Shown here: piece by piece, positions 1 through 64,000 of the stretch
Layout: each line of letters begins with the position of its first letter
Numbering within the stretch: position 1 is the stretch's first letter
NCBI RefSeq assembly: GCF_009834535.1
Contig: NC_045696.1
Coordinates: forward strand, 55,616,001-55,680,000
Source of the DNA: Camelus ferus
Lineage: Eukaryota
Length of the DNA: 64,000 bases
Direction: 5' to 3'
Notes under the pieces: generated by a model
What the model saw: the letters and a program-made list of their open reading frames with translations, nothing else
What the model was told of the DNA's origin: nothing
The model's database searches: none
Translations under genes and position numbers: made by a program

Positions 1-374
1 TTTTAATGAAATTAAGAAAACATGAGAAATGCAATAGCAAGATCCAACTTTGTTTAAATGAAAATTATTTGTACCAGGTGTAGAATTGGTATTTTGAAAA
101 ATGTTTACATCAAATAAAGAATTGCTCTGCCTGTTTTTGCAGAATGTTGATTGAAAGGGATGATGCACAAAAGGAATATTTTGCCAGTTCCAAAGCAATG
201 GCAGTTGCTGAGGGTAGATGCGGTAATTATACATCCACATTCCTTACTCAGTGGTCATGTGGAACAGTCGTAATAAAATGTTAGATTGGTGATTTGGGCA
301 GAAGATAGTTTACATACAGGTGGGTTTTGAAAGTGTTTCCAGCCTGATAAGAATGATATGATGATGATGAAAAC

Positions 375-590
375 TAACATTTATTGAGTACTTATCTGCC
401 CTGACACTTCTGCAAGTGCCATACAGATATTAACGCATTTAACGCTCAGAGGGTGGTGCCACTATAATCCCTATTTTACAGATGAGGAACCGAGGTACAG
501 AGATGCTAATAAGTGCCTAGCCCAAGGCAATGCAGCTAGTATGTGGAAGAGTCAGGATTCAAATGCTAGCAGCCTGGCTCCAGACTTTAA
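375..590 (-). mobile_element. MIR
   Basis: aacatttattgag...attttacagatgaggaaccgagg...ggattcaaa core. Confidence 0.75.
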
Positions 591-1019
591 GCCAAGAAAG
601 AGCTTGGTAATAATCTCCCGAAGCCCTAAAGAGAATCCTCATACAGAAAAGGACGTGGGAGGGCTATACAGATTATTTCGCAGAGTCGTTCAAAGCAATC
701 CTCATTTAGCTGTTCAGCAACACTGTTTTGGTATTGTTTTGATCAGTCATATTCAGACTGCTAGAAAAATTAAATTTATTGCTTGTAATTACAATATGCA
801 ACATAATTATAACTCTCAGGAGTAATAAAATGATTTTAATATTTCAGCCTTGGAACTAGCCCATGTAGACATATCTTGACTGGATTGTAATCTTATACAA
901 ACTGTATCATCTCTTTGAAAGGGACAAAAAAGGTTGTTTGCCATTAGATAATTGGTTTATTTCACAGCCATGCTATTTTCCCTCTCACATAGAACATTCT
1001 AGTAATGAGGGGCCTCTAT

Positions 1020-3130
1020 GCTCCTTTTGACGACCTTTGTCATGCCCTCCCTTACAGTCCTTGGCCTCATCACCTCCTCTACCCACCAGCTACACCACAA
1101 TGACAAACTCGCTGTCACTCAATTCGGCACCACGTTCCTGCATCCTGAACCTCCTCTCTCTGTCTTGGACTCCCTGTGCTCCTGCTTTCTCAGTCTCACT
1201 CATTCTTCACCCTCAACACAATCTCTTATCTACTCAGCTTTCCTAATTCTCCCTGCCCTGGTCTTGCTGGTTGCCACATGCCACCATTCTCTCCGAGTGA
1301 CAGGTCCTGCAAATTCTCTTATAGCAATCCTTTTCCACAAAGCAAAGTATGCCACCCCAGTACCTCATATACTTTACTTCTAGGATTGCAGTAAGATATT
1401 GAAATATATTATAATTATTTGTTTGCAAGTCTGTTTTTTTATGAGCTTCCTTGAGGGCCATGCATCATTCAATTCTGGATCTTCAGTTCGTAGCACAATG
1501 CCTGGCATAAAGCAGGCATCGATGTGTTTGGTGGTTGGGCAGATGAAGAGGTGAATGACTCTTTTTCACACCCATATCATAGCTTTGGATGATCTACAAT
1601 GCACAAAGGAAGGCTAACAAAATTAGAAAAGTCGTCATAAGTGCAGTAATAAGAGAAATCTACCAGAATGTCACGTAGTGTGTCAGATGCAAATATATAC
1701 ATTTGTACGTCATGGTTCATCTGCCCCCAACATGCTGTGTGCAAATTCTGATCACTACAGCTCAAGAGCATTTTGATGGGACTAAGGCAGGTCAAGGGAA
1801 GCCCCACTACAATGACAGAAAGGCATCATGAAAGGCACAAAATGAGAAGAGGTGAAAAAATAGGGGCTTTTGTCTGTGAGCTCCAGGAGGGCAGGACCCA
1901 CTCTTGCCTTATCACAGCGGAGTGCCTGGCCCAGTGCCGGGCACCTGGCGTGAGTGGGCTTTTATACATATTACTGGACAAAAAACCAGCTCCCAGGATT
2001 GTCAGGAGGATCAAGTGAGAAATGGATGTGGGAGGGTTTGTGAACCATCCAGTGCCACCAATAATATTGTTGTAATGATTACTTTCCATCACGGCCCATT
2101 CATCCTAATTAGGTGCCTACTTTGTGCCAGGCTCTTGTTCTAGGTTCTAGAGAGTCAAAAACAGGCAAGATAAAATCCCTGCCCTCGTAGAGCTTGTGCT
2201 GTATAATATGGGAGGCAGACACAATTGAGTTACTAAACAAATACACAACAAATTCCAGGTCATGATAAATGCCATGAGCAGAAATAAATCAAGAGGAATA
2301 CATAGAAAATGATGAGGGAAAGGTATTTTTCTCTATGGCTGTCAGGAAAGAAAGGCTTTATTGAGAGGATATTTGCACAGAGTTCTGAATTAAGTGAGAA
2401 AAGGAGACCCTCACTTACAGAAGATTAAAGAAAAGAGTTCTGAACAAAGGAAGCAGCAAGTGCAAAGGGCTCTGAGGTGGGGGCCCTTTGCTTTTTGGTC
2501 ATCAGTATGGCCAGGCAGGAACATGTGAAGGAAGAGTGGAAAGCAAGCATGAATTTAGATTTAATAAGTCTGAAGCTTATTAAATTGGTGGGGAGGGGGT
2601 TCTCCTTAGGAAAAACAATCTAACACATGCCTACAAAATTAGGTACAGAGCTTTGGAATGGTCTTGCAAACAAACAGCCCTGAGCCTAAGCTCATTAGCT
2701 TTATAGTGAAACAGCCTCTGGTAGTGGCGGCTGGGGTCACAGAGAGAGGCAGGCCCACATCCTACAGCGGCTGATGGGCCACTGTGAGGACGTACAATTT
2801 CATGTTAAGGGTGGTGGGAAGCCCATGGAGGGTTTTGAGCAGGAAGGTGATGTGATGTGACCTATGTTTTACGAGGCCCCTCTGGCCCTGTGTGAAGACT
2901 AGTCAGGTACCAAGAGTGGACTCAGGCCTCAGGGAAACCAGTTAGGAGGCGACTGTAGTCACCCTGGTTCAGGCCATGGCAGACCAAGGTGGCAGCAGGA
3001 AGTAACACGTGTTTGGATTTGAGATATGTTTAAAAAGTAGCCTCAGAAGGATTGACTTAAGAGGAAAACTGTCAAGGATAATTGTAAGATTTTTTTCATT
3101 ACAGCATCTAGGCAAGTGGAGGGGCCTGTC
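1020..3130. mobile_element. L2 relics (plus-oriented about 1020-1560; minus-oriented about 2100-3130)
   Basis: L2 3' motifs (gcacaatgcctggcata, ccctgccctcgtagagctt, ggagggttttgagcagg); boundaries approximate. Confidence 0.55.
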
Positions 3131-4066
3131 AGGGAGACGGGGAAGAGTAAGCGGGGCAGAAGTCAGGGCACACACAGCAGAGGCAGGGCGAGGAAGGGGG
3201 TTCACAAGTGGCTGGGACAGGGTTAGAGAGGATGGAACTTCAAGCGGCCCCCTGCAGACCCTGGGCAGGGCCTAAACTTTAAGGTCAGCCTTTCCAGCAC
3301 ATTTTCCTCTGGACCTGAGTGGTTCATGAAACCAGCCTGGCCGTTGCCTTTCCGAGGCATTCCTGTGATTCCCAGGGCTTTAGTAGAAGTCACTCAGATG
3401 GCAGGTCTAGCCCTATGTGTGTGTCACCCCAGCACTTTGCACAGAGACTGGAACAGAATTTGCCACATATAAAATGTGACCAGATTGTGGCATGTGTGAA
3501 TGGATGGCTCGATGAATAAAAAATGAGTTACTCTTTTGCACACACACAGTGGCTTTTCTAGGATCCTATGATGCTTTGTTGAAATATGATGTCAAAGGGG
3601 AATTTAGAAAGCATGGTATTGGGGTTCCTTTAATGATTACAAAATAAATTTTCATTCATTGGAAGCACTTTTATTAAAAAACAAATCAAAAAGTAACTCT
3701 GCCCTGCAAACAAATCACCAATAAAATCCTTTGGGAGAAGAAAAAAAAACCCTCAAATTTTATTGCAAATACTTTACATTTACTATATGAGAAAAATGTT
3801 ATGCTGAAATAGTAGCACCTTGGTTAGAGTGAATGCTAAAGATACAAATAAATGTGATACAGAATAGTTGTTCGGCAGGATTACTCCTGTTTCTTCAGTA
3901 GAGGACTGTTAACACCTGGCTGATCACAGGGCTGTAGAAATAGCTGGTTATGTTACACTGCACTTTGGAGTGGCATTGATTCAAATAACAATCAGCTTTC
4001 CCACCCATCTCTTACATCTTTTTTCTGGTCCCTCCCACACGGATGTGGAATTGCCCCTTTCTCCAG

Positions 4067-4150
4067 GGCTGCTATGAACTGATCTCTGGACCAATGAACC
4101 GACACGCCTGGGGGGTTGCATGGTTTGGATTTGCCATTCTCTGCTGGACT
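4067..4150 (+). CDS. UPK1B: Uroplakin-1b, penultimate coding exon (GCYELISGPMNRHAWGVAWFGFAILCWT)
   Basis: 84 nt, phase 0/0, acceptor ccctttctccag| and donor |gtgagt. The peptide is recognisable as the end of the large loop and start of TM4 of the tetraspanin UPK1B. Earlier exons lie left of the window. Confidence 0.96.
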
Positions 4151-4562
4151 GTGAGTATTTCCCATCACATGTTTTATTTCAGAGAGGATGGTGGTAGGAG
4201 AGAGCTTGAGATTGCCCTTGGTTAACCCAACCTCATTAGACTGTCTAGAAACAAAACCTCAGACCTGCAGGCTAGTCAGGAAGCTGCCGGCACCAGGGCA
4301 CAGACAGTGGATTCCCTCTGGAAGTGGGGCGGTATCTTCCCCTACCAACCAGATCCTTCTCTGCTGACGGGGGTGCACGTGCGTGCTCCTCCATCCTCCG
4401 GATCTCGTTTATTCATTACAAGTAGATATCAGGGACTGTCATCTATCTTTATGGTTCCTGTCCAACTCTCACCTGCCTCCCTCCTCCCAAAGAGCTGCCT
4501 CCATCAGTCTCACCCTGCCCTGTCGCCCGCTTTATCTGATGCACTTGCAGCAAGAGGGTAGA

Positions 4563-5605
4563 ATGGTGATTCTTAACCCTAAATGCACATTACAACCTCA
4601 TGGGGGAGCTTGTGGGGAGTGGGGAGCATACCTGAACCACACCCTCCCAGACTCAGATTTCAGCTGATCTAGGGGCAGGACCCAGGCCTTTTTTTTTTCC
4701 TTTTTAAAGAAATTTTCCAGATGATTCTCATTTGCTGTCAGGATTAAGAGCCATTGCATTCAGGAAACAGTCCCCCAATTTTAGTTTCAGAACCCCTTTA
4801 CTCTCTCAAAAATTTTTGAGGATTCCAAAAAGCTTTTGTCTCTGGAAGCTATATCTATTGACATTTACTTTATTGGAAACTAACACAGAATTTTTAAAAA
4901 TACTTGTTAATTCATTTAAAATAATAACAAACCAATTACGTGTTACTAATAACAATGTATTTCTGTGGGGAAAAGTGACTATTTTTCCAAACAAAAAAAT
5001 AGTGAGAAAAGTGGCTTTTTTTTTTTTTTTTTACATTTTTGGAATTCCCTTCAATGTCTGGCTTTAACAGAAGGCAGCTGGGTTCCCATACTTCATCTTT
5101 ATTTAATCTGTTGTAATACGTTGCTTAGGTTGAAGGATTTGAAGAAAATCCACCCTCTACATGGCTATGTCATTGAAAAAAAAACAGGAATGTTTTGGTA
5201 GCCTTATCAAAAACTAATTGGAGGAGGGAGGGTATAGCTCAGTGGCAGAGTGCATACCTAGCATGCACAACGTCCTGGGTTCCATTCCCAGTGCCTCTGT
5301 TTAAAAAACTAAAAATAAAAACAAATAAATAAACTTAAAATTACCCTCCCCATTAATAATAATAATAATAAGTAATTGTGAATATTCTTCTTTGGTACCA
5401 CATAAAACTTGACAAGTAGTTTTTTAAAAATGAGTTGCAATAAGGAGTGTGAAATGTCGAAGAACTTTTCGGACTCTATTACATTAAAATGCACTACATT
5501 GGCTTGTCTTGCCATTTGCATAAATCTTTCACCCATCCATGATTTTAGAATATCTAGAACATCTAGACCAATGAACACCGGTCATTTAGGAGAATACTGA
5601 TTCAC
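4563..5605. mobile_element. MER5A-like MITE (about 4563-4753) followed by a hAT-Charlie relic (about 4769-5605) in the last UPK1B intron
   Basis: MER5 motifs (tcttaaccct, gatgattct, ttaagagccattg) and Charlie-like internal sequence, split by a SINE. Confidence 0.6.
5221..5370 (+). mobile_element. tRNA-derived camelid SINE (vic-1 type)
   Basis: gggagggtatagctcagtggcagag (A box) ... gggttccattccc (B box), A-rich linker, ttaccctcccc tail, approximate TSD aa(c/g)taattg; interrupts an older DNA transposon. Confidence 0.85.
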
Positions 5606-5791
5606 TGTGTGTCAGGATGGACTCAGTGTCACCTCTGCCCCTGTGACGATGCTTAAGGCGTGATTACTCTCAAAAATCCAGTGTCACCTAACCTGAATGA
5701 ACCTAACGTCATTTCTTTCCCCAAGTATGAGATGTTTCTAAAACAAGTCCTTATTTACTTTTCTTTGTTTTTCTTTTCCTTTGTATTCTAG

Positions 5792-5842
5792 TTTTGGGTT
5801 CTCCTGGGTACCATGTTCTACTGGAGCAGAATTGAATACTAA
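5792..5842 (+). CDS. UPK1B: Uroplakin-1b, last coding exon (FWVLLGTMFYWSRIEY*)
   Basis: Long polypyrimidine tract plus tag acceptor at 5790-5791; 51 nt ending in TAA at 5840-5842; recognisable UPK1B C-terminus; in frame with 4067-4150. Confidence 0.96.
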   Translation, partial: FWVLLGTMFYWSRIEY

Positions 5843-5843
5843 G

Positions 5844-7353
5844 AATAAAGTGTAACCACCGTATGTACCTCCCCCTGGTGATTCTGGATTTGGTGCTGGA
5901 GCCGCTCTCTGCTAATATTCCACCTGTGTGCTCCCCAGGAACACATGCGTTCTTCCTCACATTGCCAAGTCAGCTGGTATGGAGTTCCTCTAGGCCCTTA
6001 CGCTCCTGAAATTCTCACCCCTGCTGTTTTTAGGAAAGAGAGAATTTAGGATAATAGATAATAACTATTCCTGTCCCTGTTTATTTTTAATTTGGGGAAT
6101 AAAGACCTTCACAGGAAACTGTGTTATCCCAGCAAGCAAGTTTGTACCGAGACAGCAAATCTGCCTGTGTTTCTCACTGCTTTCTAAAAGAAACCATCAA
6201 AGGCTCTCATTCATCTCAGGTGAGAGAACTAAGGAAAAGATTGCTGAAATGTAACTTTGCCTTTGTCCTATAGTGGCTCCCATCTACATAGACTCAAGTG
6301 ATTCTTTTAATGCCACCTTGGGATCCTTTTATTCTCCAGGAGAATGCCCAATCTTGAGCTGACAATGGTTGAATTTCCTCTTAGATATTGCAGAGTGATA
6401 TGTGTTTAGTAACCTCAATTCCTCTTTACAATTAATTAGTAACCTCTACTGATTAAAAGTACGTGACCAGTTTGAATGGCCATCATTAAAAAGTCCACAA
6501 GCGATAAACACTGGAGAAAAGGGAGCCCCCCTACACCGCTTGTGGGAATGTAAATTGGTACAATCACTGTGGAAAACAGTATGGCGGTTCCTTTAAAAAC
6601 TAAACATAGAGTTACCATATAATCCAGCACCCTAATCCCAGGCATATATCTGGAGAAAACTCCAGTTTGGAAAATATATATACCCCAATGTTCATAGCAG
6701 CCCTATTTACAATAGCCAAGACATGGAAGCAACCTAAACCTAATTGTCCATTGACAGATGATTGGATAAAAATGTTGTGGTACACACACACACACATACA
6801 CACACACATACACACACAATGGAATATTACTGAACCATAAAAAATGAAATCATGCCATTTGCAGCAACATGGATGACCTAGAGATTATCATACTAAGTGA
6901 AACAAGTCAGACAGAGACAGGCAAATATCACATGATATCACTTATATGTGGAATCTAAAAAGAATGAGACAAATGAAGTTATTTACAAAACAGAAACAGA
7001 TTCACAGACATAGAAAACAAAATTATGGTTACCAAAGGGGAAAGAGGGGAGGAATAAATTAGGAGTTTGGGATTAGCAGATACAAATTACTATATATAAA
7101 ATAGATAAACAAGGTCCTACTGTATAGCACAGGGAACTATATTCAACAGCTTGTCATAACCTATAATGAAAAAGAATATGAAAGAGAATATATTTGTATA
7201 ACTGAATCGCCATGCTGTACCCTAGAAACTAACACAACATTGTAAATCAACTATACTGCAAAAAAAAAAAAAAAAACCACTTCAGCCAACACAAAAAATA
7301 AAAATAAAAAAATAAAATGGGGAAATGCTAAGAAAAAATGAAATCTTAATAAA
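5844..7353 (+). terminator. UPK1B: UPK1B 3'UTR with candidate poly(A) signals
   Basis: AATAAA at 5844-5849, 6098-6103 and 7348-7353; ATTAAA at 6452-6457; further AATAAA hexamers in the A-rich tail at 7293-7316. Usage cannot be determined from sequence. Confidence 0.5.
6475..7276 (+). mobile_element. 5'-truncated L1 (ORF2 end, 3'UTR, poly(A)) downstream of the UPK1B stop
   Basis: Canonical L1 3' motifs (aatggccatcatt, atgttcatagcagc, ccatttgcagcaacatgg, gtatagcacagggaac) and an A17 tail; internal (CA)n. Confidence 0.9.
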
Positions 7354-9709
7354 GGATTTTTTTTAACAAAAGAATTATGTAAAGTTTTACATAAAGCAAA
7401 ATGTGATTTAAAACTAAAAGAAAATTTTGTCATATATGAATCTAGCAAAATGGGTGTTCCAACATGAGAGCTTAGTATACTCACTGGAATTAAAGTTTAG
7501 GAGATGGAAAATGCAACGAGGTGTGGTTTCCTGCTGGATACCAGGTAACCTTGCTGTACGGTTAAATGGTTGGAACTTCCAAGTTTACTTTAACTTTTTT
7601 GCTCCTGCTACACGTAGTCCAGAAGTGGGGGGAGAGGTGGAGGAAAGCATCTGACTCCAGCTGCTCAACTGTATCCTCTATGAGGAAAACGTACCTGTCA
7701 CCAGCAGACTCAGTCACATGGAGTAGCCGGATTCCATGCCTCCACCAGGTTCCTCCTGTGAGTTAGGCTGAGTCTGGGGCAGGGAGGAACCAGGAAGCGG
7801 GGTCGGGGGTGCCTCTGCTGCACACCTGGATGGTTAAGCTGGCGGCAGCAGCCTGATTCCTGATTCCCAGGACAGGGGGCCAAAGCATGTGTTCTGACAT
7901 GCAACCAGCTTGTTCCTTCCCTGCCTCATTTGCCTCTCCAGGACAGGGCTTGAGTGTCAAGACAAATGACACCTGCACTTGGCTGAGAAGTTTCTCTCTG
8001 TGGCCTTTTGGAAGAGGAGGAAGGGGAAGGAGCTTACTCTGGGCAAAGCTTTGAAACGCCTCTCTCCCGTCTCCCTTCCCATCCTCTCTCAGGTGTTCTG
8101 GTGCCTTTTTCTTCTGCTGCTAACTGAATTTTCCAGTTCCCCCATGCCTGAGCAAATCCTGTCCCAGAACCACTCCTGCCCTCCCCTCCAAGGCTTCAAA
8201 CTTCACAATTCTCTCTACCTACAAAATTCCATACTCTTTGTGATTTGATCTCAGCTAAGTTAAGGGAAAGCCTTTCTGCAAACTACTTCATACTAAGGGG
8301 TGAGTGGCAACTAGTCTCCACTCTTAATCTTCTCTGCAGATTTTTCCTTAATAACTGAAATTGACCCCAGTTGGTTGAAACCAATGCAGCAATGGGACCA
8401 GGAAAGAGCTACTGTGGAGCAACTTGGCCCACCTGCTGCTCATTAAATCTTACCACCTGCCTTCTCCAATAAGCAGTAACTAGAAAGAGAACAGGCCTGA
8501 AGTTGGCCACTGCCCCACCCCCCAACCCCTTCTCCAGCCAGCTTCCTACCAGGTAAGACCCTGAACCCAGGCACTCACTATATCCAGGCCCCCAGCAGTT
8601 GGGGAGGTTGGGGAGGACACACGTTTCAGCTGAGACAGACCCAGGCCTGCAGGGAGCACAGTTACTCAGGACTCCTGCACTTTCTGCTCAGGGGTCTTCA
8701 GTTTAACCTCAGGCCAGTTCCTGCTCTGCCCAGGTCTTGCTTCCATCCCCTCCACTTTCCCTGGAAGCCCAGCCTTCCCCCTCTTCCTTCTGGCTTCTGG
8801 GACTACAAGTGGGGCTCACAGAGGAGGCCCAAACCACTGCTCAGGGTGAGGCCCAGACCCAGCCTCACCACGGCCACCATCAGCCGCACCAGTCCGGGGA
8901 GGGGAAGGAGAGCAAGAGAGCCTGGCCCTGGCGCACCCAGACAACACCAGCTAGAGAGACTGCCCACTTCTCTGACAGGCCGTCCGCCTGTGTATCGGGT
9001 GGGCAAAGGGCCATTACTCCAACACCAAAGGTGTGTATGATTAACTCTGGGCTGGCTGACTGCAGCACCAGACGGGTCACCACGCTCCTTGGCTGGCTGT
9101 TTCCTTTCCTCCCCAGATTGCTGCCCCAGCCCCCGGCAGGCTGTTCACCCTGAACGTGAGGAGGCCCACTGCTCGTTTTTGTCAGCCCTGTGATTTTGTC
9201 CCCACATCAGCTGGAATAAACAGGGACTGCTCCTCTTCTAAGCAGCAGCTCCGGCTACCCATAAAGGGAAGAAGCAGCGATAACAGTCGTGGGAGTTTGA
9301 AAATCTAACCTCCTCTCACCGCCCCACCCCCACCCAGCCGACAGGCCAGGCTGTGGCTGAGGACTGGAAACAGCTGCTTTCTCATTTCTCTAGAATGAAC
9401 AACCTCCTTTCTCCTGTGTCTAGTTTCTCTTCCCTGCTTCACCTCACCCAGATTCTTATCACCTCCTATATGTGAGACTGAATCAAAGAAGAAACACAGC
9501 GGAGACTCAGTGTAAGCTCTTGAGTTTGCTTTCATGTGTGACATTTTTGCCATCAGCTGTGAGTGGCCACCTCCCATGAGGAGATGCAAAAGCATGTCGG
9601 AAAAAGATGTGTTGCTAAGAAATGCATAGTTCCCAGGCCCTTCTCCAACCCACCCTCCCCCTAGACGCCAACCAACTCCCCAAACACACACACCACCCAC
9701 CCGTACCTT

Positions 9710-10290
9710 TGAAAAAGACAAATAGCCAAATCCCAGGGTTAAAGAGAAACGGTGCCGTCATGCCCTACTTCCTAGCGGTCTCCGCCCTGAGTTCCTCTTG
9801 AAGAAAGGAAAAAGTAGCCTGGCAAGCACAACGGAGCCACGCTATTCTCCTGTCAGACGTAAACAATTCACAGAATACCAGCCTCCGATAAGGTCACATA
9901 AAATGAGGCCAAGCGAGGCCACGTCATAATTCTGTCCAAGCACAAAAACAAGGTCACCGTGCCACCCAAAATACCAAACACACCCCTTTGGGGCTAAATG
10001 ATGCTACGTGCTTACAACTACAGGTCTCTTCTCCTGCTAGTCCCTCCTCGTGGATAAATGTATTGAGACGCACCATCACAGAACTGTCCCTGCTCTCACA
10101 GCGTCCAAAACAGAGCACACTCGGCTGGCTTAGACCCTCCCCAGACCCAAATGCTGTGATAGACTCTGACTCCCTTCTCCTGAGACACCTTGAGGTTCCC
10201 CACGGTGTGTTCTCCAGAGCTCACCGCAATGAGTCAGCATCCCGACTTATATCTGCAGGTGTGTTCCTGGGCGTCTTTGGTTGAAGGGCA
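9710..10290 (+). mobile_element. Old solo LTR (ERVL MER54/MER74-like)
   Basis: Resembles MER54/MER74-type sequence (aagcacaaaaacaaggtcac, caggtgtgttcctgg..gtctttgg) from recollection; ends and subfamily uncertain. Confidence 0.55.
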
Positions 10291-12300
10291 CAGTCTCCAA
10301 ATAAACTCTGCCCATCCTTATTTCCTCTGTTTGTTGTATTTGTTGGTTTTTTCATTTGTTACCATGAAGCGGTTAAGAACATGAGCTTTGAAGTCAAAAC
10401 CCTGGCTCCAAATCCCAGTTCTGCATGACTTTGGTAAGTCAGCCTCTTGGAACCTGCTTCAGAAAAGCAGGTCTCACAGGGGACGGGGAGGATTCAGTAA
10501 GATACGTAAAGTGTGCATTAGAGCAGCTCACAGCCTGTAAGAGATACCAACAGGAAGTTATACCATAAGTCTGGTCTGAAGAACTCTGCTTGGCCTGTAA
10601 TCCCTGGGAACACGCCAACTACTGTCATGTTACTTCAATTTACTGCAATAAGCTTAATGAACAAGCTATACTGGTTCAAATTTACAGGCCCTCAAACAAT
10701 AGCTATGAGTAATAGCTTTTCAGCAAAACTTCTACTCAACAGTGGAAGAATGCACTAGGGCATCAGGATAAGGCACTTCAATGGATACATCTCAAGTTCT
10801 GTTTATTATTTCCAGAATCCTGGCTACAAATGCGATCTCTGCCCTTGCTGCCTTCACAGAGAAACCTTATAATCTCCTGACAATGTGATATTCTTGGGGG
10901 AGAAAACAAGACACTGGAGTCAAGAGACTGGAGTTTAAATCTTATCTCTTCCTTTAACCAGCTTTGGGAAGTTACTTAACTTGAATCTGTCTTTTCTTTG
11001 CAGGACTACATACATGACTATAGGACTATTGGAAAGTTAAAATTTAAAAAAAAAAAAAAGGAAAACTGAAATACAAAGCAAGCATTCAATTATGGTGCCC
11101 CATCCTTCACCAGTGTCTCCTCCAAGGCTCCAGCTCTCTCTCTCTCACACACACACACACATATACAAGATTCTATTTTATTCGAGGTTTTTCCACTTCA
11201 GCAGTTGTCAGTGGAACAATGGAGTCTAACCTGTACAGGTGTGTTCCCGGGGGGTGGAGACTGTCGGTCCCTCCTCTGTGAATTTCTTTGAGACCCATCA
11301 GGCCCTCTAAGTAGGTATAAGATAGTCTTCAGCATTCCGCAAACCAGTGAAGGTGGCAATAGCTTAAACATCTAAGGTACTAAGGAATAGACTTGAAAAA
11401 ATTTTTGGAATGTGATGGGTGAAAAAGAACTTGTGAAATGTTCCTGAGTATGCTCCATTTTGTGGGAACACACTCATGGCTTTTGAGACTGTATTATATG
11501 TAGGACTTGGGGAAAGTGGAGGTTATGAGTCTGCCAGAAAATGTCTTTCACCTCTCCCAAGACTCCATTCACAGAGCATCTGGGGTCCCCAGGAAACCCC
11601 ATAGGGGCTTGAGTGGAAGTGAGGGGGCAGAGGGCAGAAAAACCAGGGAGGGAGTCTGGAAAAAAGTTCAGAGACCAGATGAGAATGGAAGGCACTTTCA
11701 AGTCCAGAAGATACCAAATTTCTCTAGGAGCTAGGACAGGGGTGTAGAGTCAGGAAAACCTCCTTAAAGGAGAGAACCCAGATGAGGGCATCGTGGTGTA
11801 ATGGAACCTCCACCTCCTCTTCTACCCTGCTTATCTCAAGAGTCAACAGGATCAATAAAGTGTGTGTAAAAATGTCATAAACAGTAAAGCACTATAAAAA
11901 TGAGTGGTAGTATAAGTGAGAAAAAGTCAATAAAACCTTTAAAGTAGCACACTCTTCACGTTAAGTATTTGCAATGTTCAGACGGACGGCACCCACAGAA
12001 TCCTTAGCAACTGTAGAAGGTGTTATCTACGACACTCAGAAAGCTTGGCCTCTCTGTGGCAACTGACAACGGAAAACACACAGGGTGGGGAAAGGGGGAA
12101 GCTTTTGTAGCCAAACTGCCCAGCAGAGCAAGCAGGCGGCCACATGCCTCCTGCCAGTCACTGGGCTTCAGTACCTGGGGCAGGTACAGAGACACAGTGG
12201 GAAAACTTAGGTCTTAAAAAACTATCTTCCACCTCAAGAAGTTTCAGTGAGTCATTCAAACGACTTGTACGCAACCTTGGTTGAAAGAATTATCTGAAGA

Positions 12301-12467
12301 GGGGGAGGGTATTAGCAGTAGAGTGCATGCTTAGCATGCATAAGGTCTTGGGGTCAATCCCCAGTACCTCCACTAAAAAATAAAATTAAATCAAAAATTA
12401 TTTTAAAATATATAAAGAAACTTAATTACCTCCCCTCCACCCAAAAGAAACAAAAAAAATTTTTTTT
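12301..12467 (+). mobile_element. tRNA-derived camelid SINE (vic-1 type)
   Basis: Same head and tail; 16-bp TSD aagaat(t/g)atctgaaga at 12285-12300 and 12468-12483. Confidence 0.88.
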
Positions 12468-12777
12468 AAGAATGATCTGAAGAATTTCAATAGGCATAAG
12501 ACAGTGTTTTCTAACATTTAAAAAAAAAATGCAGATGCTTTGTTAATAGCTGAAAATACGGAGGGTGTTTCCACGTGGTAGTAACTACATTTTGTTTCCA
12601 CTGAGAAATCATTCTCAGTATGGATCCTCAAATTCCTTGCACACACTATTCTCTTCCTTTACCCTCCCCAACCATGAGCAGGGACCTGCAGCCTCCAAAC
12701 TGGAGGCCCCTGGCCTAGGCTGTTGGGAATCACAATAGTTCAGTCTGTATATGATTATAATCAAGAAAACTGGGATG

Positions 12778-12970
12778 TTTAACAGATACAAACTACATAC
12801 ATAAAATAGATAAGCAACAAGGACTTACTGTATAGCACAGGGATTTATACCCAATATTTTATAAAAACCTATAGTGAACATAATCTGCAAAAATCCCTGA
12901 ATCACTATACTGTACACTTGGGACTAACACAATATTATAAATCAACTATACTTCAATTTTTAAAAAAAGA
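12778..12970 (+). mobile_element. Short L1 3' fragment
   Basis: L1 3'UTR motifs; 15-bp TSD aagaaaa(c/t)tgggatg at 12763-12777 and 12971-12985. Confidence 0.85.
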
Positions 12971-13893
12971 AAGAAAATTGGGATGGAATGCTAAAGATTC
13001 CGCTGAAAAGAGGAGTGGGGGGGGTAGGTATGAAAAACATTTTTCCTTTTCTAAATGAAGAAAAAACCACAGCTTTTACTGGTCCCTACTGGGTTAAAGG
13101 TAAACCAGGCCAGCTCTAGGTAAACCTGTCATGCCCATAAAATGTATTTTCCTTTCAAATTCTTCTTCCCTACTTAGGTTGTGACTGCTGTCTTTATTGG
13201 GAGCCCCAGTCCTCCTACTCCCTCCCTCTTCCTGTTTGGGAAAGATATTATTTACACTAATTGGCCAAAGTTTAATAATTAAGTGTCATATAATCATGAT
13301 GGATTGCGAAACCCTGGGGCATGGTTGCATACTACTTGCTCAAGAACATCCACATCTATGCAAACAAAATATTCTTACTGCTGACCCAGTATCCATCTCC
13401 CATCACCTTCCTTAGATTATCCCACCATGTCCCGGCCCTGTCCCAGGAAGCTCAGCAGTACCAGCGGCTTCTCTCCCAAGTCATGCCCTGGCCCCACCTT
13501 CCTTCCAAATCAAAGGCTTTCTGAGCCCTGGGGCTTGGGCTCCACCCCTTCCTATCTGATCACCAACCGGGTGCGCCCGAGGCAGCCCTGCTGTACCCAT
13601 TACTGATAGGGAGCAAGGACAGGAGGATGAAGAGAACAAAAACAGGATGCAGCCTGGGAACCGAGACACAGAGGCACCTGCTGTAGGCCTGGAGCAGGCT
13701 CACCAGGAGGCTGTGCTCAGAAAGAACAGGCCGGAGCACAGAAGGATGAAGACGGGAGGGAGGGAGGGCAGGAGAGGGCTTGGTCGCATTTGTGTTGTTT
13801 TCAAGCAGCAGGATTATGGATACTGACATGAACACATCTGGAGGCCTCAAACAGCAGTAAAAACCAAGACAAACAGCCAAAGCTTTTTCATAT

Positions 13894-13899
13894 TTTACT
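13894..13899 (-). terminator. B4GALT4: Probable B4GALT4 poly(A) signal, variant AGTAAA
   Basis: AGTAAA on the minus strand about 770 nt after the stop, preceded by U-rich/TGTA sequence and followed by a GU-rich tract (ttggctgtttgtcttggttttt). The next canonical AATAAA I noticed is at 13193-13198. Confidence 0.55.
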
Positions 13900-14665
13900 A
13901 CAGAGGTACTTCCGATGTATTATTAGCTAATATATAATTTGTAAACTGCTGATTCAGATCCTACACGTACAAAATCATTTTACAAAAATGCTCTAAAAAC
14001 TAGGAGACAACCTGTTGTCTGCTGGGCTGTCCCTGGAAGGCGTCTCTGGGCAGTGGCCCCCACTGCAGAGAGGCAGCAGCGGCACCGCGGCCACTCCCCG
14101 TCTGACACTGTCCTTCTGCCACCTCTTCAGCCCCAAGCTCCCTGCGTCCTGAGTCTTCACCTTTCTCCCCCTCCTTCAGCCTTTTCCTCACCTGGGACCC
14201 ACCTCTTCACAGGTGACCACGTAGGATAAATGAGTAACAAAATATGTCTTCATCCTTTCCTCCCCTGGATGAGAACAATTCTGGTTCTCTGGGACATTCA
14301 GCAATCTTAATTTCCCAGGGCCTTTTTTGTCCTAGAAAATAGGTACCACTTCAAACTTAAATCTCCTTCCACCAGAGTTCTCAATTAGCCTTCAGGGTAT
14401 CTATGAGTAGCCCTTCGACACTTGGTCCTTCAAGGATCTGCATTACACTATTCAACCCTCATGATCAAAACAGCCAAGAAAGCTGTCTTGTTACAGTTGT
14501 TTCACATTCCGTACCACCAGGAGCTCTGCTAAGAAAATACAAAAAAGGAGAATTCAGCTCAATAACTGGCTGCAACAAGTTCTTCAGGTGTGCTACTCGG
14601 GGAAGTCTAGGCAAATTATTGCAATCAGATATTCAGTTCCTCCAAACGGCAGCAGAAGGTCCTGG

Positions 14666-14798
14666 TCATGGGCCAGACCAGAAATCCACTGTGATGTTGA
14701 TATATAAAGGATTGTAATCCACAGAGAGTAATTTGTAATCACAACTGCTCAACCCATCTGTTTTCCAGACTTGTGACACCTGATGTAAGAGCTTCATC
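14666..14798 (-). CDS. B4GALT4: B4GALT4 last coding exon (MKLLHQVSQVWKTDGLSSCDYKLLSVDYNPLYINITVDFWSGP*)
   Basis: ttttatctttag| acceptor, 133 nt, TGA at 14666-14668; summed CDS 1035 nt = 344 aa + stop. Confidence 0.96.
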
Positions 14799-15203
14799 CT
14801 AAAGATAAAACGAACAAATGTGAACAATAAGATAACAACGTAATATCCATTGCCACTGCTTTTTGCCTTGCCACAAAGTCTGGCAAAAGCATCTTTGCAA
14901 ATTATTGCCTTTGTTGGGTTTCCTACTGCAGAAGTTTATTTTCCCCACCTAAGGTAATGGACACCAATAACAGCCTGGTGTTCACGGGTCTGTGTAAGAC
15001 CCTGAGGACCATTGATGAGAAGAGTGCTGTACGCAGTTAGCCCCAGTCTACAGGACAGAAGGACATACAATGATCCATGTCATCCACTGCTGACAGGTCC
15101 TTTGATAAGCTTCAAGGGATCTATGAATCCTCCCAGGTTACTGGGACAACTTCATGTCCGCAAGCAAGGAGGGGACAGAGCTTTCAAAAGAGTCTCAAAC
15201 AAA

Positions 15204-15324
15204 AATATGAAAACAAATATATGTATGTACATGCACGACTGGGACACTGTGCTGTGCATCAGAAATTGACACATTGTAACTGATGGTACTTCAATTTAAA
15301 AATTTTTTAAATTAAAAAAAAGGA
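15204..15324 (+). mobile_element. Short lineage-specific L1 3' fragment
   Basis: 13-bp TSD agtctcaaacaaa at 15191-15203 and 15325-15337; A-rich tail. Confidence 0.75.
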
Positions 15325-17518
15325 AGTCTCAAACAAAGTTAGACAGTATGCAGAGAAGGCTGAATGAAGCGGCACCTAACTTCATAAGGGACCCCGGGAG
15401 GGGTGGCAGAGAAGGTAAATGTGACCAAGGCTTAAAAGAGAAGAAAGTCACCAAATGGAGAAGGTGAGGGAAAGGACACCCAGGAAAAGAGACCTCCCTG
15501 TGCAAGACACATACATGCCTAATAGGATGCATCTGAAGAAGAAGTAATTGTGTGGCCAGAGCCAGGGGATGCAGGGAGAGGGGTGGGTGGTAAGCTGAAC
15601 TGGTCTCTAGGAGCTTAGCAGTGAAAAGCACACATTTCAATTACAACAACAATGTAGATGGAGACCAGAGGCATAAAGTTGAGCTAAATAAAGTCAGAGG
15701 AAAATACTACAGTGTGGTTTCATTTATATAAAACTGAATAATATGCAACACTAAACAATCTTTTGTATAGGGACGCAAACACATGGAAAAACAAGAAAAT
15801 CGAGAAACAGCAGAAATAATTATAATTATCACCAAAATTCAGGCAAGTGTTACCTCTTGGGGTCGGGGGAGGATACAGGATTAGGAAGGGCCACACAGGT
15901 AATGGGCAGAAACTGGCTAGGGGACACCGCCAGTGTTCATGGTATCAAAGACTCTTCAGCCCTTTCATACAGTTTGTAAGTATTCTTTTGTATCTACTCA
16001 TTAATTACTTTTTTTAATTTAAAGAGAAAAATGCACACCTATAGGCAAAGACTCAAAAGGCACATGGAAAAAAGAAACAGTGTTTTGTTAAAGTGGTAAA
16101 GGGTTAGTTTTGGTCCTAATAAACGGGCTAAAAGCCTTTTAATACTGTTTGAAAATGTAGACTCTAACAAAAAGGCAAAAGCCCTTTAACACAGTTTTAA
16201 ATTTTAGGGAAAAAAAATCAGAACAAAGAAATGCAGATTTTTTTCAGTCATAGCCCCTAAAAGAACTAGTTTATCAGTCAGGATTCCTAAGTGAAAAGGT
16301 TAATTCCTGGAGCAGGAAAAGTAGGTGAGCCTAGAACACCTCATCACACCAGAGCCCAGGGAAAAATAGCTCTCAAAACCACTGCAGTTATGTCAAAGGA
16401 TTCAGGAGCCAGCTTCAGGAAGAGCCCATTCGCCAAAGATAAGACAATCTGAGCAGCAAAAAGAATGTTAACTCCATCCAGAAGGATGGGGAGAACATCA
16501 CCTCATTCTGAAATGATAAATCAGTGCTGATTCTTTCCCTTTTTATCCTGCCTTTTCTATAAGAACCATTTCCCAGGGCACTCAACAGATGAGGAAGGCA
16601 CATCAATTCTTTGTGGGAAAATCTATCTAATAAACACTAGAAGGAACGATGGAATATCAGAAGTTTACAATCCCTACTTGAATAATACATTTAGGCAACG
16701 ATCACCAATGGCTGCTCAAACCACTGGGCGAAAGACTGATGGGGACCCTCACGATGACTGGATGGAGCCGACAACACCTGAACCCACAGATGGACTCTGT
16801 CACCACCAACATGTGCCCAGATGCCACGTCCTCTTCTTGGGGTACAAAATGAGATACATGGCACCACTGAGGAAGTGCTCCTGCCCCAAAACAGTACCAG
16901 AATGAGTGTTAAGTCTCCAGACTGAAGGTCCTATTTACAAGGACACGCAGAGGTCAGAAGCACAAATTAAGTTACAGCACAGGGATGCAGATGGCAAAAC
17001 CCATGATGTAGGAAATCTCAGACAAATGACCTGGTTTATTCAATAAATAAATTACAAGGGGAAAAAAAGGAGGAGGGGGGAACCTACAGATTAAAGGAGA
17101 CTTCAAAGGGAGCATCTAAATGTAATCTGTGGACCTTGTCTGATCTGAATAAGCCACCTGTTAAAAAAATTTTTTTAAGCATTTATGAGATAATTAGGGA
17201 AATCTGAACACTAACTGGGTATTTGATGACAATAAGAAAGCACTGTTATTTTTATTTAAGGTATGACAGTGGTATTACTGTTCTTTTTTTAAGGTTTTTT
17301 CTATTTTAAGAAACACTGAAGTATTTACACATGAAATGCTGTGATATCTGATTTACTTCTCAAGAAGCCCATGAGGGAGAAGAAAGTGGGAGAGAAGAGA
17401 GACCAGGAACTGATAACTGCTGAAGTCGGGTAGGGGCACGTGTGTGTGAGAACTCAACACCCCATTTCCTCTGCTTTTGAGTCTGTTTGAAAATTACCTT
17501 AATAAAAAGCTCTGAACA

Positions 17519-18116
17519 CCCTACTTCAGGATGACACCTGCACCCCAATGTTCATAGCAGCACTATTTACAATAGCCAAGACATGGAGACAGCCTAAATG
17601 TCCATCAACAGATGACTGAATAAAGAAGATGTGGTATATTTATACAATGGAATACTACTCAGCCATAAAAACCGACAACATAACGAACGCCATTTGCAGC
17701 AACATGGATGCTCCTGGAGAATGTCATTCTAAGTGAAGTAAGCCAGAAAGAGAAAGAAAAATACCATATGAGATCACTCATATGTGGAATCTAAAAAAAA
17801 AAGCAACAAAAAACAAACAAACAAAGCATAAATACAAAACAGAAACAGACTCATAGACATAGAATACAAACTTGAGGTTGCCAAGGGGGCAGAGGGTGGG
17901 AACGGATAGACAGGATTCCAAAATTGTATAACAGATAAACAAGATTATACTGTATAGCACAGGGAAATACACACAAGATCTTATGGTAGCTCACAGAGGA
18001 AAAAATGTGACAATGAATATATATATGTTTATGTATAACTGAAAAATCGTGCTCTACACTGGAATTTGATACAACATTGTAAAATGATTATAAATCAATA
18101 AAAAAAGTTAAAAAAA
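17519..18116 (+). mobile_element. Young 5'-truncated L1, antisense in a B4GALT4 intron about 100 nt from an exon donor
   Basis: Perfect 15-bp TSD aaaaagctctgaaca, AATAAA plus poly(A), well-preserved L1 3' end. Confidence 0.92.
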
Positions 18117-18225
18117 AAAAAGCTCTGAACAAAATAAACGAGTTCATCTGATCAAATTCAGCATAGTACTATGGACAGGAGAAACCACACAGGGCGCCTG
18201 CCAGGCATGTGGATCCAGGACTTAC

Positions 18226-18330
18226 CGTTCTATATTCACCTCATTGCCTTGGTCTCTCTTGTGGAAGATCATAGTATATTTACCCACTGCAAGCAGTGGC
18301 CGGATTATTTTCATTTTATGAAGCTCAACC
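18226..18330 (-). CDS. B4GALT4: B4GALT4 coding exon 5 (VELHKMKIIRPLLAVGKYTMIFHKRDQGNEVNIER)
   Basis: tttttccag| acceptor, CG|gtaagt donor, 105 nt; MIFH motif. Confidence 0.96.
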
Positions 18331-20259
18331 CTGGAAAAATAACAGGGATTTAAAAAAAAGAAAGTCTATCCCACTTACCTACCACTAGGCACTTAAAAAA
18401 GAATCATCAGCAAAAATTTACACACATGTGCACATACAGAGTCACACATATCTTGACTATGGGGTATTAAAAAAAAGAATTTTTTTATAATGTTGGGCCT
18501 CAGACAATAAGTCCATAAAAGAATCACATTGAACATTTACTACTGGGGTACAAAGAAGATGTGTCACTTTACAGTTTGTTGTTTTCCAAAAACAACTGAG
18601 AAAGTACATTTTAAAAAACATGACAAGTAGGCGAATCAAGTTTCTTAGGATCCTTAATTCACTTAGTGCTTCCTTCTTTGACAAAGAAAGTAATGATTGT
18701 TAAAGGTCAGAATCTAGGTTCAAATCTAGACTTTGTTGCTTACAACCTTGGTGAGTCAGTTCATCATTCTAGGTCTAGGTTTCCTCACCTGTAAAATGGC
18801 AACAGTGCTACAGAGTTGATCGGACAGGCTCAAAGGAGACCGTCCTTGGGGAGCATGCTTTGCAAACTCTAAGGTACTGTATAAGTGCAAAAAGGGTGGT
18901 GCCTGTTGCACAGGTGAGTAAATAAGTATTCAGTAAAGAAATCTCAACCAACTTTCATGTACCAATCAGTTGGTTTATCCAGAGCATTAGTCAAGAACCA
19001 CTCTGGATGCCATGATGTTCTCATCAAATGAAAGCAAGACTTGGGGCTCCCCTTTCCCTTGAAGCTGAGGAGCAACAGGAAAAAAGAGAGTGAAGATACA
19101 TGATCAGTGCAAAATTCTACTAACCATCCTATCTGGGCAGAGAAGTGGGTTTGGGGAAGATGATGGGTACCGTCAACCCCTAGGCTTTGCTACTCCTGCC
19201 CTGAAACCTTGCAGGCACCCTCGGTCCACTTCCTAAGCCACGGCCACAAGGGCTGCTGCTAACGGGCTGGCCCGTGAAGCTGCCCATCCCTATGGCCGTT
19301 CCCATGCAGCCTTTGGTCAGGGAGACCCCTCCTGTCAGAAACATTCCAGAGACTCTCAGCCTAGACACAGGAAAAAAGATCAACATGGAGCCCTGGCTTC
19401 TTCATGCCGAAGCAACGAAATATCTCCGGTAGTCACAAATCTATTAATTTCAGAACCTCAGCTGAGAGATTTCCTTTCCAAGAGGCAACAAGAAGAGGAA
19501 AGGGGTCTCTTAATAAAAAGGCCTTGTTATTACAAGTCTGAAGATCCTGGCCCCCAGCTCTTGAATAATTACTTATGTCTGGGAGCTAGGGATACCCACA
19601 ACCATCTGGCCACGAAACCCAAGTTCAGGAAAGGGGGCTGACAGAGGAGACCAGACATATCTCCGGTGGATTCCCCCAAGCAGAAAAGAGTCCAAGAGAA
19701 TCTGAGAGTCGTGCCAGCAGCTCGGATTCAGGCCTGGGAGTCAGGCCAGCAGCTGCTCCCCCAGCGTGTGGGGCTGGCTCATGTAGGAGGACACCCTGGT
19801 CTGCTTCAGGGCACGCAATGCCTCACAGGCTGCTAGCATTCCCTGCTCCACACATAGGGAACTGCCAGGGTCGCCTAGAGTCTGAGAGAAAACATAGGCT
19901 TCTAACAGGCCCTCTGGCCACTTTCCTCAAATTACAGCTTTGCAGACACCCTGCAGTTTGAGACTTTTCATTCACTGGCAAGACCCTGTCTCAGTAAGGA
20001 ATATCCACTGACAAGTCCACAGAGACCTCCATCAACACTCCTGGACCCCAAACACCCACAAGCCAGGACAAGATCACCTTCCACCATTTCTAAACTGTCA
20101 GTGGCAAAGAACAATTTGGGCCACCCTGCCCTCCCCCCACTCCCTGCCACCCCTGAAGCCCAAGTCGGACCCTCATGACCTGCTGGACTGGCATCTACAG
20201 AAACCATACACACCCACTGCTAGGAGAGCCCCGTGAAGGGACATGTCTCTGTTGTTCAC

Positions 20260-20382
20260 CTGAGTCTGAGGTCATCGTCTTCGCCTCCCCATCCCCAGTA
20301 GTTGTTAGAGAATCCATTCACCTTGAAAAATTGCTCTCGGCTTAGGGCAGTAACACCCCCAAAATATCCACTGTAACGTAAC
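20260..20382 (-). CDS. B4GALT4: B4GALT4 coding exon 4 (LRYSGYFGGVTALSREQFFKVNGFSNNYWGWGGEDDDLRLR)
   Basis: ctccag| acceptor, AG|gtgaac donor, 123 nt; catalytic WGWGGEDDD motif. Confidence 0.98.
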
Positions 20383-22687
20383 CTGGAGCCAAAGAAAGGA
20401 GAGAAAAGACCATTAGCACAAAGCCCTTTTGTTCTCCACAGAAGCTTCAGAAGTCTCGCATTGCAGGGCTGGCATTCTAGGACACTTTGAAGACTGTGCA
20501 CTTTCATCCATCCACTCCTGCTTGACATCCACCTCCCCACGTTCCCGGCCTTTTGTCCTCTGTCTAGACAAGTGCTCACATCTGCTCACTAAGCAAGGTG
20601 CCACCCACCAGTTATTGTTAATGTTTGTGTGCAGAGGTCTACCTGTAAATGTGCACTAGAACATCAGATCTGGATGATGGATTTCATCTCATGGGCCAAT
20701 CAAATGAACAGTAGTGGCTGCTAAGGGTAGTAGGTTAAGAAGGATTCTGAGGCTGCATCCAGGTTCAGCATGTGAATGTCATAATGAAAATACTGTTTTT
20801 TTGACTTTTACTTTTTTTAGAGAGAGAGTGGGGTTGAGAACAGAAGACAGCTCCTGTACATACTTTGAATGTAAACCTCCACCTTTGTGCATGCAAATCT
20901 CTATCTCAGAGTCTGTTTCCTGGAAAACTCAACATACCTCAATAACCCCGAGGTTTCTGGCTTGGGCAACTAGGTAGGTGACGGTGCCTTTCACAAAAAT
21001 AGGATATACAAACCAATAATTAGGTTTTGAGAGGAAGACAATAAATTATGGTTCGGATAAGCTGAATTTGAGATACCCTTGGGGCTTCTGCCAGTGGCAA
21101 AAAGGATACAGGGTACAAGTTCAATACAGAGGAGTGGCAACAGATACAGCTTTTGAAATCAGCTGCCAAGAGGTGGTACCTGAAGGCATGAGACTAGGAA
21201 AAAACTGCCCAAAGACAATGTAGTAAGTGAAAAGATAAGAGTACAAAGGGCAGAGCTGGGGAAATACCAACAAGGAAAAGGGGAAAGAGAAGAGGTCAAC
21301 AGGTGCCAGTCAGAGAGCACTGCCCACTCATACAGAGCTCATGGATTACTAAGAAATAAAGACATGCCTTGACTAGAACACTGTAGCAATTCAGAAACGC
21401 AAATGAAGGCAGCCTAATAACTTGGATGTTACCGAATAAAAAGAGGTGACTATATGGAGGATCTCTAACTTTAACTTCAGTTCAAAGCATTCCAGGACTA
21501 ATTAAATATTTCTGCTTTTCCAGATAAGGAGAAAAACCAAAAGGAAAGCTCAGTAAACATGTAGACACTTCCTATGTAACAGGTGGAGTCCCGAAGACTA
21601 ATCTGTAGCTCAGCTGTTCATTTCCATGCTCTGAGTATAGACATGGAGGACACTTGTTTAACCCATAATGGAAACTGATTTACTTATATACCTCCAACCT
21701 AAAATTCTGGAAAATGACAACCCAAGACAACCAAAAGGAACAAAGTGCTCAGAAGGCAGCTATTACTGACCAAGGACGGCCACTGCAGCGACCTGTTGCT
21801 ATGGTTACTGGACTCATCTGACAAGGAAGGGATTCCTAAGCTACCTGACAACCAGCAGCCTCATCAGGACACTGAGTAGAATGACTGTCCAGGCATAACC
21901 GGCCACGCACCAACCAGAGGCCACCAGGAGGGAAGCAGCACTGGTGCTTTGGTAGTGATCCACCACATAATGACTATACGCTGTGCAAAACGGCTGACTG
22001 AACACTGTAATAAGTAGGCCCTGCCCTCCCACAGTGTATGATCTAACACAAGAGGTGAACATGATCGGGGTTCTGAGGAAGGAGATGCCACATGTCAGGT
22101 CAGGGGGCCTAGGAGGATTCAGACAGGTAGAAAATGGGGGAACTTCCGGTGATCAGAACTCCACGAGGAAAAGCAAAGAGGGAGAAAAGTGCAGGCCATC
22201 TGAGGAGCACCTGGAAACCAGTCCAGCTGCAGTGGGAGGTGCAGGAGACCAGTTGGAAGGAGAGGTTAAAGAACTCTCAGTCTCTCAAGTACCTCTTAGA
22301 TGGCAAATGTCTACGTGTTTATTGATCTCTGCTTCTGGTTTTTCTTATCTAGAAAATCATGAATATTTGATTGGCCCTGAAACAGTTTTATTTTTAAAGG
22401 GCTGTAAGGCCCAAGGGTGGGGAAAATGTAGCCATAAAGTAACAGTAGAGTCCTTGTAGAAAGCTGGCAGTAAAATTTGCCACCAGTTGGTACCTGACCC
22501 ACAGCCAGTGGGATAAACCAGATTTATTTCTGTCTTCATCAGAGTCTGAGACAAGGTACTTTAACTTCTTCCCTCTGCATGTGTATAAAGTGAAACTACT
22601 TCTTGCACTTAGCATCATACTCGCGGGGCAGTTGTGACAATGAATAGTGTGCTGACCAAAGCTCTGTGGCGCAGGGACACACGGCTA

Positions 22688-22701
22688 CCAGCAGGGGGCA
22701 G
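22688..22701 (+). promoter_or_regulatory. Candidate CTCF site
   Basis: CCAGCAGGGGGCAG matches the core consensus CCASYAGRKGGCRS without mismatch; lies in a B4GALT4 intron. Confidence 0.55.
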
Positions 22702-25201
22702 ACACTTCAGCTGCCTGCAAATGCACCTGCCAGCAGCTAGAGGAACTTTGCCCAAAGGAACAAAGTAAAGTGGCCAAGGGCAACCCCTACATTACCTATG
22801 CAAACCTCCTCTGGATCACAGAAGATAAGGCAGTTTACACTGATACATATGATAAAGTAGAAAAATATAAATGACAAGCCAGGACCAGAGGAAAACTGAA
22901 ATCAGATAAAAGATTCAAATAGGAAACATTAGAACTCTGATCTGCAAATAAGATTCTTTTCAGTTTCTAAAAGATGACCATGGATTTGGCTTAGAGCTTC
23001 TTGCCTCCAGATCAAAAGATGAGACACATTCAATCACCTGGTTCACATTAAGAAAACCGCCAGTTACTCAAGGAAGACAAAGGCTTCCTGGTATCTAGTT
23101 ACAAAAAGAAACATCTGGCCGGTTATAATAGTAAGTTAAAACAGCAGGATTCATACAGGGGCTGTTTTCAGTCACACTGAAGTTTCACTCAAAATCGGTT
23201 CCCAGCAGAAATGCCCAAGACTTCATTTTCTTGTGGTCCAGCTTAATGCAAAGATAAAATCTAGAATCCCAAGAAAAGGCCCGTCCTTAATACGATCCTG
23301 TGTATTCACACTCCAAAAATGAACAACAACAAAAAAATCCCAAGTGGTCGTCATTTCTGACCACAGATGTTTAGAAAGCCTGGGTAATGGGAAGTCATCG
23401 TCTAGGTGAAGGGTCTGAAGCACAGGTATTCTGGATTGTAGAGAGTGACACCTCATCACCAACAAGTGAGCAGATGGTTGGCATGCTTCTGAAAATACCG
23501 AGGTACCAGAAAGCAACACCTCCAGATAATGATTAAGATCAAGTTCCCCAAAGGAGAACATCCTGAGATTCTCTCCCAGGCCCTTCCCCTGCCCCCCGGC
23601 CCCAGTGCCCGTGGAGTAAGGAGGCAGGAACGTGGCATCTTCCCTGAGCTGCTCCATCCCACACACTACAGGCCACCTGAACTGAGTTTTCTCCTGTCAC
23701 TCTCTGGCTGTAATCATGTATCAGCAGCTCCCTAATTCCTTCCACAGGAGCCCAAACTCCTGACCAGACTGAACAAGGCCTGCAGAATCTGGCTGCCGTC
23801 CACCCTCACCTCTTGCCTCTCCTCCCTCTGCCATCCCAGACGTTCATTCTGCAGCACTAACAAACTACCCATACTTCCCCCAAAACTGTGCCATGATCTC
23901 CCTCACTTCCATGTCTTAGAACGCTGCCGGGAAGCTGCCATTGACTCCACAAGATGAAGGGGTCATGTTCCCTGAGCAACAGCTTTAAACCCTTCCCTAG
24001 GTGTTTCTTCAAGATGGGGCGCTCTCACCCACTGTAGCTTATTCCTATTATGTAGCTTTGTTTATTATATCCCACACCTCACAGCGGGGCTGGGCTTAAA
24101 GTCAGTACCTGAGGAAAAAATCACCTGTGGGCAGTACTAATCTGGGGAATCTCTTAAACAATCCAAAGTGGGAAACCTGCACAAAAAGAACAACATGGAA
24201 ACCAAGACCAGGGGAGGTATCAAGAGATTCACAGTTTCCATCTGGTGCTCACTTCCCAGAATAGACACTGGTGGAATCTCTTGTATTATTTTACGGTTTT
24301 ATAGTTCTCTCTCCTCTCCTCTCCTTGTCATCACCAAATGCTTCCAGTTGAATCTGCAGAAGCGAAGTATAAAACGGACACACCTCCACCGCAGGTCTGT
24401 CCCCCACACCAGCACACCACAGGGAGCTGTGTGAGGGCAGGCACTCAGCCTTATTCAGATTGCTCTCAGGGCCCCTAGCTCAGTAAGCACCCCACATAAG
24501 AGCACCCACGAAGGGCAGGGCTTGAGGGAAGCGGACAGGTAAGTGTGCACACATATAAGCAAACACACAGTTTTCCTTGTGGAGAATTTTCTTGGTCACT
24601 GTTTTCCCTCAGTTGTTCTTGAATAGCAGCTGGCTTAAAACAAGGTGGAAAAGCAGCTCCCCCTCCCCTGGCAGGAGAGGGGCCGGAAACGAAGACAGGT
24701 GTGATGGGGCCAGGCTCTTCCCACAGCGGCTCTGAGAAAGAGCTTGTCCTGGGTGTCCTGGCTCCTGAGCAGACTACTTGATGGATATGCCGTCCCCACT
24801 CTCCCTCCAAAGCCTGGAAAGATGCCACTGTCTGCAAAGAGTCCCACAAACGAGGCCTAAACGTTGCCCTCGGGGGCACACTCGCTGCCTCCCGGAGGCA
24901 GAAGTCAGGGTTAGACAGATGAGTCACTTGAGTTCTACTCGTTGCAGAGCGCTTGCGAAAGTTCCACCAGGGAGGCGAAGGCAGGTGAGGCAACGCTTGG
25001 ATTATTTTCCCTCTCCTGCTCACTCCCTTCCGTCTTTGTGATCCTCTGCCAAGGCTGTTGTAATTTCTCTAATTCCTGTTTTGAACTTTAGGTGGCAGAT
25101 TATGGACCATTTTTCCTATTTCTCATTTTCCACAGACACCCCGGACACCATGTCTGCACAGCCTCCTCGACCCAAGCAAGCCGTGAGCAGAGCCACCTTA
25201 C

Positions 25202-25389
25202 CTGTACCCAGTGCTGTTCCTGCCAACCACCAGATGCTTGGGCTGGTCCTCACACTTGTAAAGGTTCAAATCATTCTCGGGCACCAGGTCCACATCATGG
25301 AATATAAAGCAGTCCCAATTTTCTTCCTTGAGAGCTTCTAGATAGCCCACATTCAGGAGTTTGGCACGATTAAACTTTTTACTTCCAGC
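25202..25389 (-). CDS. B4GALT4: B4GALT4 coding exon 3 (AGSKKFNRAKLLNVGYLEAL...FIFHDVDLVPEND...NSTGYR)
   Basis: ctatag| acceptor, AG|gtaagg donor, 188 nt; contains FNRAKLLNVG and the DVD (DxD) metal-binding motif. Confidence 0.97.
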
Positions 25390-27108
25390 CTATAGATAAG
25401 GAAATTAAAACCTGAGAAGCTTTAAAAGACAAGATCTGACACTGTGCCCTTCTTCAGCGCAGATGCAGGAGCTGGTATTATCCTTGCCAACTCACAAAAC
25501 TATCTATATGACATGAAAACAGACCCTTTGTTTTTCTCCTTACGTTTCATATAAACTTATATTCCATAACCTAAAAACACCTTGAAATGAGGAGTTGCTG
25601 TTTAATGGGTTTAGAATTTTGGTTTTGCAAGATGAAAGATTAGCTGAGATGAGTTGCCCAATACTGTGAATACACTTAACACTACTAAAGTGTATGATAA
25701 AAATAAGATAGTAAATTTTACGTTATGTGTATTTTACCATAATTTTTAAAAAAAAACCATAGTTTAAAATACAAATAAAATAATTCAAAAAAATTTTTAA
25801 ACATACGTTTATTTATTCCATGTAAAACTACAAAACCTGTCTTACATACGAGTCATGTCAGTTATCACTGCTTCACTGTTCGACTCTCAGCTAATCTCAA
25901 CCTACCCCATGGAACTAATTTACACTAAACTTCTAAAAAATATAGCTTGCCAGAAAGGATCAAGAAATCTTGACCTACACACAGAAAAGGTTACCGCCAA
26001 TTTCCAAAGCTACTTAAAAATCTTGCGGAATCACTGTAACAGAATCCTGCTTTAACACTTAATGGAAGAAGCTAATCCTCACAGTGGCCTTACTGGGGTT
26101 TGCCATTGGGTAAGAAAAGAACACAAATCAACCAGTACTCTAATCAAAGCTATCGTAATGAAAAAGTGTTTTACAGTATTAATTTTTTCATGGCTCTTAG
26201 GATCAAATTCCTTAAGAATAAATTCCAGTTCAATGAACAGTTTATCACAACAAAAGTACAGGCAGTTCTCAAAACTCACCATAGCATTTTCCTAAAAAGA
26301 GTTAACACAAAGCAGACATATTTTTCCATTCATAAAAATATTATATGCTGGCAGTTGCTACCCTGAGTAAGAACTCTGAATGACTAATAATGCTAAAAAC
26401 AATTATGAACCAATATAATAGTAAAATTTTGTTTCAAATCCTTAAAAAAATGGGCATAGATGTACTATGTATACACACACTGATTTTCAAGAGCCTCAGT
26501 TTTTATAAAGTATACACTGCAAAGCTGCATCCTTTGACTTGTCAAAAGTTTTCTTGAAACAAATATTACCAGTTATAACCAACATTAGGCATGTAGTTAA
26601 TGATTTTGCTTGCATTCTAAGCATTTGCAAGGATTGAGAGGGAATTATTTGGATGGCTCATGATAATTTGGAAAAGCTAGCCATGGATATTTATGTTGAT
26701 ATCTTATTTTTCTTTCAATAAATGTTAGTATCAAGTAGAGGCATCTGAGATCACCACTCCACCTAGAGCTCACCTCCTCAAGAGCGACCTGCACTTTTAC
26801 TCACTGTGTTTCTACTAAATCATGTGTTTCTACTAAATCATGCTTCTGGAGGCCAAACAAGAGACTCAAAAAAGTGAAAACTTAGCAAAATGCTTTACAT
26901 AATAGTGGCAAAGTTAAAGGCAAAAAGGTGGAGACAGTCATAGAATTCCATGGCAGTTAACACACAGTAATCGGTCAAATCCTCTGTCTAGATCCCTACT
27001 GAATAGCCATGTTCAATAACAAAACCCAATTTCAGCATCTCATCGTGGCTAAGTTCCTGAGAGAGAGGAAGGAGTGGAGGCAGAGTCCAGTCTGCCTCCC
27101 GCACTCAC

Positions 27109-27341
27109 CTGGTGGATGATGTAGACGCCATACTCCAGCTGCTGCCTCTGCAAGAAGGGGTGAAGGTGTTTGAGCAGGTACAGCAGGTGCTTCTCTCTGT
27201 TGCGATGTGGAATGAGGATGGCGACCCGCTGCGAAGCCCTGCACTCCTCAGGGTGATACCGGCCTCTGTGCACTTTGGGGTTTTCTGCCTGTACTTCCTC
27301 CAGAGTGAGGTCTGGTTTGAAGACGAGCTTGATCTTGCCCT
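27109..27341 (-). CDS. B4GALT4: B4GALT4 coding exon 2 (KGKIKLVFKPDLTLEEV...VAILIPHRNREKHL...YIIHQ)
   Basis: tcactgtag| acceptor, CAG|gtgagt donor, 233 nt, phases consistent, GT7 motif IPHRNR. Confidence 0.97.
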
Positions 27342-30300
27342 CTACAGTGAAAACAGGACACAGGAAACGATAGGACCGAGCTCACCAAGGGCTGATAGGC
27401 TTACAGGAGTAGCACGTCACGCACTTCGAATGTTGCCTGGCATGCAGTAAGCGCTGTATGAATGTGGGCTTTTATTACTTTAAAGCCTCATTTGGTCATG
27501 AACCATAACCACAGAACCATGTGACTCAGGTTCCTGGCTGCAAAAGCAGGCACATGACATAGAAGAACATTCCCTTGAGGCTGGGGAACGAACCCTGGCT
27601 CTATGACTCATCAGTGAGTAGGAGATCCACTCTGTCCTGATGGGCCTGGGGAATAGCAGAGGCCAGGGCTGGGTAACTTCAAATGTGCTCTCACCTCTTT
27701 TCCTTCTCAAAATTCCAAAGGAGGGTGAAGTCTCTTAAAAACCAAGAACATTCCACAGAATTGAGCTCTCAGACAAGGCCCTTTCCCCTAAGGTCCCTCC
27801 AGAAGCTCTTGGGAGCTACTCTAACTCCCTGAAGGTAAAACAGAGAAAGGAAATAGGAAGTGGCCTCCCCACCTAACGCACCAGTAACAGGTATGTGCCA
27901 CAGTGCAAGGACTCTCCCAGTGTTCCACGGCAGCAGAAATCCGCAACGGGGCATCTGCTCAGCAAGTCTAGACACAGCCCGACTGAATGAAACCCGAGGA
28001 CCATCCATGGTAACCAGTCTCATGCAAGCTTTTGAAGATAAGGCTGAAGCCATGGACCCTCCCGTTTGATCTGAATTAACAGGGACAACAGACTGGTAAG
28101 AGAGGAGGCAGAGCTCTGTTTAGGAAACAGAGCCACACTTTTTAAAACTCCATGTGTACCAGTCAGGCTATAAAATCTCAAGATGCCTGCAAGTTGTGCT
28201 ATCCTCTTCCGAGCAAACCAGTCGCCTGCCCTTCCTCTGTTGTCACTGTGTACTGCTGCACGTGATCATCCCCTACATGGGCTGCTTAGACCAGGCTCTA
28301 GAGTCTGTGAAGTGGCAGGAGGACTCTGCCCCACAGTGCCAAGAGCAAATGACTGCTTCCAGCCACCTAAAACTGACCTACAAGAAAAAGCCTTTCCTGA
28401 AGGGTCTGCACACGAGACATGGAGCCAGCAGGCAGTAATGCCCTAGAAACAAACAGTAAGAAAAGGAGTTACAATGAAAGACAAGCTACCAGAGCTGCTG
28501 GGAGACAATGGGGCGGCTGTTGAGACAGTTTCCCGCGTAGCCTGTTCACAAACCCCATCATCCAAGTGAACCTGACCATGTCTTGGTTCTTGGCCCCGAA
28601 AGAGCCCCACGTAACAGGTCTGACGTAAACCAGTCTCCCTGCTCACTTTCTCACTGTTCTAACTTTTTACGAGCCTAACTTTCCAGTGCCCGCTTCCACT
28701 CACTCTAGCAGCCTCCCTTACTGCCTCCGTGACATTTTCTCAAGTTTTGTACCTCCTTGGGTCACCAACGGCACATCTTAATTTGTCACTACTTATGTCA
28801 CCCTCTTGATCCATACTCAGGACTGACTGTGTCACTGCCCATCTGTTTTTACAGATGCATTTGTTGTTTAAATATGTTGAGAGGATTTTGAACAAGGGAG
28901 ATGATACAGTCAGATCTGCATCTCAGTAACTCATTTTCCTAGCTCAACTTGTGTAATTTGTGAGCAGAACAATTTCCCTCCACCAAACACTCAGGAATAA
29001 TGTTTTTGCTTTTCTGTGACTGAGTAAAGAGAAGCAGCATTCCAACATGAGCACAGTTCAAGTCTACCATGCAGTTAGGAGAGAGGGTCTGCAGGTTTTG
29101 TTCAGCTTAGAGCAAGAAGCCTCCGCAGAGCCCCAGGCTGCCCCACAGAGAGCTAGTTAAGTGTCCGCAGAGAGCCACCTCTGTAGGACCAGGGAAGGGC
29201 TCTGGACTTCACAGAGCTACAAAGGACCACCCTGCCTTCATCCTGCCTGTGTGCTGTCTCCCAGGGGAAAAAGGCGAATGTGGGAACAATACACTGATCA
29301 GCAATCAAGAGAAACAAAACAGCAGTCAACAGAAACAAAGCCAGGCACACAGGGAGCATAAGATTACTCTGGGGCAGTCCCAGAAATCTCCCTGGGAGAG
29401 AAGTAACCTAAACTAGATTTTTGATGACTAAACAGGATCCACCAGGCAGACATGGCCTGAGGAAAGGCATTCTGGAAAGACACTCAGAGGACTATCGGGG
29501 GAATTATGACGTCTTAGATGTCTGGAGAAGCAGAGGTCTGACTGAACCTCTGTGGGTTACATGTAATATTCGCCGTGGAGCTTTCCCTCTCTAACTAAGG
29601 TGCTCCCTAAAACCAACTTACTGTTCATTTAGATTGAAAAGCAAGACATCAAAGAGGAATCAAAATGGACAACGTACTTAAGAAATAAGCACAGTTTTAC
29701 ACTAGGAAAGACAACACCGAAAACATACTGTCCTATCCCTTGACTCCATACTTTGCACCAAGGGGATGCTAAGAGATGTGACCCGATGGAGGCTTGGATG
29801 TGCTGGCACTTCTCCACCTGTGCTCGGTAGGTGCCAGGAGAACATGCCCAGGCCAGCCTGCTGGTGCCAGGAGGAGAGTGAGACACTTGGAGCAGAAACA
29901 CCAGCCTAGATCAACTGACCCCCAGTTCATCACATGTGCCTACTGACATCTGGTGCTGAGACTTCTGGGGCTGGATGGTAAAACTGGGGGTGTTCATATA
30001 ATTAACACTATACATCAGCAACAGACCCCAGCTCACCAACATAGTGTTGAGCAACAGAAGCCAGACACAAAAGAGTACATGGTGCATGTCTCCAATTATG
30101 TAAAGTTCAAAAACAGGAAAAATCTAATGAATGGTGTCAGCATGTTGAAGTCAGGGTAGTGACTCAAAGAGGAGAACTTCTGGGGCTCTGGAAACATTCC
30201 ATTTCATAATTTACATGCCGGGCACACAGGTCTATTCATTTTGTGACACCTAAGTGAGCCGTACACTTCTGACTTTTGTACTTTCCTGTACATTTGTTAT

Positions 30301-30350
30301 GTTTAGAGAGTTTGTATGCTACTTGTGAAAAAGAAAAAATTAACACTTAC

Positions 30351-30603
30351 TGAGGTATGGAGACACAGAAGGGCAGCTGTCAAGGTCTGCTTTTTTCACA
30401 GACGCTTCATCCGTCACAGTTCCTTTCTTCCCCGAAACGTTGCCCTTGTTGAAATTAGCCAGGAGATCCTTTGCTTTGGAGATCTTTTGAATAGCACCCA
30501 CAAAGTAGTAACTGGTGGCCCACCCAACCACTGTCAGGCATAAGGTGAAAAACAACAGGAATTGGGATTTGTAGGAAAGGTGGAAAGTCACGTTGAAGCT
30601 CAT
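30351..30603 (-). CDS. B4GALT4: Beta-1,4-galactosyltransferase 4, coding exon 1 (MSFNVTFHLSYK...CPSVSPYL; cytosolic tail, TM, stem)
   Basis: ATG at 30603 (GAC ATG A); type II TM segment FLLFFTLCLTVVGWA; donor A|gtaagt; 253 nt. The exon acceptor ttttag| places the exon start at 30749. Confidence 0.96.
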
Positions 30604-33089
30604 GTCTTTTATTATCTGAGCAGTGGGTGTGTCTCGGTCTTGCTGCAGGCAGGAAGCTTCAAGTTCAGCTTTTCCAGTCCGACTGCAAACCTGATGACCA
30701 GGGACAGTGCAATGCCTGCTCTTGCTCGGTAGTTCTGCTCCAACGATCTCTAAAATGCAACCACAGAGACATGCTATTTCAAATGGAAATCCTAGCCTGA
30801 AATGATTCACATCAGCACAAACTGAAAACCCATCCCCAGCCAATCCTGACTTACAGTAATAAGAGTTCTCCAACAAAGATTCAGAAATTTTGGAGGTAGA
30901 CAGTTCCAACCATCACAGGTAGACAGTCCCAACCACTCTCTCCGGGCTATTAACCCAGCTGTCAGTCAACCCAGAAGAAAAGCCATTTCCGGATGTTGCA
31001 GAGGAGGAGAAGGCAAAGAAGAGACAGGCAATGCCTCCCCAGCTCTGAACTGGCACAGCCTCAAATTCAGCCCTGATGGTTCGCTTCCTTAGTTGCCACT
31101 TCCTGGTACAGCTTTAAGAGAAGGTAACGACGTGTGAAATCTTGTTCCAGAGCATGTTTTGACCCAAAGAGAAAATAAGGGAAAAGACAAAGCTATTTTT
31201 GGAAGAGCTAGAAAAACATTTTCCTTTACAGCAGCAAATGAAAAACAAAGGATTTTTCAGTTATAAACTTTATATTCACAATGAGGCAGAGGCACAGGGC
31301 ACATCCCAGCAGGTGAGGGAGCGGGCAACAACACAAGAGAATGCCCACGCAGGAGGTGGCACAGCTGCGACAGTAACGGGTAGAACTACTGCACAGGGTT
31401 TAAGATCTGGGGTTTGGGTTTAGACAGAAACTACAGCTCCACCACACATCAGCTACGAAACCCCAGCCAGTCACTTCACTGAGCCTTGGACTCATCGTGA
31501 AGTGGGGATAAAAACAGTACCTTCCTAGAGAGGACACTGTGGGACTGGAGGACCTAATACACTAATACATAAAGTGTTAGCCACCTGCTAATGCACAGTT
31601 AGTGCCCACTAAGGGCTGACCGTCACTGCTGTGACTGTCATGTTATTTCACACTGAATGACTCTGGTCCAGGGGTGACCACCAGGCAGACACACTGGGGG
31701 CTGCCAGGACCACTGCTCTGTATTCCTGTCAGGGGATGAACTGCCATTCTGACTTCATACGTCAACAGCACGTAGTGAGAGAGCACGGATTCACCTCAGA
31801 GAGGTGGCTATGCTCTCAGCTAAAATTCAGTGAAACAAAATCCCAGTTTCTGAGGCCACACAGCTGAGGGCCCTCCCTGGACCATGGTAAATGTCCTAAG
31901 GTGACAAAGTCTACTTGGTGAGGCCCCACATCCTCTCTGCACCACCAAAACCATGTCTCTCCTCAAATTCTAAATGCATTATTAGAAGACTGTGGAAAAT
32001 GCTAACGCCAGGACACTGATAATCTCCACAGCCAAACATATTCTCAATTAAACGGACAGAATGGAGACCAAACTATTTTCTGTGCCAAAATAACACAAAA
32101 ACACATACAACTAAATCTTAAGTAACAAAGAGAAAAACAGAAAATAAACTCTGTATGTGCAAAACTATAGAAATAAGAAAACTCTAGAAATAAAATATAG
32201 CTGAAAGCTAGCAATAATTGTATTAGGAGTATGGGATTAGCCAGGGGTGTTTTTTCTCTTTTCTTTCATTTTTGGAATTCTGTATGATATACTTAGGTGC
32301 TTTTGTAATAAAAACAGAGTTGTTGATTTTTCAAATGAGATGTGGGGATGTGGTACTTTACTGTGAAAAACAAAACAACCTCAGCAACTCTCAAGATAGC
32401 CTCATACTTATGTAAGGTTGGTAGTCCAAAAGTGGAGCTTGAGGTGAGCCTGAGGGAAACCCAGAAAGCATTCCTCTCTAGACACAATGTCATAAACAGA
32501 GGCTAGGTTCCTGGGTCAAACGACAAAAGAAGAGTTTGACCCAGGAAGCAATTAAACAGTATGGCCTGTGTTCAGGGTCTTCTAAAGGTATCACAAGTAA
32601 GTGCAGCAGGTAGTAATAACTAACTGAAGATTAATCATTAATAAGAAGAGGGATTCATTTGTGCATTTACTCTGTGCCATGCACTGGGGCTAAACCACTT
32701 GTATGGACTTAGCTGCAGGTGGCTTAAATGCTAGAATTGGCTATAGTTTTTGATAAAAATCTCAATCTTGGAAAGTTTAGACTGGGAACATTGCTTTTCT
32801 AAGAGCTGTTTACAGAAGAATGAATGACCTGACAGAGAAACTCGCTGGCTTAAGGGACTTCTGATCAAGGAAGTACTGCAGTGTTAGAGCAAAAGGGACC
32901 AGAAACCACACACATTCCAGCCCCCTCATTTTAAAGAGGGAGGAAGTGTGTTTCAGACAGCTTTTAAAACCTACCCAACAAGTAGCAAGTTAGGAACAAT
33001 CACGGACTAATATTGCTGAACTGCAGCCCATGGAATTTATCCAAAGATAAGAAACTTATAATAAAAGCAAGGAACCGTTCTTAATGATT

Positions 33090-33310
33090 ATAGTCATCCC
33101 TCAGTGCCTGCGGGGAATTAGTTCCAGGACCCGCCTCAGATGCCAAAACCCTTGGATGCTCAAGCCCCAGAGTCAGCCCTCCATTTTGGCGGTTCTGCAA
33201 CCTTGGAGTCAACCAACCCCTGACCGTGTAGCACTGCAGCACTTACTGAAAAAGCTGCATCTCGGCGGACCCACTCAGTCCATACCTGTGTTGTCCAAGG
33301 GTTGAGTGTA
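33090..33310. mobile_element. Tigger-family MITE (MER8/MER2-like)
   Basis: tagtcatccctcag...ttccaggaccc start and tgttgtccaagggttgagtgta end, with TA flanks. Confidence 0.7.
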
Positions 33311-33886
33311 CTTACTAATTAGCCCTTCACGGCTAACCTTGATTCTTCAGACAGGGTGGGCTCCAGTTAAAACTAACCACTTCCCCCTTTTCCTATACTT
33401 TACTGCTTTCCTCAAAACTGACTGTGCAGGCAGCCAGCGTGAAGCAAGTTCCAGTGAGAGGTCTCCAGGGTTCCTGTGAGTAAACACCCCAGGATGAAGT
33501 AGCTAGAACCCCACCCAACTGTTTGTCAAGAGAGATCTGCCCAGCCTGTTTATTAGCTAAGTGATCAAAGGCTAACCCTCTCACCACGTTTGTCTGCCCA
33601 GCTATAAAACAATTTTAAAAATTAACTTATCTTACAATGTTTCTGTAAGAATTTAATGAGATGAGGCAAACACACCTGGTTCACTCCCAAGGACATACTA
33701 AATATTTTTTGACTCTGATTACCAATGTGATTCATGCTCCAATTTATCAGAATGCTAACCAAGATAATGCTCTCTCTAGAATTATGTAATAAAATACATA
33801 TTGAATGATTTTTATTTTCTATTTCTCTGTAATTTCCTATTTATCTTTCAATGAGTATACACTACTTTTATAATTAAAAAAAATAA

Positions 33887-34090
33887 GGGAAATATATACA
33901 AGATCTTGTGGTAGCTCACAGCGAAAAAAGTGACAAAGAATATATGTATGTTCATGTATAACTGAAAAATTGTGTTCTACACTGGAATTTGACACAACAT
34001 TGTAAAATGACTATAACTCAATAAAAAATGTTTTAAAAAAAAGATCTACTCTCTAAAAAATAAAATAAAAAATAAAATAAATAAATAAAA
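33887..34090 (+). mobile_element. Short L1 3' fragment, same subfamily as 17519-18116
   Basis: Near-identical to 17961-18110; A-rich TSD aattaaaaaaaataa. Confidence 0.85.
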
Positions 34091-35222
34091 TTAAAAAAAA
34101 TAAAGTTAATGATTTTTTTAAAGAAAGTTCTTTTTAGAGCAGGTAACTCTGGTTGATATTTGAGAAAATGGCATCAGATTGGATTTATTTATAAAGACAT
34201 TTAAATAAATGAGAGGCTCTGAACTTTCCCTGAAAAGAGTTTTCTTTTCAATCAAGGCTGTCTTGAGGTGACAGGGGAATCATGATTAAAGAGAACAAAT
34301 TCAGGTAATGTGAAAGAAGTTATTTTAGAGCACGACTCACCACCCTTTTCCTTTCCAGGTCTGCCCAAGAGTTAGCTCAAAACAATGATATTCTCGTAAT
34401 TTTGTTTTTCCTCTTTAAATTCAACCAGTCCTTTCTGAGCACCTGCTATGTACAGGCATAGTGGTAGGCAGCAAGAGGATACAAAGGGAATTAAAGTATA
34501 GTCCCTGCAGTCAAATTTTATTTCAATCCTTTCTTAGATTTTAATGTCTATAATTTGTTTCCAAATATGCCAGCCCCAATCCTGAAAATGGGAGAATAGA
34601 TGAAATAAGATTGGGAAAATACTGAAAAGTAGTGAAGCAAGGTGACAGGTACCTGAGGGTTCATTTTCTTTTCTTACCTACTCTTTGGTATGCTTGAAGT
34701 TTCCATTTAAAAAAAAAAAAAAAAAAAAAAGTCTAGCACAGAAGGTAGCCTAGCATAGGTAGATCAGCATGAATGCTAGTATCATTCTCAGAGAATCTCT
34801 ACACACACACATTTCTACATCACCATGGGAGGTTGAGAGAGGACACCAGGTGTCACTCTACTAATATTTACTAAGCACTTCAGTACCATGGAGAAAGGAC
34901 GTGGTCCTCATTCAGTAGGAAGGAGCACTTAACTCAGCAGTCCAAAGTCTCTCAATCCATCTGGTAACCCCAGGGTGTCTCAGAGTGGGCAGGATGTGGC
35001 CCCAGGCACTTGGTCCTACTCCCTTGGGCCTCCCTGGGGCAGCACCCATGGGAAGGCTGGTATTTTGCTGCCCCCCTTCACTCCGGCAGAGTTCCTGAGA
35101 GCTGACTATTTGTAAATGTGTTGTCCCCCCTCCTTGAACCTCTAGTATCCATTCTCCCAATTCTAGCTACTTTACCTGGTTTCTGAGTGATCACTACCCA
35201 GATCCTAAAGAAGCAATACTTC

Positions 35223-35667
35223 TGTGAAAATTAATAAAGGGTATCCTCACCAAAATGGAGTTGAGAGGCCAGAAGGAGAGATACAGATCACTTCAACAAG
35301 GACCCTAACAGGAAGAGACCTACCTTTCAACTCCGGCAGGAAGTGACACAACTTTACTACTACCAGCAGGAGGAGGAAGATTTTCTCCTTGCCTGGCAAC
35401 ACCTCAGCCTATGACACACTGTCACAACTCAGCCAATAAAAAGCCACTATATTTCAAACTCCCAGTTTCCTCCAATGGACATTTTGTTTCTAATAGCCTC
35501 TCTCAACCTCCCCTCCTCCTCTATAAAAGAGTTTCCTTTCCTTTGCTTTATTGGACTTGCAGGTGGTTTGCCATAGGTGCATGTTCCAAACTGCAATTCT
35601 TTGCTGCTCCAGAATAAACCCATTTTGCTTGTAAAATAACTGGCTGTTTTATTGTTTTAGGTTAACA
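35223..35667 (+). mobile_element. Solo ERV1-type LTR in a B4GALT4 intron (antisense to the gene)
   Basis: TG...CA ends, CCAAT boxes, TATAAAA at 35522, AATAAA at 35613, near TSD cttc/gttc. Confidence 0.82.
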
Positions 35668-37270
35668 GTTCCCAGGGCAAGGAGCAAGGATAGGATAGAA
35701 ATGATGACAGCCATTTACATGTACCAGTCATTTAAACTCCGACTAAGCTTGTAATGGCTGAAACTGGAAACATTTGAGCAAGAAAATGACAGCACTGTAT
35801 TTTAACCATAGAATGAAATTAATATCCATAAATCCATACTGATATAAATGACCAAATAAATGGGAAAGGGCAGCTCTTTCTCACAATAAACTTCCAGTTA
35901 ATAAGGAAGCAGGAGATGAGAAAAAGTCACCAGCAGGTAAACACCACTATAATAATTGTTGAGAAAAGATCCACCAAAGGGTGCTAAAATTAGTAGGTAA
36001 AAATTTGAGGATAAACAGAGTTTTCACAGTCTTAAAGTATCTCCCCCCAAACAATTAATAGCTACAGAGAAAGACAGAAACTTTATAGTGAAGAAACCTA
36101 GCAGATATCAACTTAACCAAGTGATCAAGGTTAATATCACCAGTGATAAGGCTTATGAACTTCATGAATTAGTGACATATTGAACTCTAAAAAATAACTA
36201 TATTGATACTTTTCTAAAAAATAACTTCATTCTACAAAACAACTAATCAAGACTCCTCAAAAGGGTCAAAATAATGAAGAACAAGAAAAAACTGAGGAAC
36301 TATCTCAGACTAGAAGAGACTAAGGAGAAATAACTAAATGCAAGGTAGGATCCTCGATAGAATATGGAAAGAAAAAATTCATTACCAGGAGAGATGATGA
36401 AATTCAAATAAAGTCTATAGTTTACTTAATAGTATTGATAACCCAACAATGGTTATGTAAAGGGCTAAAATTAGGGGAAGCTGAGTGAATTCTCTGTTCA
36501 GTATGTGCAACTTTTCTCTATTCTAAAATTAATTAAAAAGTGAAAGTTAAAATAAAAAGTTTAAGACTGTATAACCCAAGTCAATATATGGCAGTCAAAT
36601 TAACTTAATTCTCAGAGAGAATCAGTTTTTTGTATTCCTAGTACCTCAAACTGACCTGTTATATTTGGTAAATAATGAATGACTTTCTAGTTGAAATCCT
36701 TAAGGACACACAATAATCCTAGGCTACTACTAAAACAAATGTGACAAAGGAAAAAAGAAGAAAAAAGAAGACTAATAAAGAAGGGAAAAAATTAAGTGGG
36801 TGTAAAATCCCATTTGGAGAAGATTTTTTAAACTGTGAAAGGCTCACTCTCCTGCTAGTTCCTGTCGGTTCACTAACACCCACACTTGTCTCAGGGCAGA
36901 GCCCCATCTCTGATAAACAGCGCTCGCTCTGAGTCATGCCCACCACCCTCTGCTCCTCTGCCACTGAGTTTTCAAAAGCAGTGCTTCTCTTTTCTGACTC
37001 TGGGAGGAGTCGCTGCTTCGCCTGCCCCTTCCTCCCGGAAACCACGGAGCACACCAGAGCCGGGTCCCTGCCCTCGGGCAAGAGGCAAGAGCGGCCTGAT
37101 AGTCCTGCATCAACGATTTCACAAGAGTTGGCATGAAACGGTCAGGAAACATGAAATAAATTTAACTAGCAAAGGACTGAAATTGTTTTACATCCTCTAT
37201 GTTATGCAGCGTTAATAGAATTCATGAGTTTCTGAAGCAGGAGTTTCACGGAGGCTCGCTGTGTACTTAC

Positions 37271-37366
37271 GTACATTCTCAGCTATCCCGGAGTCCTGCA
37301 GTGGGGTCAGCTGGAGTTGCCTTCTGCAGTCATTAGGGGCATACCAAAGAGGAGGTTTCAGAAGGT
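37271..37366 (-). other. B4GALT4: Candidate B4GALT4 5'UTR exon (96 nt)
   Basis: Acceptor ttttttccattccctcag| and donor TAC|gtaagt in apparently non-repetitive sequence between exon 1 and the first coding exon. Confidence 0.45.
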
Positions 37367-37494
37367 CTGAGGGAATGGAAAAAACAAGGGCTCTGAAGTC
37401 ACAAAGAGCTGAGTTCAAATCTGGTTACCAGATGCATGAATGGCTTTGGGCAAGTGACCTAATTTGAGTCTATTTTGCCATTTATTTAAAAAAC

Positions 37495-37681
37495 ATTTTT
37501 CAAAATGTGGTTCCAAGAGTGCCTATAATATATACAAAGGAAAATTTGTTAAAATTGTAGATTCCTGGGCCCTACTCCAGAGCTAATGGGTCAGAACAGC
37601 TGGGGCCTGAGGCTCAGGAAAATGAATTTTTAACAAGCTCCCCAGGTGATTCTTATACACATTAAAGTTTGAGAACCACTG
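37495..37681. mobile_element. MER5A-like hAT MITE
   Basis: agattcctgggccc...ttttaacaagctccccaggtgattct...aaagtttgagaaccactg. Confidence 0.8.
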
Positions 37682-38733
37682 AAATAAGAGAATGGACCCG
37701 TAATACAATAGCTCCTTCAGAAAAGTTCATCTTCCTTCTGGTGAAGAATAGGGAGTAAGAAAATATATGAAAAGGAGATTTTTTAAATGCATTTGAATAG
37801 CTTCCGACTTCAACATTTAGAAATTTATTCTAATAAATAATCAGACAGGTAGACTATGATATTCAAACTAACATTACTAAAATAACCAAAAACTGAAAAC
37901 AATCAAAATGTTAACAACAGGAGCTGATTTAATTAGTTACAGTACCTACATACGAGGGAACACATGCTTTCCTTAATGGTGTTTAAAAACTTACCTGCAT
38001 GAGAAAGTGCTCACGATAGCTAAGTGAAAAAAAAAACAACACATAATGTAAAAAGGTACACAGAATACAACCCAAATTATGCTATATATGTGTGGTATGC
38101 ATACCTTTCACATATAAAATGCAAGAACCACTGGTGGTTGTCTCTAAACTATAAATTTTGTTCTCAATCTTTCAACTTTTCTAAAATAGGGTTTTATGAT
38201 CAGAAACAATGTTTTTTTCTGATAAAATGTTTTCCTTTAAAATATATTATAGTTTTCCTTTAAAATATATTAAAACCTAGAGATGACACAGTAGACAGAG
38301 ATTATCATTTTAGTAGCAATTCATTCACACAATTTTTTAAGGAAATCTGTTCTGAAAAGGCCTCAATGAGTTCAAATCTCAAAGAAAAACCTCGGAGGCT
38401 GTCAATAACTTTCAGTGCCAGAGAACTGTGTGGTCTCTGTTTGAAATTCTAATTCCTAGGCTCCATCTTCAGAGATTTTTATTTCCAAGGCTTGGGGGTG
38501 GGGCCAAGGAATCAATGTTTTCAACAGGAAGCTAGGTAGGTTTGTGGAAACCACTGTTCATTAATGGCTTAAAAAAAAAAAAAGAAAGAAAGAAAGGAAA
38601 GAAAACCACCACTGACTTTCTTTGAATGTTTCCACTTTAAAGATCTTCAAAGAAATGGTCAGCTCTCAAGTCTTGTATGCATCTCTGGAAAAAACACATT
38701 ATTATTAGCTCAGTTTAAAGTAAGTACTAAATA

Positions 38734-39532
38734 CTTTTCCTTTTCCCCTTTCTAGATTTTTTGGCTGATCTAATAATTAAATTGAATGGACATAAAACGG
38801 ATTAACAGGAGAAAAACAAATTTACTTTAATACCTATGGGATCTTATAAAAATATGAGGCTCAAAGAATAACCAAAGCAGGCAGCTTTTATATCTTTTAG
38901 ACAAGGATATAAAGATATATCAAGTGGCACATAAAATATACTGAGAGAGTGAGTTTTATTGCCTTCTCCAAAATTATGTAGTCAAACAGTTCAGTACCTC
39001 TCTTTAACAGATGTTTTAAATCAGATCAGAAGTCTGATCAAAGCATGAATCTTCTCAAAAAGGTACACTGAAGGGAAGCAAAATATGCCACTATATCAGT
39101 ATATCAATTATTTTGAATTAAAGTTACTTAAGAAATAGCCAGTGAAAGAAGGACATTTTCATCCTTTTGTCCCCGTGAAAGCAGGAAATAAATCTCCCAT
39201 GTGAAAGGGACCCTCTCTGTACAGGAAGACATCCTTATCACAAGAGATAGGAATTCAAGATGGAGAAGGCTGTATAATAAACCTTATTACTTCCTCATTA
39301 ATTCACTACCCCAAGCCCAAACTTCCTTGCCTTATCAATTCTTCACACACTTACTGTTTCCTTGTCTAAAAGATATAAAAGCTGCCTGCTTTGGTTATTC
39401 TTTGAGCCTCATATTTTTATAAGATCCCATAGGTATTAAAGTAAATTTGTTTTTCTCCTGTTAATCCGTTTTATGTCCATTCAATTTAATTATTAGATCA
39501 GCCAAAAAATCTAGAAAGGGGAAAAGGAAAAG
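38734..39532. repeat. Perfect 174-bp inverted repeat, arms 38734-38907 and 39359-39532, 451-bp spacer
   Basis: Manual base-by-base comparison found no mismatch between the left arm and the reverse complement of the right arm. Confidence 0.95.
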
Positions 39533-39548
39533 GTTTTTCTCCCTTACA
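39069..39548 (+). mobile_element. Solo ERV1 LTR (MER34-like) in B4GALT4 intron 1
   Basis: TGAAGGG...TTACA ends, 4-bp TSD acac (39065-39068 / 39549-39552), TATAAAA near 39374; start motif aatatgccac resembles the MER34 group. Confidence 0.82.
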
Positions 39549-40319
39549 ACACAAACAAGCACACAAACATTTTCAATTTCATGGGGTTTAGAGGCCAATC
39601 CTGCTCTAGAAGATAAAATTCCTAAAAGATAAACTGTGGTCAGATTAAGCATTATTTTAGAGATACATGCCAGGACTCTAGCCCACGTGCCCAGCCCAGG
39701 AGCCTAGGATAGCTAGCCCTTCACCCCTGTTTTTAAGTCCACTTTCTCAGCCTGGACCCTGAATCTTATTCATCCCTATCCAAGATTCCTTGACTTTCCT
39801 GCATCCTCAATGTTATTTCCTTTTCTTGAAAGACATTTAAAAATTTTTAGAAAAAAAAATTTTTAAACACCCTCAAATCCTCAAACCACTGTCTTCTTCC
39901 TCCTGCCTTTCATCGCCAAACGGCTGGCGAGGTCTCCCTGTGCCGTGGCCGCCCTCACGTCCTCTTGAACACTTTGCAACCTGGCACACGCCCACCCTGT
40001 TGATAACTTGCTCTCCTGAGACAACCAACCCAAAGGCCTTTTCTCAGTCCCAATTATCTTGGACTTTTCTGGGGTTTTCAAACTTAGAGTTAGACCTTAT
40101 CTAGTGGAAGATCAAACACCAACAGATATAGATCGACAGACACCAGATGTACGCAGAGCCTGACTAAGGGCCAGAATCTCTGAGGTACTTTAAAATCCAG
40201 CTGGCCCTCACAACTCGTCGGCCCCTGCAGGCCCCAGGCTGGGATCAGCAGATCAGTTTCCTAGTAGAAGCCCTGGGGAAAGAGGACTCCAAGGAGGAAG
40301 GGGCTTTCTCCACTCTGAT

Positions 40320-40990
40320 GAGCCTGGCGGGGAGCGAGATGCTGGTGGCGACCCCCGAACGGCGACGAGGGGCCTCGGCGGGTAACTCCTGGATCCCTAC
40401 CTGGCAGCATGTCGCCTGGCTACCCCTCCAGCAGCGTAGGGAGCGCCGCGGTAGCGCCCGCACCTGAGCCCCGGCCTCCGCAGGCCCCCTGCCCGGCCCC
40501 CGCCCCGGCTGAGGTAGGACGGCCCTCCGAGGCGCGGCCCGCGAGCGTCCAGCCCCGGTCCGTGACCGACCCGGCCCGCCGCCCGGCGATACCACACGGT
40601 GCCCGCCGCCTCCCTCTGCGCGGAATTGCGCGTCCCAGGCGCGGGCAGAGCGAAGGCCCGGCGAACTCACCCCAGACGCGACCGCGACGATCATCGCGCG
40701 GAGAAAGGGAAGGCGGCGAGAAGCAGCCGCGGGGACCGCCCCACGCCGCCCAGGAGGAGGCCCCTGCGCGCCGGCTCCGCCCCCCGCCCGTCCCGGGAGT
40801 CGCTTCGGCCGGACCCTGGGGGCGGGTCTGCGTGTTCCTTCGCTGGCGGGGCTCCACCGACCCCGCCACCCCCAACCCCACCCTCCCTGGGCGATGGAAG
40901 GAGCACCGGGAGGAAAGACCATCTTTGGGTGATCTTAATAAAGCTTTGTGCCTACTGCGCTAAGGTCTGGGCGCTTCCCAGATGCCCCTT
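40320..40990. promoter_or_regulatory. B4GALT4: CpG island / B4GALT4 promoter
   Basis: Very GC- and CpG-rich; Sp1-type GC boxes (ccgccc, gggcgg) at about 40777-40790 and 40818-40826; C-run cluster at 40861-40887. Confidence 0.88.
40671..40790 (-). other. B4GALT4: B4GALT4 non-coding first exon (5' end approximate)
   Basis: Strong donor GGG|gtgagt at 40670 inside the CpG island, downstream of GC boxes. A second donor CAG|gtaggg at 40400 may mark an alternative first exon. Confidence 0.65.
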
Positions 40991-41926
40991 GATTTACAAG
41001 CATTTAGCTCACAAAGCTTTGAGGAGACACAAACCTTCCCATTTTATGAAGTAGGAAACTGAGGTTTTAAAAGTTCATAAATTTACCTTACATCACCCTA
41101 ACAGGTTTCAGCTTTCTCAGCTGCAGTGTACCAAATTAACTGACTTTCCCATTTCACAAGACTATTGAGAATATTCAGTAACTAAATAGTGAGAAATCCA
41201 AATTTATTTTAAAATACACACACACACCCCCCCCCCAAGACAGAATCATATTTATAATAAAGATTGAGTGAAAAATCATGATGGGCAGTCAGGCAGGAGA
41301 GCAGGCTATATTATCCAACACAGCCTTCCACGGTAAGTAGCAGATTCTCCAAGAACCACCCCACCCCAAAAGGAACAATCCATGGGAAGAACCAGTGCTG
41401 GGGTCACCCAGGTCTAAGCAGGAGACCAGGGGCTTGGCTGAGGGCAGATGGAAGGTCTCCGCTGGCGGGATCGAAGCAAGAGGAGACAAACCTGAGCCTT
41501 CGACTTCAAGCTAAGACTGTGGAAGAACACTAAGGAGTTTCCAAGTCCCTTGTGCCCTGGACAATGGAAACACACTTTAGAGGTCACATCCTCAATTTAA
41601 TCCCATAGGATTCAAACAAATACAAGTTTCAATTTTAAAAAAATCACCAAGCACCGGAGGCCACACATAAGGACTCGCAGACCTCATACCCAAGAGATTT
41701 GGGCCCCCAAGGATGTCAGATACTAGAACTATCTGACACAGAATACAGGAGAACTCTTTGAAATTTTTAAAGAAGAAGATGTCCCTAGTGGTTACTTACC
41801 AATTACAAAAAGAATGTGGTACCCATTGGGGAAATCTGGCAGATAAACCTTAACCAAGTACTTAATTTCACCAATAGTACAAAACATACATGACATCATA
41901 CATGAGTTGATGCTCTAAGGACATAT

Positions 41927-42516
41927 TGTTGCAGAAAAATGTGTTACAGCTCAGTGTTACAGCTCAGTTACAGCTTGTTGTTACAGCTCAGTTGTAACAG
42001 CAACCTGGATCCAGGCAAGAGACCAAGCAGCACTCAAAGAGTTGGAGAACTCAGGTTTATTACACCAGCAGGCCCAGAAGAATTAACACTCCAAGCTCTC
42101 CACCCCATCTGTAGGTTTACACAGGCTTTTATAGGCTGCCAGTTTACACTTTGCAACACAATATGCAAATAAGGTATAACAAAAGTTGACTAATTAGGAA
42201 CAAGCTTTGTAGAAATGGACCAATCAGGAGGGAGAGAACCAATCAGGAGTGCGCTCCATGCAAATGAAGTATTACAAATGGACCAATCAGAAGTTAGGGA
42301 AATGGACCAATCAGGAGTGAAGGAAACGACCAATCAGGAGTGAGCTCAGGGATCAATAGAATTTTAGGGGTAAGTTCCACTTTCCTAGAAGTAAGCTGTT
42401 TCAGAGGCAAAAAGTGAGATAGAGCCTCTGGGCCAGGGAACCGGATGGTGTTGGCAGGAGAATAGTGGCCCTGCCTGGGGTCCTGCTGGTCTTTTTTTAT
42501 GGGGCTTTCCACCTCA
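41927..42516 (-). mobile_element. Solo ERV1-type LTR with CCAAT/octamer array, oriented toward B4GALT4
   Basis: TG...CA ends, perfect 4-bp TSD atat (41923-41926 / 42517-42520), minus-strand TATAAAA (42127-42133) and AATAAA (42056-42061), U5 tandem ttacagctcag-like repeats. Confidence 0.9.
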
Positions 42517-43065
42517 ATATCATCATTGTTGTACTGCCAAAAATGCATAATTCTAAATTAAAGCCCAAATTAAAGGATATTGTACAAAACAACTGGCCTG
42601 TATGCTTCAAAAATGTCAATGTGTTAAAAGACAAGGAATGATGAGGAACATTTCAGATTAAAGGAGAGTTGAGGAGATTTGACATCTAAATTCCTGGATT
42701 GGAAAAAAAATGTTACAAGGTATGTTATTGAGACAATTGTAAATGAGTATGTATGTCATGGTAGAGTAAAAAAAAAAAAAAAAGGAAAGTGAAAGTGAAG
42801 CTATGCCAATTCTGAGCCCAACCTTTTAAAGGCCATTATCTGCTTTCTGTTCCACTGTCTTCCATGTGTCAAAGCAGTCACAGCCAGCCCAGATTTAAAG
42901 GGAGGGAAAATATAGCCCCATTTCTCAGTGAGATGACTGTCAAAGAATTGGAGACTATTTTTAATCTTCTGAGTTATACATATTCATTTCCAATTATCTC
43001 AATAATACTCCTTTGAGCAACTTTATTCCAATCTAAGACCACATGTAAAGAAATCTCCTTAGTCT

Positions 43066-43765
43066 CCATTATGGACTGAATTGAACCCCCCCACCTCAAA
43101 TTCATATGTTAAAGCCTCTAGAATTATGAGAAAATAAATTTCTGTTGTTCAAGCCACCCAGTCTACAATATTTCGTTATGGCAGCTTTAATGAACTAATA
43201 CAGCCTCCTGTAATCTGGAACAGCTTCTCATCTGTCTTTGTCTTTCATAACATTGACATTTTTGAAGTGTACAAGACAGTTGTTTTGTAGAATATTCCTT
43301 GATTTGGGCCTATCTAATTATTTCCTCATGATTAAATTCCAATTATGCATTTTGGGCATAAATATGATAAAGATGATATTTATTATACCCTCAGAGCATC
43401 ACCTCATGTGTGATGCCAGTTTGTATTGGTAATCTGTAGAATCACTTTTTGTTGGAACCCTGAACCATCATGTGAGTAGCCCAGATACCCTGAGGCTACC
43501 ATGCTATGAGAAAGCCCACACTAGCCATGTGGAGAAGCCAAGGAGAAAAAGAAAAAGAGATGTCTAGCCACCTCCCAACTGTTCCAGCCACCAATCGCTC
43601 AGAATCGCCCCCACCTGAAGGTTAGACATCATAAAGTAAAGGTGAACCCCCTACTGCACCACATCTGAATTTCTGACCCACAGAATCATGTGATATAATA
43701 GTAGTACTCTGTTGTTTTCAGCTTCTACGTTTTGGGGTCATTTGTTACACAGCAATAAATAAAGT
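43066..43765 (+). mobile_element. MaLR (MLT1) fragments interleaved with an L1 remnant
   Basis: aataaatttctgttgttcaagccacccagt and ttttggggtcatttgttacacagcaata 3' motifs. Confidence 0.65.
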
Positions 43766-44629
43766 AAACCATGTGTCATATGATAATATTCTGTCAATAT
43801 TAAATTTGTTGCACTCGTGGTTATATAGTAGAGTGACTTTATTCTTAAGAATTATTTAATGATGAAGTGTCATGATGTCTGCAATTTCTCTCAAATGGTT
43901 CAGTTAAAATGTGTGTGTGTGATAGAGTTATCCAAACTCTATCTTATCTAATGGAAGATCAAACACCAACAGATATAGATGGACAGACACTGCATGGATG
44001 CAGAGCCTGACTAAGGGCCAGTATATATACATGTATATATATATATATTTTGAGTTAAGCAGGCACACAAATGTGACAAAATGTTAATAATTGATCAATA
44101 TCTTTTTAAAAGTGTATACAGGTGTTCCTTGAATAATTTTTACAACTGTTCTAAGCCGTGAAATTTTTTTTTAAGTTAAAATACAAAAGAGAGAAAGGAT
44201 TAAATCTCAAAGTGGAAAAAGCAGTAACTAGACTTTCCTTTCTGGCCAAGATAAAGTAACAGGGACCAGATGTACCATCACCTGAAGCATCCATTTAAAA
44301 AAAAAAGAAAAATATAAAAGAATAGTTTTCAAGATACTCATTATCAGGTAACAAAGGACAGTGATCTCTGACAGACAGGAAGCAAACAAGGTGAGCCCCA
44401 CAATTGTCCCAGCTCACTACCTTGAGAGAGTTTCTAAGCATAGCAGAGGGAAGGGAAAGCTAAAACAGAACCGGGAAGACTCCCTGAGTTGAGGAGATAG
44501 ACCCTGGAGTCCAGGGAGACCAGAGCAGCTAGATTTCACAGGACAGAATACCAAATAAAGACAGATGCACAGAGACAGAATACTGGAGATCTGCAAAGAA
44601 TCCCCTCAAAAAATCTCTATGATCAGTCA

Positions 44630-44832
44630 ATCTCACTTTCCTAGATGACTCCGTGCTCTGAGGCCACTCTTCCTTCTGAGTAAGATGGCCCACATTCTGC
44701 CTATGGAATGTATATCTCCTAGGTCTCTCTCTCTCTTGCTCTCTCTCCCCTTCAGAGATGGCCCACACTCTGTCTATGGAGTATATATCTCTCTGAATAA
44801 ATCTACTTTTACTCAAAAAAAAAAAAAAAAAA
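44630..44832 (+). mobile_element. Polyadenylated LTR R-region fragment (retrocopy) inside the L1 5'UTR
   Basis: LTR-like sequence with an internal duplication, AATAAA at 44796-44801, then an A tract of about 18 nt from 44815; no U5. Confidence 0.65.
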
Positions 44833-47800
44833 AGGATTCATGATCAATGCATGCATGTAGGGAAACTATCCAAAGCCAGGGAAAGAAACACCTATAGGGA
44901 TTAAAGGGACTAGTCCCTGTCACTCACACTGGTTTGGGAAAACTGCCTATTGCCATCATTTTTATGACTGGAAAAACTCATAATTCACAAGGCACTGGGT
45001 AGAGTACTCAGGAAAGTCTTGCTCAGTGATGGAGAAGAAGTAGCTCAACAATAAACAATGTTCCAGACCTGACTACTATATAGTAAAAACAAGACCAAAA
45101 AGACCAAACTAAATCCAAATAAGTTGAGTGTTTCCTAGAACAAAGTTCAAGAAAATTTATAGAGCTATAAAAATATCCAGCACCAAATAAGGTGAAATTC
45201 ACAACGCTTGGCATCCAAACAAAGATTATCAGGTACACAGAGTCAAGAAAATACAACTGATGGGGGCAGAATAATCAGCCAAAAGCAACCCAGAACTGAC
45301 ACAGGCATTAGAATTAACACAGAAGAACATTAAGACAGTTATTATAACTGTATTCCATGTATTCAAAGTTAGAGACATGGGAGATATAAAGAAGGACCCA
45401 AACTGAACTTGCAGAGATGAAAAGTAAAACACATGGCGACAATAGCATATAAGCCAGAAGGGAATAAATGAAAGTGTACTATTATAAGGTTCTTAGATTA
45501 CATGTGTAGTAGTATAATATCACTTTAATGTAGGGTATGATAGACAAACATGTACACGATAAACCCTTAAGCAACCACTAAAATAGCAAAATAATGAATT
45601 AGAACTAGTAAAGCAACAAAGGAGATAAAATCAAATCAAAAAAGAAACTTAATTAGGCCAAAAGAAGTTAGAAAACCAGGAAAAGAGGCAAACATAACAG
45701 ATGAGATAAATAGAAAACAAATAGCTAGAGGATATACTCAAACTTAACTACATTAATAATCACATTGAATATAAATGGTGTAAACACCTTGATTAAAAAG
45801 CAGAGATGGAGAAAAAAAGCAAAACTCAACTATACACTGCCTATAAAAAGTGCTCTTTAAATATAATGATAATATAACAAATAGGTTAAAAGTAAAAAGA
45901 TGGAAAGAGATACACCATGCTAACACAAGTCAAAAGAAAATAAGAGTAGCTACTTTAAAATAAGACAAAATAAATTTCAGAGCAAAGAACAGTAGAAGGG
46001 ATAAAGCAGGTCATTTTATCATTATAAGGATAAGGGCGTCAATTCATCAACAGGAAATAACAATCCTAAATATTGATGAACCTAATAATAGTTTTTCAAA
46101 ATACATTACATAAAAACTGATAGAACTGCACAATTACAGTCAGAGATTTCAAACCTCTCTCTCAATATTTTCTAGACCAATTCTACAGAAAATCAGTGAC
46201 AATACGGAAGATTTGAATAATACTATTAACTACTTGATCTGATTGACATTTACAGAACACTCTACCCAATAATAGAAGAATACACATTTTTCCAGTGCAC
46301 AGAGAACTATTATTCCTAAAATAAGGCAATAAAATTCAATATGATTCAAGTCATACAAAATATGTTCTCTGACTACAGAGGAATTAAACTAGAAATCAAT
46401 AACAAAAAGATCCTTAGAAAATTCCCAAGTATTTGGAAACTAAACAACACCCTTCTAAATAACTGGGAGAGTAAAGAAAAAATAAAAAAAGAAATCGAAA
46501 AGTATTTTGGACTGAATGAAAATTAAAATACACATATAAGAATTTGTAGATGTCATTAATGTAGTGCTTAAGTGAAAACTTACAACACTAAATGTCTATA
46601 TGAGAAAAGAATAAATGTCTCAGAACAATGATCTCAGCTTCTACCTTACAAAACTAGAAGAGGAAGAGCAAATTAAGCATTAAGTAAGTAGAAGAAAAAA
46701 TAATAAAGATCAAGGCAGAAATCAATGAAATAGAAAAGAAGAGAGCAATAAAGAGAATCTAAGTAATTCTGGTTCTTTGAGAAGATCAATAAAATGGATT
46801 AAGCTCTAACTAGACCAATCAGAAAAAAGAAAACAGACACAAAGCTATCAATATCAGAAACTAGAGAGCTGGCATCACCACATATTCTACAGGTATTAAA
46901 AGGATAAAAAGAGATTATTATGAATAACTTTATGCGAATAAATTTCACAACTTAGATAAAATGGACAAACATCTTGAAAGACATACATTACCACAACTCC
47001 CACAAGAAAAAACAGATAACATAAACAGCTCTATATCTATTTAAAAAATTGAAACTGTACTTAAAAGCCTCCCAACACAGAAAACTCAAGGCCCAGATAG
47101 CTAGTGAATTATAGAATTATAGAATCCACTAGCTAGGAGAAATAATGCTAATTCTACCCAAGATTAGAAATAACATACATATTCTACACAAATTAATATT
47201 TGTACTAATACTAGTTCTACACAAGGAAGAAATAATACTAATTCTATACAAGATTTTCCAAAATTTGAAGAGGAGAGAATAAGTATGAGGCCAACATTAC
47301 ACTAATACCAAACCTAGACAAAAATTTTACAAGAAATGAAATGGCAGATTCATATTTCAAATGTACATAGAAGCAAAAATTCTAAACAAAATTTTAGCAA
47401 ATTGAATCCAATAGTATAAAAAAGATAATACAATATGACCAAGTGAAGTAGATACCTCCCAAGAATGCAGGATTGCTTTAAATGTTAAAAAATGGAATGG
47501 TAATTCATCATATTAGCAAAGGAGAAAAACATATAATCATGTCAACAGATGCAAAAACCACATTTGACAAAATCCAATATCCATTACTGATAAAAAACTA
47601 GGAATATGAAGGAATATCCTCAACCTGATAAAACACATTTACAAAAATTTACAGCTAGCAACATGTTCAATGATGAAAGATAATGATTTCCTACTAAGAT
47701 CAGGAACAAGACAGGGATGTCTTCTGTCACCACTTATATTCAACAATGTATGTAGATACAAAAACTCTAAACATAATTTTATCAATCAAATTCAATAATA

Positions 47801-48209
47801 TATAAAAAGGATGTTACATCATAACCAAGAGTCATCCCAGGAATGAAAAAGCAATCAATGTAATTTAATCAATGTAATTCAGCATATTAGTAAACTAAAA
47901 AGAAAAATCAGGTGAAATAATACTTCTTAAAAAGTAATAAAAATGAATACGATTGGAAAGAAAGAAGAAAAACTATCTTTTTCATAGATAACATGATTGT
48001 TTCTGTAAAAATTCCAATGGCACATACAAAAAATGCTACAAAAACGAATGAGTTCAGTGCGTTTGCAAGGTACAAGATCAATATTCAAAAATGAATTAAA
48101 TGTCTGTATATTAGTAATGAATAATTGAACTTGAAATTTTAAAATACCACTTATAATAGCATCAGAAATATGAAAAATTTAGGGATAAATGTGACAAAAG
48201 ATGTGAAAG

Positions 48210-48649
48210 TGAGGCAAGCTGGGACCTGGGACCCTTGGCTGTAGGGCTTGCATTTGGACAAACATCTCCTGGAGCAACAGAATACAAAGTAACTATAAGG
48301 GACTAAAAAAATAACTGTGTACATGCACAGTCGGGGCAAATTATGACCAGCAAGATACAGAAAGTCCAAAAACTCAACTGTCACTTCTGAGGTGCTGGGA
48401 GCAAAAGCAGGGTACTGCGTATGATCCCTACACAGAGCACGGCCTCTGGTCCAACCCATGGATCTGCCTACTTTCACCCAATTTAAGGGACCAGCTCACT
48501 CTCCCTCAGGAAGCAAACAACAGAACCTGTCACTTGTTTCAGTCCCTCATGCTGCAGCACATGTCTCAGTAAAGTCTTGCCTGAATTTCTCCTCTGGCCT
48601 CTTATCAATTTCTATTGATTATGGAGTCCAAGAACCCTGACCTGTAACA
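48210..48649 (+). mobile_element. Solo ERV1-type LTR nested in L1 ORF2
   Basis: TGAGG...TAACA ends, 4-bp TSD aaag (48206-48209 / 48650-48653); L1 sequence rejoins across the insertion. Confidence 0.88.
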
Positions 48650-48785
48650 AAAGGTCTTACAGTGAAGATGACAAAACATTACTGAGAGAAATTCAAGAGG
48701 CCTAAAGGAATAGAGTTATATACTTTGTTCATGGGTGAAAAGACTCAATATTGTCAAGATTTCTCTCCTCAAATCCATCTGTAGA

Positions 48786-48955
48786 GGGGCAAGGTATAGT
48801 TCAGTGGTAGCGGGCATGCTTAGCATGCACGAGGTCCTGGGTTCAATCCCCAGTACCTCCATTAAATAAATTAAATACATACATACATACACACACACAT
48901 ACATACATACATATACTTAATTACCCCCATATAAAAAAAGTTTTAAAAAATTTAA
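48786..48955 (+). mobile_element. tRNA-derived camelid SINE inserted in old L1 ORF2
   Basis: A/B boxes, (CATA/CA)n expanded linker, approximate TSD aaat..atc(t/a)gtaga. Confidence 0.85.
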
Positions 48956-49897
48956 AAATTGATCAGTAGATTCAATGCATTTCCAATCAAAATCCCAGTA
49001 GATTGTTTTCCTTCAGAAATTGAAAATCTAACTCTAAAAATTAAATGAAAATGCAAAGCACCTAGGATTCCTAAAAACAATTTTCAAAAAGAACAATTGC
49101 AAACTCTAAATAAAGACAAAAAAGTTTTTTAAAAGGTAGCATGAAATATATTATTTGAGCAAGTCATGTAGTGTAAGAAAGAAGAGTCTACTTGGCCTTG
49201 ATGCTTGTTTCATTCTCCTTTGAGCTTCTCAGGCTTAAAGATATTGAATTAGTTTATCTTCTGAGCCAAACACTCAAAATTCTATAGCAAATAATATTTG
49301 CTGAAACATAACTGTAAGTCACAGCTGGTTTAGAGGAGTGAAAAAAAGACAAAAGAAGAAAACTGCAAGTCACAAAATAATTTTTTGATTTCAGCTTTTA
49401 GAATCAATCAACAGATAAAATACAGAAAAATTAATTATACTTACAGAACAAAATGCAAATGCTATAAACCCTCACATTGTAAATATAAAGGTAGAGAAGA
49501 TAGAAATTGGGAGGTACAGAGGGAGAGTGGGTGGAAATGAGGGGACAAGGAGAGGTGAAGAGCAGGATGAGGGGGCTACTTTTCTCTTACTACCCAGTAG
49601 GGAATCAAGAATTACTACTTACATTGAAGGAGCAAGAATTCAAACGTTAAGCATGGTGTTTAAATTTATAATGATAATCAAAAGAAGTATGGGAAATTAT
49701 ATCATTAACAAAGCACAGGAAGGGGGAAAGAAATGGAGAGCTAGTCTCAATGATTTGTTACCATTCATAGCTTTGGGTTAACAGACCCTGGATAAAGTAT
49801 ATAAATCAAGAAACAGTGATATAGGCATAGAGTTTATAATTATAGCACTAACCACTAAAAGAACTAAAACAAATTCCTTTTAATTAAAATTAAAATA

Positions 49898-50030
49898 GGA
49901 GGAGGGTATTGCTCAGTGGTAGAGCACACGCTTAGCGTGCAGGAGGCCCTGGGTTCAATCCCCAGTATCTCCATTAAAATAAATAAATCAATAAATAAAC
50001 CTAATTACCTTCCCTCCCCAACAAAAACAA
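49898..50030 (+). mobile_element. tRNA-derived camelid SINE
   Basis: A/B boxes, cctaattacct tail, 13-bp TSD taaaattaaaata. Confidence 0.85.
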
Positions 50031-51468
50031 TAAAATTAAAATACAAAACAAATTCTTTTTAATTAAAAATAAAATTAAAAAACAAAATTTTTAATTAAAA
50101 TTTAACTAAAATTTAATTCTTTTTAATTAAAAGCCTTTGGGTGGTAAGACATGGAGGTGAGAGAGAGGTTTGAGGAATGAAGCAAGAAATTCTTCTTTTT
50201 CCTTTGAATACCATTCTGTACCTTTTACATTTTTTAAACCAAGTGCACATATTACTTTTATTGTAGATATTCCTTATGCAATTTTATCATTTTAGTTTTG
50301 TTTAACTTTAGGTTTAAGGTTCAACTCTGTGTCCTCAGCACTGAGCCATGAGGAAATTATAATGCACCTATTTTTTAAGTTTTATGGTCAGAACATTTAC
50401 ATTTTCCAGATAAGGCTAAGTTACTTCACAGCCCGTCTCCTCACGATCTTATTTTCCAAAAAAACACTAACCCACATCCAAAAAAACCCAGAAAGGCAAT
50501 TTAAACCTTTACTAGTGTCATGAAAACATCAAAGGAGGGTTCCACTCATAATACATAATAAAACCTCTTAAAATCTTTCCCTGACCCGTTCTCAATGTCT
50601 CACACCATATGGTAGCTGCTCCCAAGTCTCTCTCCTTTTCAAACTTAAATGAAACACATCTCACACTGATTCTAGTCTCCTCCCTTTTCTTTCTGGGCCT
50701 TGCTCTCTTCTAAGTCTCTACTTGCTCAAATATAAGTCAACCTTCTCCTGCTGTCCATTTCATCTTTTACCACAAAGGTCTTTCTTCTTAGTCAGGGGCA
50801 ACTGGCATCACTGTAATGCTATTGCTAAAAGAAAACCAAATTTCCCAAAATTTGATTTCTGAAAAATCTACCCCAAATATTTGAGGCATATCCTGCTGGA
50901 ATTTAGTTACAAAGCTATGTTTCTCTACTGTAATCATCTTAAAGATAGAAGTGAGGTTTTATTCATCTTTGTGTTTGGGGAGCCAACAACATAGTAATTC
51001 TCCTTATAGCAAATGCTCATGTTACTGGTGAATTGTAATTTGAAATCGCTTTTATGGGAGAGTACAGGGGAGGAGGAGAGGAAGGAAACTAACATTTACT
51101 GAGCATCTCCTATGGAGCAGGCATCATGCCGTTAAGGCAGGGATAGAACTTTGCACCTTCTCTTGTAGATCAGTAATTCTCAACTGGGACCAAGAAAAGC
51201 GGACTGTGGAGGAGCACATGTAGCTTAAAAGAACCCTCCGTGTGAAGCTATTACTCCCCACCGTGTGTGCAAGCACACAGAACATGCACTAGAACATTCT
51301 AGTACCCCTGATTCAGATAAACTAAGATGTTTTTACAAATAGTGATGTGTCCAAAATGCTGTTTGACCTTGAGGTCTTGAGGGTAGGGGAGAAAGATTTA
51401 AGAACCAGTGGTGGAAACTCTGTGTATGTGTGTTGAAGTGTATCAATACACATACACACTCAAGATGC

Positions 51469-51481
51469 CCACTAGATGGCA
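51469..51481 (+). promoter_or_regulatory. Candidate CTCF site
   Basis: CCACTAGATGGCA matches CCASYAGRKGGCR; intergenic between the B4GALT4 and ARHGAP31 promoters. Confidence 0.45.
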
Positions 51482-52751
51482 AACCCACATCTCAAACATT
51501 AACGATTACTAGGATGCCCCCTTCTGAGCATTTTAATGATTCAAGTCAAATTTCTGTAAGGCCGGAATATGATATACAGTTTAAGGAGTATGCAAATTAA
51601 CTTTGTGGTGATGTTCTTACAAATAATAGCTAGGGATAGAGACTAAGCTTATTGCTTTACAGTTTCTAGAATCTTCTGTGACTTACTTTCCATGCAAAAT
51701 ATAGTATTAATGCAGATGAATTAAATTCCCTTACAAGATTATCTGATTTCATCTTTAGGCTTCAGAATGAGCTAATTATGGGACTAAAGCAAGTGACAAG
51801 GCCAGGATTTTACCCCAAGTAGCTTAACTCCAGAAACTATTCTCCATTTACCAGGATGCATCTCCACCTCTCACTAGGGTAAGAGCATAGGCAAGGAGGA
51901 ATGCTGGTTCTCCTCTCTCTCTGTCCCTCTCTTGACCCCTACATCACTGCCAGGCTTAGTGAACACCACCATGCTCCAGGGTCTTAATGACTGCCCACTG
52001 GACTAGCACAAGCTAGCTGTGCCTTCGATCTCTCCCATACCCAGCCATGCTGACTTGCTTTCCACTCCCTGATCAGGTCCTGGTCTCACACACACATTTG
52101 TGTCTCTAGAAATACAGACCTCACTGTCCTGAAAATCTTCTCCCCTATTATCTGCAGAAGCAATAGTCACTCTTCAAGATTCCACTAGAGTCACCTCCTC
52201 TAAGATGCCCCTCTCTGACTTAGCCAGGCTATTGGGCACTCCGACTTCAGGGCTCCTATCATGACATTTGTCTCCTTATACTGCAATTACCAGTGTGCCT
52301 GGCTCTCTTGCCACTAAAGTGAGGGTGTGGATGGAGTCTTATCAACTCTGCGTCCTTGGCACAGAGCCAGAGCCAGAGTGGCCCCCTCAGGCAGGCTGCT
52401 GTGCCATCACAGTGGTCCCACTGAGCTTCCTTTCTCTGGTAGCCCAACAATATGTTTCAAAACTTTAAAGTATGTGGGAGGAAGTCTCCCCAGTCTCCCT
52501 CACCCCACCCATCAATCAGATGAATCCCTGTCTACTTTTGTCACTATTCTCCTTGACTGCCACTGGAGCTCCTGGCTGAAATGAGCATGTGCTGTATAAA
52601 ATTTACTTAGTGTTAGTGCCAGCTAAAGATACAGATATTTCCACCAAGAGACTTCAGAGTTTACTTAGATTCTTACCAATCTGATCGTTAGAGTAACAGA
52701 TAACAGATTCTGACAGTACTGGGGTGAGCTCTGCTTCTTTACTGTGTTGGC

Positions 52752-53217
52752 TGCGTTAGTTTCCTAGGGCTGCTGTAACAAAATACCACACACTGGGTGC
52801 CTTAAACAACAGAACTGTATTATCTCACAGTCCTGGAGGCTAGAAGTCAAGATCAACGTGTTGGCAGGGTTGGTTTCTTCTCAGGGCTGTGAGGAAGAAT
52901 CTGTTCCAGGCCTCTCTCCTGGCTTCTGGTGGTTTCCTGCCAACACTTGGCATTCCTTGGCATGTAGAAGCATCACTCCAGTCTCTGCCTTTCTCTTCAC
53001 ATGGCATTCTCCCTCTGTGCATGGCTGTGTTCAAATTTCCCCCTTTTCTAAGGACACCTTTCATAGTGCATGAGGGACCCATTCTACTCCAGTTTGATTA
53101 CACCTTAACTCATTACATCACAACCACCCTCTTTCTGAAGGAAGGTCACATTCTGAGGTACTGGAGGTTAGAACTTCAACATAGGAGATTTGGGAGGACA
53201 CAGTTCAACTTGTAACA
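52752..53217 (-). mobile_element. MaLR LTR (MLT1-type)
   Basis: ttagtttcctagggctgctgtaacaaa...aaggtcacattctgaggtactgg motifs. Confidence 0.85.
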
Positions 53218-55908
53218 TTTGCCATATTTTCTAAAGCAAAAATAGGTACACATCCTTTGGCATATAGTTGACAGTGGGGCAGAATGTTTGTAATCAGGAC
53301 TGTCTGGGAAACATAGGGGTTTAGGGAGGATATTTTAAAAGCAAATCCAGGCATATGCATGTTAATCTGAAAGGTTTTGAAACAACTTGAAGGAAATATT
53401 CAATTGAAGTTCTTCTAAATGTCTAGAATTAGAGCAGAAACCCGCAGCTGCTTTAAATAATCAGGTCCCATGAAATCAAATTAATGCAAGATAAATAGAT
53501 GATAGAGATTCACACACATCTTAACTTTGAAAAAGTGCACAATGAATGAGATTTGTATGCCTTTGACTAGGTTCTTTTAGGGCTAGCATGGAGAATTAAA
53601 TACCTGTGTAGTGAGGATTGAAAAAAGCACAACGTTCCCTGAAATAGATGTGAGATATTTCAAGTGTAATTTTTATTATAAACTGGTACCATTTCCTCAC
53701 CACCACCAACCCCCACAACCTTGGAAACATACATCCAAGAGGTATAATGAAAAGCAAGGGAATATATTGTCCAGGTTACAAATGTTTACAATTTTAGGGA
53801 TACAATTATATATTGAGGGTAACTTCCATCTGTAACCTATTGTAATTCCTGTCCTCAAAGTAATTTCTGCATATTATGCTCTCAGAACAGGAGTGAAAAA
53901 CACATCTGGGGACACCAGAGATGTAAGAAAATTGTGAGCCACAATCAGAGCTGCTTCCCAAATCACCCACAAGAGACAGTATATCTTCAGTGTTAGGATG
54001 CTATTTAACAAGAGACAAGCTTACACTTTCTGAAAATATTTCCAGGTTCTAAACACTTAAGTGTAAAGTAAATCATCCCAAACCACATTGGAACTGGGAA
54101 AGATATAAATAAATAAATAAATGCAAATAAAGTCTTATAAATGTGTTTTATATGAAACAAGAGACCAGGATGGGGAAATGGGGAAAATTCCCCAAGAAAC
54201 TGCATAATGATAGAGGAAACAGAAGTACTGCTCAGTGAGAAGATAATAAAAATCACTCTCCTTTATGTATGGAGCACTAGCCTAGATACAGGCCAAGTGC
54301 TAGGCTATTTCCTTATCTTATTTAGTCCTCATAACATCCTTCAAGGTAGTTACTATCACCTTGATTTAACAGATGCAGGAACTGAGGCTCAGAGAGGTTA
54401 AGTAATTCGTCCAACCAAGGCTATGGAGCAAGTAAGAGGTAGAAGCAGGCATGGAAGCCAGGTCAGCCCCCGCCCACAGCCCATGCACCCAGAGCTGGTG
54501 AGGGGCCTGTGGGGGATCCAAAGCTCCTATCCAGTGCCTCTAGAACATCCCCGTCCAGAGAGGCCTGAGTAGGATCACCAGGCACATTGAGAAAGGCTGG
54601 ACTGGACCCGGTGGGGAGTGCAGAGGCAGATTACAGGGCATCCCGTGGAAGCTGAACAACAACTGTGTATCGGGAAAACAATTTTGTTCAAGAGGGCTAT
54701 TTATAGGGATGTTTTTCCTCAGTACTCCCTTCCCCCATCTCCTCCCTTTTGTGTTAAAAGGCTCCTGGCAGATTGGTAAAGGGTTACAGGCAATGCACAG
54801 GAAACTCTGGAACACAATGAACGGGGCGGAGACAGATCCCCACCCACCTAAGAAAATCACTTGCTTCAGTATTCAGAGACCCTGGGGGAGACAGATGAAG
54901 GTCTGAACCGGGTCTCTGCTCCTTTTATTTGCTCTCTCTGAGCCAGAAAGAAGGCAATGTTCCCAAAGTGATGCAGAAGCAGAGGCAGAAAAGGAGGCAA
55001 CAAACACCAAACAAACAAAATGCCAAGATAAATGAGATCAGTCAGATGGCCAAGCCTTCCCCTTTCCTGAGGACTCCCGAATTCTCTGAGGAACCCAGGT
55101 TTTTCTTCCCAAAGTCTCTGTTCGGCTGAGGAGCTCCCAAGATACAGAGAAAGAAGTGAAAGAAGTGACCCCCAAAACCAGCTGCTCAGTGGGACCCCAG
55201 AACCTACTGCTAGGCCCTGGGGACAGAGGGCCTGTCTCCGGGGGCTGCCCTTCCAGCAGCAGCTCCATCCCCCTACCCTGACATCTTTCCCTCTGGGTCA
55301 CCAGACAGACACCTCCATTGAAATGGATCCAAATTCAGACTCAGAAACTAAGGCCAGACCCTGCACAGATTCAGATGTCGGTATAATAGTGATTCAGCCC
55401 AGAGCACTGGACTCTCTCTCTGGCCTTGTGAAGTGTCTTCTCTGCATGTGACTCTGGGAAGGAAGTTTCCCGCTGCTGTTTGGCAACGTCCAGTGCCCAT
55501 GTGGAGTGGGATAAAGGGGTCTTGTTCATCGTTTCTGAGCACCGAAGATTCATTTAGTGCTACATTGTGCATTATAGGTTACATGTGACTATGATTCTTA
55601 AAATACTCTACAGAACATAAACGATCCCCAAATTTGTTGTTTTTAAACAACATACAGTGCAAAGAAATGAGAATGTAACTAAAAATATTGGAGGGGGAAA
55701 CTTATTTCTCAAATAATTTCAAATACCAGGTGCACATGTCTCATCTAATCTCTAGTCATAACCCCTCAACTTTTACCTACTTCTTCAGTTTACACTATCA
55801 AAAGACATTTCCTCCTGAGAGCTCTGGCTATGGCCCTTGACAAGTATGTTTTATCTTTCTCCAAAAAATAGTGTTTATCCTTAGCAGCCCCCAATCTTAT
55901 AAACTTGG

Positions 55909-56293
55909 TGTCAGCCGAGGGGGGCTGAAGAGGGATTCAAGGAGGTGAGCTGCCCAACTGGAAAAATGTGCGAGGAGTCGACATGCTGCAAAACAGACTG
56001 CGTGAGGACTCGACATAGAGTGAAACAGCACTTTATTCTAGTACAACAAGATGGCACTTGCCTGCATGGCGCACTTGTCCTGCTTTTATCTATTCTGCCC
56101 GCACATGCGCACTAGTCATTTCTTTGTTCATACTGCTTACATAATGCTACTAGCGCATGTGTACCTTTACTTCTTTGTTCATAAGGCTTACATAACTGGC
56201 GCATGCATACATTTACTTCTTACTTCATACACAGGCGAGTTATTGTGACCTCTGACCTGGGTCCCAAGGCCTACTTACTGAAGGCTGCCAACA
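55909..56293 (-). mobile_element. Short CpG-retaining solo LTR
   Basis: TGT...ACA ends with inverted termini tgtcagcc / ggctgccaaca; minus-strand AATAAA at about 56032-56037; internal tandem repeats; TSD unclear. Confidence 0.7.
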
Positions 56294-57304
56294 GGTGGAG
56301 TCATCTTGGACTCTATGCCCTCCTACATCTAGTCTTTTAAATAAAAGTCTGAGGTTCTGAATTAGGAGATAGGGGCACTGATCAATGCAATTTTATTTTA
56401 AAAGTTACTGAGATTTCCTTTTTTGTAACCAAGTCTTTTTCTCATTATTCCCTCACATTCCACTCTTTCTACTCCAAAATGCCTAGTTGACAGTGAGGCA
56501 ACTGAATCACATTCTCAGCTAGGGAAGTGAGCCTGTAAAGCTGTCTTTCCTAATGCTTTTTCATTTATATATATAGTAATATATTATATGTTAATTAATT
56601 ATTATGAGGTATTATTATTATAAAAAATATATACATTTTTGCCCTGAGAAATACAATTTTGCAACTCTAGGAACTGAAAGGGAGCTAAAATACACAATGC
56701 TTTGGAGATAAAGACAGAAAAAGAGAGAGAATAACTTTTATAATAATAACCATATCTGTCTTTCAAACTTTAAGCTGGGAGTGGGACCATTTAAAACCTT
56801 CCTTCTTCTCTGTTCTTATCCCTGCACCTGCTTGCTCTTCGAAGCCCATTTAGAAGCAAAATTGGCTTTCCTGGTTGCAGTGGTGGTGGAGCAGTGGGAG
56901 GCCAGCTGCCGTGTTTCAGAATGTATTGCCTGGTTACAGGCTAAAGGTTATCCCTGCTTCTAGGATGGGGCAATTGATTCTGGTTCTCATTCCTTCTCTC
57001 CTATGAAGCTGACCGCTCCTCCACTCTGCTCTGATTAAAGATTGATAATGTAGACCTCCCTCAACCCCACTAAGGATGCTAATCCAATCTAATTTGGATA
57101 CTTAGAAGCAAAAACTTGCATTATAACCTAAATTTGGGAACTCCCAGCACAGGGAAATGCAATAATGGAGTTTGGGATACATAACTTTCTAGAAGCCTTT
57201 TTGCTCTGACCAGCCTCATTGCCTACTGGCTTCAGACCCTCAGGGCACTGGTGGCTGGGCTCAGAGTGGGCACAAGACATCTCTCATGGAAGAACCTCAC
57301 ACAG

Positions 57305-57705
57305 TGTATCAGTCTACTAGGGCTGCCATAGCAAGATACCATAAAGTAGGTGGCTTAAACAATGGAAATTTATTTTTTCACAGTTCTGGAGGTTGGAAGT
57401 TCAAGATTAAGGTGTCAGCAGGTTTGATTTTCCAAAGGCCTCTCTCCATGCCTGGTGGATGGCTGCCTTCTCCCTGTGTCCTCACCTGGTATTTTCTCTG
57501 TGGTACACATCCCTGGTGTCTCTGTGTGTCCTAATCTCTTCTCACAAGGACACCAATCACACTGGATTAGGGCCAACTCGAATAGTTTCATTTTAACTTA
57601 ATTACATCTTTAAAGGCCTTATCTCCAAGTACAGTCAAATTCTGAGGTATTGGGGGTTAGGGCTTCACCATATGAACATCAGGGGGGGCACAATTCAGCC
57701 CATCA
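57305..57705 (-). mobile_element. MaLR LTR (MLT1A-type)
   Basis: agggctgccatagcaa...cacagttctggaggttggaagttcaagattaaggtg...cacaattcagcccat motifs. Confidence 0.85.
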
Positions 57706-59066
57706 CACTCAACTAATCAGTGACAACACTCACATCTTTAAACTGGGAAGGGGGAGAGGAATGGGGGAGAGAAAATGTACCCAACAGGAGGAGGAGCTAA
57801 CACTCGTATCCAGAACAAAGAATTCAGAACATATTCATCACAGTCCAAGGATAAGGAATCATGTAAGAGTATTTAATTCGTTGGGCATGAGAAGAGGAGG
57901 GAGAACTCTAAAACTGCTGATTTCTAACTCTAGTTTGATGGGCAAACTAGTAAAAGAAAAGGCTAATTCACAGGTGACATTAAATCTCCCAGTACTCACT
58001 GAGAGTGAGTGTAAATAAAATAAGTTTTTACAGCAGAGAAGATTGCTACCAGCCTTGGTGAGTGAAGGAAGCAGATGGCACCCTTTGACAGTCATCAGTC
58101 TTAAACAATTGCAGGTAAGATACATCCTAGGCCAGGACAGAATTCTTCTGTGGGAGCTCCATGTGAGCGAAGTGCTTTTTACATCGTGATAATCTCCTAA
58201 GGCATAATTTATACTGTCACCAAATAGTTTATTAGTCATCCTGTTAACATTCCTACACTGTCTCCATGTAACCTCCTTCCTGGGAAATCCTCAGCCCAAG
58301 GGAAAAGTCCATTGAGACCCAAATCTGACTTCCTTCCGCAGGCTCAGAAAAAGGTACACATCTTAGAGTAAGCGAGGAGAAAAAGAAAAATGGCAAGAAG
58401 GGAGGAGAAAGAAAAATAGAGAGTGTCCCCAAAAATGGCTAGATTTGAGTTTGGCACCTAACACGGGGCTTCCTCAGCAATGAGAGGGGGTAGGGAGCAA
58501 ATGGGAGAGGACAGCTTTCCTGCTCCCTGGGTCAGGCCGCCACCATACAGCTTTGCAGCTTCATTATCCAGCTTGATAAACTGAGAGTTCTTCCCAACAT
58601 AAGGTGTAGATAATTGAGAGCTATCAAGTAGAGACAAGGAGCTACCATGTCCCCATTTCAGACAGGGTTTGTTCAATCAGCCAGGCATAATGGACGCCTT
58701 GTCCAGTGTTCAGTATTACATTGACTCTGAACCTTAAATAGCTTGAACTCAGCTTATCATGAAGCAGGGGCAGAAGGGTCTCAGGCTGTCCTAGAATAAA
58801 AATTCTATGATTATGGAGTCCCTTTGGGAAATCCTCAGTAAAGCACAGAAGAGTCCTGGGGCTATGTCAGTTACCTGCTTTATGGTTCATCTAGGCAGCC
58901 TTGTACTGTGACAACCTACACCTGCTGGGTTTGATGATAATTGGGGCATCTGGTACATAGCTAATGTTATAATCTGAAGATTTTGAGAATTACTTGTAAA
59001 TTACTGTTTATTTAACCTGTGAACTTTATTGTGAGAAAGACTATATCCTGATGAAAAATTTATATA

Positions 59067-59190
59067 GGGGGAGGGTATAGCTCAGGGGTAGAGTGTGTGC
59101 TTACCATGCACGAGGTCCTGGGTTCAATCCCCAGTACCTCCATTAAAATAAATAAACCCAATAACCCCCCCCCAAAAAAAAAAATTTAAT
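59067..59190 (+). mobile_element. tRNA-derived camelid SINE
   Basis: gggggagggtatagctcagggg...gggttcaatccccagtacctcc followed by A-rich and C-run tail. Confidence 0.85.
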
Positions 59191-60939
59191 TAATGCAATT
59201 AAAAATAAATATTTGAATACTGTCTGTTGATTCGCTAATATTGTATCAATATACATTTCCTTACTTTGATAATTGCACAGTGGTTATATAAGATATTAAT
59301 ATTTGGGAAAGCTGGATGAAGGGTAAATTCTTTGATTTTTTTTTGCAAATTTTTATAAGCTTACATTACTTCAACACAAAAATTTTAAAGAATGTTTTTA
59401 AAGCTTTAGAAAGGTAATTCACAGGGCTTGACAATTTATCCATAATTTGTGCCTGGGGGCCTGGGTCTAGGAAAAGAACAACCTTTCAGCCTCTCTGCTG
59501 CCAAAATGATGAAATCCACTGTAGGTCAGATGAAATAATGAACATGAAAGTCTTTGCTACAGTAAACTCCTAAACAAATGTTAACAGTAATAATTATAGT
59601 CTTATGTGGAGATGCTTCTCTATAAATAAAGGAACAAGCCATTATACTAAAAAGTGCTATCAAATATTCTCCAAGTAGCTTATAAGATGCTTAGAAATTG
59701 CTATCCTGGCATTAGAAAACAGGTAATCATTGATGGATTTTGAGCAAAGCAGGCAAATAACAATAGCAATACTTCAGGAAGATTCAACAAGTCCTTTAGT
59801 GCATAGGATGAAGTAGGAAGAGCCAGGACCCAGCAAACCCCACTAGGAGTGATTCTAATAACTTAGGAGTGAATGGTCCTCACTGAATGGACCTGGAAGG
59901 AAGAAGCCCAGAGGACAGGCATTTTGAAGGACTCATCGGTCTGGGCGGGATTAGGCTGGAAGTGTGGGTGGAAAGAGAGAAATGAGTCAGTGGTTACTTG
60001 AAGACGTCTCGCCAAGATGACTGGGGCAATGCTGGTGTCATGGAGAGACAGATGGAAAATAGAAGGAAGGAGAGACCATACACAGAGCTTGGGCTGCAAA
60101 CTCCAGTGGATCCAGAGGCCAGGCAGGAGCAAAGGGGGGATAAGAGGCAGTGGGGGCTGCGAACTGGAGGACTCATCTCTCTTAAGAGGGTGGAGCCTCC
60201 ATGGGGGGCTGCTACAACTTGGCATCAGCAGTGCTTGCCATGTGGGAATGTAACTTTGGTATTACCAGATCATCCATTTTGCAAGAGAAGCCAGAAATCT
60301 AGATCTCTTATGTGATAAATGTTAACTCTTTAATGTTGGCAATTAATTTAAAAAATTTTTCAAGCATGGCATGTGCTAAACCAAACACATCTGTGGTCCA
60401 GATTTGGCAGGCAGGCTCTCAATTGTGAGCTCTGACAAAGAGAGTAGGTCAAGGGTCAAAGTTCATAAACTGTCTTGGTGATACATAGAAAAATGAAAGA
60501 CTGTATCTAAAATACTGTACCTAAAGCTTTTCCCAGCATTCTGAACTATGAACGTCCCTACCCTTCAAGCCTATATTTGGATTTGAATTTCTACAGGAAG
60601 TTTAATAATCCTCAAATGGTTAAATCACAAGAATCTGAGTGCTTACTGTGTGCTGAGTACACAAAAGTCAAGGAATTTCAAATCTAACTGGAGAAGATAA
60701 AACATGCCCTCCTGAAAACTTGATACATTACGAAACATCCTGGGAGACTGCTTTCTCCACACGGTGTTAGAATATTAGAGTCATCTTAAATCCTGGATTC
60801 CCCCACCCCCAAATAATTTCCATTTAGCAAACTTGCGTGTACTTTAACCAGAAGTCTGCTTTCATGAACACTGGTTACACAGCGGCTGCCTCCATCCCTC
60901 CCTCAGCTTGGGAGGGGAGTTAGCAGGGCTGGGGGTACC

Positions 60940-62165
60940 TGGACGCCGAGAGGAGGATGGGAGTGGCCGGCGGAAAACCGCTCCCAGTCTGGTTTCTCTG
61001 CTGAAATCCCTGTCTTTGTTTCTGTCCTTACTCTTTAAGTGTTGGTGTAGGAGAAGGCGGGCACCGAAATAGAAAGTGTCAAAGAGAGGGTGACAACGAA
61101 GATAAAAAAAGGCAGGACATTTTTTTCAGTCCACCTAGCCCCCTCCGTCCAGAAAGCCAGCGCGCCTCCTCCCGCCGTCTTCAAAGAGCCGTCGGTGGGG
61201 CAGGAAGCAGGCGGCTCGGGCGGCGGGTGCTCATAGGAGAGCGGCGATTTCCTCCCGAGCTGCCCAGTTATCTCTAGAGTCGCAGACCAGCTCCCCGAAG
61301 AGCGCGTTCTCTCCCCCACCCCGTACTCCTCAACCCACCCACCTACTTCCTCCAGCTCCATACACACACGAGCTCAGAGCTGCCAAAAATTTCCACCCTC
61401 CGCCCCCCTCCCTAGCTAACTTCCTTCCAGCATTTCCTGAGCTGGATGATCCTAGGATTTGTAAGACAGGAAAAAAAGGAAGGCGTGAGGGCGGGCGAGA
61501 GAGACAGGATGCTTGTTTTTCGTTCCACCGAAGCCGTCTGAAGGCAAGACCGCGCGCGGGGCAGAGGACCCACGGCAGCCCCCCCGTCTGTCTCCGCGCC
61601 CCTCGCCGCCGCCGCCGGCTTCCCCGCGCCCTCCGCCACTCCCGGGCTTCCAGAAGGCGGACCGGAGAGCTCGCCCTCTCTCCGAAGCGGAGGGAAAGAC
61701 CCGAAGACACCGCGGGAGCCTGTGAAAGTCCCTGGGACTCCAAGTGAGGAAGTGACACTCCCAGCGAGCCGGCCCGCGGCTGCCAGCTCCGCACGGCCTG
61801 CGGCACCGCGGCCCTGGAGGAGCGCGCCGTGGATTTCAGGCTCCCCGCCCGCGCCGGGCTCTGCGCCCCGCGGGGTCCATGCGCGCCGCCCCGGGCCCAG
61901 GCTCTTCCGGACGCCCATGCGGCCCCCCAGCGCCGCGCCGCAGCCGCTGATCTAAGTCCCCCGGAGACCATCGTAGGCGCGGTGCCAAGCAGAGGGGAGG
62001 GAGAGACGGAGGGGCAACCTCTTCGGGACTAACTCATGAAGAACAAGGGTGCCAAGCAGAAGCTGAAACGAAAGGGAGCCGCCAGCGCCTTTGGCTGTGA
62101 CCTGACGGAATATCTGGAAAGCTCAGGACAGGATGGTAAAGTGCCTTCGCCTCCCCCACCCCCGT
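60940..62165. promoter_or_regulatory. ARHGAP31: CpG island / ARHGAP31 promoter and GC-rich 5'UTR
   Basis: High CpG density and GC boxes directly upstream of the ARHGAP31 ATG. Confidence 0.88.
62036..62135 (+). CDS. ARHGAP31: Rho GTPase-activating protein 31 (CdGAP), first coding exon (MKNKGAKQKLKRKGAASAFGCDLTEYLESSGQD)
   Basis: Recognisable polybasic N-terminus; in-frame TAA at 62030-62032 upstream of the ATG; 100 nt; donor G|gtaaag. The gene continues beyond the window. Confidence 0.95.
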
Positions 62166-64000
62166 CTTTTTGTTTTAGAGAGAGAGGGACTCTCCTAGGG
62201 TGTGCTATATTCAATTCACAAGTTAATGTAATCCAGGCCTGTGCGCCGTTGTACTTTTTTTTTTAAAGAACATACAAGATTCTTAAGGTGCATAGCGCTG
62301 CCACCCCGACGTGCAGAGGTTGTGTCAGTCCTTCCGTTTGTGTCACACAAGCCGTTAATGGGCGGTGCTGCTTCAAGTTTAACGGGCTGCCTCTGGGGGG
62401 TGGGGGTGGAGGCTCGAGAGGTACTGATCCAGAACTTCGGACATCGGAAGGGAAGGAGGAGGGCTGGACTTGTGGGATGGTGTTCAGTGGGCTTCTCTGG
62501 GTACATAATTATGACCGCCTTAGGTGTCCCTCCCGGGCTGTCCAATTTCATCCGCTCACATCTTTTTTTATTAATGTGCTGGAAGGCAGGGGGTGCGGTG
62601 GATCCTGGCCGGGGGAGTGGTTGCACAAACATTTTCTGAATTTCTGAACTGATGCCAAATATATAGTACCTCCCTCTCTCCCCTTCCCACCCCCTCAGAC
62701 CCTTTACCTCCTCTTGGCTTTCAAATTAGCATTTGGTGTGTCAGACCAGAAGAGTGTTGTAAAAAGGTCAGAGGGCCTTGATTTTAAAATAGTTTAGGAT
62801 AAGTAAAAGAACAGGAGAGCCTCTTGGTTTTCAAGGTCAGATTGGTGGGGCGGGGATCCTGAGGAGAAGAGACAATTTAAACATTTGTTGGGGGAGGGTG
62901 AAAGAAAATAGTCCAGAATACAATAACAGCATCTGAGGTTAGATGTTTTTACTCATAGGGATGTTGGGGAAATTGAGCATTAAATGACTCCTTTTGTAAG
63001 GTTGACTGGCCCTGCACTTACCCATGACAAAAAGGCCTTGTCTTCAGAAACTTCAGTGAGAGAGAAATAAGTCCACTATATGGGCCCTGTGTTTATACAT
63101 AGAGAGATGCAACAAAGGGGGGAAATGAAGGGCTGTTTAACTGTGCAGAATAATTCTGCCTCCAGGAAAGTTATCTCAAAAATGATTTGATTAGCTCATA
63201 TCAAATGTGCATCTCAAAAACAGAGCAATGCTTTTGTTTCTATTTCTTTTTTTTTTTTTTTAAAGACTTAGCACCACCTAGTAATTTGCAGTGGTGTGAT
63301 ATTCCTGCGGTAGTCTTGAGTTCAGTCTGCCGTGTCATTCGGACAAATAGCTTAGTATCTTACAGCTGGGGGACCACAGGTTTTGAAACTGCCTCTTTTG
63401 AAATTGGGACACAACTGAATCAATTCATTTAATCCTCTCCAACAATCTGGAAATGGAAATCTTGAAATAACATTGCTTGGATTGAGTTGTTTTGAGTGTG
63501 AGAGAACTCCAAATGTGCATCTTAACCACTACCCCCAGAAGTTCAGAATGAAATGTTGACCTCTGCCTGTTTTTGCAGAGGGCCTTCATGTTAAGTCCAG
63601 GTTCACTTAATGCTCGCAGATACCACGTTCCACCATGTGGGTGCTGCTCTGGGCTCTCACTCCAAAGCTGAGAGTTGCATCGAGCTGCTGCTCAGTCCTG
63701 CCCTATTCTTACCACGTCACAGATCATAGGATGAGCCAGGAATCGCAGGGTTCTATGAAGACACCTCAAAGGCAGCCTTAGACAGTTCCTCTTTCACCTG
63801 CTTTATATTTGAGGTTTTCACGTATGTTTCAGTTGGAATAAAAAGAAAAGGGGCTACTGCTTAAACAAACAAACAAAAAAATTGAAAACCAATTCCCAGT
63901 GCTCCCTGCCCTGGGAGGGAGGGTAGGGTTGGTGAGTGCACAGTGGTAAATTGACCTGCCTAAGGTCATACCATCAATCATGGAGGATGCAGAGGGCTCT

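What the first reader, a model, noticed from the sequence alone, without database searches (positions are those of the whole stretch)
38734..39532. Perfect 174-bp inverted repeat in B4GALT4 intron 1, copied from an old solo LTR
Seen: 38734-38907 is the exact reverse complement of 39359-39532, with a 451-bp spacer. The right arm is the TATA/R/U5 part of a complete solo LTR (39069-39548, TSD acac). The left arm is an orphan fragment with no LTR termini or TSD. Its inner junction carries aaagatata (38911-38919), which recurs in the donor arm (39369-39377). Inference: an apparently old LTR with a zero-mismatch local inverted copy points to a recent template-switch or polymerase-theta-type templated insertion, or to ongoing arm-to-arm gene conversion. 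Both arms lie in the pre-mRNA 1-2 kb from the promoter, so nascent transcripts could fold a 174-bp perfect duplex. Long perfect dsRNA is an established substrate for ADAR and Dicer and an activator of PKR. The repeat could also invert the spacer, and it places a TATA-bearing LTR piece in the gene's sense orientation.
Basis: partly seen in the sequence, partly recalled or inferred. Interest (0 to 1): 0.75.

Follow-up and report, generated by a model that had tools for sequence, protein, structure and literature searches.

The report
Camel inverted duplication, ancestral allele caught
In the 5' intron region of the camel B4GALT4 gene, 171 bases of an old retroviral LTR sit a second time, backwards, about 450 bases away, and one animal's data also hold the version without the copy, so this is likely an ordinary DNA-copying accident of a known kind, predicted to fold the unspliced RNA into a long hairpin whose effect is untested.

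Summary
In detail: 174 bp, no mismatch, 451-bp spacer, solo LTR with a 4-bp target duplication. It is not an assembly error: both left-arm junctions appear in 3 of 4 DNA runs, from three organisms, with identical arms. The fourth run also carries an empty allele, which resolves the event: 4 bases replaced by 181, entered at 3-bp microhomology. The insert is 171 bp copied backwards from 616 bp ahead, plus a 10-nt piece tiled by two fold-back copies of the new strand's own end (1 of 20,000 random inserts do this). This matches the common 'Inverted Dup' class of human variant maps (PMC4617611). Gene conversion is not needed: zero differences has probability 0.33 if the copy just predates the split between these camels. 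The duplex is predicted (z = -25.7), and low editing is plausible, but no RNA could be laid. Dicer and PKR roles are unlikely for an intron. One lead: the copy covers a candidate 156-nt LTR exon with the window's only all-pyrimidine acceptor on that strand. Interest 0.22.

The parts
38734..38736 (+). 3-bp microhomology: target-site bases that match the donor; outer end of the left arm
   Evidence: present in the empty allele, whose joint starts at 38736 (table 5c); match to donor ends there
38737..38907 (-). inserted 171-bp inverted copy of LTR bases 39359-39529; no LTR end, no A-tail, no target duplication
38908..38917 (+). 10-nt junction insert, tiled by two overlapping fold-back copies (8 nt from 38906, 9 nt from 38911) of the last 30 nt of the new arm
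   Evidence: 1 of 20,000 random inserts and 77 of 20,000 shuffles tile as well; absent from the empty allele
38908..39358 (.). 451-bp spacer (loop): junction insert, unique DNA and the 5' 290 bp of the LTR; ancestral orientation in the window
   Evidence: the empty allele joins 38736 to 38918 and the LTR is intact with its target duplication
39065..39068 (+). left 4-bp target-site duplication of the LTR
39069..39548 (+). 480-bp solo LTR, TG...CA, antisense to B4GALT4; multi-copy, diverged family (label 'MER34-like ERV1' is recalled, not tested)
   Evidence: 384-436 records laid per run on the stretch, depth up to 2,620 against about 12 in unique DNA (X3), longest listed foreign piece 96 bp with 8-9 other letters and 2 gaps
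39359..39532 (+). right arm (donor), with TATA-like TATAAAA at 39374-39380 and ATTAAA at 39435-39440
39549..39552 (+). right 4-bp target-site duplication of the LTR
39355..39510 (-). candidate 156-nt cryptic 5'-UTR exon in gene sense (motifs only): 18-of-18 pyrimidine acceptor, GTAAGT donor at 39354, three upstream ATGs with stops; the acceptor and 152 nt lie inside the right arm
   Evidence: use in RNA not tested
38756..38948 (+). candidate exon created on the antisense strand: copied acceptor plus a GTGAGT donor at 38949 (motifs only)
   Evidence: acceptor with donor within 300 nt; donor read
30352..30603 (-). first coding exon of B4GALT4
   Evidence: 98% to alpaca B4GALT4 over 84 aa
40300..40900 (-). 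CpG island, inferred B4GALT4 promoter and exon 1; candidate donor at 40670
   Evidence: 94 CpG in 40001-42000 against 13 in 38001-40000; donor motif; not confirmed by RNA

Best explanation
The left arm is a 181-bp insertion that replaced 4 bases, likely made in one germline template-switch event, and it is probably a near-neutral passenger in a B4GALT4 intron. Shown: the two alleles, the 3-bp microhomology, the 171-bp inverted copy and the templated 10-nt junction. Inferred steps: (1) synthesis of the plus strand stopped at 38736; (2) its last three bases annealed to the opposite strand 616 bp ahead, in the LTR's purine-rich run, and copied 171 nt backwards; (3) the end folded back on itself twice, 10-20 nt behind the tip, adding 10 nt through 2- and 3-nt microhomologies; (4) it rejoined the original template at 38918 through a 2-nt match, losing 4 bases. 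A replication-fork switch (FoSTeS/MMBIR type) best fits the long tract, and a polymerase-theta-like step fits the short one. The arms are identical because the event is likely young enough, not because they are being homogenised. The pre-mRNA is predicted to form a 174-bp duplex that would be lightly A-to-I edited and degraded with the intron.
For: Junction contigs 38611-38763 and 38878-39135 in X3 (organism A), X6 (B) and X13 (C); the arms collapse into one 167-171-bp contig with 0 other letters at 1.5-1.75 times flank depth. In X14 (C) contigs break exactly at 38736 and 38918, a contig joins these places with 4 other letters (depth 3.5), and the depth table leaves about 11.6 for a filled junction, so both alleles are present. 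Fold-back tiling test: 1 of 20,000 and 77 of 20,000. Age: 6 substitutions shared by X13 and X14 in 1,907 flank bases (0.31%, 95% range 0.12-0.68%); 1.1 differences expected in the arms, P(0) = 0.33; upper bound about 4.5 times the A-C split. Class: 54% of 229 validated human inversion sites were inverted duplications, nearly all under 1 kb and within 5 kb of the other copy (PMC4617611, passages). Switch order 1-4-3-2 makes 31% of human-chimp events (PMC5453318, passages). No Rfam match.
Against: The empty allele rests on one short contig of depth 3.5 in 1 of 4 runs. It is lower than a heterozygote predicts (binomial P 0.02-0.06 one-sided), so contamination from another camelid or a mixed sample is possible. 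No outgroup was available to prove it ancestral. Its 4 letters also form a 7-mer found in the arm (chance 11-24%), so a later deletion is not excluded. An empty allele still present in C while diverged filled haplotypes span A, B and C needs an old polymorphism or gene flow. Neutrality is assumed from the class, not measured: no RNA was laid. The overlap with a strong candidate acceptor argues for caution. Contigs cannot name the polymerase or show spacer orientation.
Confidence: 0.75

Rival explanations
1. Same origin, but with a splicing effect: the duplex hides the acceptor and body of a cryptic 156-nt LTR exon that carries short upstream ORFs, so filled alleles would include this exon less often and translate more B4GALT4.
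For: The acceptor at 39511 is the only one with 18 of 18 pyrimidines on the minus strand of the 64-kb window; the gene's five internal coding-exon acceptors have 13-16. A GTAAGT donor follows 156 nt later. The arm covers the tract, the acceptor and 152 of 156 nt. An inverted exon copy is linked to exon skipping in human CHM (PMC8756506, passages; hairpin predicted there, not proven).
Against: Motif counts only, no splice-strength model. 16 of 47 minus-strand acceptors with at least 15 pyrimidines also have such a donor, so pseudo-exons are common. The donor's exon side is non-consensus and AG dinucleotides lie close upstream (sequence). The left arm is transcribed about 600 nt after the acceptor, so splicing may commit first (inference). 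No RNA evidence.
Confidence: 0.1
2. One reading: the hairpin feeds Dicer or activates PKR/MDA5, or is a selected editing substrate.
For: Predicted -413 kcal/mol against -196 for shuffles, z = -25.7. Alu editing decays with distance on a scale of about 800 bp, so 451 bp is close (PMC4066801, passages).
Against: Intronic duplexes normally stay nuclear; release to the cytosol needed loss of hnRNPC in human cells (PMC8313407, abstract only). Truncated Dicer is rodent-specific and non-rodent oocytes hold minimal endo-siRNA (PMC13399003). Near-identical Alu pairs are edited less; the paper's formula gives about 1.9% at 451 bp (my arithmetic; human Alus, not camel). No Rfam match. Editing alone would not show function.
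Confidence: 0.05
3. The copy is much older and arm-to-arm gene conversion keeps it perfect.
For: Arms are identical in three organisms.
Against: Zero differences is expected with P = 0.33 without conversion. An empty allele is still seen. No derived change shared by both arms in any of 4 runs, which is the mark conversion would leave.
Confidence: 0.05
4. The left arm acts as a new promoter or polyadenylation site in gene sense.
For: TATAAAA and ATTAAA (38831) now read in gene sense.
Against: The 290 bp of LTR upstream of the arm were not copied. 15 A[AT]TAAA hexamers already lie on that strand in 30.8-40.4 kb, two of them upstream at 39490 and 38960.
Confidence: 0.04
5. Assembly artefact.
For: Three of the listed runs may be the window's own source.
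Against: None of those three was laid; both junctions occur in X3, X6 and X13, from three studies and three organisms.
Confidence: 0.01

Closest known systems
'Inverted Dup' class of the 1000 Genomes structural-variant map (Sudmant et al. 2015, PMC4617611; passages read)
   Same: Stretch under 1 kb, inverted, inserted within 5 kb of the other copy, two alleles, no sign of retrotransposition.
   Different: Camel, not human; seen in short-read contigs, not long reads; apparently shared across Camelus species.
Four-point template switch, type 1-4-3-2 (Loytynoja and Goldman 2017, PMC5453318; passages read)
   Same: Order of switch points; creates an inverted repeat; opposite-strand copy explains it.
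   Different: Jump of 616 bp and tract of 171 bp are far beyond the few tens of bases modelled; two extra switches are needed for the 10-nt piece, which the model leaves out.
MMBIR-type templated insertions in the human germline (Osia et al. 2021, PMC8421209; passages read)
   Same: Inverted local template, microhomology at junctions, several templates in one event, germline variant.
   Different: That search covered templates within 100 bp and inserts up to read length.
Polymerase theta templated insertions (Carvajal-Garcia et al. 2020, PMC7165422; passages read)
   Same: Short AT-rich inverse-repeat pieces, repeated rounds, 2-3-bp microhomologies: fits the 10-nt junction.
   Different: Primary tracts rarely exceed 10 bp and templates lie typically within 30 bp; the 171-bp tract does not fit.
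CHM exon-12 inverted duplication (PMC8756506; passages read)
   Same: Intragenic inverted copy with microhomology and extra junction bases, predicted to pair with the pre-mRNA.
   Different: There a real coding exon is skipped and causes disease; here only a candidate cryptic exon is covered and no effect is shown.

Membership tests
Inverted Dup (1000 Genomes) | inverted duplicate shorter than 1 kb | tested here: met
   171 bp inserted, 174 bp identity
Inverted Dup (1000 Genomes) | inserted within 5 kb of the other copy | tested here: met
   451-bp spacer
Inverted Dup (1000 Genomes) | an allele without the copy exists | tested here: met
   joint 38736 to 38918 in 1 of 4 runs, one contig, depth 3.5
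Inverted Dup (1000 Genomes) | no retrotransposition marks (A-tail, target duplication) | tested here: met
   4-bp loss instead of a duplication; no tail
Inverted Dup (1000 Genomes) | structure confirmed by long reads | not testable with these tools
   all 24 listed runs are kept as contigs
Four-point switch 1-4-3-2 | order of switch points 1,4,3,2 with reverse-complement middle piece | tested here: met
   38736, 38918, 39359, 39529
Four-point switch 1-4-3-2 | single short-range round (tens of bases) | tested here: not met
   616-bp jump and two more switches
Polymerase theta templated insertion | tract of about 10 bp or less from a template within about 30 bp | tested here: inconclusive
   met by the 10-nt junction, not by the 171-bp tract
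Polymerase theta templated insertion | dependence on POLQ | not testable with these tools
   past germline event
Solo LTR | TG...CA ends and 4-6-bp target duplication | tested here: met
Solo LTR | dispersed multi-copy family | tested here: met
   hundreds of partly matching contigs in 4 of 4 runs
MER34-like ERV1 LTR | match to a Dfam or Repbase model | not testable with these tools
   no repeat library here; label recalled
Edited inverted repeat or endo-siRNA hairpin locus | A-to-I clusters or phased 21-23-nt reads | not tested
   no RNA run was laid; 0 Rfam matches
Gene-converted inverted repeat | arm identity beyond what age predicts, or changes shared by both arms | tested here: not met
   P(0) = 0.33; no change in either arm in 4 runs

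The most novel reading that the evidence does not exclude
A single copying slip made an antisense mask for an LTR-derived, uORF-bearing 5'-UTR exon of B4GALT4, switching its splicing (and perhaps adding a new exon to an antisense transcript), and both alleles have survived across the split between camel species, giving a natural on/off experiment in RNA-structure control of a glycosyltransferase.
Probability: 0.08. Interest if true: 0.55.

Novelty: new member of a known kind. Interest (0 to 1): 0.22.

Why it matters
As it stands it is a clean, base-resolved example of a common mutation class, useful as a marker and as a case where a long switch and short fold-backs occur in one junction. No paper on this locus turned up (open-licence library only; supplements of camel variant catalogues were not read and might list it). 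It would matter more if the duplex changes splicing of the LTR exon, because heterozygotes would allow an allele-specific test in one nucleus, or if the two alleles prove to be an old polymorphism that outlived the split between camel species.

Tried and rejected
No whole genome is held for this window, so neither family copies nor orthologues could be searched there. An exact scan of metagenome contigs with a 26-nt right-flank pattern found 0. RNA runs X15-X20 share 0.14-0.82 of the words, but none was laid and DNA carry-over cannot be told apart, so they are not used as evidence of expression. Rfam: 0 matches at E up to 1 in 38500-39800. The sigma-70 scan does not apply to a mammal and was ignored. 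Pfam found no family for 2 of 5 pieces. A retrotransposed or second LTR insertion was rejected: no termini, tail or target duplication. A 3-bp 'ata' target duplication, which the window alone would allow, was rejected once the empty allele showed a 4-bp replacement. Spacer inversion cannot be judged: 174-bp arms exceed the 31-base words, so both orientations give the same contigs. The direction in which the minus strand folds back was considered; it gives the same product but needs the short templates from about 450 bp away, so it is less economical. Earlier-finding look-ups near this place and by the first word set found nothing. A search for MER34 papers (listing only) offered no way to test the family label.

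Full report
1. Observation. The repeat is as described. 38734-38907 equals the reverse complement of 39359-39532 at all 174 positions, with 451 bp between. Nothing else among the window's 14 inverted pairs of 30 nt or more comes near; the next is 92 nt at 80%. The element 39069-39548 begins TG, ends CA and is flanked by acac on both sides. The host gene is B4GALT4 on the minus strand: three exon frames hit the glycosyltransferase-7 families in Pfam (3 of 5 pieces), the first coding exon is 98% identical to alpaca B4GALT4, and six exons tile that protein. A 77-aa stretch of a Camelus ferus model matches at 100% and one residue sides with C. ferus against alpaca, so the window is likely Camelus. 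The repeat lies between the CpG island and the first coding exon. Whether this is intron 1 was not tested with RNA.

2. Is it real? Four DNA runs were laid as contigs on 38000-40300: X3 (organism A), X6 (B), X13 and X14 (C), from four studies, none flagged as the window's possible source. In X3, X6 and X13 one contig runs from unique DNA 30 bases into the outer end of the left arm (38611-38763) and another from 30 bases inside its inner end into the spacer (38878-39135). The arms collapse into one contig of 167-171 bp with no other letter, at 1.75, 1.70 and 1.47 times the mean of five flanking contigs. This is the pattern of a true, exact repeat. The piece table was cut (32 of about 1,850 rows shown), and so were the joint and loose-end tables.

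3. The empty allele. X14 differs: its contigs break at 38736 and restart at 38918, and a contig of depth 3.5 joins these places with 4 other letters between (tables 5c and 8). The extra depth in bin 38924-39000 amounts to 15.1 over 24 positions, leaving about 11.6 for a filled junction that the cut table does not list; the arm ratio is the lowest, 1.31. So X14 likely holds both alleles. The split 3.5 to 11.6 is uneven for a heterozygote (one-sided P 0.02-0.06), so a mixed or contaminated sample is possible. I read this allele as ancestral because it lacks exactly the copied tract and the templated junction piece. A later deletion is less likely but open: its 4 letters with their neighbours form a 7-mer found in the arm, which 11-24% of random 4-mers would do.

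4. Anatomy of the event. Four bases were replaced by 181 (38737-38917). The three bases before the insert match the donor, a 3-bp microhomology. Then come 171 bp copied backwards from 39529 to 39359, starting 616 bp ahead in ancestral coordinates. The remaining 10 nt are fully covered by an 8-mer from 38906 and a 9-mer from 38911, both found in the reverse complement of the arm's last 30 nt. Random 10-mers of local composition are covered that way 1 time in 20,000, shuffles of the insert 77 in 20,000. The most economical path is plus-strand synthesis that switches to the opposite strand, copies 171 nt, folds back twice near its tip and rejoins through a 2-nt match. This path is inferred; the enzymes cannot be read from sequence.

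5. Age and conversion. X13 and X14 share 6 substitutions against the window in 1,907 unique bases (0.31%, 95% range 0.12-0.68%) and four small indel places; X14 has 2 more substitutions, which I left out of the count; X3 and X6 show none in their unique pieces. Filled haplotypes on both sides of this divergence have identical arms. Only 1.1 differences are expected, so zero has P = 0.33, and the insertion is at most about 4.5 times as old as the A-C split. If C is the one-humped lineage (inference; labels are coded), that split is about 4.4 million years, range 1.9-7.2 (PMC9374477, passages). Conversion is therefore not needed. The donor LTR is old by comparison: the longest listed foreign family piece is 96 bp with 8-9 other letters and 2 gaps. 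An empty allele surviving in C then needs an old polymorphism, gene flow (introgression between camel species is reported in the same review) or a foreign source of that contig; this is unexplained.

6. What it may do. The gene-sense strand is predicted to fold at -413 kcal/mol, z = -25.7 against 20 shuffles, which any perfect 174-bp repeat would give. No RNA run could be laid, so editing, splicing and expression are untested. From the literature, human Alu editing falls off over about 800 bp and near-identical pairs are edited less (PMC4066801, passages); its formula gives about 1.9% at 451 bp. Intronic duplexes reached the cytosol when hnRNPC was lost (PMC8313407, abstract only). Efficient endo-siRNA production depends on a rodent Dicer isoform, though abundant injected dsRNA works in cow, pig and sheep oocytes (PMC13399003, passages). 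Template-switch hairpins have given rise to miRNAs, but those need stems of about 35 bp with short loops (PMC10710096, passages); Rfam finds nothing here. The copied TATA lacks the 290 bp of LTR upstream, and the new ATTAAA is 1 of 15 such hexamers in 30.8-40.4 kb.

7. Read in gene sense, the LTR offers an acceptor at 39511 with 18 of 18 pyrimidines, the only such site on that strand of the window, against 13-16 at five internal coding exons, and a GTAAGT donor 156 nt on. The candidate exon holds three ATGs that meet stops within it. The arm covers the tract, the acceptor and 152 of its 156 nt, so the duplex could mask it. Against this: 16 of 47 weaker minus-strand acceptors also have a donor in range, only motif counts were used, and the purine-rich run may simply be where the switch landed. 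A human precedent for skipping by an inverted copy exists (PMC8756506, passages). I give it about 10%.

8. Comparison and novelty. It meets the tested features of the 'Inverted Dup' class, which made up 54% of 229 validated inversion sites in human genomes, nearly all under 1 kb and within 5 kb (PMC4617611, passages). It works like a 1-4-3-2 template switch (PMC5453318, passages) but fails that model's short-range, single-round definition. Multi-template germline insertions are described (PMC8421209, passages), and polymerase theta fits only the short piece (PMC7165422, passages). Earlier notes of this scan list five similar local inverted copies of 42-206 bp in the same genome among 8 shown of 77 matches; they are unchecked AI notes, used only as a hint that such events are frequent. 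One note from another genome pointed me to the CHM paper. Searches for B4GALT4 with intron and LTR (0 papers), with camel (4 unrelated) and for camel inverted duplications (6 unrelated) found nothing on this locus; I saw listings only and read no supplements. The MER34-like and Vic-1 labels are recalled.

9. Verdict. Real, base-resolved, and a new member of a known kind. Origin about 90% likely as described; origin plus near-neutrality 0.75. Interest 0.22; the most novel reading (allele-specific masking of an LTR exon) has probability 0.08 and would merit 0.55.

Noticed in passing
window 40096-40177 and 43943-44024: An 82-bp direct copy at 90% identity, 3.85 kb apart, on either side of the B4GALT4 CpG island; depth over the first copy is single-copy in four DNA runs, so it may be an older local duplication that has decayed.
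   Followed up: partly
window 39008-39021: Organism C lacks 14 bp of the spacer (2 of 2 runs); the ends share a 5-bp direct repeat, as in a microhomology deletion.
   Followed up: partly
window 42563-42666 and 43205-43309: An 81% inverted pair about 540 bp apart, perhaps the ends of an old DNA transposon.
   Followed up: no
window 5199-5313, 12297-12458, 48785-48885, 49886-50035, 59055-59164: Five copies of a tRNA-like short repeat at 70-87% identity; they resemble the camelid Vic-1 SINE (name recalled, not tested).
   Followed up: partly
window 38756-38948 (+): The copy places an 18-of-18 pyrimidine acceptor 193 nt before a GTGAGT donor on the strand opposite B4GALT4; a human antisense RNA overlaps this gene (recalled), so a new exon is possible.
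   Followed up: partly
window 21844-22074 and 19744-19890 (-): A Camelus ferus B4GALT4 model (P0016) includes two intronic stretches as coding; likely a faulty gene model rather than real isoforms.
   Followed up: no
window 60001-62000: A second CpG island (103 CpG), likely the next gene's promoter (ARHGAP31 by recalled synteny).
   Followed up: no
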